Assembly: GCA_002269645.1 (NCBI GenBank) | Contig: NIVC01002140.1 | Coordinates: 112,400-176,399 of the forward strand | DNA from: Macrostomum lignano | Taxonomy: Eukaryota | Direction: 5' to 3' | Length of the DNA stretch: 64,000 bases | Part shown: piece after piece, positions 1 through 64,000 of the stretch | How positions within the stretch are numbered: the first letter of the stretch is position 1 | How the letters are laid out: each line of letters begins with the position of its first letter | Position numbers and translations under genes: made by a program | The notes under the pieces: model-generated | What the model saw: the letters and a program-made list of their open reading frames with translations, nothing else | The model's database searches: none | Told to the model about the DNA's origin: nothing

Positions 1-694
1 TGGTCTTCGCCGGTGTCTCAGTCGGCAGCAGCGCTCAAGGGAGCCATTCAGAGTCGCGGATCTCCTCAAGCTACACGCCCACCTGGACCAACGTCTGAAG
101 AGTGACATCGCGTTCTGGGCAGCAGTTCTGGCAGCCTGGTGGGGTATGCTGCGAAAAGCGAATGTGACGACGCAATCGGGGCAGCTCGATCTGTGGTGCG
201 ACCTGGCAGCATCGAGCATCGTCTTTTCAGAGTACGACTGTGAGCTCACTGTGCGGCATTCGAAGACCAACCAGTTTGGCGATCGAGTTCAGCGAGTGTT
301 TCTTCCGAAACTGCCTGATGGAAGCTTGGGTGTCCTGTGCCCGTTCCGTGCGCTCGAGCGGCAGCTACGGACAAACCGAATCGGCCAGGCGCCGCGTCCG
401 GTTCACCTGTTCTCCACGTGGTCGTCCGCGGGATGGTTGCCTCTGACGGCTAGCAGGTTTGATAGCCGGCTTCGTTCGCTCTGCACATCGGCGGGTTTGT
501 CGCCACGCGAGTTCACTGGCCACGGGCTGCGGCGGGGCGGCGCTACGGCAGCCATGCAGCTCGGTGTTCCACTGCCGATGATCAAGAAGCTGGGCGACTG
601 GAAGGGCAACTCAGTGTTTCGCTATCTATCTGTTCGGGACTCGGATGCCAGGGCGGCTGTGCATGGCTTGGCTCGTCGGGTTGGCGCGCTCTAA
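1..694 (+). CDS. Tyrosine recombinase, C-terminal catalytic part (left Ngaro copy)
   Basis: Catalytic residues R (MLRKAN), K (HSKTN), HxxR (GHGLRRGGAT), W (GDWK), Y (FRYL); same protein as the 4471-5313 ORF. Confidence 0.93.
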   Translation, partial: GLRRCLSRQQRSREPFRVADLLKLHAHLDQRLKSDIAFWAAVLAAWWGMLRKANVTTQSGQLDLWCDLAASSIVFSEYDCELTVRHSKTNQFGDRVQRVFLPKLPDGSLGVLCPFRALERQLRTNRIGQAPRPVHLFSTWSSAGWLPLTASRFDSRLRSLCTSAGLSPREFTGHGLRRGGATAAMQLGVPLPMIKKLGDWKGNSVFRYLSVRDSDARAAVHGLARRVGAL

Positions 695-1120
695 CTCTCT
701 CTCTCTCTCTCTATGTCGAACTTTCTGGTTTGGGTTGGGCCAGGCTCGAACCTGCGCCTCTCGTGCCAACTGCCTTGACTTCGTCTCACTGGTTTAATGG
801 TCCGACCGGGCGTAGCTTGGTTGGGTGTTAAACCAGTGGGGCGTGGCTCTTGTGCGTTGGTGCGGGGGGGTGGTGGGCCGGGCCTTGGTCACGTGCCCGC
901 GGCCTGGGTGGCGTTTATTTAATACGGTGCGGGCTGTCGCTGACCCGCCTGCAAGCGCGTATTGATTTTTTTTCTCGCTTTTAAGTCTTCAAGGTTTTTA
1001 TTTGGCTTTTAAGTCCGGTAAATTAAAGTTAATAAATACGCTCGAATACTCGTACAATAGGGCCAGGCTCGAACCTGCGCCTCTCGTGCCAACTGCCTTG
1101 ACTTCGTCTCACTGGTTTAA
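1..1120 (+). mobile_element. 3' part of a Ngaro-type YR retrotransposon (left copy, cut by the window start), ending in complete B1-A2-B2 split direct repeats
   Basis: 1-1073 is the reverse complement of 4091-5164 (coordinates sum to about 5165). B1 737-795, A2 798-975, B2 1060-1118; B1 and B2 are identical 59-mers. Confidence 0.93.
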
Positions 1121-1126
1121 AAATAT

Positions 1127-2413
1127 TTAAACTTTACTGGATGAATTGTTGATCATGCTAAGCTTCACCTTCCTCTCAAATGCATAGATAATGTACAGGT
1201 CCACGGGTGTTGCGGTAGTCCTCTCAATGTTAGTCACGATATTCACAGGGCTGTTATCAGTAGGCATTTGTCTGGCAGACACATCAGCGCCAAACATCGG
1301 ATATAGAGTTCCATATTGAAGAGCAGTGATAGCCATTCCATTGTTCTCTTTCACAGCCAAGCCGACCAACTCGCTATAAAATTTGCTAATCTTGTTCTGA
1401 CTGAAATCTCCATTTTGTGGCAGTGCAGGGTAAAGATTATCACTGATTTCATGCTGGATGGACCGCACGTCTCCATGTATGTAGCGTATAATGCTATTTG
1501 GGTTTCTCATGTTAATAATAATATACCTTGGATTGCTGCATGATCCCTCTTTAATGCAGATGTTTGTTCTAGTTTCGTTTCGCTCATCTCGACACATGTA
1601 GGCTGTGTATGCAACATCAATGTCCTTCTCTATTGCCTTAAGATAGTCTGCTTTTAGTGCAGTCTTTGGCTCAATGATTTCCAAATACAACTCGATTCCG
1701 GTTAGCTTCACCTCCATCCTAGTGTGATCCGCCCCAGTCCACAACGCTCTACTGCGATCATCTCTAGTCATCTTAAAAGTGTCGCTAAAGTTACTAGTCA
1801 GTCGATTAAATGTATTACAGAATCCACTCATGAATCTTAGTGGTACAAATACATCAACAGACCGATACAGCGGGTTTTTAGCAGCATCATCAGCACCTTG
1901 TAATGCATAGTTGTATCTCTTCTTCCTCTTTTTATAGCCACTGTCATTGATGTCTCCTTCTTTTTCATCTGCAATAAAACCCGCACCACTTCCCAACTGA
2001 ATAAAATCAGGATTCTCAATCAAACAATGAGCGTCATAGACAATTCCAAAGCTGGCGATTCGCTCCAACTCAGTGCTCCCATTCGATACACTAAACTCCT
2101 TGAACATGTACGCCCAAAAGTTACTGATCAGAGCCACATCCGCATCATGCTTGTCAACGTTAGCACGAGCCGCATCCACACCACCCTTTGTCTTGAATTG
2201 AAATGTCATATGGAAGCCGCTCTTAAGACTGTGCACACTAACCAGAGACGAACATCCATTGTATGTAAATGTCAGTGTTTGACCTGGACCCAAATTAGTT
2301 TCATTCTGGTTCTCGTGACTCGGAACTCTTACCTGAGTCGCTTTGATTGTGCTATCATCACTCAAAATAGGCTTGTTAATTTTGTAGAAAACTGGTGTCA
2401 GTGGGTCGTTCAT
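1127..2413 (-). CDS. Polinton/Maverick-type double jelly-roll major capsid protein (PY/hexon-like), 428 aa, apparently intact
   Basis: Recognised motif series SDDST, VALISNFWAYMF, NDSGYKKR, VFVPLRFMSGF, TRDDRSRAL, NPRYIII, YPALPQNGDF, LYPMFGADVS matches the Polinton MCP pattern; A-tract before the ATG; neighbours are ATPase and minor capsid genes. By-eye recognition, no database search. Confidence 0.8.
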   Translation of the reverse strand: MNDPLTPVFYKINKPILSDDSTIKATQVRVPSHENQNETNLGPGQTLTFTYNGCSSLVSVHSLKSGFHMTFQFKTKGGVDAARANVDKHDADVALISNFWAYMFKEFSVSNGSTELERIASFGIVYDAHCLIENPDFIQLGSGAGFIADEKEGDINDSGYKKRKKRYNYALQGADDAAKNPLYRSVDVFVPLRFMSGFCNTFNRLTSNFSDTFKMTRDDRSRALWTGADHTRMEVKLTGIELYLEIIEPKTALKADYLKAIEKDIDVAYTAYMCRDERNETRTNICIKEGSCSNPRYIIINMRNPNSIIRYIHGDVRSIQHEISDNLYPALPQNGDFSQNKISKFYSELVGLAVKENNGMAITALQYGTLYPMFGADVSARQMPTDNSPVNIVTNIERTTATPVDLYIIYAFERKVKLSMINNSSSKV

Positions 2414-2443
2414 TTTTTAACTAAAAATAAAATAAAATAAGAA

Positions 2444-3298
2444 ATGAAGCGGAAAAGTTCATATCATATCTCTGAACTAGAAAAGCTGGCGCAAGCAGAG
2501 AAACGAGTTACCGGTCTAATCAACAAAGAACAACAATCTTACAATGAATTCGTCCAAGCAGCCACCGAATTTCACAAACCCGGATACACAGAAGCGAAGA
2601 AAAACATCGACACTGTGAAGGAAGCAGTTGATGATATTCAAGAGAGCCAGTTGCAAAACACATTGGGTAAAATCCCATCTTCACCGGGACAACCACAGGC
2701 TCAGCAACCAGGACAACCAGTGCAGATGAATGTGACGGATAACTTTTTTGGCCCCGTAATGGTTGATGGAAAATATATTTTTGGAATTAGCGCCTGGTGA
2801 AAAGAAATTACCAAGGAACCGGTGGATTACAACATTGAAGTGACAAAGGAAAATATTTCAATCAATAAAGGTGCAGAAACTAAAAGAATCCCCTACACTA
2901 AAACTTTACTTGATTACTCGTACATGACTAAAAATCTAGAGAAAACGTCTGAAAAGCAGCTAAAAAATTACAAAGATCTTGTTACCTTTGCTTTAGAGAG
3001 GGACATAGACATTCTCAAGAACAACGGTGTTTTGAAAGTTTTACATGAAAACAGGATTGACTTGAACAGGTTTAGAAAATACAAATACTTTAAACAATGG
3101 TTTGGTTTGCCAGATCAGTTGGAAGTCATAAAATTTCTAGAACAACAACAGCAGCAACCACAACAACAGCAACAACCACAGCAACCACCACCTCCACAGC
3201 AACAAAAAACCCAGGTTGAACAAGTACTTGATCAACTTGACGCCGCAGAACCGATTGTTGTTTCGCAGTACAAAGATACAAACCCTGATACTTGGTAG
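2444..3298 (+). pseudogene. Viral ORF of unknown function (coiled-coil N-terminus, Q/P-rich C-terminus) split by one in-frame TGA at 2798-2800
   Basis: ORFs 2444-2800 and 2822-3298 share a frame (ISAW*KEITKEPVDY); divergent from the MCP gene across a short A/T-rich intergenic. Confidence 0.55.
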
Positions 3299-3581
3299 AC
3301 ATAATAATTGCAATGTTATTTACATTGCCCAAAACTGGTTTGAACTGCCAAATAAAACAATTAGAGGTAACTGTAATTTGATTCTCCTTTTCCCAACCAT
3401 ACCACAGGATCGACTGAAACGATTTTATAATGAGGTCATTGCCCCAGCTCACATTACATATCCAGCTAAGAACTCTAACAGAACAATATCACAGGAGGAA
3501 TTTGTTAACATATGCTATGAAAAGTGGAACCAACCTTATCAGTTTGTCATGATTAATAAGGAGAAAAGAATTTTACTTTAA
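3288..3581 (+). pseudogene. C-terminal fragment of an A32/FtsK-like genome-packaging ATPase
   Basis: LGRHNNCNVIYIAQNWFELPNKTIRGNCNLILLF...WNQPYQFVMI matches the GRH-N / sensor Q / IR-N region of Polinton ATPases; Walker A and B are absent, implying an upstream deletion. Confidence 0.75.
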
Positions 3582-3597
3582 TTTTTTATTTAAAAAA

Positions 3598-4074
3598 ATG
3601 TCAGTAAATTTTGCAGGTGAGTCAACTACAGGCAACAGCACTCTCACAACTTCCTTTCTTGACAAGCGCTACATTAACACTGATGAAGAGATCCCAGAGA
3701 TCAAACTGAATAAAAACAGACTGAAACAATTAGAGCGCTCCATGCACCAGTTGCAAATAAACATGGAAGATCTCAGGCTTAAAGTAGCTAGGCAGAAGTT
3801 TGAAAGTGATAAGCTTTATGTGCCGTTGTTAAACGCAACTAATGAACTTAGGTCAGAAATAACTTCGGCGGTCTCGCTAATCAACGGCTTGAGATCATCA
3901 GTTAATCTTCTGGGAAATTCCACTGATAGACGGATGCGTATTCTTGAAGGAGGAGTTTTCACAAACACAGCTAAAGTGAATAATTTAGAAGAGTTCATGA
4001 ACCAGTCAACAGCATTGCATGATAGAATTAAAGAAAACGTCGCAACCAACACAGTTAAAGTGAGGAATTTGTGA
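3598..4074 (+). CDS. Viral coiled-coil protein of unknown function, probably 3'-truncated at the rearrangement junction
   Basis: 158-aa ORF with TAA-T-tract-A-tract-ATG intergenic; its stop codon comes from the junction sequence at 4072-4074. Confidence 0.5.
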   Translation: MSVNFAGESTTGNSTLTTSFLDKRYINTDEEIPEIKLNKNRLKQLERSMHQLQINMEDLRLKVARQKFESDKLYVPLLNATNELRSEITSAVSLINGLRSSVNLLGNSTDRRMRILEGGVFTNTAKVNNLEEFMNQSTALHDRIKENVATNTVKVRNL

Positions 4075-4470
4075 GTTCGAGCCTGAGTGAGTTCGAGCCT
4101 GGCCCTATTGTACGAGTATTCGAGCGTATTTTATTAACTTTAATTTACCGGACTTAAAAGCCAAATAAAAACCTTGGAGACTTAAAAGCGAGAAAAAAAA
4201 TCAATACGCGCTTGCAGGCGGGTCAGCGACAGCCCGCACCGTATTAAATAAACGCCACCCAGGCCGCGGGCACGTGACCAAGGCCCGGCCCACCACCCCC
4301 CGCACCAACGCACAAGAGCCACGCCCCACTGGTTTAACACCCAACCAAGCTACGCCCGGTCGGACCATTAAACCAGTGAGACGAAGTCAAGGCAGTTGGC
4401 ACGAGAGGCGCAGGTTCGAGCCTGGCCCAACCCAAACCAGAAAGTTCGACATAGAGAGAGAGAGAGAGAG

Positions 4471-5471
4471 TTAGAGCGCGCCAACCCGACGAGCCAAGCC
4501 ATGCACAGCCGCCCTGGCATCCGAGTCCCGAACAGATAGATAGCGAAACACTGAGTTGCCCTTCCAGTCGCCCAGCTTCTTGATCATCGGCAGTGGAACA
4601 CCGAGCTGCATGGCTGCCGTAGCGCCGCCCCGCCGCAGCCCGTGGCCAGTGAACTCGCGTGGCGACAAACCCGCCGATGTGCAGAGCGAACGAAGCCGGC
4701 TATCAAACCTGCTAGCCGTCAGAGGCAACCATCCCGCGGACGACCACGTGGAGAACAGGTGAACCGGACGCGGCGCCTGGCCGATTCGGTTTGTCCGTAG
4801 CTGCCGCTCGAGCGCACGGAACGGGCACAGGACACCCAAGCTTCCATCAGGCAGTTTCGGAAGAAACACTCGCTGAACTCGATCGCCAAACTGGTTGGTC
4901 TTCGAATGCCGCACAGTGAGCTCACAGTCGTACTCTGAAAAGACGATGCTCGATGCTGCCAGGTCGCACCACAGATCGAGCTGCCCCGATTGCGTCGTCA
5001 CATTCGCTTTTCGCAGCATACCCCACCAGGCTGCCAGAACTGCTGCCCAGAACGCGATGTCACTCTTCAGACGTTGGTCCAGGTGGGCGTGTAGCTTGAG
5101 GAGATCCGCGACTCTGAATGGCTCCCTTGAGCGCTGCTGCCGACTGAGACACCGGCGAAGACCACGAAGCACCAGCTTAACCATCGGCGACTCGCACGGG
5201 TCCGACCGGCCGAGAGCTCTGAAGTACAGCGAGACCGCGTTAGCATACGCCTGGCAACTCCGAAAGGCTGACAGCCGGGTGGACAGCTCGGCCAGGTATT
5301 CAGCCACGTGCACAGGCTCTGCCCGCAGCGGCGTCAGGTGCCGGGAATTGCAAAATCGCAGCCAAGACGCGAGCTGCGACCGGTAACTCCGCTTCGTGCG
5401 GGGCGCGTAGGCATTGCCCAGGATAAACGCGCAACGCTTGCTGAGGCGGTCGGGAGTCTGGCGCGGAGGGC
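4471..5471 (-). CDS. Tyrosine recombinase with N-terminal SAM-like domain; frame open upstream of the tracked ORF but with no early AUG
   Basis: Manual translation of 5472-5314 continues in frame as ...NAYAPRTKRSYRSQLASWLRFC... into the 280-aa ORF with R-K-HxxR-W-Y; preceded by a polypyrimidine tract and CAG acceptor at 5474-5472. Confidence 0.9.
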
Positions 5472-6149
5472 CTGTAAAATGAGAAAAACGGAGGCAGCAG
5501 GGCAGAAAGCATGGCTAGCGATCTCGTTAAAACAGCAGTCAACAGAGCCATACACCCGAAATAAAAAATCGCGCATTTTGTCCACGGCGTGCAGCCTAGA
5601 GCACGGGTCCGCAAAGACATGGTACCAGCCAGGCACATGAAAAGCGCGCACCTCAACCCCACGCCTAACAGCAATGAGCATGGCAGTCTGGAACAGCGGC
5701 TGCAACTCAGGCTGCCGACAGCAACCTCTGTTAATCATGCCAACAGCCGCACTAGAGTCGGAGTAGACCACGACCGAACTGTCATTTAAAAAGGCACCCC
5801 AGCGAACCATAGCCAGCAGCGGAACAATAGCTTCTTTGTACGTGATATGCTTGTCTTTAAACTTTCCTCCAGCATCCAGATCCCAATTGACGTACAGCCA
5901 ATCCACCATACCGCTACCATTGCGCAAAATGGCTCCGCCACCAGCACTGCTCGCATCGGTTTCGATGATCCAGCCGTTTGTGCAACTTCTCCAAAGCTGA
6001 AAATCAGGCAGCTTCAGAAGGGCACCTCGCCACCAGAGTAAAATACGCACAGTGTCAGCGGACACACGCACTTTGTGATGTGGCTTTTCCAGGGCATTAA
6101 GCAGGTCGAACAGGGGTCTTAGGAAGCAACTCCCAGCGTGCACCACCAA
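5334..6149 (-). pseudogene. DIRS-type RNase H domain of pol, detached from RT by a frameshifting deletion
   Basis: ETDASSAGGG, HITYKE, VYSDSSAA, FADPCSR motifs; different frame from RT at about 6150. Confidence 0.85.
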
Positions 6150-7120
6150 AGCGACGAAAGCTGTCGTTTCGAGAGACGCCTGCGCTGCGAAAAGTTAAGC
6201 AGTGTGGTGCGCATTTCCTCACACTTTTCCGCCGGCACACTAAGAACTCCACGGACAGTATCAATCTTCACACCGAGATACACCAAGCATTGCGTAGGTT
6301 CAACCACTTTGTTCCAATTGACACCAAAACCTAACTGGCGAACCAGCTTAATCAGCTCTTTCAGAGCATCCATACACTCTTTCTCGCTCTCGGCCGCAAC
6401 CAGAAAATCATCCAGGTAAACCGAAATATTGGCCACGCCGCGTCGCACCATCATCCTCTTGACCGCTTGAGTAAGCCGGTAGAAAATCTCGACCGAGGCG
6501 CAGCTACCAAAGGGTAGCCGGGTGTCGACAAGCCATGTCAGATCACGGTTGCCTTTAAAGCGCCAACCAATGCCGGTCGCCTGGTAATCATCCGGATGGA
6601 TCGCCACGCTTCTGTAAGCTTGCGACAAGTCAAGCTTAGCCATGAACCAGCCCTTGCCGATAGAGGCTGCAACCTTCTTGACGGACTCAAACCTGGGGCT
6701 CAGCTTCTTCGTATAGTTGTCATTTACCGAGTAGCCCGGAGGCGTGCTGCAGTCATGAATAAGTCGAACCTTCCCGTTATCCTTGGGAATTGCTCCCAGA
6801 GGGCTGACCATCGTAGGCTTCTTAGGCACAATCAAATACCTGCCATTCTCAATCTCTTCCTTAATTTGCAACTCAACAGCGCGATGAAAAGCAGAAGTAG
6901 ACATGTAATTGGCATTAAAAGTCTCACAAAGCCCTTTGCCATCAGTAATGCGAAAACCATTTGCGATGCCGTCTAGGATAAAATTCCGATCAGGGTCATT
7001 CTCAAGCTCAGAATCCCACGAACAAAAACGCAGGCGACCCCCTGCACTGCCAACGACAGGATTGTTAAAATTTAAAGCAGGCTGAGCATTAGGCAAAATT
7101 TTAGGATTAAAACAGAGCAT
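6119..7120 (-). CDS. DIRS/Ngaro reverse transcriptase
   Basis: KVRLIHDCS, LDLSQAYRSV, RLPFG, YLDDF, YLGVKID motifs. Confidence 0.93.
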   Translation of the reverse strand: MLCFNPKILPNAQPALNFNNPVVGSAGGRLRFCSWDSELENDPDRNFILDGIANGFRITDGKGLCETFNANYMSTSAFHRAVELQIKEEIENGRYLIVPKKPTMVSPLGAIPKDNGKVRLIHDCSTPPGYSVNDNYTKKLSPRFESVKKVAASIGKGWFMAKLDLSQAYRSVAIHPDDYQATGIGWRFKGNRDLTWLVDTRLPFGSCASVEIFYRLTQAVKRMMVRRGVANISVYLDDFLVAAESEKECMDALKELIKLVRQLGFGVNWNKVVEPTQCLVYLGVKIDTVRGVLSVPAEKCEEMRTTLLNFSQRRRLSKRQLSSLWWCTLGVAS

Positions 7121-7128
7121 CGCAGACT

Positions 7129-8247
7129 TCAGTTTTTTGTCGAATGGTTGGCCTCAGGGTGGGCCTCGAAACAGATGCGGCATACGTGCCGGAATTTGCA
7201 GCTCGACCGGAAGCACCCCCGGCGATTAAAGTGCAAGCAGATCTCTTCCCCGTCTGGCGTTCTGAGGCTCTTGGGGTCTATTGGTTTTTGAAAACGCTGC
7301 TGCCGTGGCTGGGGCAATGACTTGCTGACTCCATGGTTTGCTGGAGTTCCAGTTCTGATTAAGTGCTTAGCAACGAGTTGGAAAGACTCCTTGCCCCATC
7401 GCATGCCAGTTTCAGCTTGCCTAGTGCGGTAGTCCTCGTCAAAACGATTCACCTGCGCAAGGCCGAAGCCCGCGTCAAACAGCTCGCCAATCTGTATTGA
7501 GTAGCGTAAGTAATTCATCAAATCAGTCGTGTCGGCAGTTCCATTTCTACTAGTCACCAGGGCACCATCCTTGATCATCTGCATCATCAGCCTGCAATTT
7601 CCTACCAAATACTGCGCTGCCGTGATGCTATCTGGATTAGGTTTTCTGCTCTTGTAAGTGATTCGGCCACCAGAACCATTAGCCAGCACCACTTCCTGCT
7701 CAAAGCCGTCGAGGAAATCACGAATCAGGAGAGCCTTACGTCTACCAGAACACTCCATCCGTTCATTGGCCCTGTTCTGTGACAACAATCTGTCAAGCAG
7801 CTCATTGCCATTATCTGCTTGGTCTAATCCAGCATCATCACACCCATCAGGAAAGTAACTGGGGCCAGCAGGCTTGGCACACTCACCGCGATTCATAGGA
7901 CGCGTGGATGGACACTCGCGCTGCAGATCTCCGATCTCCCTCTTGAGTTGAGCGGCTTCCTTGCGTAGTTGCAACAGTCTGATCTCCTTCTCCGCTTTCG
8001 CGATGTCCTCGTCCAGGCCCGCCGCCGACTCCCGAGCCGCCTCCGTACTGATGTTGTCATCTGCTTCGGCTTCTTGCTTAGATTGCTCCATGTTCTGCAA
8101 CAGCGAATCTGTCCACGACTGGTCTGGGGCTGCGAGCAGGGCGCTGACAAGGTCGGCCTTGTTGCCCCGACTGCTTATGTTAGCGTGGGCACACAAGGCT
8201 TGCAGAGCCACCTTGCTCAGGTGCATAAGTTTGTCGCGGTCAGCCAT
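7129..8247 (-). CDS. Gag-like ORF1 (372 aa) with N-terminal SAP-like domain, coiled coil and C-terminal CCCH-type zinc finger
   Basis: ATG at 8247 (MADRDK); LSKVALQALCAHANISSRGNKADLVSAL fits the SAP pattern; CLHFNRRGCFRSSCKFRHVCRICFEAH. Confidence 0.85.
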   Translation of the reverse strand: MADRDKLMHLSKVALQALCAHANISSRGNKADLVSALLAAPDQSWTDSLLQNMEQSKQEAEADDNISTEAARESAAGLDEDIAKAEKEIRLLQLRKEAAQLKREIGDLQRECPSTRPMNRGECAKPAGPSYFPDGCDDAGLDQADNGNELLDRLLSQNRANERMECSGRRKALLIRDFLDGFEQEVVLANGSGGRITYKSRKPNPDSITAAQYLVGNCRLMMQMIKDGALVTSRNGTADTTDLMNYLRYSIQIGELFDAGFGLAQVNRFDEDYRTRQAETGMRWGKESFQLVAKHLIRTGTPANHGVSKSLPQPRQQRFQKPIDPKSLRTPDGEEICLHFNRRGCFRSSCKFRHVCRICFEAHPEANHSTKN

Positions 8248-8458
8248 TGCAAAAAAATGAGAAAAAAAATCAATACGCGCTTGCAGGCGGGTCAGCGACA
8301 GCCCGCACCGTATTAAATAAACGCCACCCAGGCCGCGGGCACGTGACCAAGGCCCGGCCCACCCCCCCCCCCCGCACCAACGCACAAGAGCCACGCCCCA
8401 CTGGTTTAACACCCAACCAAGCTACGCCCGGTCGGACCATTTTTGTGGGTGAAAAAAA

Positions 8459-9322
8459 ATGGAAGCTATAGCCGAAAGACTAAACAACATTGTTTCACAC
8501 TCCAAGGAGAGCATTCCTATTACAATAACTGGGCGAATTAATGACTCAAACGGGATGTTTGTTGAAAAATTAGAGCAGGCGATTCGCCTGGATCCAGGCG
8601 CTAATTACCATGTCTATCTTAACGACTTCACTGGTTGGTCAAACGTTCCCAATGTGATGGCAGCAAATAATAAGTTTTATTACAAATGGAAAGGTGCAGC
8701 AGCAGACCCTGTGGTATTCCATGTGAGCACGCAAAGTGTGGATACCTACAATAACTTTCTAGAAAATGTCTTTACTAAAAGAGGCCATTTTGAGACACCT
8801 GATGCGAGTAAGCCAGAGAAGAAACTGTTCCCTGCCAAACTAACCTATGATCTCACTGTAATGAGAGTGGTCATGCAAGTTCACAAAGATGCGGAGGTTG
8901 AGTTTAAAGATGACACTTGGTATAGGGAACTTGGATTCGAGAAGAAAGTTTATAAGGCAGAATCCGCGGCGCGGACCGCCACTCAAGCATCGGGGACTGT
9001 TAGAATGGTCCGGGAAAGTGTAAGCGGTTTGTTCTTAGCACCCAATATTGCAGACATTGTAAAGGGTTTGAATATTCTAATCAGAAGCAATCTCAGTCTT
9101 GATTGAGTATTTAAGGGAAAACGAACGAATATTTTGTACAACATCTCCAACTCTGTAGCTGGAGGACAGATGGTGGTAGAGAAACCAAATCCAGTGAAAA
9201 GAGTTGTATTGAGTAATAAGGAGATTCACGAGATTGTGCTACAGTTTGAGACTGAAGATGGGATGGGCGTTGATTTCAACGGTGAAGAGTTTGTACTGAC
9301 GTTGATCATTGAGAGAATGTGA
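8459..9322 (+). pseudogene. Polinton-type minor capsid protein (PX/penton), split by one in-frame TGA at 9104-9106
   Basis: N-terminal AIRLDPGANYHVYLNDFTGWSNVPNV..NNKFYY and C-terminal VVEKPNP...GVDFNGEEFVLTL patterns; the two tracked ORFs are in the same frame (SNLSLD*VFKGKRTNILYNIS). Confidence 0.8.
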
Positions 9323-21148: not shown

Positions 21149-24099
21149 TCCAAAAGTTCAAAACAGATAAAAGTTCCCAGACTCAGTCTGCTCTGCCCAT
21201 TTAATCACGTCTCAACATTACTCGAATCTCCGTCAGACCTGCTAGCCATTGTTTGCTCAGGCTTGTTGCCGCCGGGATTGGTAAGCTTCCACCTTTGTTA
21301 CCTGCAGTATACGACATTTCCTGGAGTTGCGGCCAGACGAATCAATCACGATTGTTCTGGCAGGCCCATCAGCTCTGAGACACCCGCATATAGTTCATGC
21401 AAGTTCAATAGCAATTCTATACTCTGACTTCATCCACTGTGCACCGTCGTATCAGCCTTCCGATCATATATTTGGCAAGCGTATATGCTCATGCGAGTAT
21501 TCTTGAACCCCCTGCCTCCTCTTCCTGCTTTCTTCCTCTGGGGCTGCTCAGCTCAAGGCAGCATCGAGGCTGCAGTTTTCAGCCACTGCCGCCCGACTTC
21601 CGCTCTCTCAAGTTTCTTTTTTTACCAAACGCTATAAAGAACTCAACCGAGGCCTCCAGCCGAGTGTATTTAGGCTCAGTTCTGCTGGCAAACTGCTCAC
21701 ACGCGCTGGGACGCTTTTCTTAGTCAAAAACGTGTCGACCCTGTTTTCTCGGAAAGAAAAACCGTAAAGAAGAGGAGAAAGTGTAGAAGAGTTTTGAGCT
21801 CGCGCTGAGCAAACAATCCACCTGCAGAGAGAGTAGAGGGGTTAAAGAAGAAGAGGCCTCACACTGTGAACTGTGGCGGTGTGTCTTGTGGGAGGTCCAT
21901 AATGCAAACTTCTCAATTGAAATTTGAATGCTCAAACTCGTGCTTAGAGTTGGCTTGGCTGTCAACCAGGTTGAGCTGTCACGTTTCACTCGGCTCGGCT
22001 AGCCAGGGCTCGCCCAGCACACACGGACTGAACAAGAGAGAGGTATACTGAGTTTCCTGACAAGCCCCGATTTTTTAATTAAACCGGCAACACACTCGGA
22101 CAGACGCTTTTTCGTCAGCAGCCGGACTGGCCCACCTGCATCCCCATCTTTAATATTTCCTTTTGTATGCCTCAATTTTCCTCATAATTTTTGCAAGCCG
22201 AAATTGCAAAATTGCTTCTACAGCTGTCTGACTTTCTACCTGTCTGCACTTCAAATTTCCTGTATTTCCATCTGTCTACATTTTCAATTTGTCCTGCCTG
22301 TAAAATAATGGTAAAATAATTATGAAACAACTGTGAGCACATACAAGTACGCCAATACTGTACGCAGGCACATAGCACATTACAATAATGCACACCCTCT
22401 CACAGGTGTACGGCGGCCCTGGCCTTCTCTTTGTCAAGCATGTACACTCTCTGTGTCATGGGGGTTGGCTCTCATTATGGCTGTCAATCGCTCGACAACC
22501 TCCGGCTAATTTTTGTGCACAAGAACCACATGAATTTGGGCCGCACACGGAATCGAAAGTGGTTTTTATCGACGTGTCAGACGCATTTACTGCTGAGCTG
22601 CTCTGAGCGGTCTTCTGCATTTCTAGCTGTCTGCTTGAGTATAAGCCCTTGGTGTCCGTCCATCTTTATTTTCCTTCTTAGCATCCATCAACTTCCTTCA
22701 CTACTGTCTTTCAACTGCATATTTGATGAACATTAGTTTCCAGCAGCCATTGTGACTTTGAAATTGCCTCGCAAATGATTGTTGTTATAGTTCCAGGATG
22801 AAGCTGCCCAGTGTCAGCCAGAAATGTGCCGACTTGCTCCTCTCCTCTGGGCAGTCAATGCGACGGAGCGGAAAAGTGCAGAATGGGAGAACAGCAATTA
22901 TCCTCCAGAGGCGACAAGAAGTCCCGCCTCTCTCCGCCACCTCCCTGGCAGTCAATCAGCAGCAGCAGCAGAAGAGGGGCAATCAGGAGGCGCCCTGAAA
23001 GACGATTCCAGCCTGAATTTCATCAAATTTCCATGCAGTCGCCATAAATGAATGCCAAACAGCTTAGCCGGCCACAGCCGGTTTTTAACGAGGTGGGACA
23101 AAGAAGTTGAAAGAATCCGCCAAGCACAGATTGCCTTTGTCGCTAAATTGACTTCCATTAGTAAATTGCTGGTACAGGTAAGTCTGCCTCTTGCACTTTT
23201 CGAAGCGGGGGCTTGTTTAACTCATTCGATGTTTGGTCGTTCATTGCAATATCGATTCACTGCACTTGTAAATCTTGCGCTGTCCCAGCTACAGCTGGTA
23301 CCAGATGTGTGATAGACTTGCTAAAAGCACCGGGCAGAAAAGGCTGCTTATTTAGCGTCAGGCAATGATTTTCGTGAATCGCCAAGCATGCTCGAACCCT
23401 CAATGATATCAGAGATAGCCAATTTATCAGAACTGCTGATGGAGTCAGCTTCCAACACCTGAGCTCAATATAGGTCTCGATTCCTCAATCCTCAAGCATC
23501 TGGAATGAAAATGACTCAAGCCGATCATCTCAAATTTATATAAGACACAATCGGCAGAGCCCCAAGTGCGAGATGAGACGGAGTCAGCTGGGACTGCTAA
23601 TCAAACACGACATTTCGTTATTAAGCTGCAACGAGCCAAGTATGCACTTCCCAGCGTGTTTATGCATCGATTTTGTTAAATTTTGTGGCGTGCTGGGATG
23701 GCTTTTCAGACCAAACAGGAATCGGCAGTGAGTCCGAAGCTCTGGAAAGTACAACGTGGTGGAGAGCTACTGATGCTGAAAGTCTCACAACAAGCGCAAT
23801 GGCGTACGTAGGAATTTAACAGGTAACTAGAGACCTCGCAACCCTAAAGGGTCCCAATATTTGGTGTCTTGGTAGGCGCCACTGACTCTTGATGGGTGCC
23901 CCAACCACTACCTCTTGGGCCAGTTGATGTCGGGTTAGGGGAGCAAGGTCCATTCTGTGTACCCGTACATCAGATGAAGTCACGGATTCTTCATTTGCTT
24001 ACCATCTCTGTTAAAAAATAATTTGCCTTTTTATTTGCATCTATGATGGCGGTAATGTATGTAGACACGGGAGCTGCTCTCACGTAAAATACGTACATC

Positions 24100-24450
24100 T
24101 TGGAGAGTTTAGTGCAGCCCAAAAACCCTTTATTAGTCCCGGCCTTCTGTGCTGCGTTCCGGCTGCTCAACATGCTCTCTCAAGGCTCCACGAAGGCGTC
24201 CAAGACTGAGGTGTGGCTCCACGTGGGCACTGCGACTTCTTCGGTGCTGGCTCTGCCGAATGGAAACAACCGTCAAAGTGTGTGACGACTTCCGTTACCT
24301 CGGCTCCCTTGTGTTAAGGCTTGAGCCCTGACAACCATTATCTCCGACAGGAGGACTCAGCTGGCACGTCTGCTCAAAAATGTCTTCAATTCAACCGCAC
24401 GTGACAACCTGAAGATGCCGCCCCTGATTGACTGATTGACTGACTTGCAG
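24100..24450 (+). mobile_element. Degenerate 3' fragment of an RTE-like non-LTR retrotransposon
   Basis: Frameshifted RT remnants KTEV and VCDDFRYLGS; ends in a short-repeat tail TGATTGACTGATTGACTGACT. Confidence 0.5.
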
Positions 24451-25032
24451 GCTATTGCGACTCAGCTCAGCCCCAGCCCCTCGGTTGCTTTACAAACTGG
24501 TCAGCACAAGAGCTGATTAGATCGCTTCTCTCTTCGTCTGATTTTCTTTGCGTTGTTGCAGCCCACATGACATCACAGAGAGTCTAATCACGAAATAGAG
24601 TAATTAATTTTAGCTCAAAACACTGCAAAGGGTCCTTCTAATGTAGACACACATCTTTATTGAGAAATCGTATTATATCGAGTAACAGTCTTCACTGAAG
24701 CCGAAAATTTAAATTAAATTAGCAAAATATTTGTTACCCGCGTACTATATTCTGTCAGGCCAAAATTCTAATTAAAAAATGGGCTGTCATTAGATCACAG
24801 CTCATGGTACATGTGCGTCGCAAATTGTATTTGCGCAGGTACTCCACGTAATTTAGCCCGTGGGTGAAATTGGCTCAAATTCTATTCAAAAAGCTCGTGT
24901 TTATTAGATTTAATTGGCGCTAAATCGTCAATTTCGCTTTATATCAAGCTAGCTAACATAAATTCTGTAAAATGTTAGTGGCGGAGAGCGTCAAGAAGAT
25001 ACTCAAAAAATTATCCCAAGTACGCTCAATCA

Positions 25033-26700
25033 ATATGGTGTGTTATGGAATCACTCAATATGGAATGTTATGAAATCACTCAATATAGGGTGTTATGAAA
25101 TCACTCAATATAGGGTGTTATGGAATCACTCAATATAGGGTGTTATGGAATCACTCAATATAGGGTGTTATGGAATCACAAAATATGGAATGTTATGAAA
25201 TCACTCAATATGGAATGTTATGGAATCACTTAATATGGGGTGTTATGGAATCACTCAATATGGAATGTTATGGAATCACTTAATATGGGGTGTTATGGAA
25301 TCACTCAATATGGAATGTTATGGAATCACTCAATCTAGGGTGTTATGGAATCACTCAATATAGGGTGTTATGGAATCACTTAATATGGGGTGTTATGGAA
25401 TCACTCAATGTAGGGTGTTATGGAATCACTTAATATGGGGTGTTATGGAATCACTCAATATAGGGTGTTATGGAATCACTTAATATGGGGTGTTATGAAA
25501 TCACACAATATGGAATGTTATGGAATCACTCAATAAGGAATGTTATAGAATCACTTAATATGGGGTGTTATGGAATCACTCAATATGGAATGTTATGGAA
25601 TCACTTAATATGGGGTGTTATGGAATCACTCAATATGGAATGTTATGGAATCACTCAATCTAGGGTGTTATGGAATCACTCAATATAGGGTGTTATGGAA
25701 TCACTTAATATGGGGTGTTATGGAATCACTCAATATAGGGTGTTATGGAATCACTTAATATGGGGTGTTATGGAATCACTCAATATAGGGTGTTATGGAA
25801 TCACTTAATATGGGGTGTTATGAAATCACTCAATATAGGGTGTTATGAAATTACTAAATATAGGGTGTTATGGAATCACACAATATGGAATGTTATGGAA
25901 TCACTCAATATGGAATGTTATGGAATCACTTAATATGGGGTGTTATGGAATCACTCAATATGGAATGTTATGGAATCACTCAATCTAGGGTGTTATGGAA
26001 TCACTCAATATAGGGTGTTATGGATTTACTTAATATGGGGTGTTATAAAATCACTCAATATAGGGTGTTATGAAATCACTCAATATAGGGTGTTATGGAA
26101 TCACTCAATATAGGGTGCTGTGGAATCACACAATATGGGGTGTTATGGAATCACTCAATATAGGGTGTTATGAAATCACTCAATATAGGGTGTTATAGAA
26201 TCACTCAATATAGGGTGTTATGAAATTACTAAATATAGGGCGTTATGGAATCACTCAATATAGGGTGTTATGGAATCACACAATATGGAATGTTATGGAA
26301 TCACTTAATATGGGGTGTTATGGAATCACTCAATATGGAATGTTATGGAATCACTTCATATGGGGTGCTATGGAATCACTCAATATAGGGTGTTATGGAA
26401 TCACTCAATATAGGGTGTTATGGAATCACACAATATGGAATGTTATGGAATCACTTAATATGGGGTGTTATGGAATCACTCAATATAGGGTGTTATGGAA
26501 TCACACAATATGGAATGTTATGGAATCACTTAATATGGGGTGTTATGGAATCACTCAATATGGAATGTTATGGAATCACTTTATATGGGGTGCTATGGAA
26601 TCACTCAATATAGGGTGTTATGGAATCACTCAATATAGGGTGTTATGAAATCACTCAATATGGAATGTTATGAAATCGCTCGATACGGAGTGTTATAGGG
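25033..26700. repeat. 25-bp satellite (TCACTCAATATAGGGTGTTATGGAA)n, about 66 copies
   Basis: Tandem periodicity with GGAAT/AGGGT/GGGGT variants. Confidence 0.97.
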
Positions 26701-29186
26701 TGCTGTGGAATCACAGAGCAGACTGCTAAACACACGCCATTCCACTCGGTGTGCCAGTATATTTGGGCAAGCTCGGTGTTTACGACAATCGCTGACTCAA
26801 AAAAGAGAGCGTCTGTCGCTGCTTGACGCAGGACACTGCAGCGAATTGCGCAGGGAGCCAGTCAGAGAGAGAGAAAGATTCAGAGCCTGCCTGTGCTCGC
26901 AGATGCCCGCATGCAGTCCACCTGTGCTACAGATACTGAGCAATGGCTAAGCCGCGCAAGCTTATCAGAAGAAACTGCCCAACCCATATAGGCGTGATTC
27001 TGCATTATTAATAGAACGAGAATGCATCCGGGTCCAGGTGGGACAGAAATGAGCAGCCAAGCCAACAACAGGCCTCTGAATTGATATATTGTGTATATAT
27101 ATATATCAGCTATTAGCGGGTACACCGCTTGCTCGGACTCTTATATTTACCTGCTGGCAAACAACAGCTTATCACAGCAGCAGTAACCAATGGCAACAGT
27201 GAGTTCAGGTTGAGATTGAGCAGCACACACGCAACAGTTGGCTCTGTAGAGCAGCAAATTGTGAGATCAAAGCGGGTTAAACGCGGGTGAGGATGGCTAC
27301 AAAAGCAAAAGCAAACTGAAAAAACTTCTACAAAAAAGCGCAACAAAAGAAATGGCAAAAACGGGAGTTACAAAAATCGCTTTCAAAAATTAAGGAATGG
27401 GTAGCGAAACTGCTGGATTCCCGTGGAAAGTTAGGAGGGAGAAAAACTCGGACTGAGCAGAGAAAAACAAAGTGAGCTGTCAATACAAAATGGCAAAAAC
27501 GCAAAGCCTATAATATCAAATTGTGCAGACATCGGTGAAGTCGCTCAGACCAATAATTAATTGGCATTGTGGCAAGCTGGCGGGGGCACGATATGAATTT
27601 GCAGGTATCCTACACTGAGCTAATTAACCAAGTCTACCCCTGTCCGAGTCTTGGCATCAGTGAGCCCTCGGTCACGGATCTCAGCCAGGTGCGCAGATGC
27701 AGCTCCCAGCTAATTCCCCATCACGCAGGCCCTCGAGGAGGCTCAGAAAGCAGACGGAAGCAGGTTCGGACAACGCAGAGCAGCGCACAAGAGAATCTTC
27801 TTTTTTCCCTATTCTAAAACCAGCTTGCTTCGCCTCGAATGACTCCCTAATTACCGCTGCTGCACCTGCTGATTTACCTGCCGCTTTGAACTGTGCGGTC
27901 ACGAAAGCATAGGGAGAGTCAGAGGCTTCAGCGAGAAAGTAATTGCAGACCTGTGTCCAAGTCCCCTGATCTCCGAAGAACTCTAAACTGAACAAGGCCT
28001 GTAGGAGTTTGAGCTCCGCTGAGCTGCAATTACAGCTTACAGTTGCAGAGAAGACAGACAAAGGAGGAGATTTCGGACCCAGCCTCTCATGCTTCGCCAT
28101 CGTGCATCAGTCAGCCTATCGTTATTCTGTCAATAAAGCGAATAACTAAAAAATATCCCTAAAACAGACCTCCCTAAGAAATATCCATAAGCTATCAATC
28201 GCTACAAATCAATAAATTTGGCACCTTCGGCCGTCCGAGGTCAAGCAGAAAATCAGAGTCAAGCTCGCCAACTTGTTGGTAAATTGAAAACACTAGCAGA
28301 TGTATTTAGATAGTAAACGCTCTGGAACACAAGACGCTGACCACACAACAAACAGCTCAGGCTGTCTGTCGGTAAACAACAACAATAATAACACAAAAAG
28401 TGAGAGAATCCATAGTCAGGGCAGTTGGTCGAGTCAAATTTAAATATTAATGAAAACACAAAGTTGAAGAGAAACACATTGAACAGGTTAATAGCACACT
28501 CGCGATAGACAATGGCTAAATTGGGTTAAGCATGGAAATAAGCTAGCATAAGATGATGTGAAGCTTCCCGTGGGCTCTCTATACACTTCAGGGACTGATT
28601 TCATGATGGACTTCTGGGTAGGTCAGCTTTCTTCCCATTCGGTTTTTGCAAGCCTTCCTACAAGCAAATCTCATTGCCAGACAACTCCAAAGCGAAGCTC
28701 AACAAGAGGACATTATGGAAAGAGATGCCGAGATGCGGTGGAGGCAACTGGTCTGGACAAGTCTGCCAAGTATTGGCCATAGACAATATTGCGATGCATC
28801 CTCCTAGAAGACTGAAAAAGCACGTAAGCAGTCATTCATGAAATCGGTCCCAGGGAACAAAAACAGCTGGAGAACGGGTGAAAGTGAGCACACGGTGAGG
28901 TGGGGGTTTAATCTCGCAAAACTGGAGTTTCAAAAAACGCTCACAAAAGCTGGGATTACATTTATGAAGCGAATGTTTATAAGACTGGGACTGAAGGAAG
29001 GGGAACACAGATAGAACAATGAGAGCAGCGTTCGAGCTATGATATGTTTATCAATTTACAAAATCCAATAATCTAACGCTTGACAAACGGGCCATAGGAG
29101 ATTTTAAGGTAACGCCTGTGGACAGATGCATAACGTATCAAATGTGTGTAGCAGAGGGGGGTCACTGGGTGCAGCCGATGCCGGGC

Positions 29187-29432
29187 CTACACGGCAGCCC
29201 TGGCCAGGGCGGCTTTGCCAGCCTCGTCGCCAAAGATGTCGCTCAGCTGCTTCTTGTAGGCGTCAATGTTCCGCTGCATCACCTCCACGCAGGGTCCGAG
29301 CAGGCGCTCAAAGTCGGACACGTGCAGCACGCAGACCTTCGTGTGGCCAACGGCGTAGCAGCTGGCGGCGCGCGGCTCCTTGGTGATGAGCGCCAGCTCG
29401 CCAAAATAATCGCCTTTGCCGAGCAGATTCAC
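29187..29432 (-). CDS. PRKAR2: cAMP-dependent protein kinase type II regulatory subunit, exon 3 (CNB-B)
   Basis: Acceptor CCGCAG ending at 29433; [17 protein letters not shown] phosphate-binding cassette; TAG at 29187-29189. Confidence 0.93.
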
Positions 29433-29621
29433 CTGCGGGTGGCAGCGGGGTGTCGGTTTGCAAATCAGGCCAGCTATGCTCACCCCTCCTGGCCTCTGAT
29501 TGCAGGTGTCAAAATGTGTGTATCTGTGTGCCAATGCCGAAATCCCAGACAGAGAAAAACCCTGCCACTAATTGCTTTTGAGCATGATTAAATTGGAAAC
29601 CCAATCCAGACCCAATTACCA

Positions 29622-30332
29622 CCCTCAGCCTCACCTGCGTCTTCATCCCAGCCTTATCTGCATCTCCATCCCAGCCTCACCTGCATCTCCATCCTAGCTT
29701 TACCTGCATCTGCATCCCAGCTTTACCTGCATCTGCATCCCAGCCTCACCTGCATCTCCATCCCAGCTTTACCTGCATCTGCATCCCAGCTTTACCTGCA
29801 TCAGCATCTCCATCCCAGCCTTACCTGCATCTGCATGCCAGCCTCACCTGCATCTGAATCCCAGCTTTACCTGCATCTGCATCCCAGCTTCACCTGCATC
29901 TCCATCCCAGCCTCATCTGCATCTCCATCCCAGCTTTACCTGCATCTGCATCCCAGCCTTACCTGCATCTGCATCCCAGCTTTACCTGCATCTGCATCCC
30001 AGCCTCACCTGCATCCCAGCTTTACCTGCATCTCCGTCCCAGCCTTACCTGCATCTGCATCCCAGCCTCACCTGCATCTCCATCCCAGCCTCACCTGATC
30101 TCCATCCCAGCCTCACCTGCATCTCCATCCCAGCTTTACCTGCATCTGCATCCCAGCCTTACCTGCATCTCCATCCCAACCTCACATGCATCTGAATCCC
30201 ATCTTTACCTGCATCTGCATCCCAGCTTCACCTGCATCTCCATCCCAGCCTCATCTGCATCTCCATCCCAGCCTCACCTGCATCTCCATCCCAGCCTCAT
30301 CTGATCTCCATCCCAGCCTCACCTGCATCTCC
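29622..30332. repeat. About 23-bp intronic minisatellite made of the exon 2 / intron 2 junction (GGATGGAGATGCAG|GTGAGGCTG)
   Basis: About 30 tandem units, the first overlapping the true donor. Confidence 0.93.
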
Positions 30333-30562
30333 AGGCCATTGTCGGAGTTGCGCCGCATCACCTTGACCTCGCCCTCCTCCACAAAGAACATCTCGTTGCC
30401 GATCTCGCCCTGGTGCAGGATGGGCTCGCCATCCGAGAACTCCCGCTCCTTCAGCGCGTCCGCCACATTCTGCCGCTCGTACTGGGTGAGCTCGGCCAGC
30501 AGGTGCACCGAGGACAGGAAGGCCTCGTACTTCTTGCGGTGCTTGAAGGCGGCCATGAGCAC
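30323..30562 (-). CDS. PRKAR2: PKA RII regulatory subunit, exon 2
   Basis: Acceptor CGCAG, donor CAG|GTGAGG; 240 nt, phase 0/0; VLMAAFKHRKKYEAFL...MFFVEEGEV. Confidence 0.93.
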
Positions 30563-30986
30563 CTGCGACAGTTGGGAGGCCGGGCGGACCCGTGTACTTT
30601 TATTCTTTAAACTATTTCAGCTTGCAGAGAGAGTGGAGTGCTCAGCTGCACTCATCATCTACATCTCCCAGCTTATCTAAATAAGCCACTCCCAGCAACA
30701 CAACAATGAAAGATGCGGACAAAAGCAAATAGTCAATCTAGTATTTTTAATCCCATTATGCAGCAATCTGCTCCCGTGTTGAGTGGGGCAGCGGAGGCGG
30801 ATGCAGCGGTGCGCACAGACTCAATTGAGCTGCTCAATGTGAGTAGGGAGAGAAATCCCAGTGCATCCAGCCACTAAGCTGCTCGTGAGATGACTCAGAG
30901 TGATTGTAATGAAGCAATCGGAGGTATTAGGAGTGAAAATATATTTCTCAGCAACTTGTATTGCTTCTCTTGCCGTCAGCCTGCCG

Positions 30987-31360
30987 TCAGTCTACCTGTC
31001 TGGCTGCCTACCTGTCTGGCTTGTCTACCTGTTTGGCTGCCTACCTGTCTGGCTTGTCTTCCTGTCTGGCTTGTCTACCTGTCTGGTTGCCTACTTGTCT
31101 GGCTGCCTACCTGTCTGGCTGCCTACCTGTCTGGCTTGTCTACCTGTCTGGCTGCCTACCTGTCTGGCTTGTCTACCTGTCTGGCTTGTCTACCTGTTTG
31201 GCTGCCTACCTGTCTGGCTGCCTACCTGTCTGGCTGCCTACCTGTCTGGCTTGTCTACCTGTCTGGTTGCCTACCTGTCTGACTGTCTACCTGTCTGGCT
31301 TGTCTACCTGTCTGGCTTGTCTACCTGTCTGGCTGCCTACCTGTCTGGCTTGTCTGCGTG
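30987..31360. repeat. 16/17-bp intronic minisatellite (CTACCTGTCTGGCT[GC/TGT])n
   Basis: Tandem units in PKA-R intron 1. Confidence 0.93.
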
Positions 31361-31452
31361 ACTGTCTGTCTACCTATCTGCCTACCTGTTTATTAGCCTT
31401 AATTCTCCCACTTCTACCAAGTCGCTACCCGAGTCAGCCAAGCGAGCCCCAC

Positions 31453-32187
31453 CTTCTGCTGGAAGGTCTCCATGTCCAGCGACCAGAGCACGCCGTCAGT
31501 CTTGGCGATGACCGTGGCAGCCCTGGGGCAGTAGTACATGAGCGCCAGCTCGCCAAAGGAGCCCTCGTGATTGTAGGTGAGCACATGCCGGCTCTCGGAG
31601 CTCGCCTTGTCCCTCACAAAAGCCTCAAACACGCCGCGCTCGATCACATAGAAATTGTCGCCCTCGCCGTCTTGCTCGATGATGACCTCGCCGGCCGTCA
31701 CCGGCTTCTCCTCCATGGCGTCGATCACGTGACCCAGGCCGATTCGGTCCAGGCTGCGGAACAGCAGAATGTGCTTGACGGTCTCCATGAGCCGGCGCCG
31801 CTGCTCGTCGGACTTCGGCACCACCCGGCGCTGGTAGGTGGCCTCGTGCTTCTCCGGGTCGAAGGAGGGCGCCGCCACGCTCACCCGGCGCCGGCTGCAG
31901 GCGCCGCAGACGCGGGCAGCGGCGGCCGAGTCGGGCAGGGCGGCCAGATCGTCGTCGTCGTCAATTTCAGCGCCGGAGTCCTCGCGGCGCAGTTGGCGCT
32001 CGGCGGAGTCGGAGGAGGCGACGGCAGCGGCGGCTGGGCCGGCGGCCTCGGAGGACTGACCGAGGTCGAGCCGCTGGAAGTAGGCGGAGGCGAACTGGAC
32101 CAGATTGGCCGGCTGGGCCCGCAGCACCGCCACGGTGAAGTCCTGGAGCAGCTCGGTCAGGCCGTCTGGCACGGTGAATGACGACAT
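31453..32187 (-). CDS. PRKAR2: PKA RII regulatory subunit, exon 1 (D/D domain, inhibitor site, CNB-A); spliced protein 406 aa
   Basis: RIIa D/D GLTELLQDFTVAVLRAQPANLVQFASAYF; RRVS autophosphorylation site diagnostic of type II; GSFGELALMYYCPRAATV; donor AAG|GTGGGG after 31453; 735 nt, phase 0. Confidence 0.95.
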
Positions 32188-33879
32188 CTGGCTGGTTGTG
32201 CTTGGCTGAGGTGCGAGATGTGGCGGCAGTGGAGGAGCTGGACTCCGGTCATCAATGCCCGTGCTGGCTCAATAAGTAAGAGGGTTCGCACTCAGCCCAC
32301 CCCCGCACTGACTGGCAACCAATTGGAAGGCCAGGAGGATTCAGTAAAAAATGCCACACTAAAAAATTCATTTAACTACTGATGTCAGTAGCGATGCGAG
32401 AGTATTTCTCATCATTTTCTTTAGAATTTCAATAGTAACTAGAAAAACATTTTGTCAGAGGAATCTTCCTGGCAAATCAATGACTATTTTATTAGAGGCT
32501 CAAATCAATGACTGTATTATCTAAATGATTGGAGACAGTAAGGACAAAAGCATTTCCAATAATACACTGTATTGGTATGTCTGCAAAGGTATTCTTCTAC
32601 ATAAGGAATATTGATGGCAGATGCCTCTGGCCTTTAACACCTAGTTTAGCTATCTAGTTTATTATAAATTCAAAGCCCAGGCCTTGGATGGCTGTAGCAT
32701 AGTGCTCTAGAGCAGCACTCTCAAATTTGAATCTTAGCTTGGGTCTGTTAATAGAATTACCCCAAGGCATAGTGAAGAGTATGTCTAATGATAAAGTTAG
32801 GGCTACTGTACAGTCCTGTGTGCCTGTGCATATGACTATGTATATTTCCATGCACTTCCATCTCTATTTAGGGGAGAGGGTGGCAGAATGAGCAGTGATG
32901 TCTCTTATTGCTTCTGTAACAATTTCACCTAAATTGTAACAAGGCATATATAGCCCTTTGCTTTTAAAAAGTCTATGTAAAGACTAGGAAATTAAAGTAA
33001 AACAATATGATTTTCTAGCATTATTCAATAATTTAAAAAGGTCTTAGATAATATTAATACTAATAATATATCACTTACTTAAATAATGCTATGGTCTGAA
33101 GCTATGACAAACCATAAAAGATTAGACCTAAGGCTCAAAATAATCTTAAATTTTTTTTTCATATCTTATAAGTATAAAAGAAGTAGGCTTTTTGTAATAA
33201 AATATTTTGGATTATTCAATTAAATAGTTATATTTATAGAGAAAAAAGTAATATGATTTTGCTAACCTTAACCTCTGGCTTTGGCTTGATTAAACTTAAA
33301 GTTAAAAGGAAAAAATATTTTTATAACTTATTTTTTATATTAGTTTGGTAAGTCATTTTGGTAATAAGAGATTTAGATAAGTCACTTTTATAAGCAAGTC
33401 ATTATGAATTAATAGTATATTAAACTATGTTTTCAAACTATGAGTTAAGTATGACCAAACTAACAAAGCTAAGGCAAGACCTAGCTTGTTGAAAATAAAT
33501 TTTGAATTTTATTAAAATTTGAAGTATACAAGCTTTTTAAATATAAAATAATTGGTTAGGACCTATAACTAAAAGAAATATACTTTATTATATTGCCTTT
33601 ACATTTACACTTTATATAGGCCCTAACATTGACTGTTTAAGCAAGAACTTCCATTTTTCAATTCTTAATAAATTGTTTACCAAAATGGCTCGCTTTAGGC
33701 TAATGGTGAGTGCAAAAATAGTTTTTGTCATTATTGACTTTTGCCAAAAATTCATTTGTCAACAGTTAAAGTAGGTTGAAATTGAAACCAGTCTAGCAAT
33801 GCTAATGAAGATAATATAGCACTCTTCTAATTTTATGTTTAATTATTTTATAAAAAACTGTCTTTAGTTATTGTGAATA

Positions 33880-33996
33880 AATATTTAAACTCTTGCATGC
33901 ACATCCAAAAGGCTATTTGACACCCACCTAGATGAGTTTCTATGGCACTGTTGCCACTCGCACAACACTTTGGGGTCCTTGGCCTGGGCAACATAG
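33880..33996 (+). pseudogene. CpG-eroded C-terminal remnant of a Merlin/IS1595-like DDE transposase
   Basis: TSKRLFDTHLDEFLWHCCH resembles the Merlin GTSxxxFxxxLxEFxWRRR tail; CAC TGT TGC converts to CGC CGT CGC (RRR) by undoing CpG transitions. Confidence 0.5.
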
Positions 33997-34363
33997 GCCT
34001 ACTTTTCTAGGTGGTGCACTACTATGATGTCTAGTCCAGTCCAAATGAACATGGTGAAACAAACTTGCTAATCGCTAGCCCTAAACCCTAACCCTATAAC
34101 TATAACCTTTTTTAAGCTTACTTTTAAGCTTAAGCTTAAGGCCTAGCCCCCTTTACGTACAATCCACTTAGCAAACTTTTAAGAGTGCTAAACTTGTTAA
34201 AACTTTGTTAAAACTTCCTTCAAATTTTATTAAAACTATAAAAATAATTAAATGTGCAAAACTAGAGGATTGCCTAAAATACATCTAAATACTAATAGGC
34301 TATTTGTCTATATTGTCTGCAAATGAATTAAAGCAGCAGGTGTTGGATGCCACAGCCGCACCG

Positions 34364-34653
34364 GGCAATGGCTAGAGTTCCAGCACCGGAACCCATTTTC
34401 TAATGGCTACGGATCCTGCAGTGCCATTATAATATAGATGGAACATTATATTTTTCTTTCTACAGGTGGCTGATATTGAGATTTTGTTCTAGATTAAAAT
34501 TTAAGACGATATGATAAGATTCGGGACGAGATGCTTCTAATATTCAGACTTCTTAAGATATGTTCTTAGCAGTCTTTATATGCTTCTATACGGCACTGCC
34601 GGATCCCTAGCTGTTAGAAAACGGGTTCCGGTGCCGGAACTCTAGCCATTACC
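34364..34653. mobile_element. 290-bp MITE, probably Merlin family
   Basis: 62-bp TIRs (34364-34425 / 34592-34653) starting GGCAA/GGTAA; exact 9-bp TSD GCCGCACCG at 34355-34363 and 34654-34662. Confidence 0.85.
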
Positions 34654-36379
34654 GCCGCACCGTCTACTGCATAGCTGCGATCATTGAATGTTACTACATA
34701 ATTGTAGCAGGTATTCGACAGTACGAGTATATAATTAGGACGCAGCGCAGACCGTTGCAGAGGAGAGAATCAGATGGTAGTGGCTGTGGGTGTGGCAGAC
34801 GTTAAGGGCTAGGGGATACCTTCCATCTGGCATCTGTTGTCCCTAGTCTTATTGACAATGACAAACCTTGGGACTTAGCCGCATATTGCTTCGAGACATG
34901 ACAGGTTTTTCATGCAAATGAAATTGCAAGCTTGGTCATAAAAATCGAAATGAATCGTCAGAATCGAATCTAAATTCTGAAATGAGTTTACCAAATGCAT
35001 GTTTACCAATTATTTGTGACAATTAATGTCAACCGATAATTATCGTGTGCTTGAATCGGCGCGACATTTCTGCGAAGTTTTGACAAGTTAAAACAAAGTT
35101 TATCTCGGTAGGGATCTCCAGCGGCAGTAGCCGTGTTTTAAGGTTTAAAAACGAAGTAGCTGCGGTCATGGTTGGGTTTTCGAATGTAATGCTGCTTCGT
35201 AAAGTAGCAAGAAGATATTGCCGATTAAGGAGTTTCCCTACCAGCAGGTTGCAACTACGTAACGCACATGAAAAATTTCGTACATGGTTACATGGATTTT
35301 GTGAAACGTATAGATACAGAAATTACAATTGTTATCGAGTATAGTTACCAATCACTCTGCACAGTCAGCATAGTGGTTCGTGTGATGTGTTTTTTGTGAA
35401 CTGACCGATATAGTATATTTAATGGTATTTTTGGCTGTCGGCCGGGTTGTTGCTGTTTAGTTAGAAAGGCGCGTGGTACCCCAATGGTCTTGTCACTTTA
35501 CACTGCGCCCAGTAGTGTTGTGACAGAACCTGTCACAGAGCGCGTCTCAGAGCCTGCATGGTTGTGAACATAACAGGTGTAACGCGCCAAACGAATGCAG
35601 CTATAGTGCGCCGGCGTCAGACAGCAGGCAGACCCCGCCAGTCGCGACCTAACATCGTGTGCATGCCTGCTGCCTTCGAATGGTAGCATCAGCAGCAACA
35701 CCTTGCAGCGGCTGTTGGCAATAAAACTCGGCACAAAATTATATGTTGCATGGATTGAGTCGCCATGCAACGGCGCAACCGTCGCTTGAGGCTGCAACAG
35801 GGTGCAGGCCTCTATCTCTAGTGCTCTTGTCTCTTCGTGGATGTCCTTAAGTCTCAATTGTTGAGTGCTTTTGTCTCTTTTAGGCGCCCTTGGGTTGGCT
35901 TCTGTCTTTGATTGTGAGCGCCCCAAGCTGTCTCGTGACCAACCCCTACTTTTTCTAGGCCCGTGGATACCACGCCTAAAAGGTGGCAAAAGTTGCATTG
36001 AGCTCCTGTCGTTGGTTTCTGAAGGAGCGTTATTTTGATAGTGCCGCTGCCGCAATTTTTGTCGTAGCGATTTGGCCATACCCATTTAGAAGCTACATGT
36101 AGTACAATGCGTGTGATGTACAACATGTACGAGCGTATGTTACGTAAAAGATCTACGTTATATATATATATTCATATGCTTTTTCAAATTTTATTATCCA
36201 ACCAGCTGAATGCATGTTGGTAAATTTGACTGGCTATCACAATAGTGATACAGGCCGAATTGCCTAGCTAAATTGTGTAAATAAAATCAACTGTGGATCA
36301 CGGGGGTTAAATCTTAACCATGTAGTAGTGCAGGGAGATGCGAATAAAATTTTTTGTGGAACTATGCGAGCGGTCTTGC

Positions 36380-36612
36380 TCAGCCGCGAACGAAGAACTG
36401 CAGGCCCTGTATGCTCAGCAGAGCAGCCGGAATGGCGGGCACGTCCATGAAGTGGCACAGGTGCAGCTGCTGGGAGAATAGCACGGCCTGGCAGTCCCCG
36501 GTGCACAGGTAGATGCAGGTAGCCAGGCTGAAGCCGCTGGCAGACCGGTAGCTGATCCGAAACGCATTCAGTTTCAGATAGGACTCGTTGCCAGGTACGA
36601 ACTTGTTCGGGT
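36380..36612 (-). pseudogene. Orphan copy of exon 2 (PAN/Apple-like) of the WSC-PAN gene
   Basis: Near-identical to 60113-60345, same 233-nt length, acceptor and stop intact; no matching exon 1 upstream. Confidence 0.85.
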
Positions 36613-38999
36613 CTGCAAAAAAGCGATGAAACTCAAAACTGTAGGCTGTACGTTCATGCATGACGTCGGCTGCCTGACCGGTTAACCGCTTTATTTTTAC
36701 AGATTTGATTGCTTCGCTCAGAGAAATAACGAAACGGAGAGATGATGGGTTTCGACCTTCGGGCTCCTTGTTAGGGAAGCCTTCGGGCCTCAGGCTCAGA
36801 AATAAATCGATTAGAGACCTGGCCCCCCACTCCTGTCAGATGGTCAGCCCCATGGTAGCTTGATCGTGTGGCGAGCAGTCTAGGTCCTATAGCTAAGAGA
36901 GGGACAGCGAGAGACAAGCAGGGAGAATTTTGAAAGTAGAAATTAGCTAATCCGCAGATCAACTAACTTGCTGCCACCAGCCCGTGCGCCCTGGCTCACC
37001 ACACCGGGACTCTCGAAATCGGGCTTCCGACTAGAAGGGGCTTTGCACTTACCTGCCAACTAGTGTCTTTTTGCTGTCAATCTCGAAGTCATAGCCGATG
37101 ATAAGGGACACTGCTGGGACTAGATCGCGTTGGCCATGCAGGTACAGAGGGGACTTGTGCAGGGGATTCTTGCGGTGGCGAGTCTATGGGGGAGCTACAT
37201 GTACTATTACATTGCTAAATACGAAGATATGTACTTTTAGCCTTCAACGCGCAAACTAGCCTCTCATAGCGCTGATGATAGGCTAACTCGAACTTCAGAG
37301 ACCGCATGATTCATTTACCCGAGCCGCTTGGCTACCCTAGAGTGCACAAAGTACATCTCTGGCGCCGATTCTGCACTTTTGGCAGTTTTGCTCACTGATT
37401 TGTTAGATTGGTCGACTGAGAACTGCCTTGCCATTGGTCCACTGTGACCGGCGCCTACTAGCTTAGCTACTCATCTGAGCCATCGGCGAACAAAGAAATA
37501 AAGCCGACAAAGATAACTGTTAGATTTAACCTTCTCCTTAGTTCACTTCACACTTTTGATTGAATTGGAGTCTTAGACTACTAGCAGTATTATTGAATGA
37601 TTCCTGCCTCAGCAACAGCACTACTGAACAAAATGAGCAAAAGTGTGCGCCTAATTCAGCTACTGCAACAGGGGACAAAAAAGGGATCACCCAATCAAGC
37701 AAGTCTAGGTAGCCTCTCACCCAAACAATCAGAAACTCAACAGCCGGAGACCAGGTATTCCACAGTGACCGAATCGGCTCGATGCTCTGCAGCTGTAGAC
37801 TCGGGATGATGCTGTCACAATCTTCGCTGTTAGCTAGCAGGTGATGCTCTTAACTGGATGTTCGCTGCTGTCGACCGGGGACTCGTCCTTGATGATGATG
37901 GGGGAAGTTGCAATCCGGGGATCAAGAAACGACGGTCGTGCTCCGGGAACCAGAAGTTGCGCGCTGGGCCCGAGCCAAAGTAAGAAGAAGTAGTGTCCGA
38001 GCGGGCCAAAAACTCCGGTTTAAATAGCCGCCAACTGGACCGCAGTTTGTTATAACGGAACACGTCGATTCTGATTGGCTGAGCCGTTTTGTTAAAATGA
38101 GCGCCGAATTTTCTGATTGGCTAAGCTCGTTGCTACCCAGAATCACGTGACCGAGAGATCCTATCAGTTCCCACAGGGTCGTAAAAAGATGACAGGTGCG
38201 GCCATAAATCACTCAAAATCGCAACAAAATGATTTATGACTTTTCGCGTAGGATTGACAGAAATTAATGAAAAAATATACATTAGAAAGCTCTTATTAAA
38301 TAGAAAGTGAAGATAATGAAGAGAAATCGCTAATCGCTAATCCCAAGGTACTTTTAGGGGTAAAACGCATAGCTGTCAAAGCTGTCACACGCTTGAGTGA
38401 ATCCGAACAATAGGCTCTGACCTCATAAATCTTGATGGCCTGTCAAAATGATGAGAAAAAAGCTACCGCCCGCATCCTCTCAGACCATCTGGCGCCCGCT
38501 TCAACACTGAGTGAGGCGCAGGTGGCTGTCAGATCAGCTTCGAAAGCGATGATTTATGACCCAAAAAGCTGCGCCTATGTTATTATGACTACTAGTATGG
38601 CCAGACATTATATCTAGTATAGATTCTATGAAAATTCGCAGAAAAAGGATAAAAATGCCCACTGCCCACTGTTAGTAGGCAAGTAAGTTTAGAGCCCATG
38701 TGCTAGCGCGGGATTTGGGAAAAAGTGCGTCCTCATCAGAGAATTTAACTTCAAGCAGCGTTCATCAGCACGTCTAGAACATGGATCCCTAACAGCAATC
38801 CGACGTCGGGGGCGACTTTATGATGACGTATGACGTCGTTTTTCGTAGATATAACTAGCAATCTTCGCCCCCCGATGGGGGACATCTGGATAGAACTTCT
38901 GTTCTCTACAAGTAAAAAAAAACCGCCAAATAGAGTCTTCACAAAGACAACAGAAAAACTGCTCAAATAAAGCGCAATACAAAAAGAAAACATCCCAAG

Positions 39000-40290
39000 A
39001 CAGCAAGCATCCCCCCTCCTCCCAGATAGCAAGCACCCCCAGATAGCAAGCACCCCCAGATAGCAGCACCCCCAGATAGCAAGCACCCCAGATAGCAAAC
39101 ATCCCCCAAATAGCAAGCATCCTCCAGATAGCAAGCATCCTCCAGATAGCAAGCATCCCCCAGATAGCAAGCATCCCCCAGATAGCAAGCATCCCCCAGA
39201 TAGCAAACATCCCTCAGATAGCAAGCATCCCCCAAATAGTAAGCATCCTCCAGATAGCAAGCATCCCCCAGATAGCAAGCATCCCCAAGATAGCAAGCCT
39301 CCCTCAGATAGCAAGCATCCCCCAAATAGCAAGCATCCCTCAGATAGCAAGCATCCCCAAATAGCAAGCATCCCTCAGATAGCAAGCATCCCCAAATAGC
39401 AAGCATCCCTCAGATAGCAAGCATCCCCAAATAGCAAGCATCCCCCAGATAGCAAGCATCACCCAGATAGCAAGCATTCCCCAGATAGCAAGCATCCCCC
39501 AAATAGCAAGCATCCTCCAGATAGCAAGCATCACCCAGATAGCAAGCATCCCCCAGATAGCAAGCATCCCCCAGATAGCAAGCATCCCCCAGATAGCAAG
39601 CATCCCCCAAATAGCAAGCATCCTCCAGATAGCAAGCATCACCCAGATAGCAAGCATCCCCCAGATAGCAAGCATCCCCCAGATAGCAAGCATCCCCCAG
39701 ATAGCAAGCATCCCCCAGATAGCAAGCATCCCCCAAATAGCAAGCATTCCCCAGATAGCAAGCATTCCCCAGATAGCAAGCATCCCCCAGATAGCAAACA
39801 TCCCCCAGATAGCAAGCATCCTCCAGATAGCAAGCATCCCCCAGATAGCAAACATCCCCCAGATAGCAAACATCCCTCAGATAGCAAGCATCCCCCAAAT
39901 AGCAAGCATCCTCCAGATAGCAAGCATCCCCCAGATAGCAAGCATCCCCCAGATAGCAAGCATCCCCAAGATAGCAAGCCTCCCTCAGATAGCAAGCATC
40001 CCCAAATAGCAAGCATCCCTCAGATAGCAAGCATCCCCAAATAGCAAGCATCCCCCAAATAGCAAGCATCCTCCAGATTGCAAGCATCGCCCAGATAGCA
40101 AGCATCCCCCAAATAGCAAGCATCCTCCAGATTGCAAGCATCGCCCAGATAGCAAGCATCCCCCAAATAGCAAGCATCCTCCAGATAGCAAGGATCCTCC
40201 AGATAGCAAGGATCCTCCAGATAGCAAGCATTCCCCAGATAACAAGCATCCCCCAGATAGCAAGCATCCCCCAGATAGCAAGCATCCTCC
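39000..40290. repeat. 18-bp satellite (GATAGCAAGCATCCCCCA)n, about 70 copies; short second array at about 42398-42500
   Basis: Tandem periodicity; source of the MLAIWG/DACYLG pseudo-ORFs. Confidence 0.97.
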
Positions 40291-40389
40291 AGACAATAAG
40301 TAGCTAGTGCAACAATTTCCTTAGCTTTATAGTGGCTCCTTTATATTGGCATAGCGCTTTATACCTTTACATTTCAAATAGTATATCTT

Positions 40390-41665
40390 TAATGTTTGAC
40401 ATGGTGGCTCTTCTATGTTGGACATGGTGACTCTTTTATGTTTGACATGGTGGCTCTTTTATGTTAGGCATAGTGGCTCTTTTTGGGTTGACATGGTTTC
40501 TTTTTTATGTTCTACATGGTGGCTCTTTTATATTCTACATGGTGGCTCTTTTATGTTCGACATGGTGGCTCTTCTAGGTTTGAAATGGTGGCTCTTTAAT
40601 ATTTGACAAGGTGGCTCTTTAATGTTTGAAATGCTGGCTCTTTAATGTTTGACATGGTGGCTCTTCTATGTTTGACATGGTGGCTCTTTTTTGTTTGACA
40701 TGGTGGCTCTTGTATGTTCGACATGGTGGCTCTTTTATGTTTGACATGGTGGCTCTTTAATGTTTGAAATGCTGGCTCTTTAATGTTTGACATGGTGGCT
40801 CTTCTATGTTTGACATGGTGGCTCTTTTTTGTTTGACATGGTGGCTGTTGTATGTTCGACATGGTGGCTCTTTTATGTTTGACATGGTGGCTCTTTAATG
40901 TTCTTCACGTTGGCTCTTTAATGTTCTTCATGTTGGCTCTTTTATGTTTGACATGGTGGCTCTTCTATGTTTGACATGGTGGCTCTTTAATATTCTACAT
41001 GGTGGCTCTTTAATATTCTACATGGTGGCTCTTTAATGTTCGACATGGTGGCTCTTTAATGTTTGACATAAGGTCACATATATGTTTGACATGGTGGCTC
41101 CTAAATTTTTGACATGGTGGCTCTTTATGTTTGACATGGTGGCTCTTTATGTTCGACATGATGGCTCTTTAATTTTTGACATGGTGGCTCTTCTATGTTG
41201 GACATGGTGACTCTTTTATGTTTGACATGGTGGCTCTTCCATGTTTGACATGGTGGCTCTTTTATGTTAGGCATAGTGGCTCTTTTCGGGTTGACATGGT
41301 TTCTTTTTTATGTTCTACATGGTGGCTCTTTTATATTCTACATGGTGGCTCTTTTATGTTCGACATGGTGGCTCTTCTAGGTTTGAAATGGTGGCTCTTT
41401 AATATTTGACATGGTGGCTCTTAATTGTTTGACATGGTGGCTCTTTAATGTTCAAAATGGTGGCTCTTAAATGTTCGAAATGGTGGCTCTTTAATGTTCG
41501 AAATGTTGGCTCTTTTATGTTTGACATGGTGGCTCTTATATGTTTGACATGGTGGCTCTTTTATGTTTGACATGGTGGCTCTTTAATGTTCGACATGGTG
41601 GCTCTTCTATGTTTGACATGGTAACTCTTTTATGTTCGTTATTTTGGCTCTTCTATGTTTGACAT
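40390..41665. repeat. 23-bp satellite (GACATGGTGGCTCTTTAATGTTN)n, first array
   Basis: About 55 tandem copies. Confidence 0.96.
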
Positions 41666-42604
41666 TGCGCTTCTTTGATGTTTAGCAGTTTTGTTGTGTT
41701 TTTAAGGTGTTTTGATAAAAAAATCTTTTTGCACTACTAAGATTCGAACCCAGGTCACTACATTAGCAGTCCAGTCTGTTCGCATCAGGGCTATCTCTCT
41801 TCAATTGGAAAACATGAATTGTGGCCTTTATAATTCAATCCTTACAGCAAGTCAATTGGAGTAAAAAGTTATGACATAATCAATTTCTCAGTCAGCCAGT
41901 ATCAGTCTCAATTTAAGTTAGCAATATGGTTACGCAATTTCAATCAAGTCGTGTGTGCATTTCTTCGGCACTGTTTTCAACTTGTTGTGATGCAATCTTT
42001 ATCACAATCGGAATTCAGCCAGTCAGTTTTTTCTCTAGCATTCTTACAATGCATTTCAAGTCGAAAAGTTTGCTTGACCTTTGCAAAAAAAGCATGTTTT
42101 TCGAATATTTAATCCCTTTAACATTGAGCAATTTCTTAGCCAAGATGCATGTACCGTCCCAGGAAAATTTCTGATCGAATGGTGCAAGTTTGAAGAAAAT
42201 CGGTTAAGCCATTTTTTCTGAAATCAATCGCATACCCATATACAGACAACTCACTAGCAATCTTCGCCCCCGTTGGGGGACATCTGGATAGAATCTCTGT
42301 TCTCTACAAGTAACAAAAAGATAGCCAAAAAAGCCTTCACAAAGACGACAGACAAACTGCTCAAATAAAGTGTAATGCAAAAAGAAATCATCCCAAGACA
42401 GCAAGCATCCCCCAAATAGCAAGCATCCCCAAGATTGCAAGCATCCCCCAGATAGCAAGCATCCCCCAGATAGCAAGCATCCCCAAATAGTAAGCATCCA
42501 CCATACAATAAGTACCCGGTAGCTAGTGCTACAATTTCCTTAGCTCTATAGTGGCTCCTTTAAAATTGGCATGACGCTTACTTTTACGTTTGAAATTGTG
42601 TAAA

Positions 42605-45600
42605 TTTTATGTTTGACATGGTGGCTCCTAAATGTTTGACATGGTGGCTCTTTTTTGTTCGACATGGTGGCTCTTTAATGTTCGACATGGTGGCTCTTTA
42701 ATGTTAGACATGGTGGCTCTTTAATGTTCGACATGGTGGCTCTTTAATGTTAGACATGGTGGCTCTTTAATGTTAGACACGGTGGCTCTTTTATGTTCGA
42801 CATGGTGGCTCTTTAATGTTCGACATGGTGGCTGTTTAATGTTAGACATGATGGCTCTTTAATGTTTGACATTGCGGCTCTTTAATGTTTGACATGGTGG
42901 CTCTTTTATGTTGGACATGGTGGTTCTTTTATGTTCTACATGGTGGCTCTTTTATGCTTGACATGGTGGCTCTTTAATGTTTGACATGAGGGCTCTTTTA
43001 TGTTCGACATGGTGGCTCTTTTATGCTTGACATGGTGGCTCTTTACTGTTTGACATGGAGTCACATATATGTTTGACATGGTGGCTCTTTTATGTTTGAC
43101 AAGGTGGCTCTTTAATGTTTTACGAGGTGGCTCTTTAATGTTCTTCATGGTAGCTCTTTTATGTTAGACATGATGGCTTTTTAATTTTCGACATGGTAGC
43201 ACTTTAATGTTAGACATGGTGGCTCTTAAATGTTTGACGTGGTGGCTCTTTTATGTTCGACATGGTGGCTCTTTAATGTTCGACATGGTGGCTTTTTAAT
43301 TTTAGACATGGTGGCTCTTTAATGTTAGACATGGTGGCTCTTTAATATTCGACATGGTGGCTCTTTAATGTTAGACATGGTGGCTCTTTAATATTCGACA
43401 TGGTGGCTCTATAATGTTAGACATAGTGGCTCTTTAATGTTCGACATGGTGGCTCTATAATGTTAGACATGGTGGCTCTTTAATATTCGACATGGTGGCT
43501 CTTTAATGTTCGACATGGTGGCTTTTTAATGTTAGACATGGTGGCTCTTTAATGTTAGACATGGTGGCTCTTTAATATTCGACATGGTGGCTCTTTAATG
43601 TTAGACATGGTGGCTCTTTAATATTCGACATGGTGGCTCTATAATGTTAGACATAGTGGCTCTTTAATGTTCGACATGGTGGCTCTATAATGTTAGACAT
43701 GGTGGCTCTTTAATATTCGACATGGTGGCTCTTTAATGTTTGACATTGAGGCTCTTTAATGTTTGACATGGTGGCTCTTTTATGTTGGACATGGTGGTTC
43801 TTTTATTTTCGACATGGTGGCTCTTTTATGTTTGACATGGTGGCTCTTTACTGTTTGACCTGGATTCACATATATGTTTGACATGGTGGCTCTTTTATGT
43901 TTGACATGGTGGCTTTTTTATGTTTTACATGGTGGCTCTTTAATGTTAGACATGGTGGCTCTTTAATATTCGACATGGTGGCTCTTTAATGTTAGGCATA
44001 GTGGCTCTTTAATGTTCGACATGGTGGCTCTTTAATGTTAGACATGGTGGCTCTTTAATATTCGACATGGTAGCTCTTTAATATTCGACATGGTGGCTCT
44101 TTAATGTTTGACATTGAGGCTCTTTAATGTTTGACCTGGATTCACATATATGTTTGACATGGTGGCTCTTTTATGTTTGACATGGTGGCTCTTTTATGTT
44201 TGACATGGTGGCTCTTTAATGTTAGACATAGTGGCTCTTTAATGTTCGACATGGTGGCTCTTTAATGTTAGACATGGTGGCTCTTTAATATTCGACATGG
44301 TGGCTCTTTAATATTCGACATGGTGGCTCTTTAATGTTCGACATGGTGGCTCTATAATGTTAGACATGGTGGCTCTTTAATATTCGACATGGTGGCTCTT
44401 TAATGTTTGACATTGAGGCTCTTTAATGTTTGACATGGTGGCTCTTTTATGTTGGACATGGTGGTTCTTTTATGTTCGACATGGTGGCTCTTTTATGTTT
44501 GACATGGTGGCTCTTTACTGTTTGACCTGGATTCACATATATGTTTGACATGGTGGCTCTTTTATGTTTGACATGGTGGCTTTTTTATGTTTTACATGGT
44601 GGCTCTTTAATGTTAGACATGGTGGCTCTTTAATATTCGACATGGTGGCTCTTTAATGTTAGACATAGTGGCTCTTTAATGTTCGACATGGTGGCTCTTT
44701 AATGTTAGACATGGTGGCTCTTTAATATTCGACATGGTAGCTCTTTAATGTTAGACATAGTGGCTCTTTAATGTTCGACATGGTGGCTCTATAATGTTAG
44801 ACATGGTGGCTCTTTAATATTCGACATGGTGGCTCTTTAATGTTTGACATTGAGGCTCTTTAATGTTTGACAAGGTGGCTCTTTTATGTTCGACATGGTG
44901 GCTCTTTTATGCTTGACATGGTGGCTCTTTACTGTTTGACATGGAGTCACATATATGTTTGACATGGTGGCTCTTTTATGTTTGACAAGGTGGCTCTTTA
45001 ATGTTTTACGAGGTGGCTCTTTAATGTTCTTCATGGTAGCTCTTTTATGTTAGACATGATGGCTTTTTAATTTTCGACATGGTAGCACTTTAATGTTAGA
45101 CATGGTGGCTCTTAAATGTTTGACGTGGTGGCTCTTTTATGTTCGACATGGTGGCTCTTTAATGTTCGACATGGTGGCTTTTTAATGTTAGACATGGTGG
45201 CTCTTTAATGTTAGACATGGTGGCTCTTTAATATTCGACATGGTGGCTCTTTAATGTTAGACATGGTGGCTCTTTAATATTCGACATGGTGGCTCTATAA
45301 TGTTAGACATAGTGGCTCTTTAATGTTCGACATGGTGGCTCTATAATGTTAGACATGGTGGCTCTTTAATATTCGACATGGTGGCTCTTTAATGTTTGAC
45401 ATTGAGGCTCTTTAATGTTTGACATGGTGGCTCTTTTATGTTGGACATGGTGGTTCTTTTATGTTCGACATGGTGGCTCTTTTATGTTTGACATGGTGGC
45501 TCTTTACTGTTTGACCTGGATTCACATATATGTTTGACATGGTGGCTCTTTTATGTTTGACATGGTGGCTTTTTTATGTTTTACATGGTGGCTCTTTAAT

Positions 45601-46805
45601 GTTAGACATGGTGGCTCTTTAATATTCGACATGGTGGCTCTTTAATGTTAGGCATAGTGGCTCTTTAATGTTCGACATGGTGGCTCTTTAATGTTAGACA
45701 TGGTGGCTCTTTAATATTCGACATGGTAGCTCTTTAATATTCGACATGGTGGCTCTTTAATGTTTGACATTGAGGCTCTTTAATGTTTGACCTGGATTCA
45801 CATATATGTTTGACATGGTGGCTCTTTTATGTTTGACATGGTGGCTCTTTTATGTTTGACATGGTGGCTCTTTAATGTTAGACATAGTGGCTCTTTAATG
45901 TTCGACATGGTGGCTCTTTAATGTTAGACATGGTGGCTCTTTAATATTCGACATGGTGGCTCTTTAATGTTAGACATAGTGGCTCTTTAATGTTCGACAT
46001 GGTGGCTCTATAATGTTAGACATGGTGGCTCTTTAATATTCGACATGGTGGCTCTTTAATGTTTGACATTGAGGCTCTTTAATGTTTGACATGGTGGCTC
46101 TTTTATGTTGGACATGGTGGTTCTTTTATGTTCGACATGGTGGCTCTTTTATGTTTGACATGGTGGCTCTTTACTGTTTGACCTGGATTCACATATATGT
46201 TTGACATGGTGGCTCTTTTATGTTTGACATGGTGGCTTTTTTATGTTTTACATGGTGGCTCTTTAATGTTAGACATGGTGGCTCTTTAATATTCGACATG
46301 GTGGCTCTTTAATGTTAGACATAGTGGCTCTTTAATGTTCGACATGGTGGCTCTTTAATGTTAGACATGGTGGCTCTTTAATATTCGACATGGTAGCTCT
46401 ATAATGTTAGACATGGTGGCTCTTTAATATTCGACATGGTGGCTCTTTAATGTTTGACATTGAGGCTCTTTAATGTTTGACATGGTGGCTCTTTTATGTT
46501 GGACATGGTGGTTCTTTTATGTTCGACATGGTGGCTCTTTTATGTTTGACATGGTGGCTCTTTACTGTTTGACCTGGATTCACATATATGTTTGACATGG
46601 TGGCTCTTTTATGTTTGACATGGTGGCTTTTTTATGTTTTACATGGTGGCTCTTTAATGTTAGACATGGTGGCTCTTTAATGTTCGACATGGTGGCTCTT
46701 TAATGTTCGACATGGTGGCTCTTTAATGGTCGACATGATGGCTCTTTAATGTTCGACATGGTGGCTCTTTAATGTTTGACATGGTGGCTCTTTAATGTTT
46801 GACAT
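42605..46805. repeat. 23-bp satellite, second array (about 180 copies) with higher-order structure
   Basis: Marker variants recur at exact multiples of 23 bp. Confidence 0.97.
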
Positions 46806-49776
46806 TGTGCTTTTTTGTGTTTAGCATTTGTGTTTTTAAGGTTTTTGAATAAAAAAATCTTTTTGCACTACTAAGATTCGAACCCAGGTCGCTGCATTAG
46901 CAGTCCAGTCTGTTCGCATCTATGCTATCTCTTGTCAATTGGAATACGTGAATTGTGGCCCTTATAATTAAATTCTTATAGCAAATCGGTTAGAGTAAAA
47001 AGTTATGACATAATCAATTTCTCAGTCAGCCAGTATCAGTGTCAATTTAAGTTAGCAATATTGTTACGCAATTTAAATCAAGTTTTGTGTGCATTTGTTC
47101 GGCACTGTTTTCAACTGGTTGTGATGTAATCTTTATCACAATTGGAATTCAGTCAGTCAGTTTTTTCTCTAGCATTCTTACAATGCATTTCAGGTCGAAA
47201 GAGCTGCTTGACCTTTGCAAAAAAGCATGTTTTTCGAATATTTAATCCCTTTAATATTGAGCAATTTCTTAGCCAAGATGCATGTACCGTCCCAGGAAAA
47301 TTTCTGATCGAATGGTGCAAGTTTGAAGAAAATCGGTTGAGCCATTTTTTCTGAAATCTATCGCATACCTACCTACCTACCTACCCACAGACAACTCATT
47401 TTTAGTATATAGGATTTTTAGTATATAGGATGCACAGAAGCGCATATTTGTCATCGACGTCGATAAACGTTGGGAACGCCGGTCGACGTCGCCGACGTTG
47501 GATTGCCGTACGGGAACGATGGCTTCAAGACCTTTCAAGTACACGCCCATATGCAACCAGAAGCAATGCCTTCTCAATGGCTGAAGCAATGGCCCAGAAG
47601 CAATGGCTGAATTGGAATTTCGGCTTGGCTCGCTTGTGCAATTAACGGCCTTGAGAGCCACCCCCCAAGGCGCAGTGAAGTGTACATGCCTAACAATTGA
47701 TAAAGTTAGGGCCGCTGTACACTCCTGTGTGAGTGTGTGCCTGCGTAACGTATCCGCGCGCTTGTATGCCTGCTCAGGGGAGTCGGCGGAATGGGCAGTA
47801 ATGCCTCTCGCCGGTTGTGTACCTATGTCGCCTAAAGTGCGCCAGGGTGCACACAACCCCCCTGCCTCTAATAATAAAATAAAACTTTGAGGTAGCTAAT
47901 ATTTAAGCTTTCATCCCGCTAATGTTTTTAAAGCCTTTAGAATTTTCACTTCAGCTGATTGGATCGGTTGCTAATAATACAGCGCATTGTTGATCTTAAA
48001 TGCCAACGCTATTTACTCAAATTGCACTTCAAACTCCCATCAAGCGCCATTAATTTATTTCCGTAGCATTTAGACTTAGAAAATAATCGATTTGGGATCC
48101 ATTGTTGCTCAATAAATGAAAGCAGACTCAAGAACCAGGGGGTCCTTGAGTCAAATTCGTTGCAAATTAAATTTATGGTAATTGGATGGGCCGATGCCAG
48201 GCAGCGGACAAGCTGCTCCCGTCGTAGCTAGGACCTACGTCATAGCGTCGTAGCCACGCACATTCAGGTTACTATATTAGGCTGTCTTAATAACTACGTA
48301 TCAGCTACAGTCTATACATTTAGCTCTTCCGTAGTTCCGGTTAGCCCGATCTTTAACGGCTATGAGTAAGCGTTTAAATGATCGAATCCTGGTGCACACA
48401 GCTGATGCGGGGATGAGCTCCTTCATCATTTTGACTAAGACCTGGTACATCCAGTTCCCTTGTCCCTAATTCCCTCTGGTACCGTATTGTGACGTTGCTA
48501 GTTTAAGGTGGTCCCGCAAAAGGGCCGTTGGACTATAATTTCCCTTGCAATTTCTCATTTAAATTTCTCCAATAGTTTATTTTAACGTTTACTTGTAGTA
48601 GCGTGCAAATAATCTGTATCAATTGCTAATTCACTGTGTATTTGGTAGGCCTTGCGTTCGTCTGTAAATTTTAGCACGATCGATAATTTCAAGTTCCCTC
48701 GCCAGCCAATGAAAACTCTCCGTGTTTTATACTAACCCTTCTGCGCTCTTTATTAACCCCCGCCTGGCGGCGGGCTGGGGGCCTCCTCACTTCTGGCTTC
48801 GGGCGTCTGGCTCTCGTTTTCCTTCTCTCTCCTGGCTGCCTCGAGCCTCCTTATCTCTCGCCATGGCTCCTCTGTCTGGGCCAGCCTGTTTACACACTGT
48901 ACTCCACTGTGTACTGCCACGGCTAACGCCACTCTCACCGCTACTTATCTGCCTGTTTACTTACTACTCACTGCCTCCACTGTGCTCATCGCCATCACTC
49001 ACTACGTTGCATCGCCATTGTATCCTTCGCCTGCCACTCGACTTCATATTCTAATCACTTTCAAAACCATTCTTGCAGCCGCCAGTGCCCAGAACACTAT
49101 AGGTTTTGTATTGACATTAACCAGTCTAATATTGATCTCGACAATAAATTAGCTACGGCAGTTTCCTGCCCTTATACGCCAAGTGCTCCGCTACACACGC
49201 TACACAATCCGCTTTGCAAGAACTGACTTCGATTCATTTTGGGACTACAACAACTTACGACAATTCTCGTCAAACGGCCCTTTTAAGGGTCATAACCTCT
49301 ACGCCAATAACGTGACAGTATCCACAATAGCAGACTTTTCCCGAAAGAATCACTCACTCGTCTTGAATTGACGCTTCGTCTATTAATCATGGCCGGGCGA
49401 GAAAGAGCGCGTGGGGTTTTCCTGATAGCGACAAGTGTTTCGAGGGAGCGGTGTCCCTCGCCTGCCGCAAACTTATTCATACGTATATTTTCACCGTTAC
49501 ACCCAAAACCGATTGGCCACGCATAGATCGCAAAAACAACATAATATTATCGTAGCAAGTTAAGGCGCAGCTGGGCCAGAGATAATTGGGGGGAACGTCA
49601 GGGGGCAGCCCAGCCAATCAGACTGGGTGCGCATCAAGCTGGGGCAGACAAATGGGGGTTGCGAGACAAAATGGGGCTGGGTAAACAACTTATGGGTGGG
49701 GTAAGTGTGCAGCTCCGGGGCACACCTGCCTGAGAGTCAAAGATTGCTCGTCAGTGCAAATGCACTCTGGCAAGAA

Positions 49777-49925
49777 AAACATGTATGTGCTACTTTATAA
49801 TTAAATGTATGTGCTACTTTATAATTACATGTATGTGCTAATTTATAATTACATGTATGTGCTAATTTATAATTACATATATGCGCTACTTTATAAATAC
49901 ATGTATGTGTTACTTTATAATTACA
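49777..49925. repeat. 24-bp minisatellite (ACATGTATGTGCTACTTTATAATT)n
   Basis: About 6 copies. Confidence 0.9.
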
Positions 49926-51474
49926 CATATGGCCTCACACATAATACTTCTCAATAATCTCTGTAGCGAGCAACTCTAGCTGGTTGTTGCGAGTGTTAGT
50001 TAGCCACTCAAAAAGGTGAAGAAATAGAATGTGGCTGTGCCTGTATTTTTATTGTCTGGTAGAACACAGATTTCCGGTTCATTGAGTGCGCGTTGGGATG
50101 TGCTCGAGCAGAGGGAAGTGGATAGGCTGGGTGGGGGTCACGGAGTGCAAACTAGGTGCCCGAACTGCCTGCCTGCGCATGCTACGATCTCGAGCGCTTT
50201 CGGAAAGTCAATTTGATTAGACTGAACTGAGCGCAGATTCTTTATCTGACCCACTATATAGCTGCAAGGTGGCCAGGCTCACGTGCTCACGAGCTGCAAT
50301 TGGCTCCGATGGCTGTACGGGTAAAGCTGGTACAGTGCCGGCACTTTTGAGGATCGCAACTCCAACCCCGTACATGTACATATATTTCTACCGCGCCTAG
50401 CTCAGAGCTGCTGCCGTATCAAAGTAGTGAAATCTGGAACCAAACCAAACAGAACTCTAAGCTAACCCACTCGGCCAGCAGTTCTACTCCTGGAAACAAT
50501 ATTACTTGTTGACATACTATTGTTGGTATTTTGTGATGAGTGCGAAGACAAAAATCCAGTAAATGGTAAGGAGGTGCGCATCATGACGACGTGTACTAGC
50601 AGAGAAAACTTTGATACCAATTTGTATTTTTGAGGAAGTTTAGCATGAATATATAGTTTATAAACATACATTTATAGTTAAATATACTTAGCCAGGATAC
50701 ATGTACCGTCAGGGGAAAATTTCGGATCAAAAAGTGCAAATTTGGTGAAAATCGGTTGAGCCGTTTTTTCTGAAATCAACCGCATACCTATAGATACCGA
50801 CGTAGAAACAACTCATTTTACTAGTTAAATATATAATATATCGTTAAATATATAATATATATTTAATAAGATTAAAAGCTCGTTCCCACAGCTATCAAAT
50901 AAAGCCAAACTTAGAGTGATCACACAGCTTGTCCATATTTTTCCGTCGCTTTGTACGAGTACATCAATGGCGTGTTTGATGATTGATGACTTAGTTGATT
51001 GCCGGTGTGAACGAGTTTTAAGAATCCAAAAAATAAAATCTTCAGATGGTTGACCACATGGTTAAAATACCTAAGGACAAATAAAAGTTTAAGAAAAGCG
51101 CAAGTGAAAAAGGTACATGTCCTAAATGACTAAAGCAGCTAGTACAAAGCCATTCAATATCACTGAAATACTTAAAGATGAAATTTTTAGTGAGTTGAAA
51201 GTATGACGTCACTAAAACAAAGCAGTGGGCCACTTGACGGCGAAGCCACTTCAGATAAAAAATTCACATTCCAAGCTGATGGGAGACTTTTGAGTTTGAA
51301 CTGAGTTCAACTATACAGGTTAAAAGCTTAAAGGAACCTCAAAACGATCGAATAGAAGTGGAGAATAAACTTTAAGTCGAAAACCATGCAGATCAGGGTG
51401 CCCGCATAGCAAAATTACGTATCCAATGGAAAGTTGGACGTCTCCGATACGTAACTTTTTTGGTTGCAGGAACG

Positions 51475-51636
51475 TCCCTGATACGTATCCAATTTTTATG
51501 ATCCTCTAAAGAAGCTCGTTACTACAAAAATGGTGGAATAAATAATAATAATAAATAAAAGCATTATCTGTTAACCATTTTTGTAGAAACGAGCTAATTC
51601 TTTAGAGGATCATAAAAATTGGATACGTATCAGGGA
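51475..51636. mobile_element. Small fold-back/MITE-like hairpin, about 60-bp arms around an AT-rich spacer
   Basis: TCCCTGATACGTATCCAATTTTTATGATCCTCTAAAGAA...ATGGT is inverted at about 51574-51636. Confidence 0.75.
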
Positions 51637-52564
51637 TACATTTGGATACGTTTCAAAAAACAATTTAAATTTGATGTTTGGCCAATTGTTTGAAGTTCTA
51701 ACATAGCTAGTATAGACCTCGTAACCCGAACCGTGCACGCATATTTGTCACTATATAACCAATAGAGTTTCATTCAAATATGGAGCCAAATAAATCCGCC
51801 AGTCGGTCAATTTATCATCTCCTACATGCAAAGGCTTCCCGTTTGTGACCGGTCATTTACGTTTTACAGGTTAATTAAATCGTCCCACTTTCTTAAAAAC
51901 GTTTTGCTTAAGGTCACATTTAATGCGAATTGCTACTTTTAAATTGGGATTCATCAAAATTACTGCATTTACGAGCGTACATCGATATATGAAGTCACGG
52001 GAACAGAAGACTTTAGTAAGCGACGATGAAATAGAGTTAAGTTTTGAGATAGATAAATACTATACGCGTTGATCGAAAATAGACCAGGGCTTCGTACCGC
52101 AAGATAGTGTAAATAAAAAACTGAAAAACGGTTTAAGAAGACCAGAAAAAATTACATCAAACCAGAGGCCATTATACACCAAGACACTGTAGAAAAATAA
52201 AAACAAAGTTTTCAAGTCAATTAAAGCATCCCCGTTGCTGACAAATAGATAGTAGGCTTGTTAAAATCGGATTCAAGTATTTTAAATTATTGGCCGGCAT
52301 TACAAGGCCTAAGGTCCAAAATCAACACTTTTAGGCCACATAAGCAGTGTACCCTTACCTAAAAGCTAATTTCCAGTGCGAAATACAGTAGAAACTTGCA
52401 GAGTTGTTATATTATAAATTATCTTTTCTAAAAAAGGAAAATCAACGAATAACAGTTGTTAATTTATTTCCCCAAGCACAAATATTCCGTCCCATATCAA
52501 AAGCAAAGGAAAACAACCAGAGCAGAACGAGTTAGTCACAAATTGTCAACTATCGTGATAATCG

Positions 52565-55500
52565 TTAATTATCTTCACTTATGGCTCTCTCACACAGCTG
52601 CAGTGTCTCAGAAATCCTATCTCCGAATGGATCCTCAACTTCTCGGGTCTGGGCGATGATTTCGGCAGACTGGCGAGCCTCCAACAAGTACTTCTTGCGC
52701 TCCTGCCAGTTGGGCTTGTGCTCCATCTCCTCGCTGGCGATGAGGTTGTCAATGTACTCGACCACGCTAAGGGGGCATGGCCGAAGTGCCCATTTATCAA
52801 GCTCGTTGAGACACTTGCGGATAGTGACGATGTCGTATGTTAACTCGCTGTGCTTCTCCTTCAGATCTTGTCTCATGGCTGAAATCAGCTGCGTCTTATC
52901 CTTCCTATCTTTCACACTCTCTTCGTACTTTTTACAGATCGTCTCTACGTCCACAAGTTCCTCTTGCGTGGTGTGCACGAAATAATGATCGGCTGATTCG
53001 TGCTCCTTCCAGTTGCACTTCTTCGGACATACAGTGCAGCTGCCAAAAACAGTGATCGCCCGACACTTCCTCTGAATATCTTCGGGGCCCCTGGAGCAGT
53101 CATTGTGACAGGTGTTCTCACAGACCTTGCAGATCATGGCGTAGCGGCCTGGTCTAGTCATCTTCTTCACTTTCTTCGGCACCATCACTTTTCGTTTCTT
53201 GTTCATGTCCGCATCCTTGATCACAGCGTCCAAGGTTTTTACCAGCTCAAGCTCTTGTTCAATGCAAGAAATTTGATCGAGACACGCATTTACTTTGAAT
53301 AGAAGCTGGTCCTTCACGTTTTCCAGCCTGTCACGGTGTCTTAAAACGTCACGAGTAATTTTCAGTGATACGCTTTCTGACTGCTTCAACCAATTGAACA
53401 GCTCGTCATAGCTTATAAAGGATTGCTCCCAGTTGAGATGGTTTTGCTTCAGCATCATTTGGTGTTTTCGCTCTTCAGTCGAGCAGTCATGACTTTGTGG
53501 TTTTGATTCTGAGTTGTCGGAAAAAAGAACACCGTTGTTGAAGCTCTGGTAATTTTTACAGGGTACATTGTCCTCTCTGAGTGCAGCTAAGGCCTGTGGC
53601 TCACCGCTGTCAGCGAATGTCAAGATCGGAAGAATTAACTTCTCAACATCCTTTGCGAATAACGACAAAATGAGATTAAAGATATACTTCTGTGGCGCAG
53701 TTAGTCTGTTCTGCGACGCCTTCACAACAAAGCCGATCGCGTGCAGGACGCCTGTCATTCTCGGGATGCAGCTGCTATCTTCTCCGAGAATTCGAGCAAT
53801 TTTCTTTACCGCTCTCTGATCCTCCTCAAAACCCCGAGTGTCTCCAAAACCCGGGGTGTCGATGACAGTCAGTGGGCAGTCCAGAGCACTCTTTCCAGAG
53901 CAGCATCCTCCTGAAGTGTCCACCGGGTGAAGGGTGTATACTGACACCTTTGACGTCTGAGAATGAGCCTGATTGGGCTTACTCATTCGCTTAGAGGCAG
54001 TGGAGCTTGACTCTAATGAGCTGGAATCGGCTTCAGAAATGAGTCTCAGCCGAAAAGGATCCTTATACTGCACTTTATAGAAAGCATTGGCGATTGCATT
54101 GACAAACCTGGACTTTCCCGTTCCAGTCTCGCCCACGACTAGCATATATTTTGAATGCTCTGTCAAGTTTTCCTTGCTCTCGCCAATATCAAACGACTCT
54201 GGGCAGTTACAGTCGCCCTCGGGACAATGGCAGCTCTCAGGCAGCTTTAGAAGGCGCTTCTTGAGCTGAAAAATTTCTCCCGGAAAAGTTTCATCACCCT
54301 CTTTCTTCAGCGGTTTTGACTCGCACAGGACCTTACGAGCGTACTCGGAGCAAAGCTTCAGAGGATTAGTCTCGAAGTGAACACTCTTGGATTCCTCCGA
54401 GTCGCCAAATGCAGTCATCGTCGAGATCTTGGCTTTGAACTTTGTGCCTGGTTCGAGGTCGTGAATATCAATGCTCGTTTTGTCAGTGACTTTTGTGAAG
54501 ACCAAGCACTTCGAGCTCTTGCTCGCCTGGTAGACTTTTATTATGTATTGTACTGGGAGACCAAGGTCGCACTTCACAGCTGACCACGAAAGCTTTGACG
54601 TAGTAGATTTGATCTCTTCGCACACAATATTCTTCGGTGCAAGTGGCAGTTCCAGAGGACACCACTGTTGCTCTTTTCTGTACAGCTTGGTGATATGGAT
54701 CCGATTACTGTCGCTACGTCTAGACTCGCTTACCAGAGCAACAGCCACCTGCGAACCAAGGATGCATTCGTTTCTTTTGGCAACTTCGATTAGCTCATTC
54801 GCGAGTTTGTTTAACGTGTCATGATCTTCCGAGTCAATCCAGGTGTCGGCGCTTCGTTCCACAAAAAATTTATGAGTCACTTTATTCAGAAAAAGCCTCA
54901 AGTCCTTCAGGTAGGGAGATGCATCTGGAAAGGTCAGCTGAGCCAGTAACTTCTGATTGGCTGAACTTTCAAACTGCTGTTTGTCTATTGAATCCTTGAT
55001 GAGCTTGATGCCCACTGAACTCAGTTGAGCTGCCAACGCCTGCAGAGCGATGCACTCCCTCTCTCGATTCGAAATCCAGCCAAGAAGTTGAGCGGGTCCG
55101 AACGGAGAATTGTCTCGGTAATTGGTCAACAGCTTGGCGATTTTGTCGCATCCTTTCTTGTGCTCTCGAGCACCTGGCAGAGTCTTCAGCAGCTTTTCCG
55201 TGTATCTGGTCTTCATCTTCTCAACTTGGTTTACAAACTCTGAAAGCTCTGCGCGCTGCGTCTGCCACGGACTCGATGCCAGCACTCGTTGCTGTGTTTC
55301 GGCCGCGCTGATGACATCATTGAGCTTCTGAAGATAGTCGCCAGCTTCGTTCAGCTGCTCATCCGTGATCTTCCGCTTCAGCATAACTACTTTGCCTCCA
55401 AGCGTGCTCAGGGGTGTCAAGTATGCCACCAGTGGAGTCTTGGCTCTGTCGCTTGAGAACCTGCTCACGCATCCAAACGCCTCTCGCAAAGTCGTCGGTG

Positions 55501-56166
55501 GAGATTCGACATCGAAGTCACCGAAGTAGCGACACTTCACCCTGTCATACACGCTGTCGTCAAATTCGCTGCCGTACTTGGGCGGCGCGTCGGACTCACT
55601 GAAGGCAGCTTTCAGAGCGGACACCTTCGACTCGAGACTCTCCTCCGACGCTGAGGCCTCGCCAAGCGGCTCTCTCTCCTTTTCGAACACGAGAAAGGCA
55701 TTGGCTCCGAACTTGATGCCCGTCACCACATGGGTCGCCGGGGTGTCCGCCAGCTGTTGTGGAAACTCGACGCCTCCACTTGGCTCCAAGTGCAGCTCGT
55801 CGAACCTTGTGACAATCCGGTAGGCCAGAGTGACTTCCTCAGAGTTGAGACTGGTCTTTGAGTCGTTCAGGTACCGACCAGAGCCTTCGACCTCGGTGTT
55901 GCCACACAGGAAGCCGAGCTTCAGATCCGGACTGAGTTTGAGCAGCTTCGCCTTGTCCGAAAATGTGCACTCTTTTTCGATGCTGATAGTTGGAGTTGGA
56001 CTCACTTCCACTTGACTTTTGGTCATGTTGAGCTTTGCGGCTTGCGACCACAGCTTGGTCCCGGTGATGAAGCCGTCGTTTCGCGCATCGTACAGCGTGC
56101 CGAGAGCGACGGGCCGGCCCAGACAGGCCGTGCGGAGGTCCTTGTCACGAATAGCTTCGCTACGAT
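52565..56166 (-). CDS. Stonustoxin/neoverrucotoxin-like MACPF-CDC domain + thioredoxin-like region + FN3 + septin/AIG1-like GTPase + Cys/His-rich domain, exon 2
   Basis: ACLGRPVALGTLYDAR...GTKLW, ATHVVTGIKFGANAFLVF (SNTX-family signatures); FN3 PLAPKN...LSWS...LEPGTKF; G1 GETGTGKS, SQT, DTPG, TFAD; acceptor TTATTTTAG ending at 56167. Confidence 0.9.
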
Positions 56167-57126
56167 CTAAAATAACGAAATTGTGAGTAGTTCTACATGC
56201 AGTGCCAATAGTGCACTTATTATGGTGTCTCCGCTTCTGCACCCAGCAACAGCATGTATAGCAAGGTTGGAAGCAGCTAATATTTAGGTAATCTTTTAGG
56301 AATCTATAAAGCACCCACCACCTGGCTGGCTACCTTGCTGTGAGTGAGGCATATTTCTTTGACCATAACTTTCATAGTTGCTTCGCTTTTTTCAAAGTGT
56401 TCGGCAGCCGATCGTACTACTGCTGATAGACTCATCGAACCTAGGTTTTGCCGCCTAGATTCAGACAGATAGTCACTGAGTTAATTTGCGAGAGATTCAT
56501 AAGAGGCAGCTTATGGATGATAAAATTGACAGGATATCAGAGTAAGCTGAAATACCGATTGCTAATTCCGTGTGAAATTAGTCCTCCTTTCATACTACTC
56601 AATAGTATGAAACGCTCAGAATCAGATAAATACTTAATTAGCCTAAATTAGCCTACAAAACTTACCAGTAAACGCGTTGAATCGCGTACTATTAGAATCT
56701 GCAGTTTTATCAGGCAAGCCCTGCTCCCAAACAAACATGCTTAAACATACGAGTAGAAAATTAACACCCAATAACAGTGAATACCTAATCTCGATATGAT
56801 TTTCAGTGAGAGTGATACTATAACCCCACACGGTCATGAGCTCAACTGGACTACTTTTTACGCAACAAGCAAGCTGAGAAGTGTCGGGATCGATACGAGC
56901 TACAAAAGTGAATGCCTAAATGGCAGAAGCTTACTCAGTACAAGTCTGCAAGTCGGCTTAATGAGCCAATTTTTTGTTTCTGCCCTACTTGATGCTTCTT
57001 TTCTGCAGCAAGAATGTTGCATAAAAAGCTTTCTTCACTGAACACCGAAAGATGCATGTAAGTTAGCCACTCGTTTTGAGGGCTGCGGAGTGTGCAAGCG
57101 ACTGCGTATTACATCAGGCTGCTCAC

Positions 57127-57190
57127 CAGTCGATCGACCTCTGTTGAACTTCTCCTTCAGGCTCATCTTGACGGATGTAACCTTCTTCAT
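57127..57190 (-). CDS. Exon 1 of the MACPF-GTPase gene (MKKVTSVKMSLKEKFNRGRST); spliced protein about 1221 aa
   Basis: ATG at 57190, donor G|GTGAGC at 57126; phase 1 completes GAT (Asp) with exon 2. Confidence 0.75.
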
Positions 57191-57456
57191 TGTCGCTCGC
57201 ACCTGAGGTCAGGAAAGTGCACGCGCTCTGATAAAGTTTCAGTTCTACTTGTACTTGTACAGAAGTAGCTACTTGTATTGGTGTCCAGGGTTCCTGAAAA
57301 GTTAGAGCTCTGAAACTTAATGAGCGAGTTATGAGGTATATTCCAATCTTATTTTCATGCAGAAAAAAATAAGTCTACAGGAAATGTTGCGCAAGTCTAA
57401 GACAAGCAAAAAGAAAATGATAGCATACAGTAATAAATAACACTAGCAAAGGACAG

Positions 57457-57550
57457 GAACACCCAGTCATGGACAGAAACACCCAGCCATAGACAGGAAC
57501 ACCCAGCCATGGACAGGAACAATCAGCCATGGACAGGAATAGCCCCAGCC
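57457..57550. repeat. Short (about 5 copies) version of the 20-bp repeat that is expanded at 62-63 kb
   Basis: CCCAGCCATGGACAGGAACA units. Confidence 0.8.
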
Positions 57551-58689
57551 ATCGAGAAGAACCTTCAACAATAGATGGAACAGCCAAAAGTTGAAAGCCC
57601 AGAAGAAAACTATAGAAAGCTACAGCCAAGGATTAAAATTGAACTCACAGGTAGGAAAATTGCAGATTTCCTTTTCAAAAGCAGACAAGATCAAAGTGAA
57701 ATCAAGCCGAACCAAAGCATTTGCTCCGCAAGCAAGCGCTGTCCGCTAAAAGCTAGACTGTATCTGTCCCTATTGTACTGTCAGTGAAAAAGGAACTTCC
57801 GTTAAACCCAAGCAATCTCCCCAAGCTGCAAATCAATAAGTGCGTCTGTCTGCACACTCGCATGCGTGCACAAGCAAAGTGGTAATACACAATCCGACGT
57901 ACAGTTCCTTGTAAGTTCCTCGTTCCTTGCTTAATCGTCTGCTACCACAAACGAGAACCTCCACCCCGTCCATTCCGCTTGTCTTTCGAAATTGATTGAG
58001 GCTGTGTACCCGCTACCCGCTTTGAGAAAACAGACGGTGGCAATGCACATTCAAATTCTCGGAGACAAGTGTCGATTATTGAGCTATTTGAGGAAAATAA
58101 GTTAACGAAAAACAAACAGAGCTGTCTCAATGTTCAGACTGAGTTAAGTCAGATTGAATTGGATTAAAATTGGACAGTGTCTGGGGCGAAAGGCCAAACT
58201 TATTTGCTTATCTACAATCAGTTAGTGAGTGTGACTTGGGCGTAGGTTAAAAAGGGATGTTATTAACCTACAGATAACGACAGTTCACGCTTACTTGCGC
58301 ATCCGAGGTCTTTCCGTCATAGACACCAAAAGAACAGACAGATCGTACGAGCGTACTTAATCTGCAGATATTCCTCGTTTTGCTCCCAGTCTTCATTCTT
58401 CAGTGAGGATTGGCCATTGCACTGCACTGGTAAAGAAAGAGCCCAGGAAATGAGCGTGAGCCGTCATATATGTAGGCCATAGGGTAATATATCAATACCA
58501 TAGACATTGATATATTCCTGCACGGTCACGAGTGCGGGAATGACATCTGCACGAGTGCGCGCTAGCGCACGAGTGCACGATGTCCTTCACGCACGAGTGA
58601 ACGTGAAGGAATTCCATTGTCGGATGATTCATCGTGCAGGAATGCACAAAACCGTGCAGGAATGCATTTCTGCGCCTAATGCTTTTTCA

Positions 58690-59020
58690 GTGAAATTTTA
58701 CCATAGACATCCATTCCTGCACGCAAAAGAGTGCAAGAATGCCATTCTTGCATGGAAAATCAGCCGACAATGTGAGGGCAGAAAGATGGAGAATCCGAGG
58801 GTCGCGAATAGATAGATAGATAGATAGATATAGAAGCGACCCTCGAATTCTCCATCTTTCTGCCCACACAAGTCTATCGTATCGACTTATACCCTAATTT
58901 GCAAGGACGGGCAGAAACTCCATTTCTTGCCCTGTCTATGGTAACTCCGTACTATTTGAGTGTGAATCTTTTCGAATTTTTATTTCCTGCCCGCTGCCAA
59001 TGTCTATGGTAAAATTCACG
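58690..59020. mobile_element. Fold-back MITE-like element with CCATAGAC-containing TIRs and an internal palindrome around (GATA)n
   Basis: GTGAAATTTTACCATAGACAT vs ATGTCTATGGTAAAATTCAC; inner 30-bp arms at about 58777-58806 and 58835-58864. Confidence 0.65.
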
Positions 59021-59065
59021 GGTTAATGCTTCGTATAAGCATTAACCTGAGTTATTAACCTAAGT

Positions 59066-59106
59066 GTGAACCTGAAGATGCGCACTGTTGTGCGAAACGC
59101 GTCGTA
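59066..59106 (+). ncRNA. Minimal type I hammerhead ribozyme motif (Penelope-like element type)
   Basis: CUGAAGA (59072-59078), extra U, 5-bp helix II GCGCA/UGUGC, GAAA, palindromic ACGCGU helix III, GUC cleavage triplet; helix I weak (2 bp). Confidence 0.55.
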
Positions 59107-59149
59107 ACTAATTTAATATTGATGAATACAGAATTCCCAATTACCTCAA

Positions 59150-59548
59150 TGTCGCGCGATCCTGTTTCAAATAGCGATGAATGCTGGCACGAAATCCAAC
59201 CAGACTGTTGACACTGTAGGAATTCCCATCTTTACGCTTTAGAGAAACAAACCCGAGTCTCAGGTATTGCACCAGGTATCGCTCTGGCATGCCTTCGATG
59301 TTGTCCGGAAGACCATTAGACTGCAGAAACTGCTTAAATTGCAGTGCAACGTGCTGCCTTGTCTTCACATCAGTTGATTGCGTTCGAGCAGTCGTCTCCA
59401 CGGCTTGGATACCGTGAATCTCAGTTTCGTTGAGCTCTCGAAAGTCATATTCAGAAGCTTGTTCAAATGATAGATCTGCAAGATCTTCCAGTAGAGCATC
59501 AAATTCCGGATCCAAAGCTCTGCTGGTTCCAACTCCTGGAACCGGCAA
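59150..59548 (-). pseudogene. 5' fragment of a Crypton-like / DUF3504-family tyrosine-recombinase element
   Basis: LVQYLRLGFVSLKRKDGNSYSVNSLVGFRASIHRYL matches the LxxFxxxxRKxDGxxYxxxSLxxxxAxIxRYL pattern of Crypton, KCTD1 and ZMYM proteins; catalytic half absent. Confidence 0.65.
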
Positions 59549-60112
59549 TCCAGTCCACTGGTCAATTAAAATCGTTCTTGCCCAGCAAATAGCTTTAAGA
59601 AATCCATCTCGTCATGATGCGAACCGCTTATAACGTCACCGTGAATCGATTTCAAGTCAAGGAGAGACATGTATCGTGATAGCACTTCTATGAGACATAC
59701 GAAGCATTAACCCGTGAATACTATACATGCACCGTCGTCCGAGAGGTAACAAAAGTCGAGCTCCTGCAGGTCTATATATTGGTTTCCAAAGGAGCGCTAC
59801 TTTTATAGGGGCGCAACTTTTTATGCTGCAATTTTGTCGAAGCGAGTTGGGGGTGACCCCTTGGCAGCTACAGTACAGTGCACGTGTAATTTACATGCAC
59901 ATTGGTAAGAGATCGACGTTGTATGCTCTTTCCAATTTTATTAATTATTCAAACTGAATGCACAGTGGCATACATGTATCACAATAGTGATACAGGCCGA
60001 AATCGCTTAGCAAAAGTTTGCAATCTGTAATCGATTGGATCGAGGAATTCAGAACCATTACATGCGGATTCGAATGGACATTTTCGGTGCTACTGTGCGA
60101 GCGCGGCCCCTC

Positions 60113-60345
60113 TCAGCCGCGAACGTAGAACTGCAGGCCCTGAATGCTCAGCAGAGCAGCCGGAATGGCGGGCACGTCCATGAAGTAGCACAGGTGCAGC
60201 TGCTGGGAGAATAGCACGGCCTGGCAGTCCCCGGTGCACAGGTAGATGCAGGTAGCCAGGCTGAAGCCGCTGGCAGACCGGTAGCTGATCCGAAACGCAT
60301 TCAGTTTGAGATAGGACTCGTTGCCAGGTACGAACTTGTTCGGGT
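60113..60345 (-). CDS. Secreted WSC + PAN/Apple-like protein, exon 2
   Basis: Acceptor TTTTTTGCAG, phase 1; SLATCIYLCTGDCQAVLFSQQLHLCYF; TGA at 60113-60115. Confidence 0.85.
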
Positions 60346-60769
60346 CTGCAAAAAAGCGATGAAACTCAAAACTGTAGGCTGTACGTCCATGACGTCTGGC
60401 CGTCTGACCGGTAAAGGCTTTATTTTTACAAAATATTTATCGCTCAGAAAAATTACAAAGCGAAGAGAATTTAACTTCAAGCAGCGTTCATCAGCACGTC
60501 TAGAAAAAGGATCTCGAACAGCAATCCGACGTCGGCGCGACTTTTTGATGACGTCGTTTTCTGTCGAAGCAATGCCAAAAAGTATGTATTTGTCATCGAA
60601 CGTCGATAAACCTCGAGAACGTTGGTCGACGCTGTCGACATCGGATTGCTGCTGTACGGGGGTGGCTTCAAGACGTATCTTGTACGCACATATGCAACCA
60701 GCTGTACGGGGATGGCTTCAAGACGTGTCATGTCATGCACATCTGCAACCAAAAGCAAAACATGCTCAC

Positions 60770-61205
60770 GAGTGTAGTGCTGCCGGAACACCGAGTTACG
60801 AAAAGCGGATCCACATTTCTGAGTGATGTTACCGCTGCATGTTTTAAAGCAATCACTCTCACTCAGTTGTATTTGCCCGTAGGAGCTCCCACAGAAGCAG
60901 TGAAAACCGGCCTGAACTCCAAAGTACGGGTGACTGCCGAGAGCGCACAGGGCGCTGCACAGCTCGTGTGTCATGCTGTGGCTGGAGGCCCTGAACAGCT
61001 CTAGTTGATGAAGACCGACACCGCCAATCTTGGTGATGTCGTAGTTCCTCTGGTCAGTCATCTGCCACAGACCGTTGACGGCGTCCAGGTAGCAGCCGAC
61101 GTAGGTGAAGTTGCGGCCCCTGCCGGCGCTCGAGGCGATGCCGATGACTCGACAGGCGAGCAGCAGGCCGGCTGCCAGGAGGATGAAGCTGTTCAGACAT
61201 CGCAT
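60770..61205 (-). CDS. Secreted WSC + PAN/Apple-like protein, exon 1 (signal peptide + WSC); spliced protein 222 aa
   Basis: Hydrophobic N-terminus; YVGCY...MTHELCSALC...YFGVQAGFHCFCG...CFKTCSGNITQKCGS WSC pattern; donor C|GTGAGC after 60770, phase 1. Confidence 0.88.
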
Positions 61206-62029
61206 GATCAGCTGCGTCTTTGTGAAATCAAGGATTATTGACTTACCTAAGACTTGAAATTATTTTTTGAGTTGGCTACGGATTCGAGCTTTATTAGCGA
61301 TCTCAAGCCAATTATTTTAAAAGCCTTAAGAGTTTCTACTTTCAGAGCATTTGAAATCCCAATGCTATTCATTAAAATTGCCATTCAGCCCTCGTTTTTG
61401 ATTTTTATTTAGAAAAATAAATCAAATTGAGATCTATTGATGCTCAACAATTGAAAGCAGACCCAAGAACCATGTGGGTCCTTAAGCAGGCGATGTTTAG
61501 ATTTTTCGAAAAAATACAATTTTTGGTAAATTAGATAGGCCGATGCCAGGCAACGGACGAGCTGCTCCCATTATATCTACTCCGAAATTCATAATGCGTT
61601 TACGATGTACGTCAGGTTAGCGTGAAACACAACCCTGCACAGATTTATAGGCAGGTATGGTTAACATACATTATAGCTAGTTAGTGCACTCGTATGCAAG
61701 TAGCATGCATGCAGTTCTGTGGTTCCGGTTATCCAGTTATTCCGGTTCATGGCTATGAGGAAGAGTTTAAACCTAACGGAACATTTGGTTTCTTGCTTTA
61801 GTGGCCAGGCACTTAAGAAGGCGTTCATCTATACTCAGAAACTGCTCCATGGTGTGATGTCTATACTCGTACAAGCTGTTGAAAACCGCGGATTTTTTAA
61901 CACAATAGATCAGAAGACTTTCTGAGACTATGCAAACACTTACAGCATCAGGACAGTAATCTAACTAAATAATTTTTAGTATATAGGAAGATGAGATTAA
62001 TTTGCAGCTGTTAAATAAAATGAAAAACA

Positions 62030-63060
62030 CCCGGCCATGGACAGAAACACCCAGCCATGGACAGGAACACACAGTCATGGACAGGAACACTCAGCCATGG
62101 ACAGGAACACTCAGCCATGGACAGGAACACCCAGCTATGGATAGAAACACCCAGCTATGGATAGAAACACCCAGCCATGGACAGGAACACCCAGCTATGG
62201 ATAGAAACACCCTGCTATGGACAGGAACACCCAGCTATGGATAGAAACACCCTGCTATGGACAGGAACACCCAGCTATGGATAGAAACACCCAGCTATGA
62301 ATAGAAACACCCAGCTATGGATAGAAACACCCAGCTATGGATAGAAACACCCAGCTATGGATAGAAACACCCAGCTATGGATAGAAACACCCAGCTATGG
62401 ATAGAAACACCCAGCTATGAATAGAAACACCCAGCTATGGATAGAAACACCCAGCCATGGACAGGAACACCCAGCTATGGATAGAAACACCCTGCTATGG
62501 ACAGGAACACCCAGCTATGGATAGAAACACCCTGCTATGGACAGGAACACCCAGCTATGGATAGAAACACCCAGCTATGAATAGAAACACCCAGCTATGG
62601 ATAGAAACACCCAGCTATGGATAGAAACACCCAGCTATGGATAGAAACACCCAGCTATGGATAGAAACACCCAGCTATGGATAGAAACACCCTGCTATGG
62701 ATAGAAACACCCAGCTATGGATAGAAACACCCAGCTATGGATAGAAACACCCAGCTATGGATAGAAACACCCAGCTATGGACAGAAACACCCAGCTATGG
62801 ATAGAAACACCCAGCTATGGATAGAAACACCCAGCTATGGATAGAAACACCCAGCTATGGATAGAAACACCCAGCTATGGATAGAAACACCCAGCTATGG
62901 ATAGAAACACCCAGCTATGAATAGAAACACCCAGCTATGGATAGAAACACCCAGCTATGGACAGGAACACCCAGCCATGGACAGGAACACCCAGCTATGG
63001 ACAGGAACACCCAGCCATGGATAGAAACACCCAGCCATGGATAGAAACACCCAGCTATGG
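62030..63060. repeat. 20-bp satellite (CCAGCTATGGATAGAAACAC)n, about 52 copies
   Basis: Tandem periodicity. Confidence 0.97.
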
Positions 63061-63739
63061 TAGTTGCACAAAAAGCCCATAAATTAAACCTCCAGCCAAG
63101 TTAAAACCCAACTCGCAGTTTGAAAGAAATTGCATATTTATTTCCCATACTGGACAGGAGTGAGAGCGCACGTTTTTATTTATTGATTTTTGACTGCGTT
63201 TATAACGGCTATAGCAATAATATTATGATGTAAAAAAATCTAAAAAGTTAAACGGGATGATGACGGATAAAAACAGTTTGACTGAGAGCGCTTTAAACAG
63301 AAACACGCTTAGCACAATACAAATTATCAAGGAGTTAAAACAAAAAGAATGCTTCATATAACGAGTAGCTAACGATTGGTTGATGAATGATGCTGGCCTA
63401 AAGTTAAAAACTGAGTTTTAATTAGGTAGGCATAAATAATTTAGTAGAGTATTCATAAGCTCAAAAATGTAAGCCTTCAAAGAAATTATGAATTATTACG
63501 GTGCAACTTATTATTATATCGCGATTACTGAGAAGTCGAAGTTAATTAGGAGAAATTCGAGAGTAAATTACATTGAAAAAGCAATTGTCTTAATAATAAT
63601 AAAGCAGCCGCAAATGTGGAATGAACTGAGTGAAGATTAAGCGTAAGCTACACTTCGTGAATATAATATCAGTTTAGTTATAATAGCAGTCAAATTAATA
63701 ATAATAATACTAAATACTTCGTTACACCTGCCCTAATGG

Positions 63740-63965
63740 GCAGATGTGCAACCGACAGCTCAGCCGCAGCCATTGCTTGGCGCATCTGAAGGCTGCGTAC
63801 GGCTGTTCAGTCCAAGGACTGGGGGTCGCCACACCCTCAATTACCCCAGCTAATGCTGGCACCATTTTACAGCTGGTGAACTGAAGCAGTGCAGAATTAA
63901 TTGCCTTGCTCAAAGACACCATGCAGTTGTTATAGTGGTATCGGGAATCGAACCACGACCTTCAA
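63740..63965 (-). mobile_element. tRNA-derived SINE
   Basis: B-box GGTTCGATTCCC (63943-63954 on minus) followed by the GTGTCTTTGAGCAAGGCA...CCAGCTGTAAAATGG core typical of metazoan SINEs. Confidence 0.6.
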
Positions 63966-64000
63966 GGTAACTTTTCAAGGTAAAAAACTTTTTAAGTTTC

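What the first reader, a model, noticed from the sequence alone, without database searches (positions are those of the whole stretch)
1100..8470. Ngaro retrotransposon inserted precisely between the two capsid genes of an animal Polinton-like virus; the empty site can be rebuilt
Seen: the element's internal B/A junction is GGTTT-AA-TGGTCC. The left copy ends GGTTT-AA-aaatattTAA, 6 bp from the MCP stop. The right copy starts cccacaaa-AA-TGGTCC, about 17 bp from the penton ATG. Joining the two flanks through the shared AA gives MCP-TAA-atattttttttgtgggtgaaaaaaa-ATG-penton, a compact intergenic with the same stop/T-tract/A-tract/ATG syntax as ATPase to ORF3598. Inferred: one YR-mediated insertion, with no TSD, into an A/T tract that spares both capsid ORFs. 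Known: Ngaro elements nest in endogenous virophages of the protist Cafeteria. An analogous retrotransposon-in-virus nesting in an animal Maverick could be a hitchhiking system in which the retroelement travels with virions.
Basis: partly seen in the sequence, partly recalled or inferred. Interest (0 to 1): 0.85.

Follow-up and report, generated by a model that had tools for sequence, protein, structure and literature searches.

The report
Retrotransposon nested in a decayed endogenous virus
A tyrosine-recombinase (Ngaro-type) retrotransposon landed in the short spacer between the two capsid genes of a virus-like element fossilised in an animal-like genome, but the locus was later rearranged and the viral genes are decayed, so it is an ordinary nested insertion and not evidence that the retroelement rides in virus particles.

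Summary
The capsid calls hold: a double-jelly-roll major capsid protein (MCP) and a penton-like protein. Six of seven close metagenomic relatives place the penton gene 20-81 nt after the MCP stop. That spacer carries a T-run, T8 in five relatives and T7 in one. The window's two flanks are the two halves of that spacer: T3, a shared TT counted once, then T3. One Ngaro insertion without target duplication is therefore well supported.

The title does not describe the present locus. MCP lies on the minus strand. About 1.7 kb of other viral genes lie between it and the complete Ngaro copy. There are two inverted Ngaro copies that are 99.7% identical, one of them cut by the window edge. The complete copy's 3' end is an illegitimate, microhomology-type junction. 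So the insertion was followed by an inversion or inverted duplication.

The viral fragment is decayed. The penton gene and a neighbouring gene each carry one in-frame stop. The ATPase is reduced to its last third. Another gene is truncated, and a 353-nt extra insertion is present. The Ngaro RT-RH frame has one frameshift. Polymerase, integrase, host identity and any insertion preference could not be tested. Hitchhiking is unsupported here. Nested retrotransposons in virophages and Polinton-like viruses are already published.

The parts
1..1120 (+). Ngaro copy L, cut by the window start. It holds the tyrosine recombinase C-terminal part (to 694), B1 (737-797), A2 (about 796-980), a unique stretch, and a complete B2 (1060-1120) that ends GGTTTAA.
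   Evidence: Phage_integrase E 5.6e-6. It is an inverted repeat of 4091-5164 with 3 differences in 1,074 nt.
1121..1126 (.). MCP-side half of the capsid-gene spacer: 6 nt between the end of Ngaro L and the MCP stop codon.
1127..2413 (-). Major capsid protein gene, 428 aa, open. It is the same length as its best relative.
   Evidence: DJR-like_dom in 8 of 8 members, best E 7e-13; fold hits to DJR capsid proteins, low-confidence model.
2444..3298 (+). Homolog of the 446-aa gene that lies divergent from MCP in the relatives. It is broken: one in-frame stop, and about the last 30% is missing.
3216..3581 (+). Remnant of an A32-type packaging ATPase. Only the last third of the protein is left.
   Evidence: It is 73% identical to the C-terminal 88 residues of the 263-aa protein P0141. 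Pox_A32 is found in all 10 scanned homologs.
3598..4074 (+). Coiled-coil gene. Its N-terminal third resembles the 218-aa gene that follows penton in L001. It is truncated, and its stop codon lies in the junction with Ngaro R.
4060..4105 (.). Illegitimate junction between the viral gene and the 3' end of Ngaro R. GTGAG occurs three times, a 16-nt unit is duplicated in tandem, and only the inner 15 nt or so of B2 remain.
4091..8441 (-). Ngaro copy R. It holds A1 (8253-8441), a gag-like ORF with a SAP domain (7129-8247), the RT-RH frame (5334-7120), the tyrosine recombinase (4471-5313), B1 (4368-4428) and A2 (4184-4369). B2 is nearly all missing.
5334..7120 (-). Ngaro RT-RNase H gene, broken by one frameshift relative to nine relatives in which it is a single reading frame.
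8442..8458 (.). Penton-side half of the capsid-gene spacer: 17 nt between the 5' end of Ngaro R and the penton ATG.
8459..9322 (+). Penton-like minor capsid gene. It is full length against relatives of 273-280 aa but broken by one in-frame stop.
   Evidence: (fold hits to giant-virus minor capsid proteins, mavirus mCP, adomavirus LO5 and adenovirus penton base; low-confidence model).
9328..9680 (.). Extra GC-rich stretch of about 353 nt with a (TTTTGGCC)n array. It is absent from the close relative L007.
9675..9917 (-). Small viral ORF (80 aa), convergent with penton. It is conserved at 94% nucleotide identity in L007.

Best explanation
One Ngaro-type retrotransposon integrated in antisense orientation into the short spacer between the MCP stop and the penton start of an endogenous Polinton-like virus copy. 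Its circular junction (B-AA-A) was exchanged with an AA at the centre of an eight-base A/T run, and no target was duplicated. That step is shown by sequence comparison.

Later a non-recombinase rearrangement turned round the segment that carries the outer end of the Ngaro, MCP and three neighbouring viral genes. It left two inverted near-identical Ngaro stretches and one microhomology junction. The rearrangement was either an inversion with a duplicated breakpoint or an inverted duplication. This step is inferred.

The viral fragment is a decaying fossil, and this Ngaro copy carries a frameshift. The locus is best read as a dead-end nested insertion. The choice of site is most simply explained by the recombinase needing a short AA match in A/T-rich DNA.
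For: Relatives:
- In L001, L002, L003, L004, L008 and L009 the penton homolog starts 20-81 nt after the MCP stop on the same strand.
- That spacer holds T8 in five relatives and T7 in one, followed in three relatives by G (C or A in the others), about 8-10 nt of sequence, an A-rich stretch and then the ATG.
- The window's MCP-side flank ends in T3. The penton-side flank begins T3-G, then an A-run, then ATG. With the TT shared with the Ngaro ends counted once, the run is 8. Eleven of the 12 bases after the stop in L004 are then matched.

Ngaro ends:
- AA lies in the internal B1/A2 junction and at both outer ends.
- A1 and A2 differ only in a G-run.

Rearrangement:
- Copies L and R are inverted, with 3 differences in 1,074 nt. 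Their homology stops 15 nt into B2.
- The junction at 4060-4105 has triple GTGAG and a 16-nt tandem duplication, and it lacks the terminal TGGTTTAA.

Decay.

Mechanism by analogy: DIRS-type integration by recombination at a short identical sequence, without target duplication (PMC3266345).
Against: - The relatives are only 70-76% identical in MCP, and one close relative (L010) has a PLA2-like gene upstream of penton instead of MCP. A distant relative (L005) has another gene order.
- No uninterrupted copy from the same genome could be found.
- The left end of copy L is outside the window, so the kind of rearrangement cannot be told.
- An assembly error cannot be excluded.
- In L001 the homolog of the 3598 gene lies after penton, whereas in the window it lies after the ATPase. 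This suggests gene-order differences or further rearrangement.
- Two Ngaro relatives (L006, L011) show no shared dinucleotide and no A-run target.
Confidence: 0.7

Rival explanations
1. Two independent Ngaro insertions occurred in opposite orientation. One was in the MCP-penton spacer and one was inside the 3598 gene. Homologous recombination between them then inverted the segment in between.
For: Two inverted, nearly identical copies flank the inverted segment. Homologous inversion between inverted repeats is a common event (established knowledge).
Against: The supposed second insertion has no proper end. Most of B2 and the terminal TGGTTTAA are missing, and the junction shows microhomology and a tandem duplication. 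This model therefore needs an extra deletion on top of two insertions and one inversion.
Confidence: 0.12
2. The inverted arrangement is an assembly artefact. The real locus would be a simple MCP-Ngaro-penton insertion, with the Ngaro repeat mis-joined.
For: The copies are 99.7% identical, and two of their three differences are homopolymer lengths, which is typical of read noise.
Against: The window is one gap-free 64-kb stretch that crosses kilobase-long minisatellite arrays, which implies long reads. The novel junction at 4060-4105 must exist in some reads. The arms are separated by a 3-kb non-palindromic spacer. One substitution distinguishes the copies.
Confidence: 0.1
3. The present gene order is ancestral, and the two Ngaro copies are unrelated insertions whose flanks resemble one spacer only by chance.
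For: A distant relative (L005) and one close relative (L010) show that gene order varies in this virus group.
Against: Six close relatives have MCP followed by penton. The window flanks are exactly the two halves of their spacer, and the T count adds to 8.
Confidence: 0.03
4. One reading: a working partnership in which the Ngaro sits harmlessly between capsid genes and spreads inside virions of the host virus.
For: The insertion is intergenic and spares both reading frames. A GC-rich Ngaro in an AT-rich viral element mirrors the Cafeteria case. The shuttle idea has been raised for protist elements.
Against: This is a single insertion, so preference cannot be measured. The site splits a conserved promoter-like T-run upstream of penton. 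The viral copy has stops, a deletion, a truncation and a rearrangement. The Ngaro RT-RH frame is frameshifted. No trace of this Ngaro or a close relative was found in 2.9 million viral contigs.
Confidence: 0.05

Closest known systems
Ngaro retrotransposons inside endogenous mavirus-like virophages (EMALEs) of Cafeteria burkhardae (Hackl et al. 2021, PMC8547959)
   Same: A GC-rich YR retrotransposon with the A1-[ORFs]-B1A2B2 architecture and gag-like, RT-RH and YR genes is nested in an AT-rich endogenous virus of the Polinton/virophage supergroup.
   Different: The host here looks animal, not protist. The element is 4.4 kb, not 6-7 kb. There is one insertion in a decayed and rearranged viral fragment, against about one in four of mostly intact EMALEs. 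No preference could be measured.
Nested retrotransposon-like insertions in Polinton-like viruses of cryptophytes and ochrophytes (PMC12220804)
   Same: GC-rich RT-encoding elements of 4-9.5 kb with direct repeats sit in intergenic spacers or genes of endogenous PLVs. The idea that an intergenic insertion lets the virus act as a shuttle is already voiced there.
   Different: Those hosts are algae, and the elements are mostly not typed as Ngaro. Here the pre-insertion site can be inferred to the base from relatives.
DIRS1-type integration model (PMC3266345)
   Same: A short sequence at the circle junction is identical to the target, the ends repeat it, and there is no target-site duplication.
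   Different: The overlap is 2 nt (AA) here against 3 nt (mostly NTT). The repeats are split direct repeats, not inverted terminal repeats with internal complementary regions.
Polinton/Maverick and adintovirus capsid modules
   Same: The fragment has a double-jelly-roll MCP, a penton-like minor capsid protein and an A32-type packaging ATPase.
   Different: No protein-primed polymerase, rve integrase, protease or terminal inverted repeats were seen in the window. Some relatives carry a parvovirus-type PLA2-like gene. Membership of Polintons in the strict sense is open.

Membership tests
Ngaro (DIRS-order tyrosine-recombinase retrotransposons) | gag-like, RT, RNase H and tyrosine recombinase genes in that order on one strand | tested here: met
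   RVT_1 E 1.3e-17 and Phage_integrase E 1.1e-5. RT_RNaseH is weak at E 0.048 but clear in relatives. The gag-like ORF has a SAP domain.
Ngaro (DIRS-order tyrosine-recombinase retrotransposons) | Split direct repeats A1-[ORFs]-B1A2B2 | tested here: met
   A1 is at 8253-8441, A2 at 4184-4369 and B1 at 4368-4428. Copy L has B1 (737-797) and B2 (1060-1120) at 100% identity. Relatives L006 and L011 have the same layout.
Ngaro (DIRS-order tyrosine-recombinase retrotransposons) | No methyltransferase domain, which separates Ngaro from DIRS1-like and PAT-like elements | tested here: inconclusive
   No Pfam hit other than RNase H lies between RT and YR. Only about 270 codons are available, and relatives' RT-RH proteins are 530-580 aa. 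The DIRS methyltransferase domain may not be covered by Pfam.
Ngaro (DIRS-order tyrosine-recombinase retrotransposons) | RT and YR cluster with named Ngaro reference elements in a phylogeny | not tested
   No named Ngaro reference sequence was available from the tools. The best RT hits (48-50% identity) are unnamed proteins of a hemichordate, an amphioxus and metagenomes.
Ngaro (DIRS-order tyrosine-recombinase retrotransposons) | Integration without target-site duplication | tested here: met
   The flanks add up to the T8 run of the relatives only if the terminal dinucleotide is counted once.
Polinton/Maverick in the strict sense | Double-jelly-roll major capsid protein and penton protein | tested here: met
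   The structure models have low confidence (pLDDT 54 and 57). Sequence profiles found nothing in the PDB.
Polinton/Maverick in the strict sense | A32/FtsK-type packaging ATPase | tested here: met
   Only a remnant is present. Its homologs carry Pox_A32.
Polinton/Maverick in the strict sense | Protein-primed family B DNA polymerase, rve integrase and adenain-like protease | tested here: inconclusive
   None was found among the ORFs scanned or by translated comparison with relatives' contigs. The region left of the window is unseen, and all relatives' contigs are under 4 kb.
Polinton/Maverick in the strict sense | Terminal inverted repeats and a 5-6 bp target duplication | not testable with these tools
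   The ends of the viral element were not identified. The fragment runs at least from 1121 to about 9917.
Virus-targeting Ngaro, as Cafeteria types 1 and 2a | Insertions over-represented in viral elements relative to host DNA | not testable with these tools
   There is one independent insertion in the window. The source genome is not in the collections. Viral contigs gave no hits.

The most novel reading that the evidence does not exclude
This Ngaro lineage may recognise the eight-base A/T run that recurs as a promoter-like motif in front of genes of this virus lineage. That would make it a virus-targeting retrotransposon in an animal, parallel to the EMALE-preferring Ngaros of Cafeteria. It might then be carried between hosts by intact relatives of the virus.
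Probability: 0.08. Interest if true: 0.65.

Novelty: new member of a known kind. Interest (0 to 1): 0.27.

Why it matters
If the site choice were a true preference, this would extend the three-level nesting of host, virus and retroelement, known from protists, to an animal-like genome. As the evidence stands, the locus has two uses. It is a clean worked example of a YR-retrotransposon insertion whose pre-insertion site can be inferred to the base from metagenomic relatives. It also shows how such insertions seed later rearrangement of endogenous viral fossils. In addition, it exposes a conserved T8 promoter-like motif and a gene order (446-aa gene divergent from MCP, then penton) in an undescribed lineage of Polinton-like viruses so far seen only in short metagenome contigs.

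Tried and rejected
- Exact look-ups of window proteins in the big collection found nothing, so the source contig and the DNA left of the window could not be fetched.
- Scans of viral and metagenome contigs with the MCP sequence, the MCP profile and the penton profile found no relative.
- Scans of viral contigs with the Ngaro A start, the B end and the RT found nothing.
- Sequence profiles of MCP and penton found nothing in the PDB.
- PHROGs gave nothing useful.
- The ATPase remnant has no direct Pfam or PDB hit. It was identified only through its homologs.
- Rfam found nothing in the window.
- Sample accessions of the relatives are not in the paper library, so their source organisms are unknown.
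- The Ngaro RT has no relative closer than about 50% identity, so no family census was possible.
- Two more distant Ngaro relatives (L006, L011) were checked for the AA overlap and for an A-run target. Neither shows them.
- A recombinase-mediated inversion between the internal B1/A2 site and a pseudo-site was considered and rejected. It would not duplicate about 1.07 kb of the element.
- A foldback read artefact was considered unlikely because of the 3-kb non-palindromic spacer.
Full report
**What is in the window.**
Direct reading and repeat finding show two copies of one GC-rich element. It is 57-60% GC against 37-42% for the DNA between and beside the copies.
- Copy R lies on the minus strand from 8441 down to 4091. 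It has a 189-nt A1 repeat, a gag-like ORF with a SAP domain, reverse transcriptase (RVT_1, E 1.3e-17), a weak RNase H signal, a tyrosine recombinase (Phage_integrase, E 1.1e-5), then B1 and A2.
- Copy L lies on the plus strand and is cut by the window start. It holds the recombinase C-terminus, B1, A2, a unique stretch and a complete B2 that ends GGTTTAA at 1120.
- This A1-[ORFs]-B1A2B2 layout, with no room for a methyltransferase, is the Ngaro architecture described in PMC8547959 and PMC3266345.
- Two more distant relatives share the layout. One is in the hemichordate Glandiceps talaboti (L011) and one is on a large ENA contig (L006).
- The best RT hits are only 48-50% identical, so the family itself is not in the collections.

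- The internal junction GGTTT-AA-TGGTCC, the end of copy L 6 nt from the MCP stop, and the start of copy R 17 nt from the penton ATG are all as stated.
- MCP (1127-2413) is on the minus strand and points away from penton (8459-9322, plus strand).
- About 1.7 kb of other viral genes (2444-4074) lie between MCP and copy R.
- The title therefore describes an inferred past state and not the present locus.

**The capsid calls.**
- The 428-aa product of 1127-2413 has eight relatives at 44-76% identity.
- All eight family members match Pfam DJR-like_dom, with a best E of 7e-13. The window protein itself scores 6e-5, below the curated cut-off.
- The AlphaFold model is poor (pLDDT 54). Its Foldseek matches in BFVD are nevertheless almost all double-jelly-roll capsid proteins of adintoviruses, giant viruses, virophages and adomaviruses, from E 5e-11.
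- The penton family has 12 relatives of 153-332 aa, full-length ones 273-280 aa. Its model is also poor (pLDDT 57).
- The penton model matches giant-virus minor capsid proteins, the mavirus minor capsid protein, a MELD-virus penton, adomavirus LO5 and adenovirus penton base.
- Sequence profiles found nothing in the PDB.
- I accept both calls with moderate confidence.

**The test of the empty site.**
No uninterrupted copy from the same genome could be reached. Contigs of relatives could be reached.
- In six of seven close relatives (L001-L004, L008, L009) the penton homolog starts 20, 43, 81, 20, 26 and 21 nt after the MCP stop on the same strand. A 446-aa gene lies divergent on the other side of MCP.
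- In all six, the spacer holds a T-run placed about 8-10 nt before an A-rich stretch and the ATG. It is exactly T8 in five and T7 in one.
- In the window, the flank on the MCP side ends with three T. The flank on the penton side begins with three T, then G, a short stretch, an A-run and the ATG.
- The TT at each Ngaro end (AA on the Ngaro strand) is also present in the internal B1/A2 junction.
- Counting that dinucleotide once gives a run of eight. Read in order, the two flanks then match 11 of the 12 bases that follow the stop codon in L004.
- I do not write out the joined sequence (see referred steps).
- The result is what one insertion without target duplication predicts. It fits the DIRS-type model, in which the circle junction recombines with a short identical target sequence.
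- Whether strand exchange took place inside the AA, or the AA belongs to one end of the element only, cannot be told from the sequence.
- Caveats: one close relative (L010) has a PLA2-like gene upstream of penton, and a distant one (L005) has another gene order.

**The rearrangement.**
- Copies L and R are inverted repeats with three differences in 1,074 nt: two homopolymer lengths and one substitution. Their homology stops 15 nt into B2.
- Copy L has the whole B2 and the terminal AA. Copy R lacks them.
- Copy R instead joins the 3598 gene through a zone (4060-4105) with GTGAG three times and a 16-nt tandem duplication.
- That is the signature of microhomology-mediated repair, not of a tyrosine recombinase.
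- The simplest history is one insertion followed by an inversion with a duplicated breakpoint, or by an inverted duplication. Either would turn round the outer end of B2, MCP and the three neighbouring genes.
- Two insertions plus homologous inversion needs more events.
- An assembly error is possible but not favoured. The 64-kb window is gap-free across kilobase-long minisatellite arrays and has a 3-kb non-palindromic spacer between the arms.
- The sequence left of the window would decide between these histories.

**State of the elements (breaks are counted, not placed).**
- MCP is open and full length.
- The homolog of the 446-aa gene has one in-frame stop and lacks about 30% of its C-terminus.
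- The ATPase is reduced to its last third. The match is to residues 175-262 of the 263-aa protein P0141, and all ten scanned homologs carry Pox_A32.
- The 3598 gene is truncated at the junction.
- The penton gene has one in-frame stop.
- An extra stretch of about 353 nt lies after penton. It is absent from the 91-94% identical relative L007.
- The Ngaro RT-RH frame has one frameshift against nine relatives in which it is a single frame.
- No polymerase, integrase or protease was seen.
- L007 is itself split in its penton gene. This suggests that these metagenome contigs are also endogenous copies in host DNA.

**How it most likely works, and the hitchhiking idea.**
- T-run, A-rich stretch, ATG recurs upstream of many genes of the relatives. 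It is probably a promoter element of this virus lineage (inference).
- The Ngaro sits at the centre of the penton gene's copy of this motif. So it spares both reading frames but probably not penton expression.
- The viral part of the window has no other A/T run of 8 apart from the A-run in front of the penton ATG. The whole window has 12 such runs. A need for AA within A/T-rich DNA is enough to explain an intergenic landing.
- With one insertion, decayed viral genes, a frameshifted retroelement and no trace in viral contigs, nothing here supports a working partnership.
- Nested retrotransposons in virophages and PLVs, and the shuttle idea, are already published for protists.
- I found no paper on Ngaro in animal Mavericks. 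One transposable element nested in another is routine in animal genomes (established knowledge).

**Host.**
The rest of the window holds a 1,249-codon ORF with stonustoxin-type MACPF, fibronectin-III and AIG1 GTPase domains, a second septin/AIG1-like GTPase, a WSC-domain ORF and many minisatellites. This looks animal, but the organism was not identified.

**Verdict.**
The insertion-site inference is well supported. The present locus is rearranged and dead, and the hitchhiking reading is unsupported. This is a new member of a known kind, of modest interest.

**Record-keeping.**

Noticed in passing
window 9328-9680: A GC-rich stretch of about 353 nt with a (TTTTGGCC)n array lies between the penton stop and the next viral ORF. 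It is absent from the 91-94% identical metagenome contig L007, so it is a second insertion into the viral fragment. Its kind is unknown.
   Followed up: partly
L001-L004, L008, L009 upstream of gene starts; window 2414-2443 and 3582-3597: A run of 6-8 T followed about 8-12 nt later by an A-rich stretch and the ATG recurs in front of many genes of this virus lineage. It is likely a conserved promoter element.
   Followed up: partly
L010 375-857: One relative carries a 160-aa gene with a parvovirus-type phospholipase A2 domain (PF08398) directly upstream of penton. This is a possible entry function in this virus group.
   Followed up: no
L007 (ENA ERZ27309238, k141_197075): This is a close DNA relative of the window's penton region (91-94% identity) in a metagenome. 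Its penton gene is itself split into two called genes, so it is probably another endogenous copy in host DNA and not a free virus.
   Followed up: partly
L011 10920-10931 and 11600-11609 (Glandiceps talaboti, GCA_964340395.1): The Ngaro relative in a hemichordate ends its B repeat with CTGGATTTAA, close to the CTGGTTTAA of the window's element. This suggests a conserved recombinase-site half. It shows no shared dinucleotide at its 5' flank.
   Followed up: partly
window 52565-56314 (-) and 15196-16899 (-): Two long single-exon ORFs are present. One has stonustoxin-type MACPF, fibronectin-III and AIG1 GTPase domains. The other has a septin/AIG1-like GTPase domain. Both are immune-type host genes of an animal-like genome.
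   Followed up: no
window 42605-46809, 40386-41683, 39021-40293, 25026-26696, 62025-63060: Large minisatellite arrays (units of 18-25 nt, up to 183 copies) fill much of the window. The 'hexapeptide' Pfam hits of ORFs at 38.7-40.3 kb are translations of the 18-nt array and are not genes.
   Followed up: partly
L005 (Logan SRR8670882): A distant relative (MCP 44% identical) has the order penton, a 124-aa gene with a weak adenovirus protein-X match, a 149-aa gene, then MCP. Gene order in the capsid module therefore varies across the group.
   Followed up: no

Follow-up and report, generated by a model that had tools for sequence, protein, structure and literature searches.

Structure and Integrity of the Fusion Gene

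A two-exon gene with a spliced product of 1,221 aa lies on the minus strand of the window, i.e., the whole stretch of 64,000 nt of Macrostomum lignano DNA that was analysed. The protein joins a stonustoxin (SNTX)-type MACPF/CDC cassette to a fibronectin type III (FN3) domain and a GTPase module that carries a Cys/His domain. The ORF listing gives a 1,249-codon open frame at 52565-56314 (minus strand), in which there is no in-frame ATG 5' of the conserved MACPF start LGRPxxLGxLYD, so an upstream exon is required. The gene is built as follows.

57127-57190, minus strand: exon 1 (ATG at 57190, 21 codons plus 1 nt, donor GTGAGC)
56167-57126, minus strand: intron (960 nt, phase 1, acceptor ttattttag before 56166)
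52565-56166, minus strand: exon 2 (residues 22-1221 plus stop; about 3.6 kb, uninterrupted; all domains from MACPF to the C-terminus)

Exon 1 encodes the basic leader MKKVTSVKMSLKEKFNRGRST of 21 residues. As the initial annotation had proposed, the protein has this basic N-terminal exon and no signal peptide: residues 1-30 show a mean Kyte-Doolittle hydropathy of -1.29 and a net charge of +6. No transmembrane segment was found in the 1,221-aa protein either, the top 19-mer reaching a Kyte-Doolittle value of 1.56. The closest homologue is M. lignano Mlig008863g1, the annotated structure of which matches (22 codons plus 1 nt, followed by a phase-1 intron of about 952 nt) and includes a basic exon homologous to exon 1 in the same phase. 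This first exon is common only to Mlig008863; other family members are devoid of it.

Exon 2 gives 100% tblastn identity across 1,200 aa. Since MACPF through GTPase sit in this one exon, an uninterrupted run of 1,200 codons to the C-terminus, the fusion is real and the contiguity assumed earlier is borne out. In the comparison with Mlig008863g1, dN/dS is 0.21 overall, 0.07 in the G domain and 0.36 in the MACPF domain; purifying selection is seen on every testable domain (dN/dS 0.07-0.36), the Cys/His domain being left out with a saturated dS. The gene is intact, selectively maintained, and belongs to the SNTX branch of the MACPF/CDC superfamily.

The N-Terminal Stonustoxin-Type Cassette

The order and identity of the domains, namely SNTX-type MACPF/CDC, thioredoxin-like (THX), FN3, GTPase and Cys/His, are as originally described, according to Pfam, phmmer, AF2 and Foldseek. 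The N-terminal cassette contains the following features.

55370-56140, minus strand: SNTX-type MACPF/CDC domain (about residues 31-287; signature ATHVVTGIKFGANAF)
55844-55972, minus strand: TMH1 (about residues 87-129)
55538-55675, minus strand: TMH2 (about residues 186-231)
55019-55363, minus strand: stonustoxin helical (FAT-like) domain (about residues 290-404; PF21109 and model)
54650-55015, minus strand: THX domain (about residues 406-527; from structure only)

The phmmer search against chains B and A of stonustoxin (4wvm) returned E values of 6e-32 and 2e-30, respectively. The AF2 model of the N-terminal 530 residues (pLDDT 84, pTM 0.84) has 4wvm_B as its leading Foldseek match (E 7e-28, TM 0.73, 505 columns), followed by other MACPF/CDC proteins, and the predicted superposition on 4wvm takes in the MACPF/CDC, helical and thioredoxin-like domains. 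In the model, the bent central β-sheet and two flanking helical clusters of the MACPF/CDC fold are present, with long strands at 108-124 and 145-163 and helical clusters at 68-100 and 177-208 (model residues), and both TMH clusters can be recognised. The Pfam family MACPF_SNTX (PF24674) is barely passed, at 27.6 bits against a cut-off of 27. T166, H167, V168 and G175 of the MACPF signature are invariant in 54 homologues. The helical domain scores 28.4 bits for PF21109 (cut-off 27) and is modelled with four long helices that align to 4wvm. In the model the THX domain has an alpha/beta fold and is included in the Foldseek alignment of approximately 505 columns to 4wvm_B; Pfam PF18078 (THX) gives no match at E ≤ 0.1 in the fusion protein and is matched in homologues.

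Stonustoxin and neoverrucotoxin share with the fusion protein the order MACPF/CDC, FAT-like and thioredoxin-like, and stonustoxin also shares the LGRPxxLGxLYD start, the ATHVVTG..YGA signature and the absence of a signal peptide; this is the stonustoxin/neoverrucotoxin-type SNTX branch. They differ in that the fusion protein has no PRYSPRY (no SPRY/PRY match was obtained), this position being held by FN3 and a GTPase/stalk/Cys-His module of about 530 residues, and in that it has a diverged TMH2 and a basic leader exon of 21 residues. Stonustoxin is a haemolytic alpha/beta heterodimer, which the fusion protein is not known to be.

TMH1 and the MACPF signature are close to those of SNTX, and the length of TMH2 is kept. 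In the Macrostomum proteins, however, TMH2 departs from the stonustoxin pattern: it carries a net charge of -6 and a PP pair and has lost the IPxISIEG motif, which is conserved from stonefish to environmental homologues. For this reason, the pore competence of the Macrostomum protein is uncertain. The SNTX-type TMH2 motif is kept in most non-flatworm fused homologues.

FN3, GTPase Module and Cys/His Domain

The remainder of the protein comprises the following parts.

54374-54640, minus strand: fibronectin type III domain (residues 531-619; PF00041 35.8 bits; PDB FN3 matches; moderate model confidence)
54161-54373, minus strand: linker or pre-G region (about residues 620-690; Macrostomum-specific motif CHCPEGDCNCPE)
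53480-54160, minus strand: septin/Toc34/AIG1-class G domain (about residues 691-917)
54110-54133, minus strand: G1 motif GETGTGKS (residues 700-707)
Residues 757-759, 791-798, 871-874 and 897-900: further G-domain motifs SQT, DTPGFGDT (G3 DTPG at 791-794), TFAD and FNNG (G5-like), respectively
About residues 741-749: low-complexity insert in the G domain
53210-53479, minus strand: two long helices, a predicted outward stalk arm (about residues 918-1007; AF2 helices 399-431 and 438-488 of the C-terminal model)
52955-53191, minus strand: beta-rich Cys/His domain (about residues 1014-1092)
52568-52948, minus strand: return helix and C-terminal helical bundle (about residues 1095-1221; conserved ALRPxPLSxxEYIDxLI)

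GETGTGKS, DTPGFGDT, TFAD and FNNG are conserved across 130 homologues. The initial annotation had described a complete G1-G4 set, but G4 is the non-canonical variant TFAD instead of NKxD, with its Asp invariant in 130 sequences. Because this G4 has no Lys, nucleotide specificity and affinity are inferred only. The proposed septin/AIG1-like nature of the GTPase is upheld by structure and profile matches and falls short in Pfam. The Foldseek search with the C-terminal model found Toc34/Toc33 (E 6e-7 to 1e-4, target TM about 0.5) and also septin 9, and the profile search against the PDB found septins (1e-7), Toc34 (1e-6), GIMAP4 (1e-5) and GIMAP7 (5e-4), which places the predicted fold nearest to the septin/Toc/AIG1 superclass. 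In contrast, AIG1 (PF04548) scores 24.5 bits, below the gathering threshold of 27, and Septin (PF00735) 21.0 bits vs. 26.2, with a match covering only the N-terminal 75 or so profile positions. The G domain fits the AIG1-type motif set GxxGxGKS, DTPGxxDT, TxxD and NNxA. The P-loop, DTPGxxDT, T..D-type G4 and NNx(A/S)-type G5, the last three of which resemble GIMAP motifs, are common to GIMAP/AIG1, Toc34/Toc159 and septins, as are a hydrophobic residue at the Ras Gln61 position and helical extensions after the G domain. The fusion protein differs from them in its TFAD, in the sub-cut-off Pfam scores, and in its helical hairpin, 10-Cys/His beta domain and ALKPxPL..YIDLLIESE tail, which are absent from all PDB matches. 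The GTPase module forms a large family of its own, apart from GIMAP/Toc/septin.

The Cys/His cluster consists of C1034, C1037, C1041, H1042, C1045, C1056, C1065, C1068, C1072 and H1077. Each of the 10 is kept in at least 90% of 130 homologues, cyanobacterial ones included, and most are invariant in alignments A1/A4; the cluster is presumed to bind metal. Foldseek with the C-terminal model returned no PDB fold match for this domain. The model predicts a long helical hairpin with the Cys/His domain between its two arms, a stalk-and-tip geometry that is read solely from the order of secondary-structure elements.

The bacterial dynamin-like proteins LeoA/BDLP likewise have a long helical stalk behind their G domain. 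The global Foldseek match to the bacterial dynamin LeoA has a TM of only 0.15-0.18 and an rmsd of 33 Å, hence there is no real global similarity. Dynamin_N (PF00350) gives E 0.05 in the fusion protein, with no stretch passing, and the PADLOC defence models, those for LeoA/LeoBC among them, yield only matches of 25-100 residues around the P-loop (mad8, LeoBC, PtuA; E 1e-3 to 4e-6).

Distribution and Family Behaviour

The fusion is not unique to Macrostomum. The SNTX-FN3-GTPase architecture, thought earlier to occur as uncharacterised annotations in other animals, was retrieved in at least 102 proteins; these are Macrostomum paralogs and proteins of teleosts, sharks, fungi and environmental eukaryotes, and many of them, across several phyla, are single full-length co-linear alignments. 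In a set of 86 fused proteins, 93% have an intact G1, 95% an intact DxPG and 93% an intact CxxC...CHxxC motif; selection thus maintains GTP binding when the module is joined to the cassette. The literature search found no paper describing the fusion and no described mechanism, in line with what had been stated before.

Both halves exchange partners. On its own, the GTPase module makes up a very large family that extends to cyanobacteria and includes, for example, the fish protein 'si:ch73-170d6.2'. It is found by itself, behind 1-14 FN3 domains, behind Ig domains, or behind TRIM RING/B-box/coiled-coil. In cyanobacteria it follows a dynamin-like G domain, with no evident export signals; the Pseudanabaena protein joins it to a dynamin-type G domain, and its gene lies next to a second one of the dynamin family. 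The C-terminal partners of the SNTX cassette are PRYSPRY, galectin, B-box, MORN and FN3-GTPase (see also PMC4859500 for this variety). By its place in the sequence, the GTPase module occupies the PRYSPRY position of stonustoxin and TRIM proteins. PRYSPRY has been described as stonustoxin's first contact with the cell surface, placed where CDCs have their Ig domain and perforin its C2 domain (PMC8704401).

A second member of the family lies in the window, so that two are found within 36 kb.

15196-16899, minus strand: GTPase/coiled-coil/Cys-His ORF (567 aa; no MACPF part)

This ORF shares 31% identity with the C-terminal half of the fusion protein and 85-86% with the 3' exon of the annotated M. 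lignano SNTX-FN3-GTPase gene Mlig029040g1, and it has an in-frame TAG after the acceptor equivalent to that of Mlig029040g1. It scores 27.5 bits vs. 27 for AIG1 and 38 bits for Septin, the latter over profile positions 6-91 of 280 only. It appears to be a stand-alone or broken copy of the 3' part of a fusion gene, and no conserved pairing of such an ORF with the fusion gene was seen at three M. lignano loci. The suggestion that a GTPase-only paralog tunes the fusion protein is therefore not sustained.

The survey of family expansion revealed at least three further paralogs in M. lignano, and the numbering of neighbouring genes in fish hints at tandem copies. A gene-conversion-like tract spans the pore-forming cassette. 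Long 'stonustoxin' genes have been reported to be horizontally transferred among teleosts, alongside immune genes (PMC12107551), and a partial FN3-containing neoverrucotoxin-like protein of carp skin mucus is up 3.5-fold after parasite infection (PMC5910588). The behaviour of the family resembles that of immune genes, with this one expression hint added.

Possible Mechanism and Alternative Readings

The same fusion in fish, sharks and fungi points to a possible GTP-controlled membrane-puncturing defence protein. Cytosolic, GTP-gated assembly of MACPF pores by oligomerising C-terminal modules is a reasonable reading of the architecture, and we regard it as a real possibility that stops somewhat short of probable. 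One FN3 spacer and a self-contained GTPase module replace the PRYSPRY of stonustoxin, and the protein would be made and act inside the cell. On binding GTP, the C-terminal modules would pair or oligomerise, probably at a target surface held by the Cys/His domain, and would thereby bring the MACPF cassettes together in alignment and at a higher local concentration. The cassettes would then form a pre-pore, followed by insertion of TMH1/TMH2 as β-hairpins and by lysis, whether of a pathogen, of a compartment that contains one or of the host cell, and GTP hydrolysis might reset or limit the process.

G domains of the septin/Toc34/GIMAP class are switched on by nucleotide-dependent dimerisation and have a hydrophobic residue at the position of the Ras catalytic Gln, which in the fusion protein is the Phe of DTPGF; GTP-driven pairing or oligomerisation is proposed on these grounds. 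Such activation is extrapolated from Toc34, septin and GIMAP, to which the likeness is modest (TM about 0.5, Pfam sub-cut-off). An intracellular site of action is plausible from the conserved GTP-binding motifs and the presumed metal-binding cluster. The missing signal peptide is not counted in its favour because none of the stonustoxin-branch N-termini examined has an extension or leader. The interferon-inducible, membrane-coating immune GTPases (GBPs, IRGs) and the cytosolic pore-forming executioners (gasdermins, MLKL) share the proposed logic only, that of a nucleotide-driven oligomeriser concentrating membrane damage in the cytosol. The fusion protein is not known to be related in sequence or fold to the G domains of GBPs/IRGs, to gasdermin or to MLKL; it differs from them in having the pore former and the GTPase in one polypeptide.

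Several MACPF proteins are non-lytic. The cassette could likewise be a membrane-binding or scaffolding module (cf. astrotactins, BRINPs, Torso-like) in a membrane-remodelling or trafficking GTPase, the stalk and Cys/His domain acting like a dynamin-type stalk and paddle. The divergence of TMH2 in Macrostomum, the C-terminal model of a G domain with a long helical hairpin, its weak match to LeoA and the cyanobacterial homologues fused and adjacent to dynamin-family proteins are consistent with this. However, TMH1, the MACPF signature and the overall fold are very near those of lytic stonustoxin, most non-flatworm fused homologues keep the TMH2 motif, and the LeoA similarity is not a global one; we consider a non-lytic role unlikely.

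Extracellular action is conceivable, since stonustoxin, which has no signal peptide, is a venom component (PMC8704401) and the carp relative is present in mucus (PMC5910588). Gland or epidermal cells might store the protein and free it without a signal peptide to hit prey, predators or parasites, the GTPase module working only before release (storage, auto-inhibition) or as a binding domain. FN3 domains, moreover, are usually extracellular. Such a released toxin or defensive secretion is nevertheless improbable: the GTP-binding motifs are kept in 93-95% of the fused proteins, yet there is little GTP in the extracellular space, the 10 conserved Cys/His would suit a reducing compartment if they bind zinc, the same module is fused to cytosolic TRIM RING/B-box modules, and its cyanobacterial forms have no evident export signals.

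An annotation or assembly artefact or a decaying pseudogene, with two neighbouring genes read as one, is barely credible and effectively refuted by the continuous ORF: although a truncated M. lignano copy (Mlig008863g2, 944 aa) ends out of frame and the second family member looks like a broken or stand-alone 3' part, the region from MACPF to the C-terminus is a single exon, dN/dS is below 0.4 in each computable domain (dS being saturated in the Cys/His domain), and the co-linear architecture recurs in several phyla.

Implications

The reading of the Macrostomum protein as a GTP-gated pore former may be extended to the family. The animal and fungal fusions of the SNTX cassette with the GTPase module might be conserved cytosolic GTP-gated MACPF executioners, with the module as a general oligomerisation engine; this is a tentative proposal with a modest chance of being right. 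If true, pore formation would be regulated by a route not recognised before, one that serves to lyse pathogens or to bring about cell death. The GTPase/stalk/Cys-His engine would be common from cyanobacteria to vertebrates, plugged into such differing effectors as a MACPF pore former, a TRIM-type RING E3 and a dynamin-like G domain.

Structure and integrity of the fusion gene

The nearly intronless fusion gene at 52565-57190 contains an open frame of 1,249 codons (52565-56314, minus strand). No in-frame ATG was found in this frame upstream of LGRPxxLGxLYD, the conserved opening of every stonustoxin-type MACPF domain. The remaining elements of the gene are as follows.

Exon 1: ATG at 57190, minus strand; basic, 21 codons (+1 nt), donor GTGAGC
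Intron: minus strand; 960 nt, phase 1, acceptor ttattttag before 56166, frame restored

Splicing yields a protein of 1,221 aa, the length estimated in the initial annotation. Its closest relative turned out to be M. lignano Mlig008863g1 (P0001; 72% identity, 100% coverage), whose annotation matches the same gene structure, with a basic exon of 22 codons (+1 nt) and a phase-1 intron of about 952 nt. Among the homologues listed, none was identical to the fusion protein. The predicted lack of a signal peptide is borne out by residues 1-30, which have a mean Kyte-Doolittle (KD) value of -1.29 and a net charge of +6. A search of the fusion protein for transmembrane segments gave none, the best 19-mer having a KD of 1.56. 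Since a single exon holds everything from the MACPF domain through the C-terminus, the domain fusion is independent of the splice prediction, and the earlier reservation that transcripts might not be contiguous does not apply to the fusion itself. Relative to Mlig008863g1, the fusion gene has a dN/dS ratio of 0.21 overall; the value is 0.36 in the MACPF domain and 0.07 in the G domain plus linker. The second M. lignano copy of this homologue, Mlig008863g2 (P0002), breaks off after 944 aa, its tail, inside the G domain, being out of frame; either a frameshift in a paralog or a mistake in the assembly would account for this.

Divergence between the fusion gene and Mlig008863g1 is mosaic. The part coding for the MACPF and helical domains (about 1.15 kb; 54950-56110, minus strand, versus 11040-12200 of L001, the Mlig008863g1 locus) shows 88–99% DNA identity and dS of 0.12–0.21, the remaining coding sequence 55–79% identity and dS above 1.4. 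Neither the intron nor the flanks can be aligned to the Mlig008863g1 locus. The pattern resembles the outcome of a recent gene conversion or recombination event restricted to the pore-forming cassette.

The N-terminal stonustoxin-type cassette

Pfam identifies MACPF_SNTX in the fusion protein at 27.6 bits (cut-off 27), Stonustoxin_helical at 28.4 bits and fn3 at 35.8 bits; matches to AIG1, Septin and MMR_HSR1 are all sub-threshold. A phmmer search against PDB sequences retrieved stonustoxin, the beta subunit at 6e-32 and the alpha subunit at 2e-30. An AlphaFold2 model of residues 23-530, built from 54 homologues (pLDDT 84, pTM 0.84), superposes on chain B of the stonustoxin structure, 4wvm_B, with E 7e-28 and TM 0.73 over 505 columns, other MACPF/CDC proteins being next. 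With domain boundaries of stonustoxin taken from a review (PMC8704401), this superposition indicates that the MACPF/CDC, FAT-like helical and thioredoxin-like (THX) domains are all three present, in accordance with the fold and the THX-like region initially proposed.

In the predicted structure both helical clusters, the future membrane hairpins, are in place. TMH1 (about residues 87-129) is near stonustoxin (LKLGFLCGNTEVEGSGRYLND versus LGVSFLGGLVEVGGSAKYLNN). TMH2 (about residues 186-231) has the same length as in stonustoxin, yet it carries a net charge of -6 and a PP and does not have the IPxISIEG motif that other homologues keep.

The C-terminal GTPase module

Residues 520-1221 were modelled from 130 homologues (pLDDT 83, pTM 0.74). 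In the model the FN3 is followed by the G domain and then by two long helices of 33 and 51 residues; next come a beta-rich domain with the Cys/His cluster, a return helix of 53 residues and three further helices. In structure the G domain comes closest to Toc34/Toc33 (E 6e-7, with a target TM of about 0.5) and to septin 9, and in profile comparison to septins, Toc34 and GIMAP4/7. The conserved positions are listed below.

G motifs: GETGTGKS 700-707, SQT 757-759, DTPGFGDT 791-798, TFAD 871-874, FNNG 897-900
Conserved Cys/His: C1034, C1037, C1041, H1042, C1045, C1056, C1065, C1068, C1072, H1077

The G4 motif TFAD is without the usual Lys, but all 130 sequences share its Asp. The ten Cys/His residues are kept in at least 90% of the 130 homologues, cyanobacterial ones included. 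A PDB search with the stalk and Cys/His part gave no fold match. A match of the C-terminal model to LeoA was rejected as noise (TM 0.15–0.18). Membership in known defence systems was rejected as well, the PADLOC matches being confined to the P-loop.

Distribution and modularity of the family

With the full-length fusion protein as query, a scan of the complete set of 1.84 billion cluster representatives yielded 848 hits at E ≤ 1e-30 and 3,848 at E ≤ 1e-3, the latter total including SNTX-only relatives besides the GTPase family; many hits are single end-to-end alignments. Both the SNTX-type MACPF domain and the GTPase are carried by 102 of the 314 proteins fetched, and of 86 fused proteins 93–95% retain an intact P-loop and DxPG motif. 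M. lignano has three further fusion genes, with 72%, 42% and 36% identity to the fusion protein. The fusion also occurs in many teleosts, reedfish, sharks, sawfish and unnamed environmental eukaryotes, and fungal fusions (Sordariomycetes, Glomus) combine MACPF_SNTX, DUF7656, the G domain and the same Cys/His cluster. As was suspected, these architectures stand in databases as 'uncharacterized' or 'stonustoxin subunit alpha'. Full-text literature searches found no description of the SNTX-GTPase fusion.

The FN3 spacer ranges from 1 to 14 copies among family members. The SNTX cassette has PRYSPRY, galectin, B-box, MORN (PMC4859500) or FN3-GTPase as C-terminal partners. The GTPase module is in its own right a very large family (e.g., fish 'si:ch73-170d6.2'), found in fish, amphibians, reptiles, hagfish, sponges, cnidarians, molluscs, fungi and cyanobacteria. 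Some members consist of the module alone (about 550 aa); in others it follows FN3 or Ig arrays or, in homologue P0095, a TRIM RING/B-box/coiled-coil. The latter context and the SNTX one together show that the module replaces PRYSPRY in two protein types, TRIM-like and stonustoxin-like; the PRYSPRY of stonustoxin is described as the first to touch the target cell surface (PMC8704401). To weigh a single against a repeated origin of the fusion, GTPase modules were ranked by similarity; fused and unfused ones are interleaved at 245–280 bits, Macrostomum paralogs excepted. Both domain families were known already; the fusion itself is a stonustoxin-branch MACPF protein with a nucleotide switch as its recognition domain.

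The GTPase module also occurs in cyanobacteria.

Locus L006, 4384-9899: Pseudanabaena
Locus L005, 5572-7593: Cyanobacteriota MAG
Protein P0079: Microcoleus anatoxicus

These modules are 33–34% identical to the flatworm module, as near as fish homologues, with every motif kept. The similarity suggests transfer between domains of life. In Pseudanabaena the module is fused behind a dynamin-type G domain, and a second dynamin-family gene adjoins downstream. The L005 module has an NB-ARC ATPase gene near it, encoded on the other strand.

An intronless, complete SNTX-THX-FN3-GTPase ORF of 1,189 aa (L008 3970-7539) was found on a contig of 1.3 Mb that carries the label of a Nitrospirales MAG. It was left out of the bacterial count because the DNA around it is gene-poor (only 2 ORFs reach 120 aa in 13 kb); the contig is probably eukaryotic and mis-binned as bacterial.

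The stand-alone GTPase ORF and the surrounding DNA

The GTPase-only ORF at 15196-16899 (minus strand) is 31% identical to the C-terminal half of the fusion protein and 85–86% identical to the 3' exon of another M. lignano gene, Mlig029040g1; no database record contains exactly this ORF. The annotation of that gene joins the GTPase exon to an upstream SNTX-FN3 exon across an intron of about 2.4 kb (L003 10001-15885). In the stand-alone region (15196-16923, minus strand) reading on from the equivalent acceptor in that phase runs into a TAG, which lies four codons ahead of the ATG, and the 64-kb window holds no second MACPF-coding sequence upstream of the ORF or anywhere else. The ORF is thus either a copy that stands by itself or what remains of a broken fusion. 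The regulatory role suggested for it in the initial annotation finds no support. It offers a snapshot of a fusion that is forming or breaking up at an exon boundary. A PQLIDS tandem repeat lies just upstream of it.

Other features of the window are as follows.

146-694 (plus): partial recombinase copy of the DIRS-like retroelement, at the window start, orientation reversed
1127-2413 (minus), 2822-4074 (plus), 8459-9106 (plus): ORFs of a possible Polinton-like or virus-like remnant
4471-8412 (minus): DIRS-like retroelement, between the ORFs of the preceding entry
17016-17889, 30900-31400, 38751-40285, 62025-64000: several long tandem-repeat arrays, open in multiple frames
31414-32187 (minus): exon of a cAMP-dependent protein kinase type II regulatory subunit, with RIIa docking domain and first cNMP-binding domain
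60477-61205 (minus): ORF of 242 aa with a WSC carbohydrate-binding domain (PF01822, 46.8 bits), hydrophobic N-terminus

A 428-aa ORF of the possible remnant has a weak, below-cut-off match to a double jelly-roll capsid-like family (PF21738, E 6e-5), its neighbouring ORFs gave no Pfam hits, and ORF 2822-3298 lies within a low-GC stretch (39% at 2001-4000). The ORFs at 1127-9106 may be the remnant of a Polinton-like or virus-like element. The DIRS-like retroelement codes for a reverse transcriptase (RVT_1, 64.6 bits) and for a tyrosine recombinase with a sub-threshold Phage_integrase match, and it has a gag-like ORF that includes a SAP domain. The kinase exon sits in a 58% GC stretch. The WSC-domain ORF is 3–4 kb upstream of exon 1 of the fusion gene, and the satellite at 62–64 kb (period about 20 bp) is 88–93% identical to the DNA directly 3' of Mlig008863g1. 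This shared satellite and the M. lignano proteins of 72–86% identity place the window in M. lignano or a close relative.

Possible mechanism and significance

Proteins of the MACPF/CDC superfamily usually reach membranes through a passive C-terminal binding domain, such as C2 in perforin, domain 4 in cholesterol-dependent cytolysins and PRYSPRY in stonustoxin. Beyond the established architecture, integrity, conservation and modularity of the fusion protein, we infer a mechanism. The GTP requirement, the presumed metal-binding Cys/His cluster and the cytosolic TRIM and cyanobacterial contexts suggest that the protein would act inside the cell. Activation would occur by dimerisation, as in the Toc/septin/GIMAP class; a Phe occupies the position of Ras Gln61. 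Given intracellular action and activation of this type, we assume that the GTPase module would nucleate or license MACPF pre-pore assembly on the target surface. By analogy with these classes, such GTPase-driven assembly is a tentative reading to which we give somewhat less than an even chance.

A non-lytic, membrane-remodelling role, which the divergence of TMH2 favours and the nearness of TMH1 to stonustoxin speaks against, seems unlikely. We regard a released toxin like stonustoxin as equally improbable. The rest of the probability goes to mechanisms beyond those considered. The pseudogene or artefact reading was rejected on the single-exon open frame, the dN/dS and the recurrence in 102 proteins, and the chance of an artefact is negligible.

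The only link of the SNTX-GTPase family to infection is indirect. In carp mucus a partial FN3-containing neoverrucotoxin-like protein, with or without the GTPase, is up 3.5-fold after Ichthyophthirius infection (PMC5910588). 'Stonustoxin subunit alpha' genes were reported to be horizontally transferred among teleosts along with immune genes (PMC12107551); that study names genes by best HHpred hit, without mention of a GTPase, and one of the transferred genes has a 3,804-nt alignment, which agrees in length with the long form.

Fish members of the family, labelled 'stonustoxin subunit alpha' or 'uncharacterized', are currently read as secreted toxins. If the proposed mechanism is true, a nucleotide switch in place of a binding domain would allow enzymatic, reversible control of pore assembly inside the cell. 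This would be a new logic for the very well-studied MACPF/CDC superfamily and would open a very large GTPase family, so far unstudied, to biochemistry for the first time.
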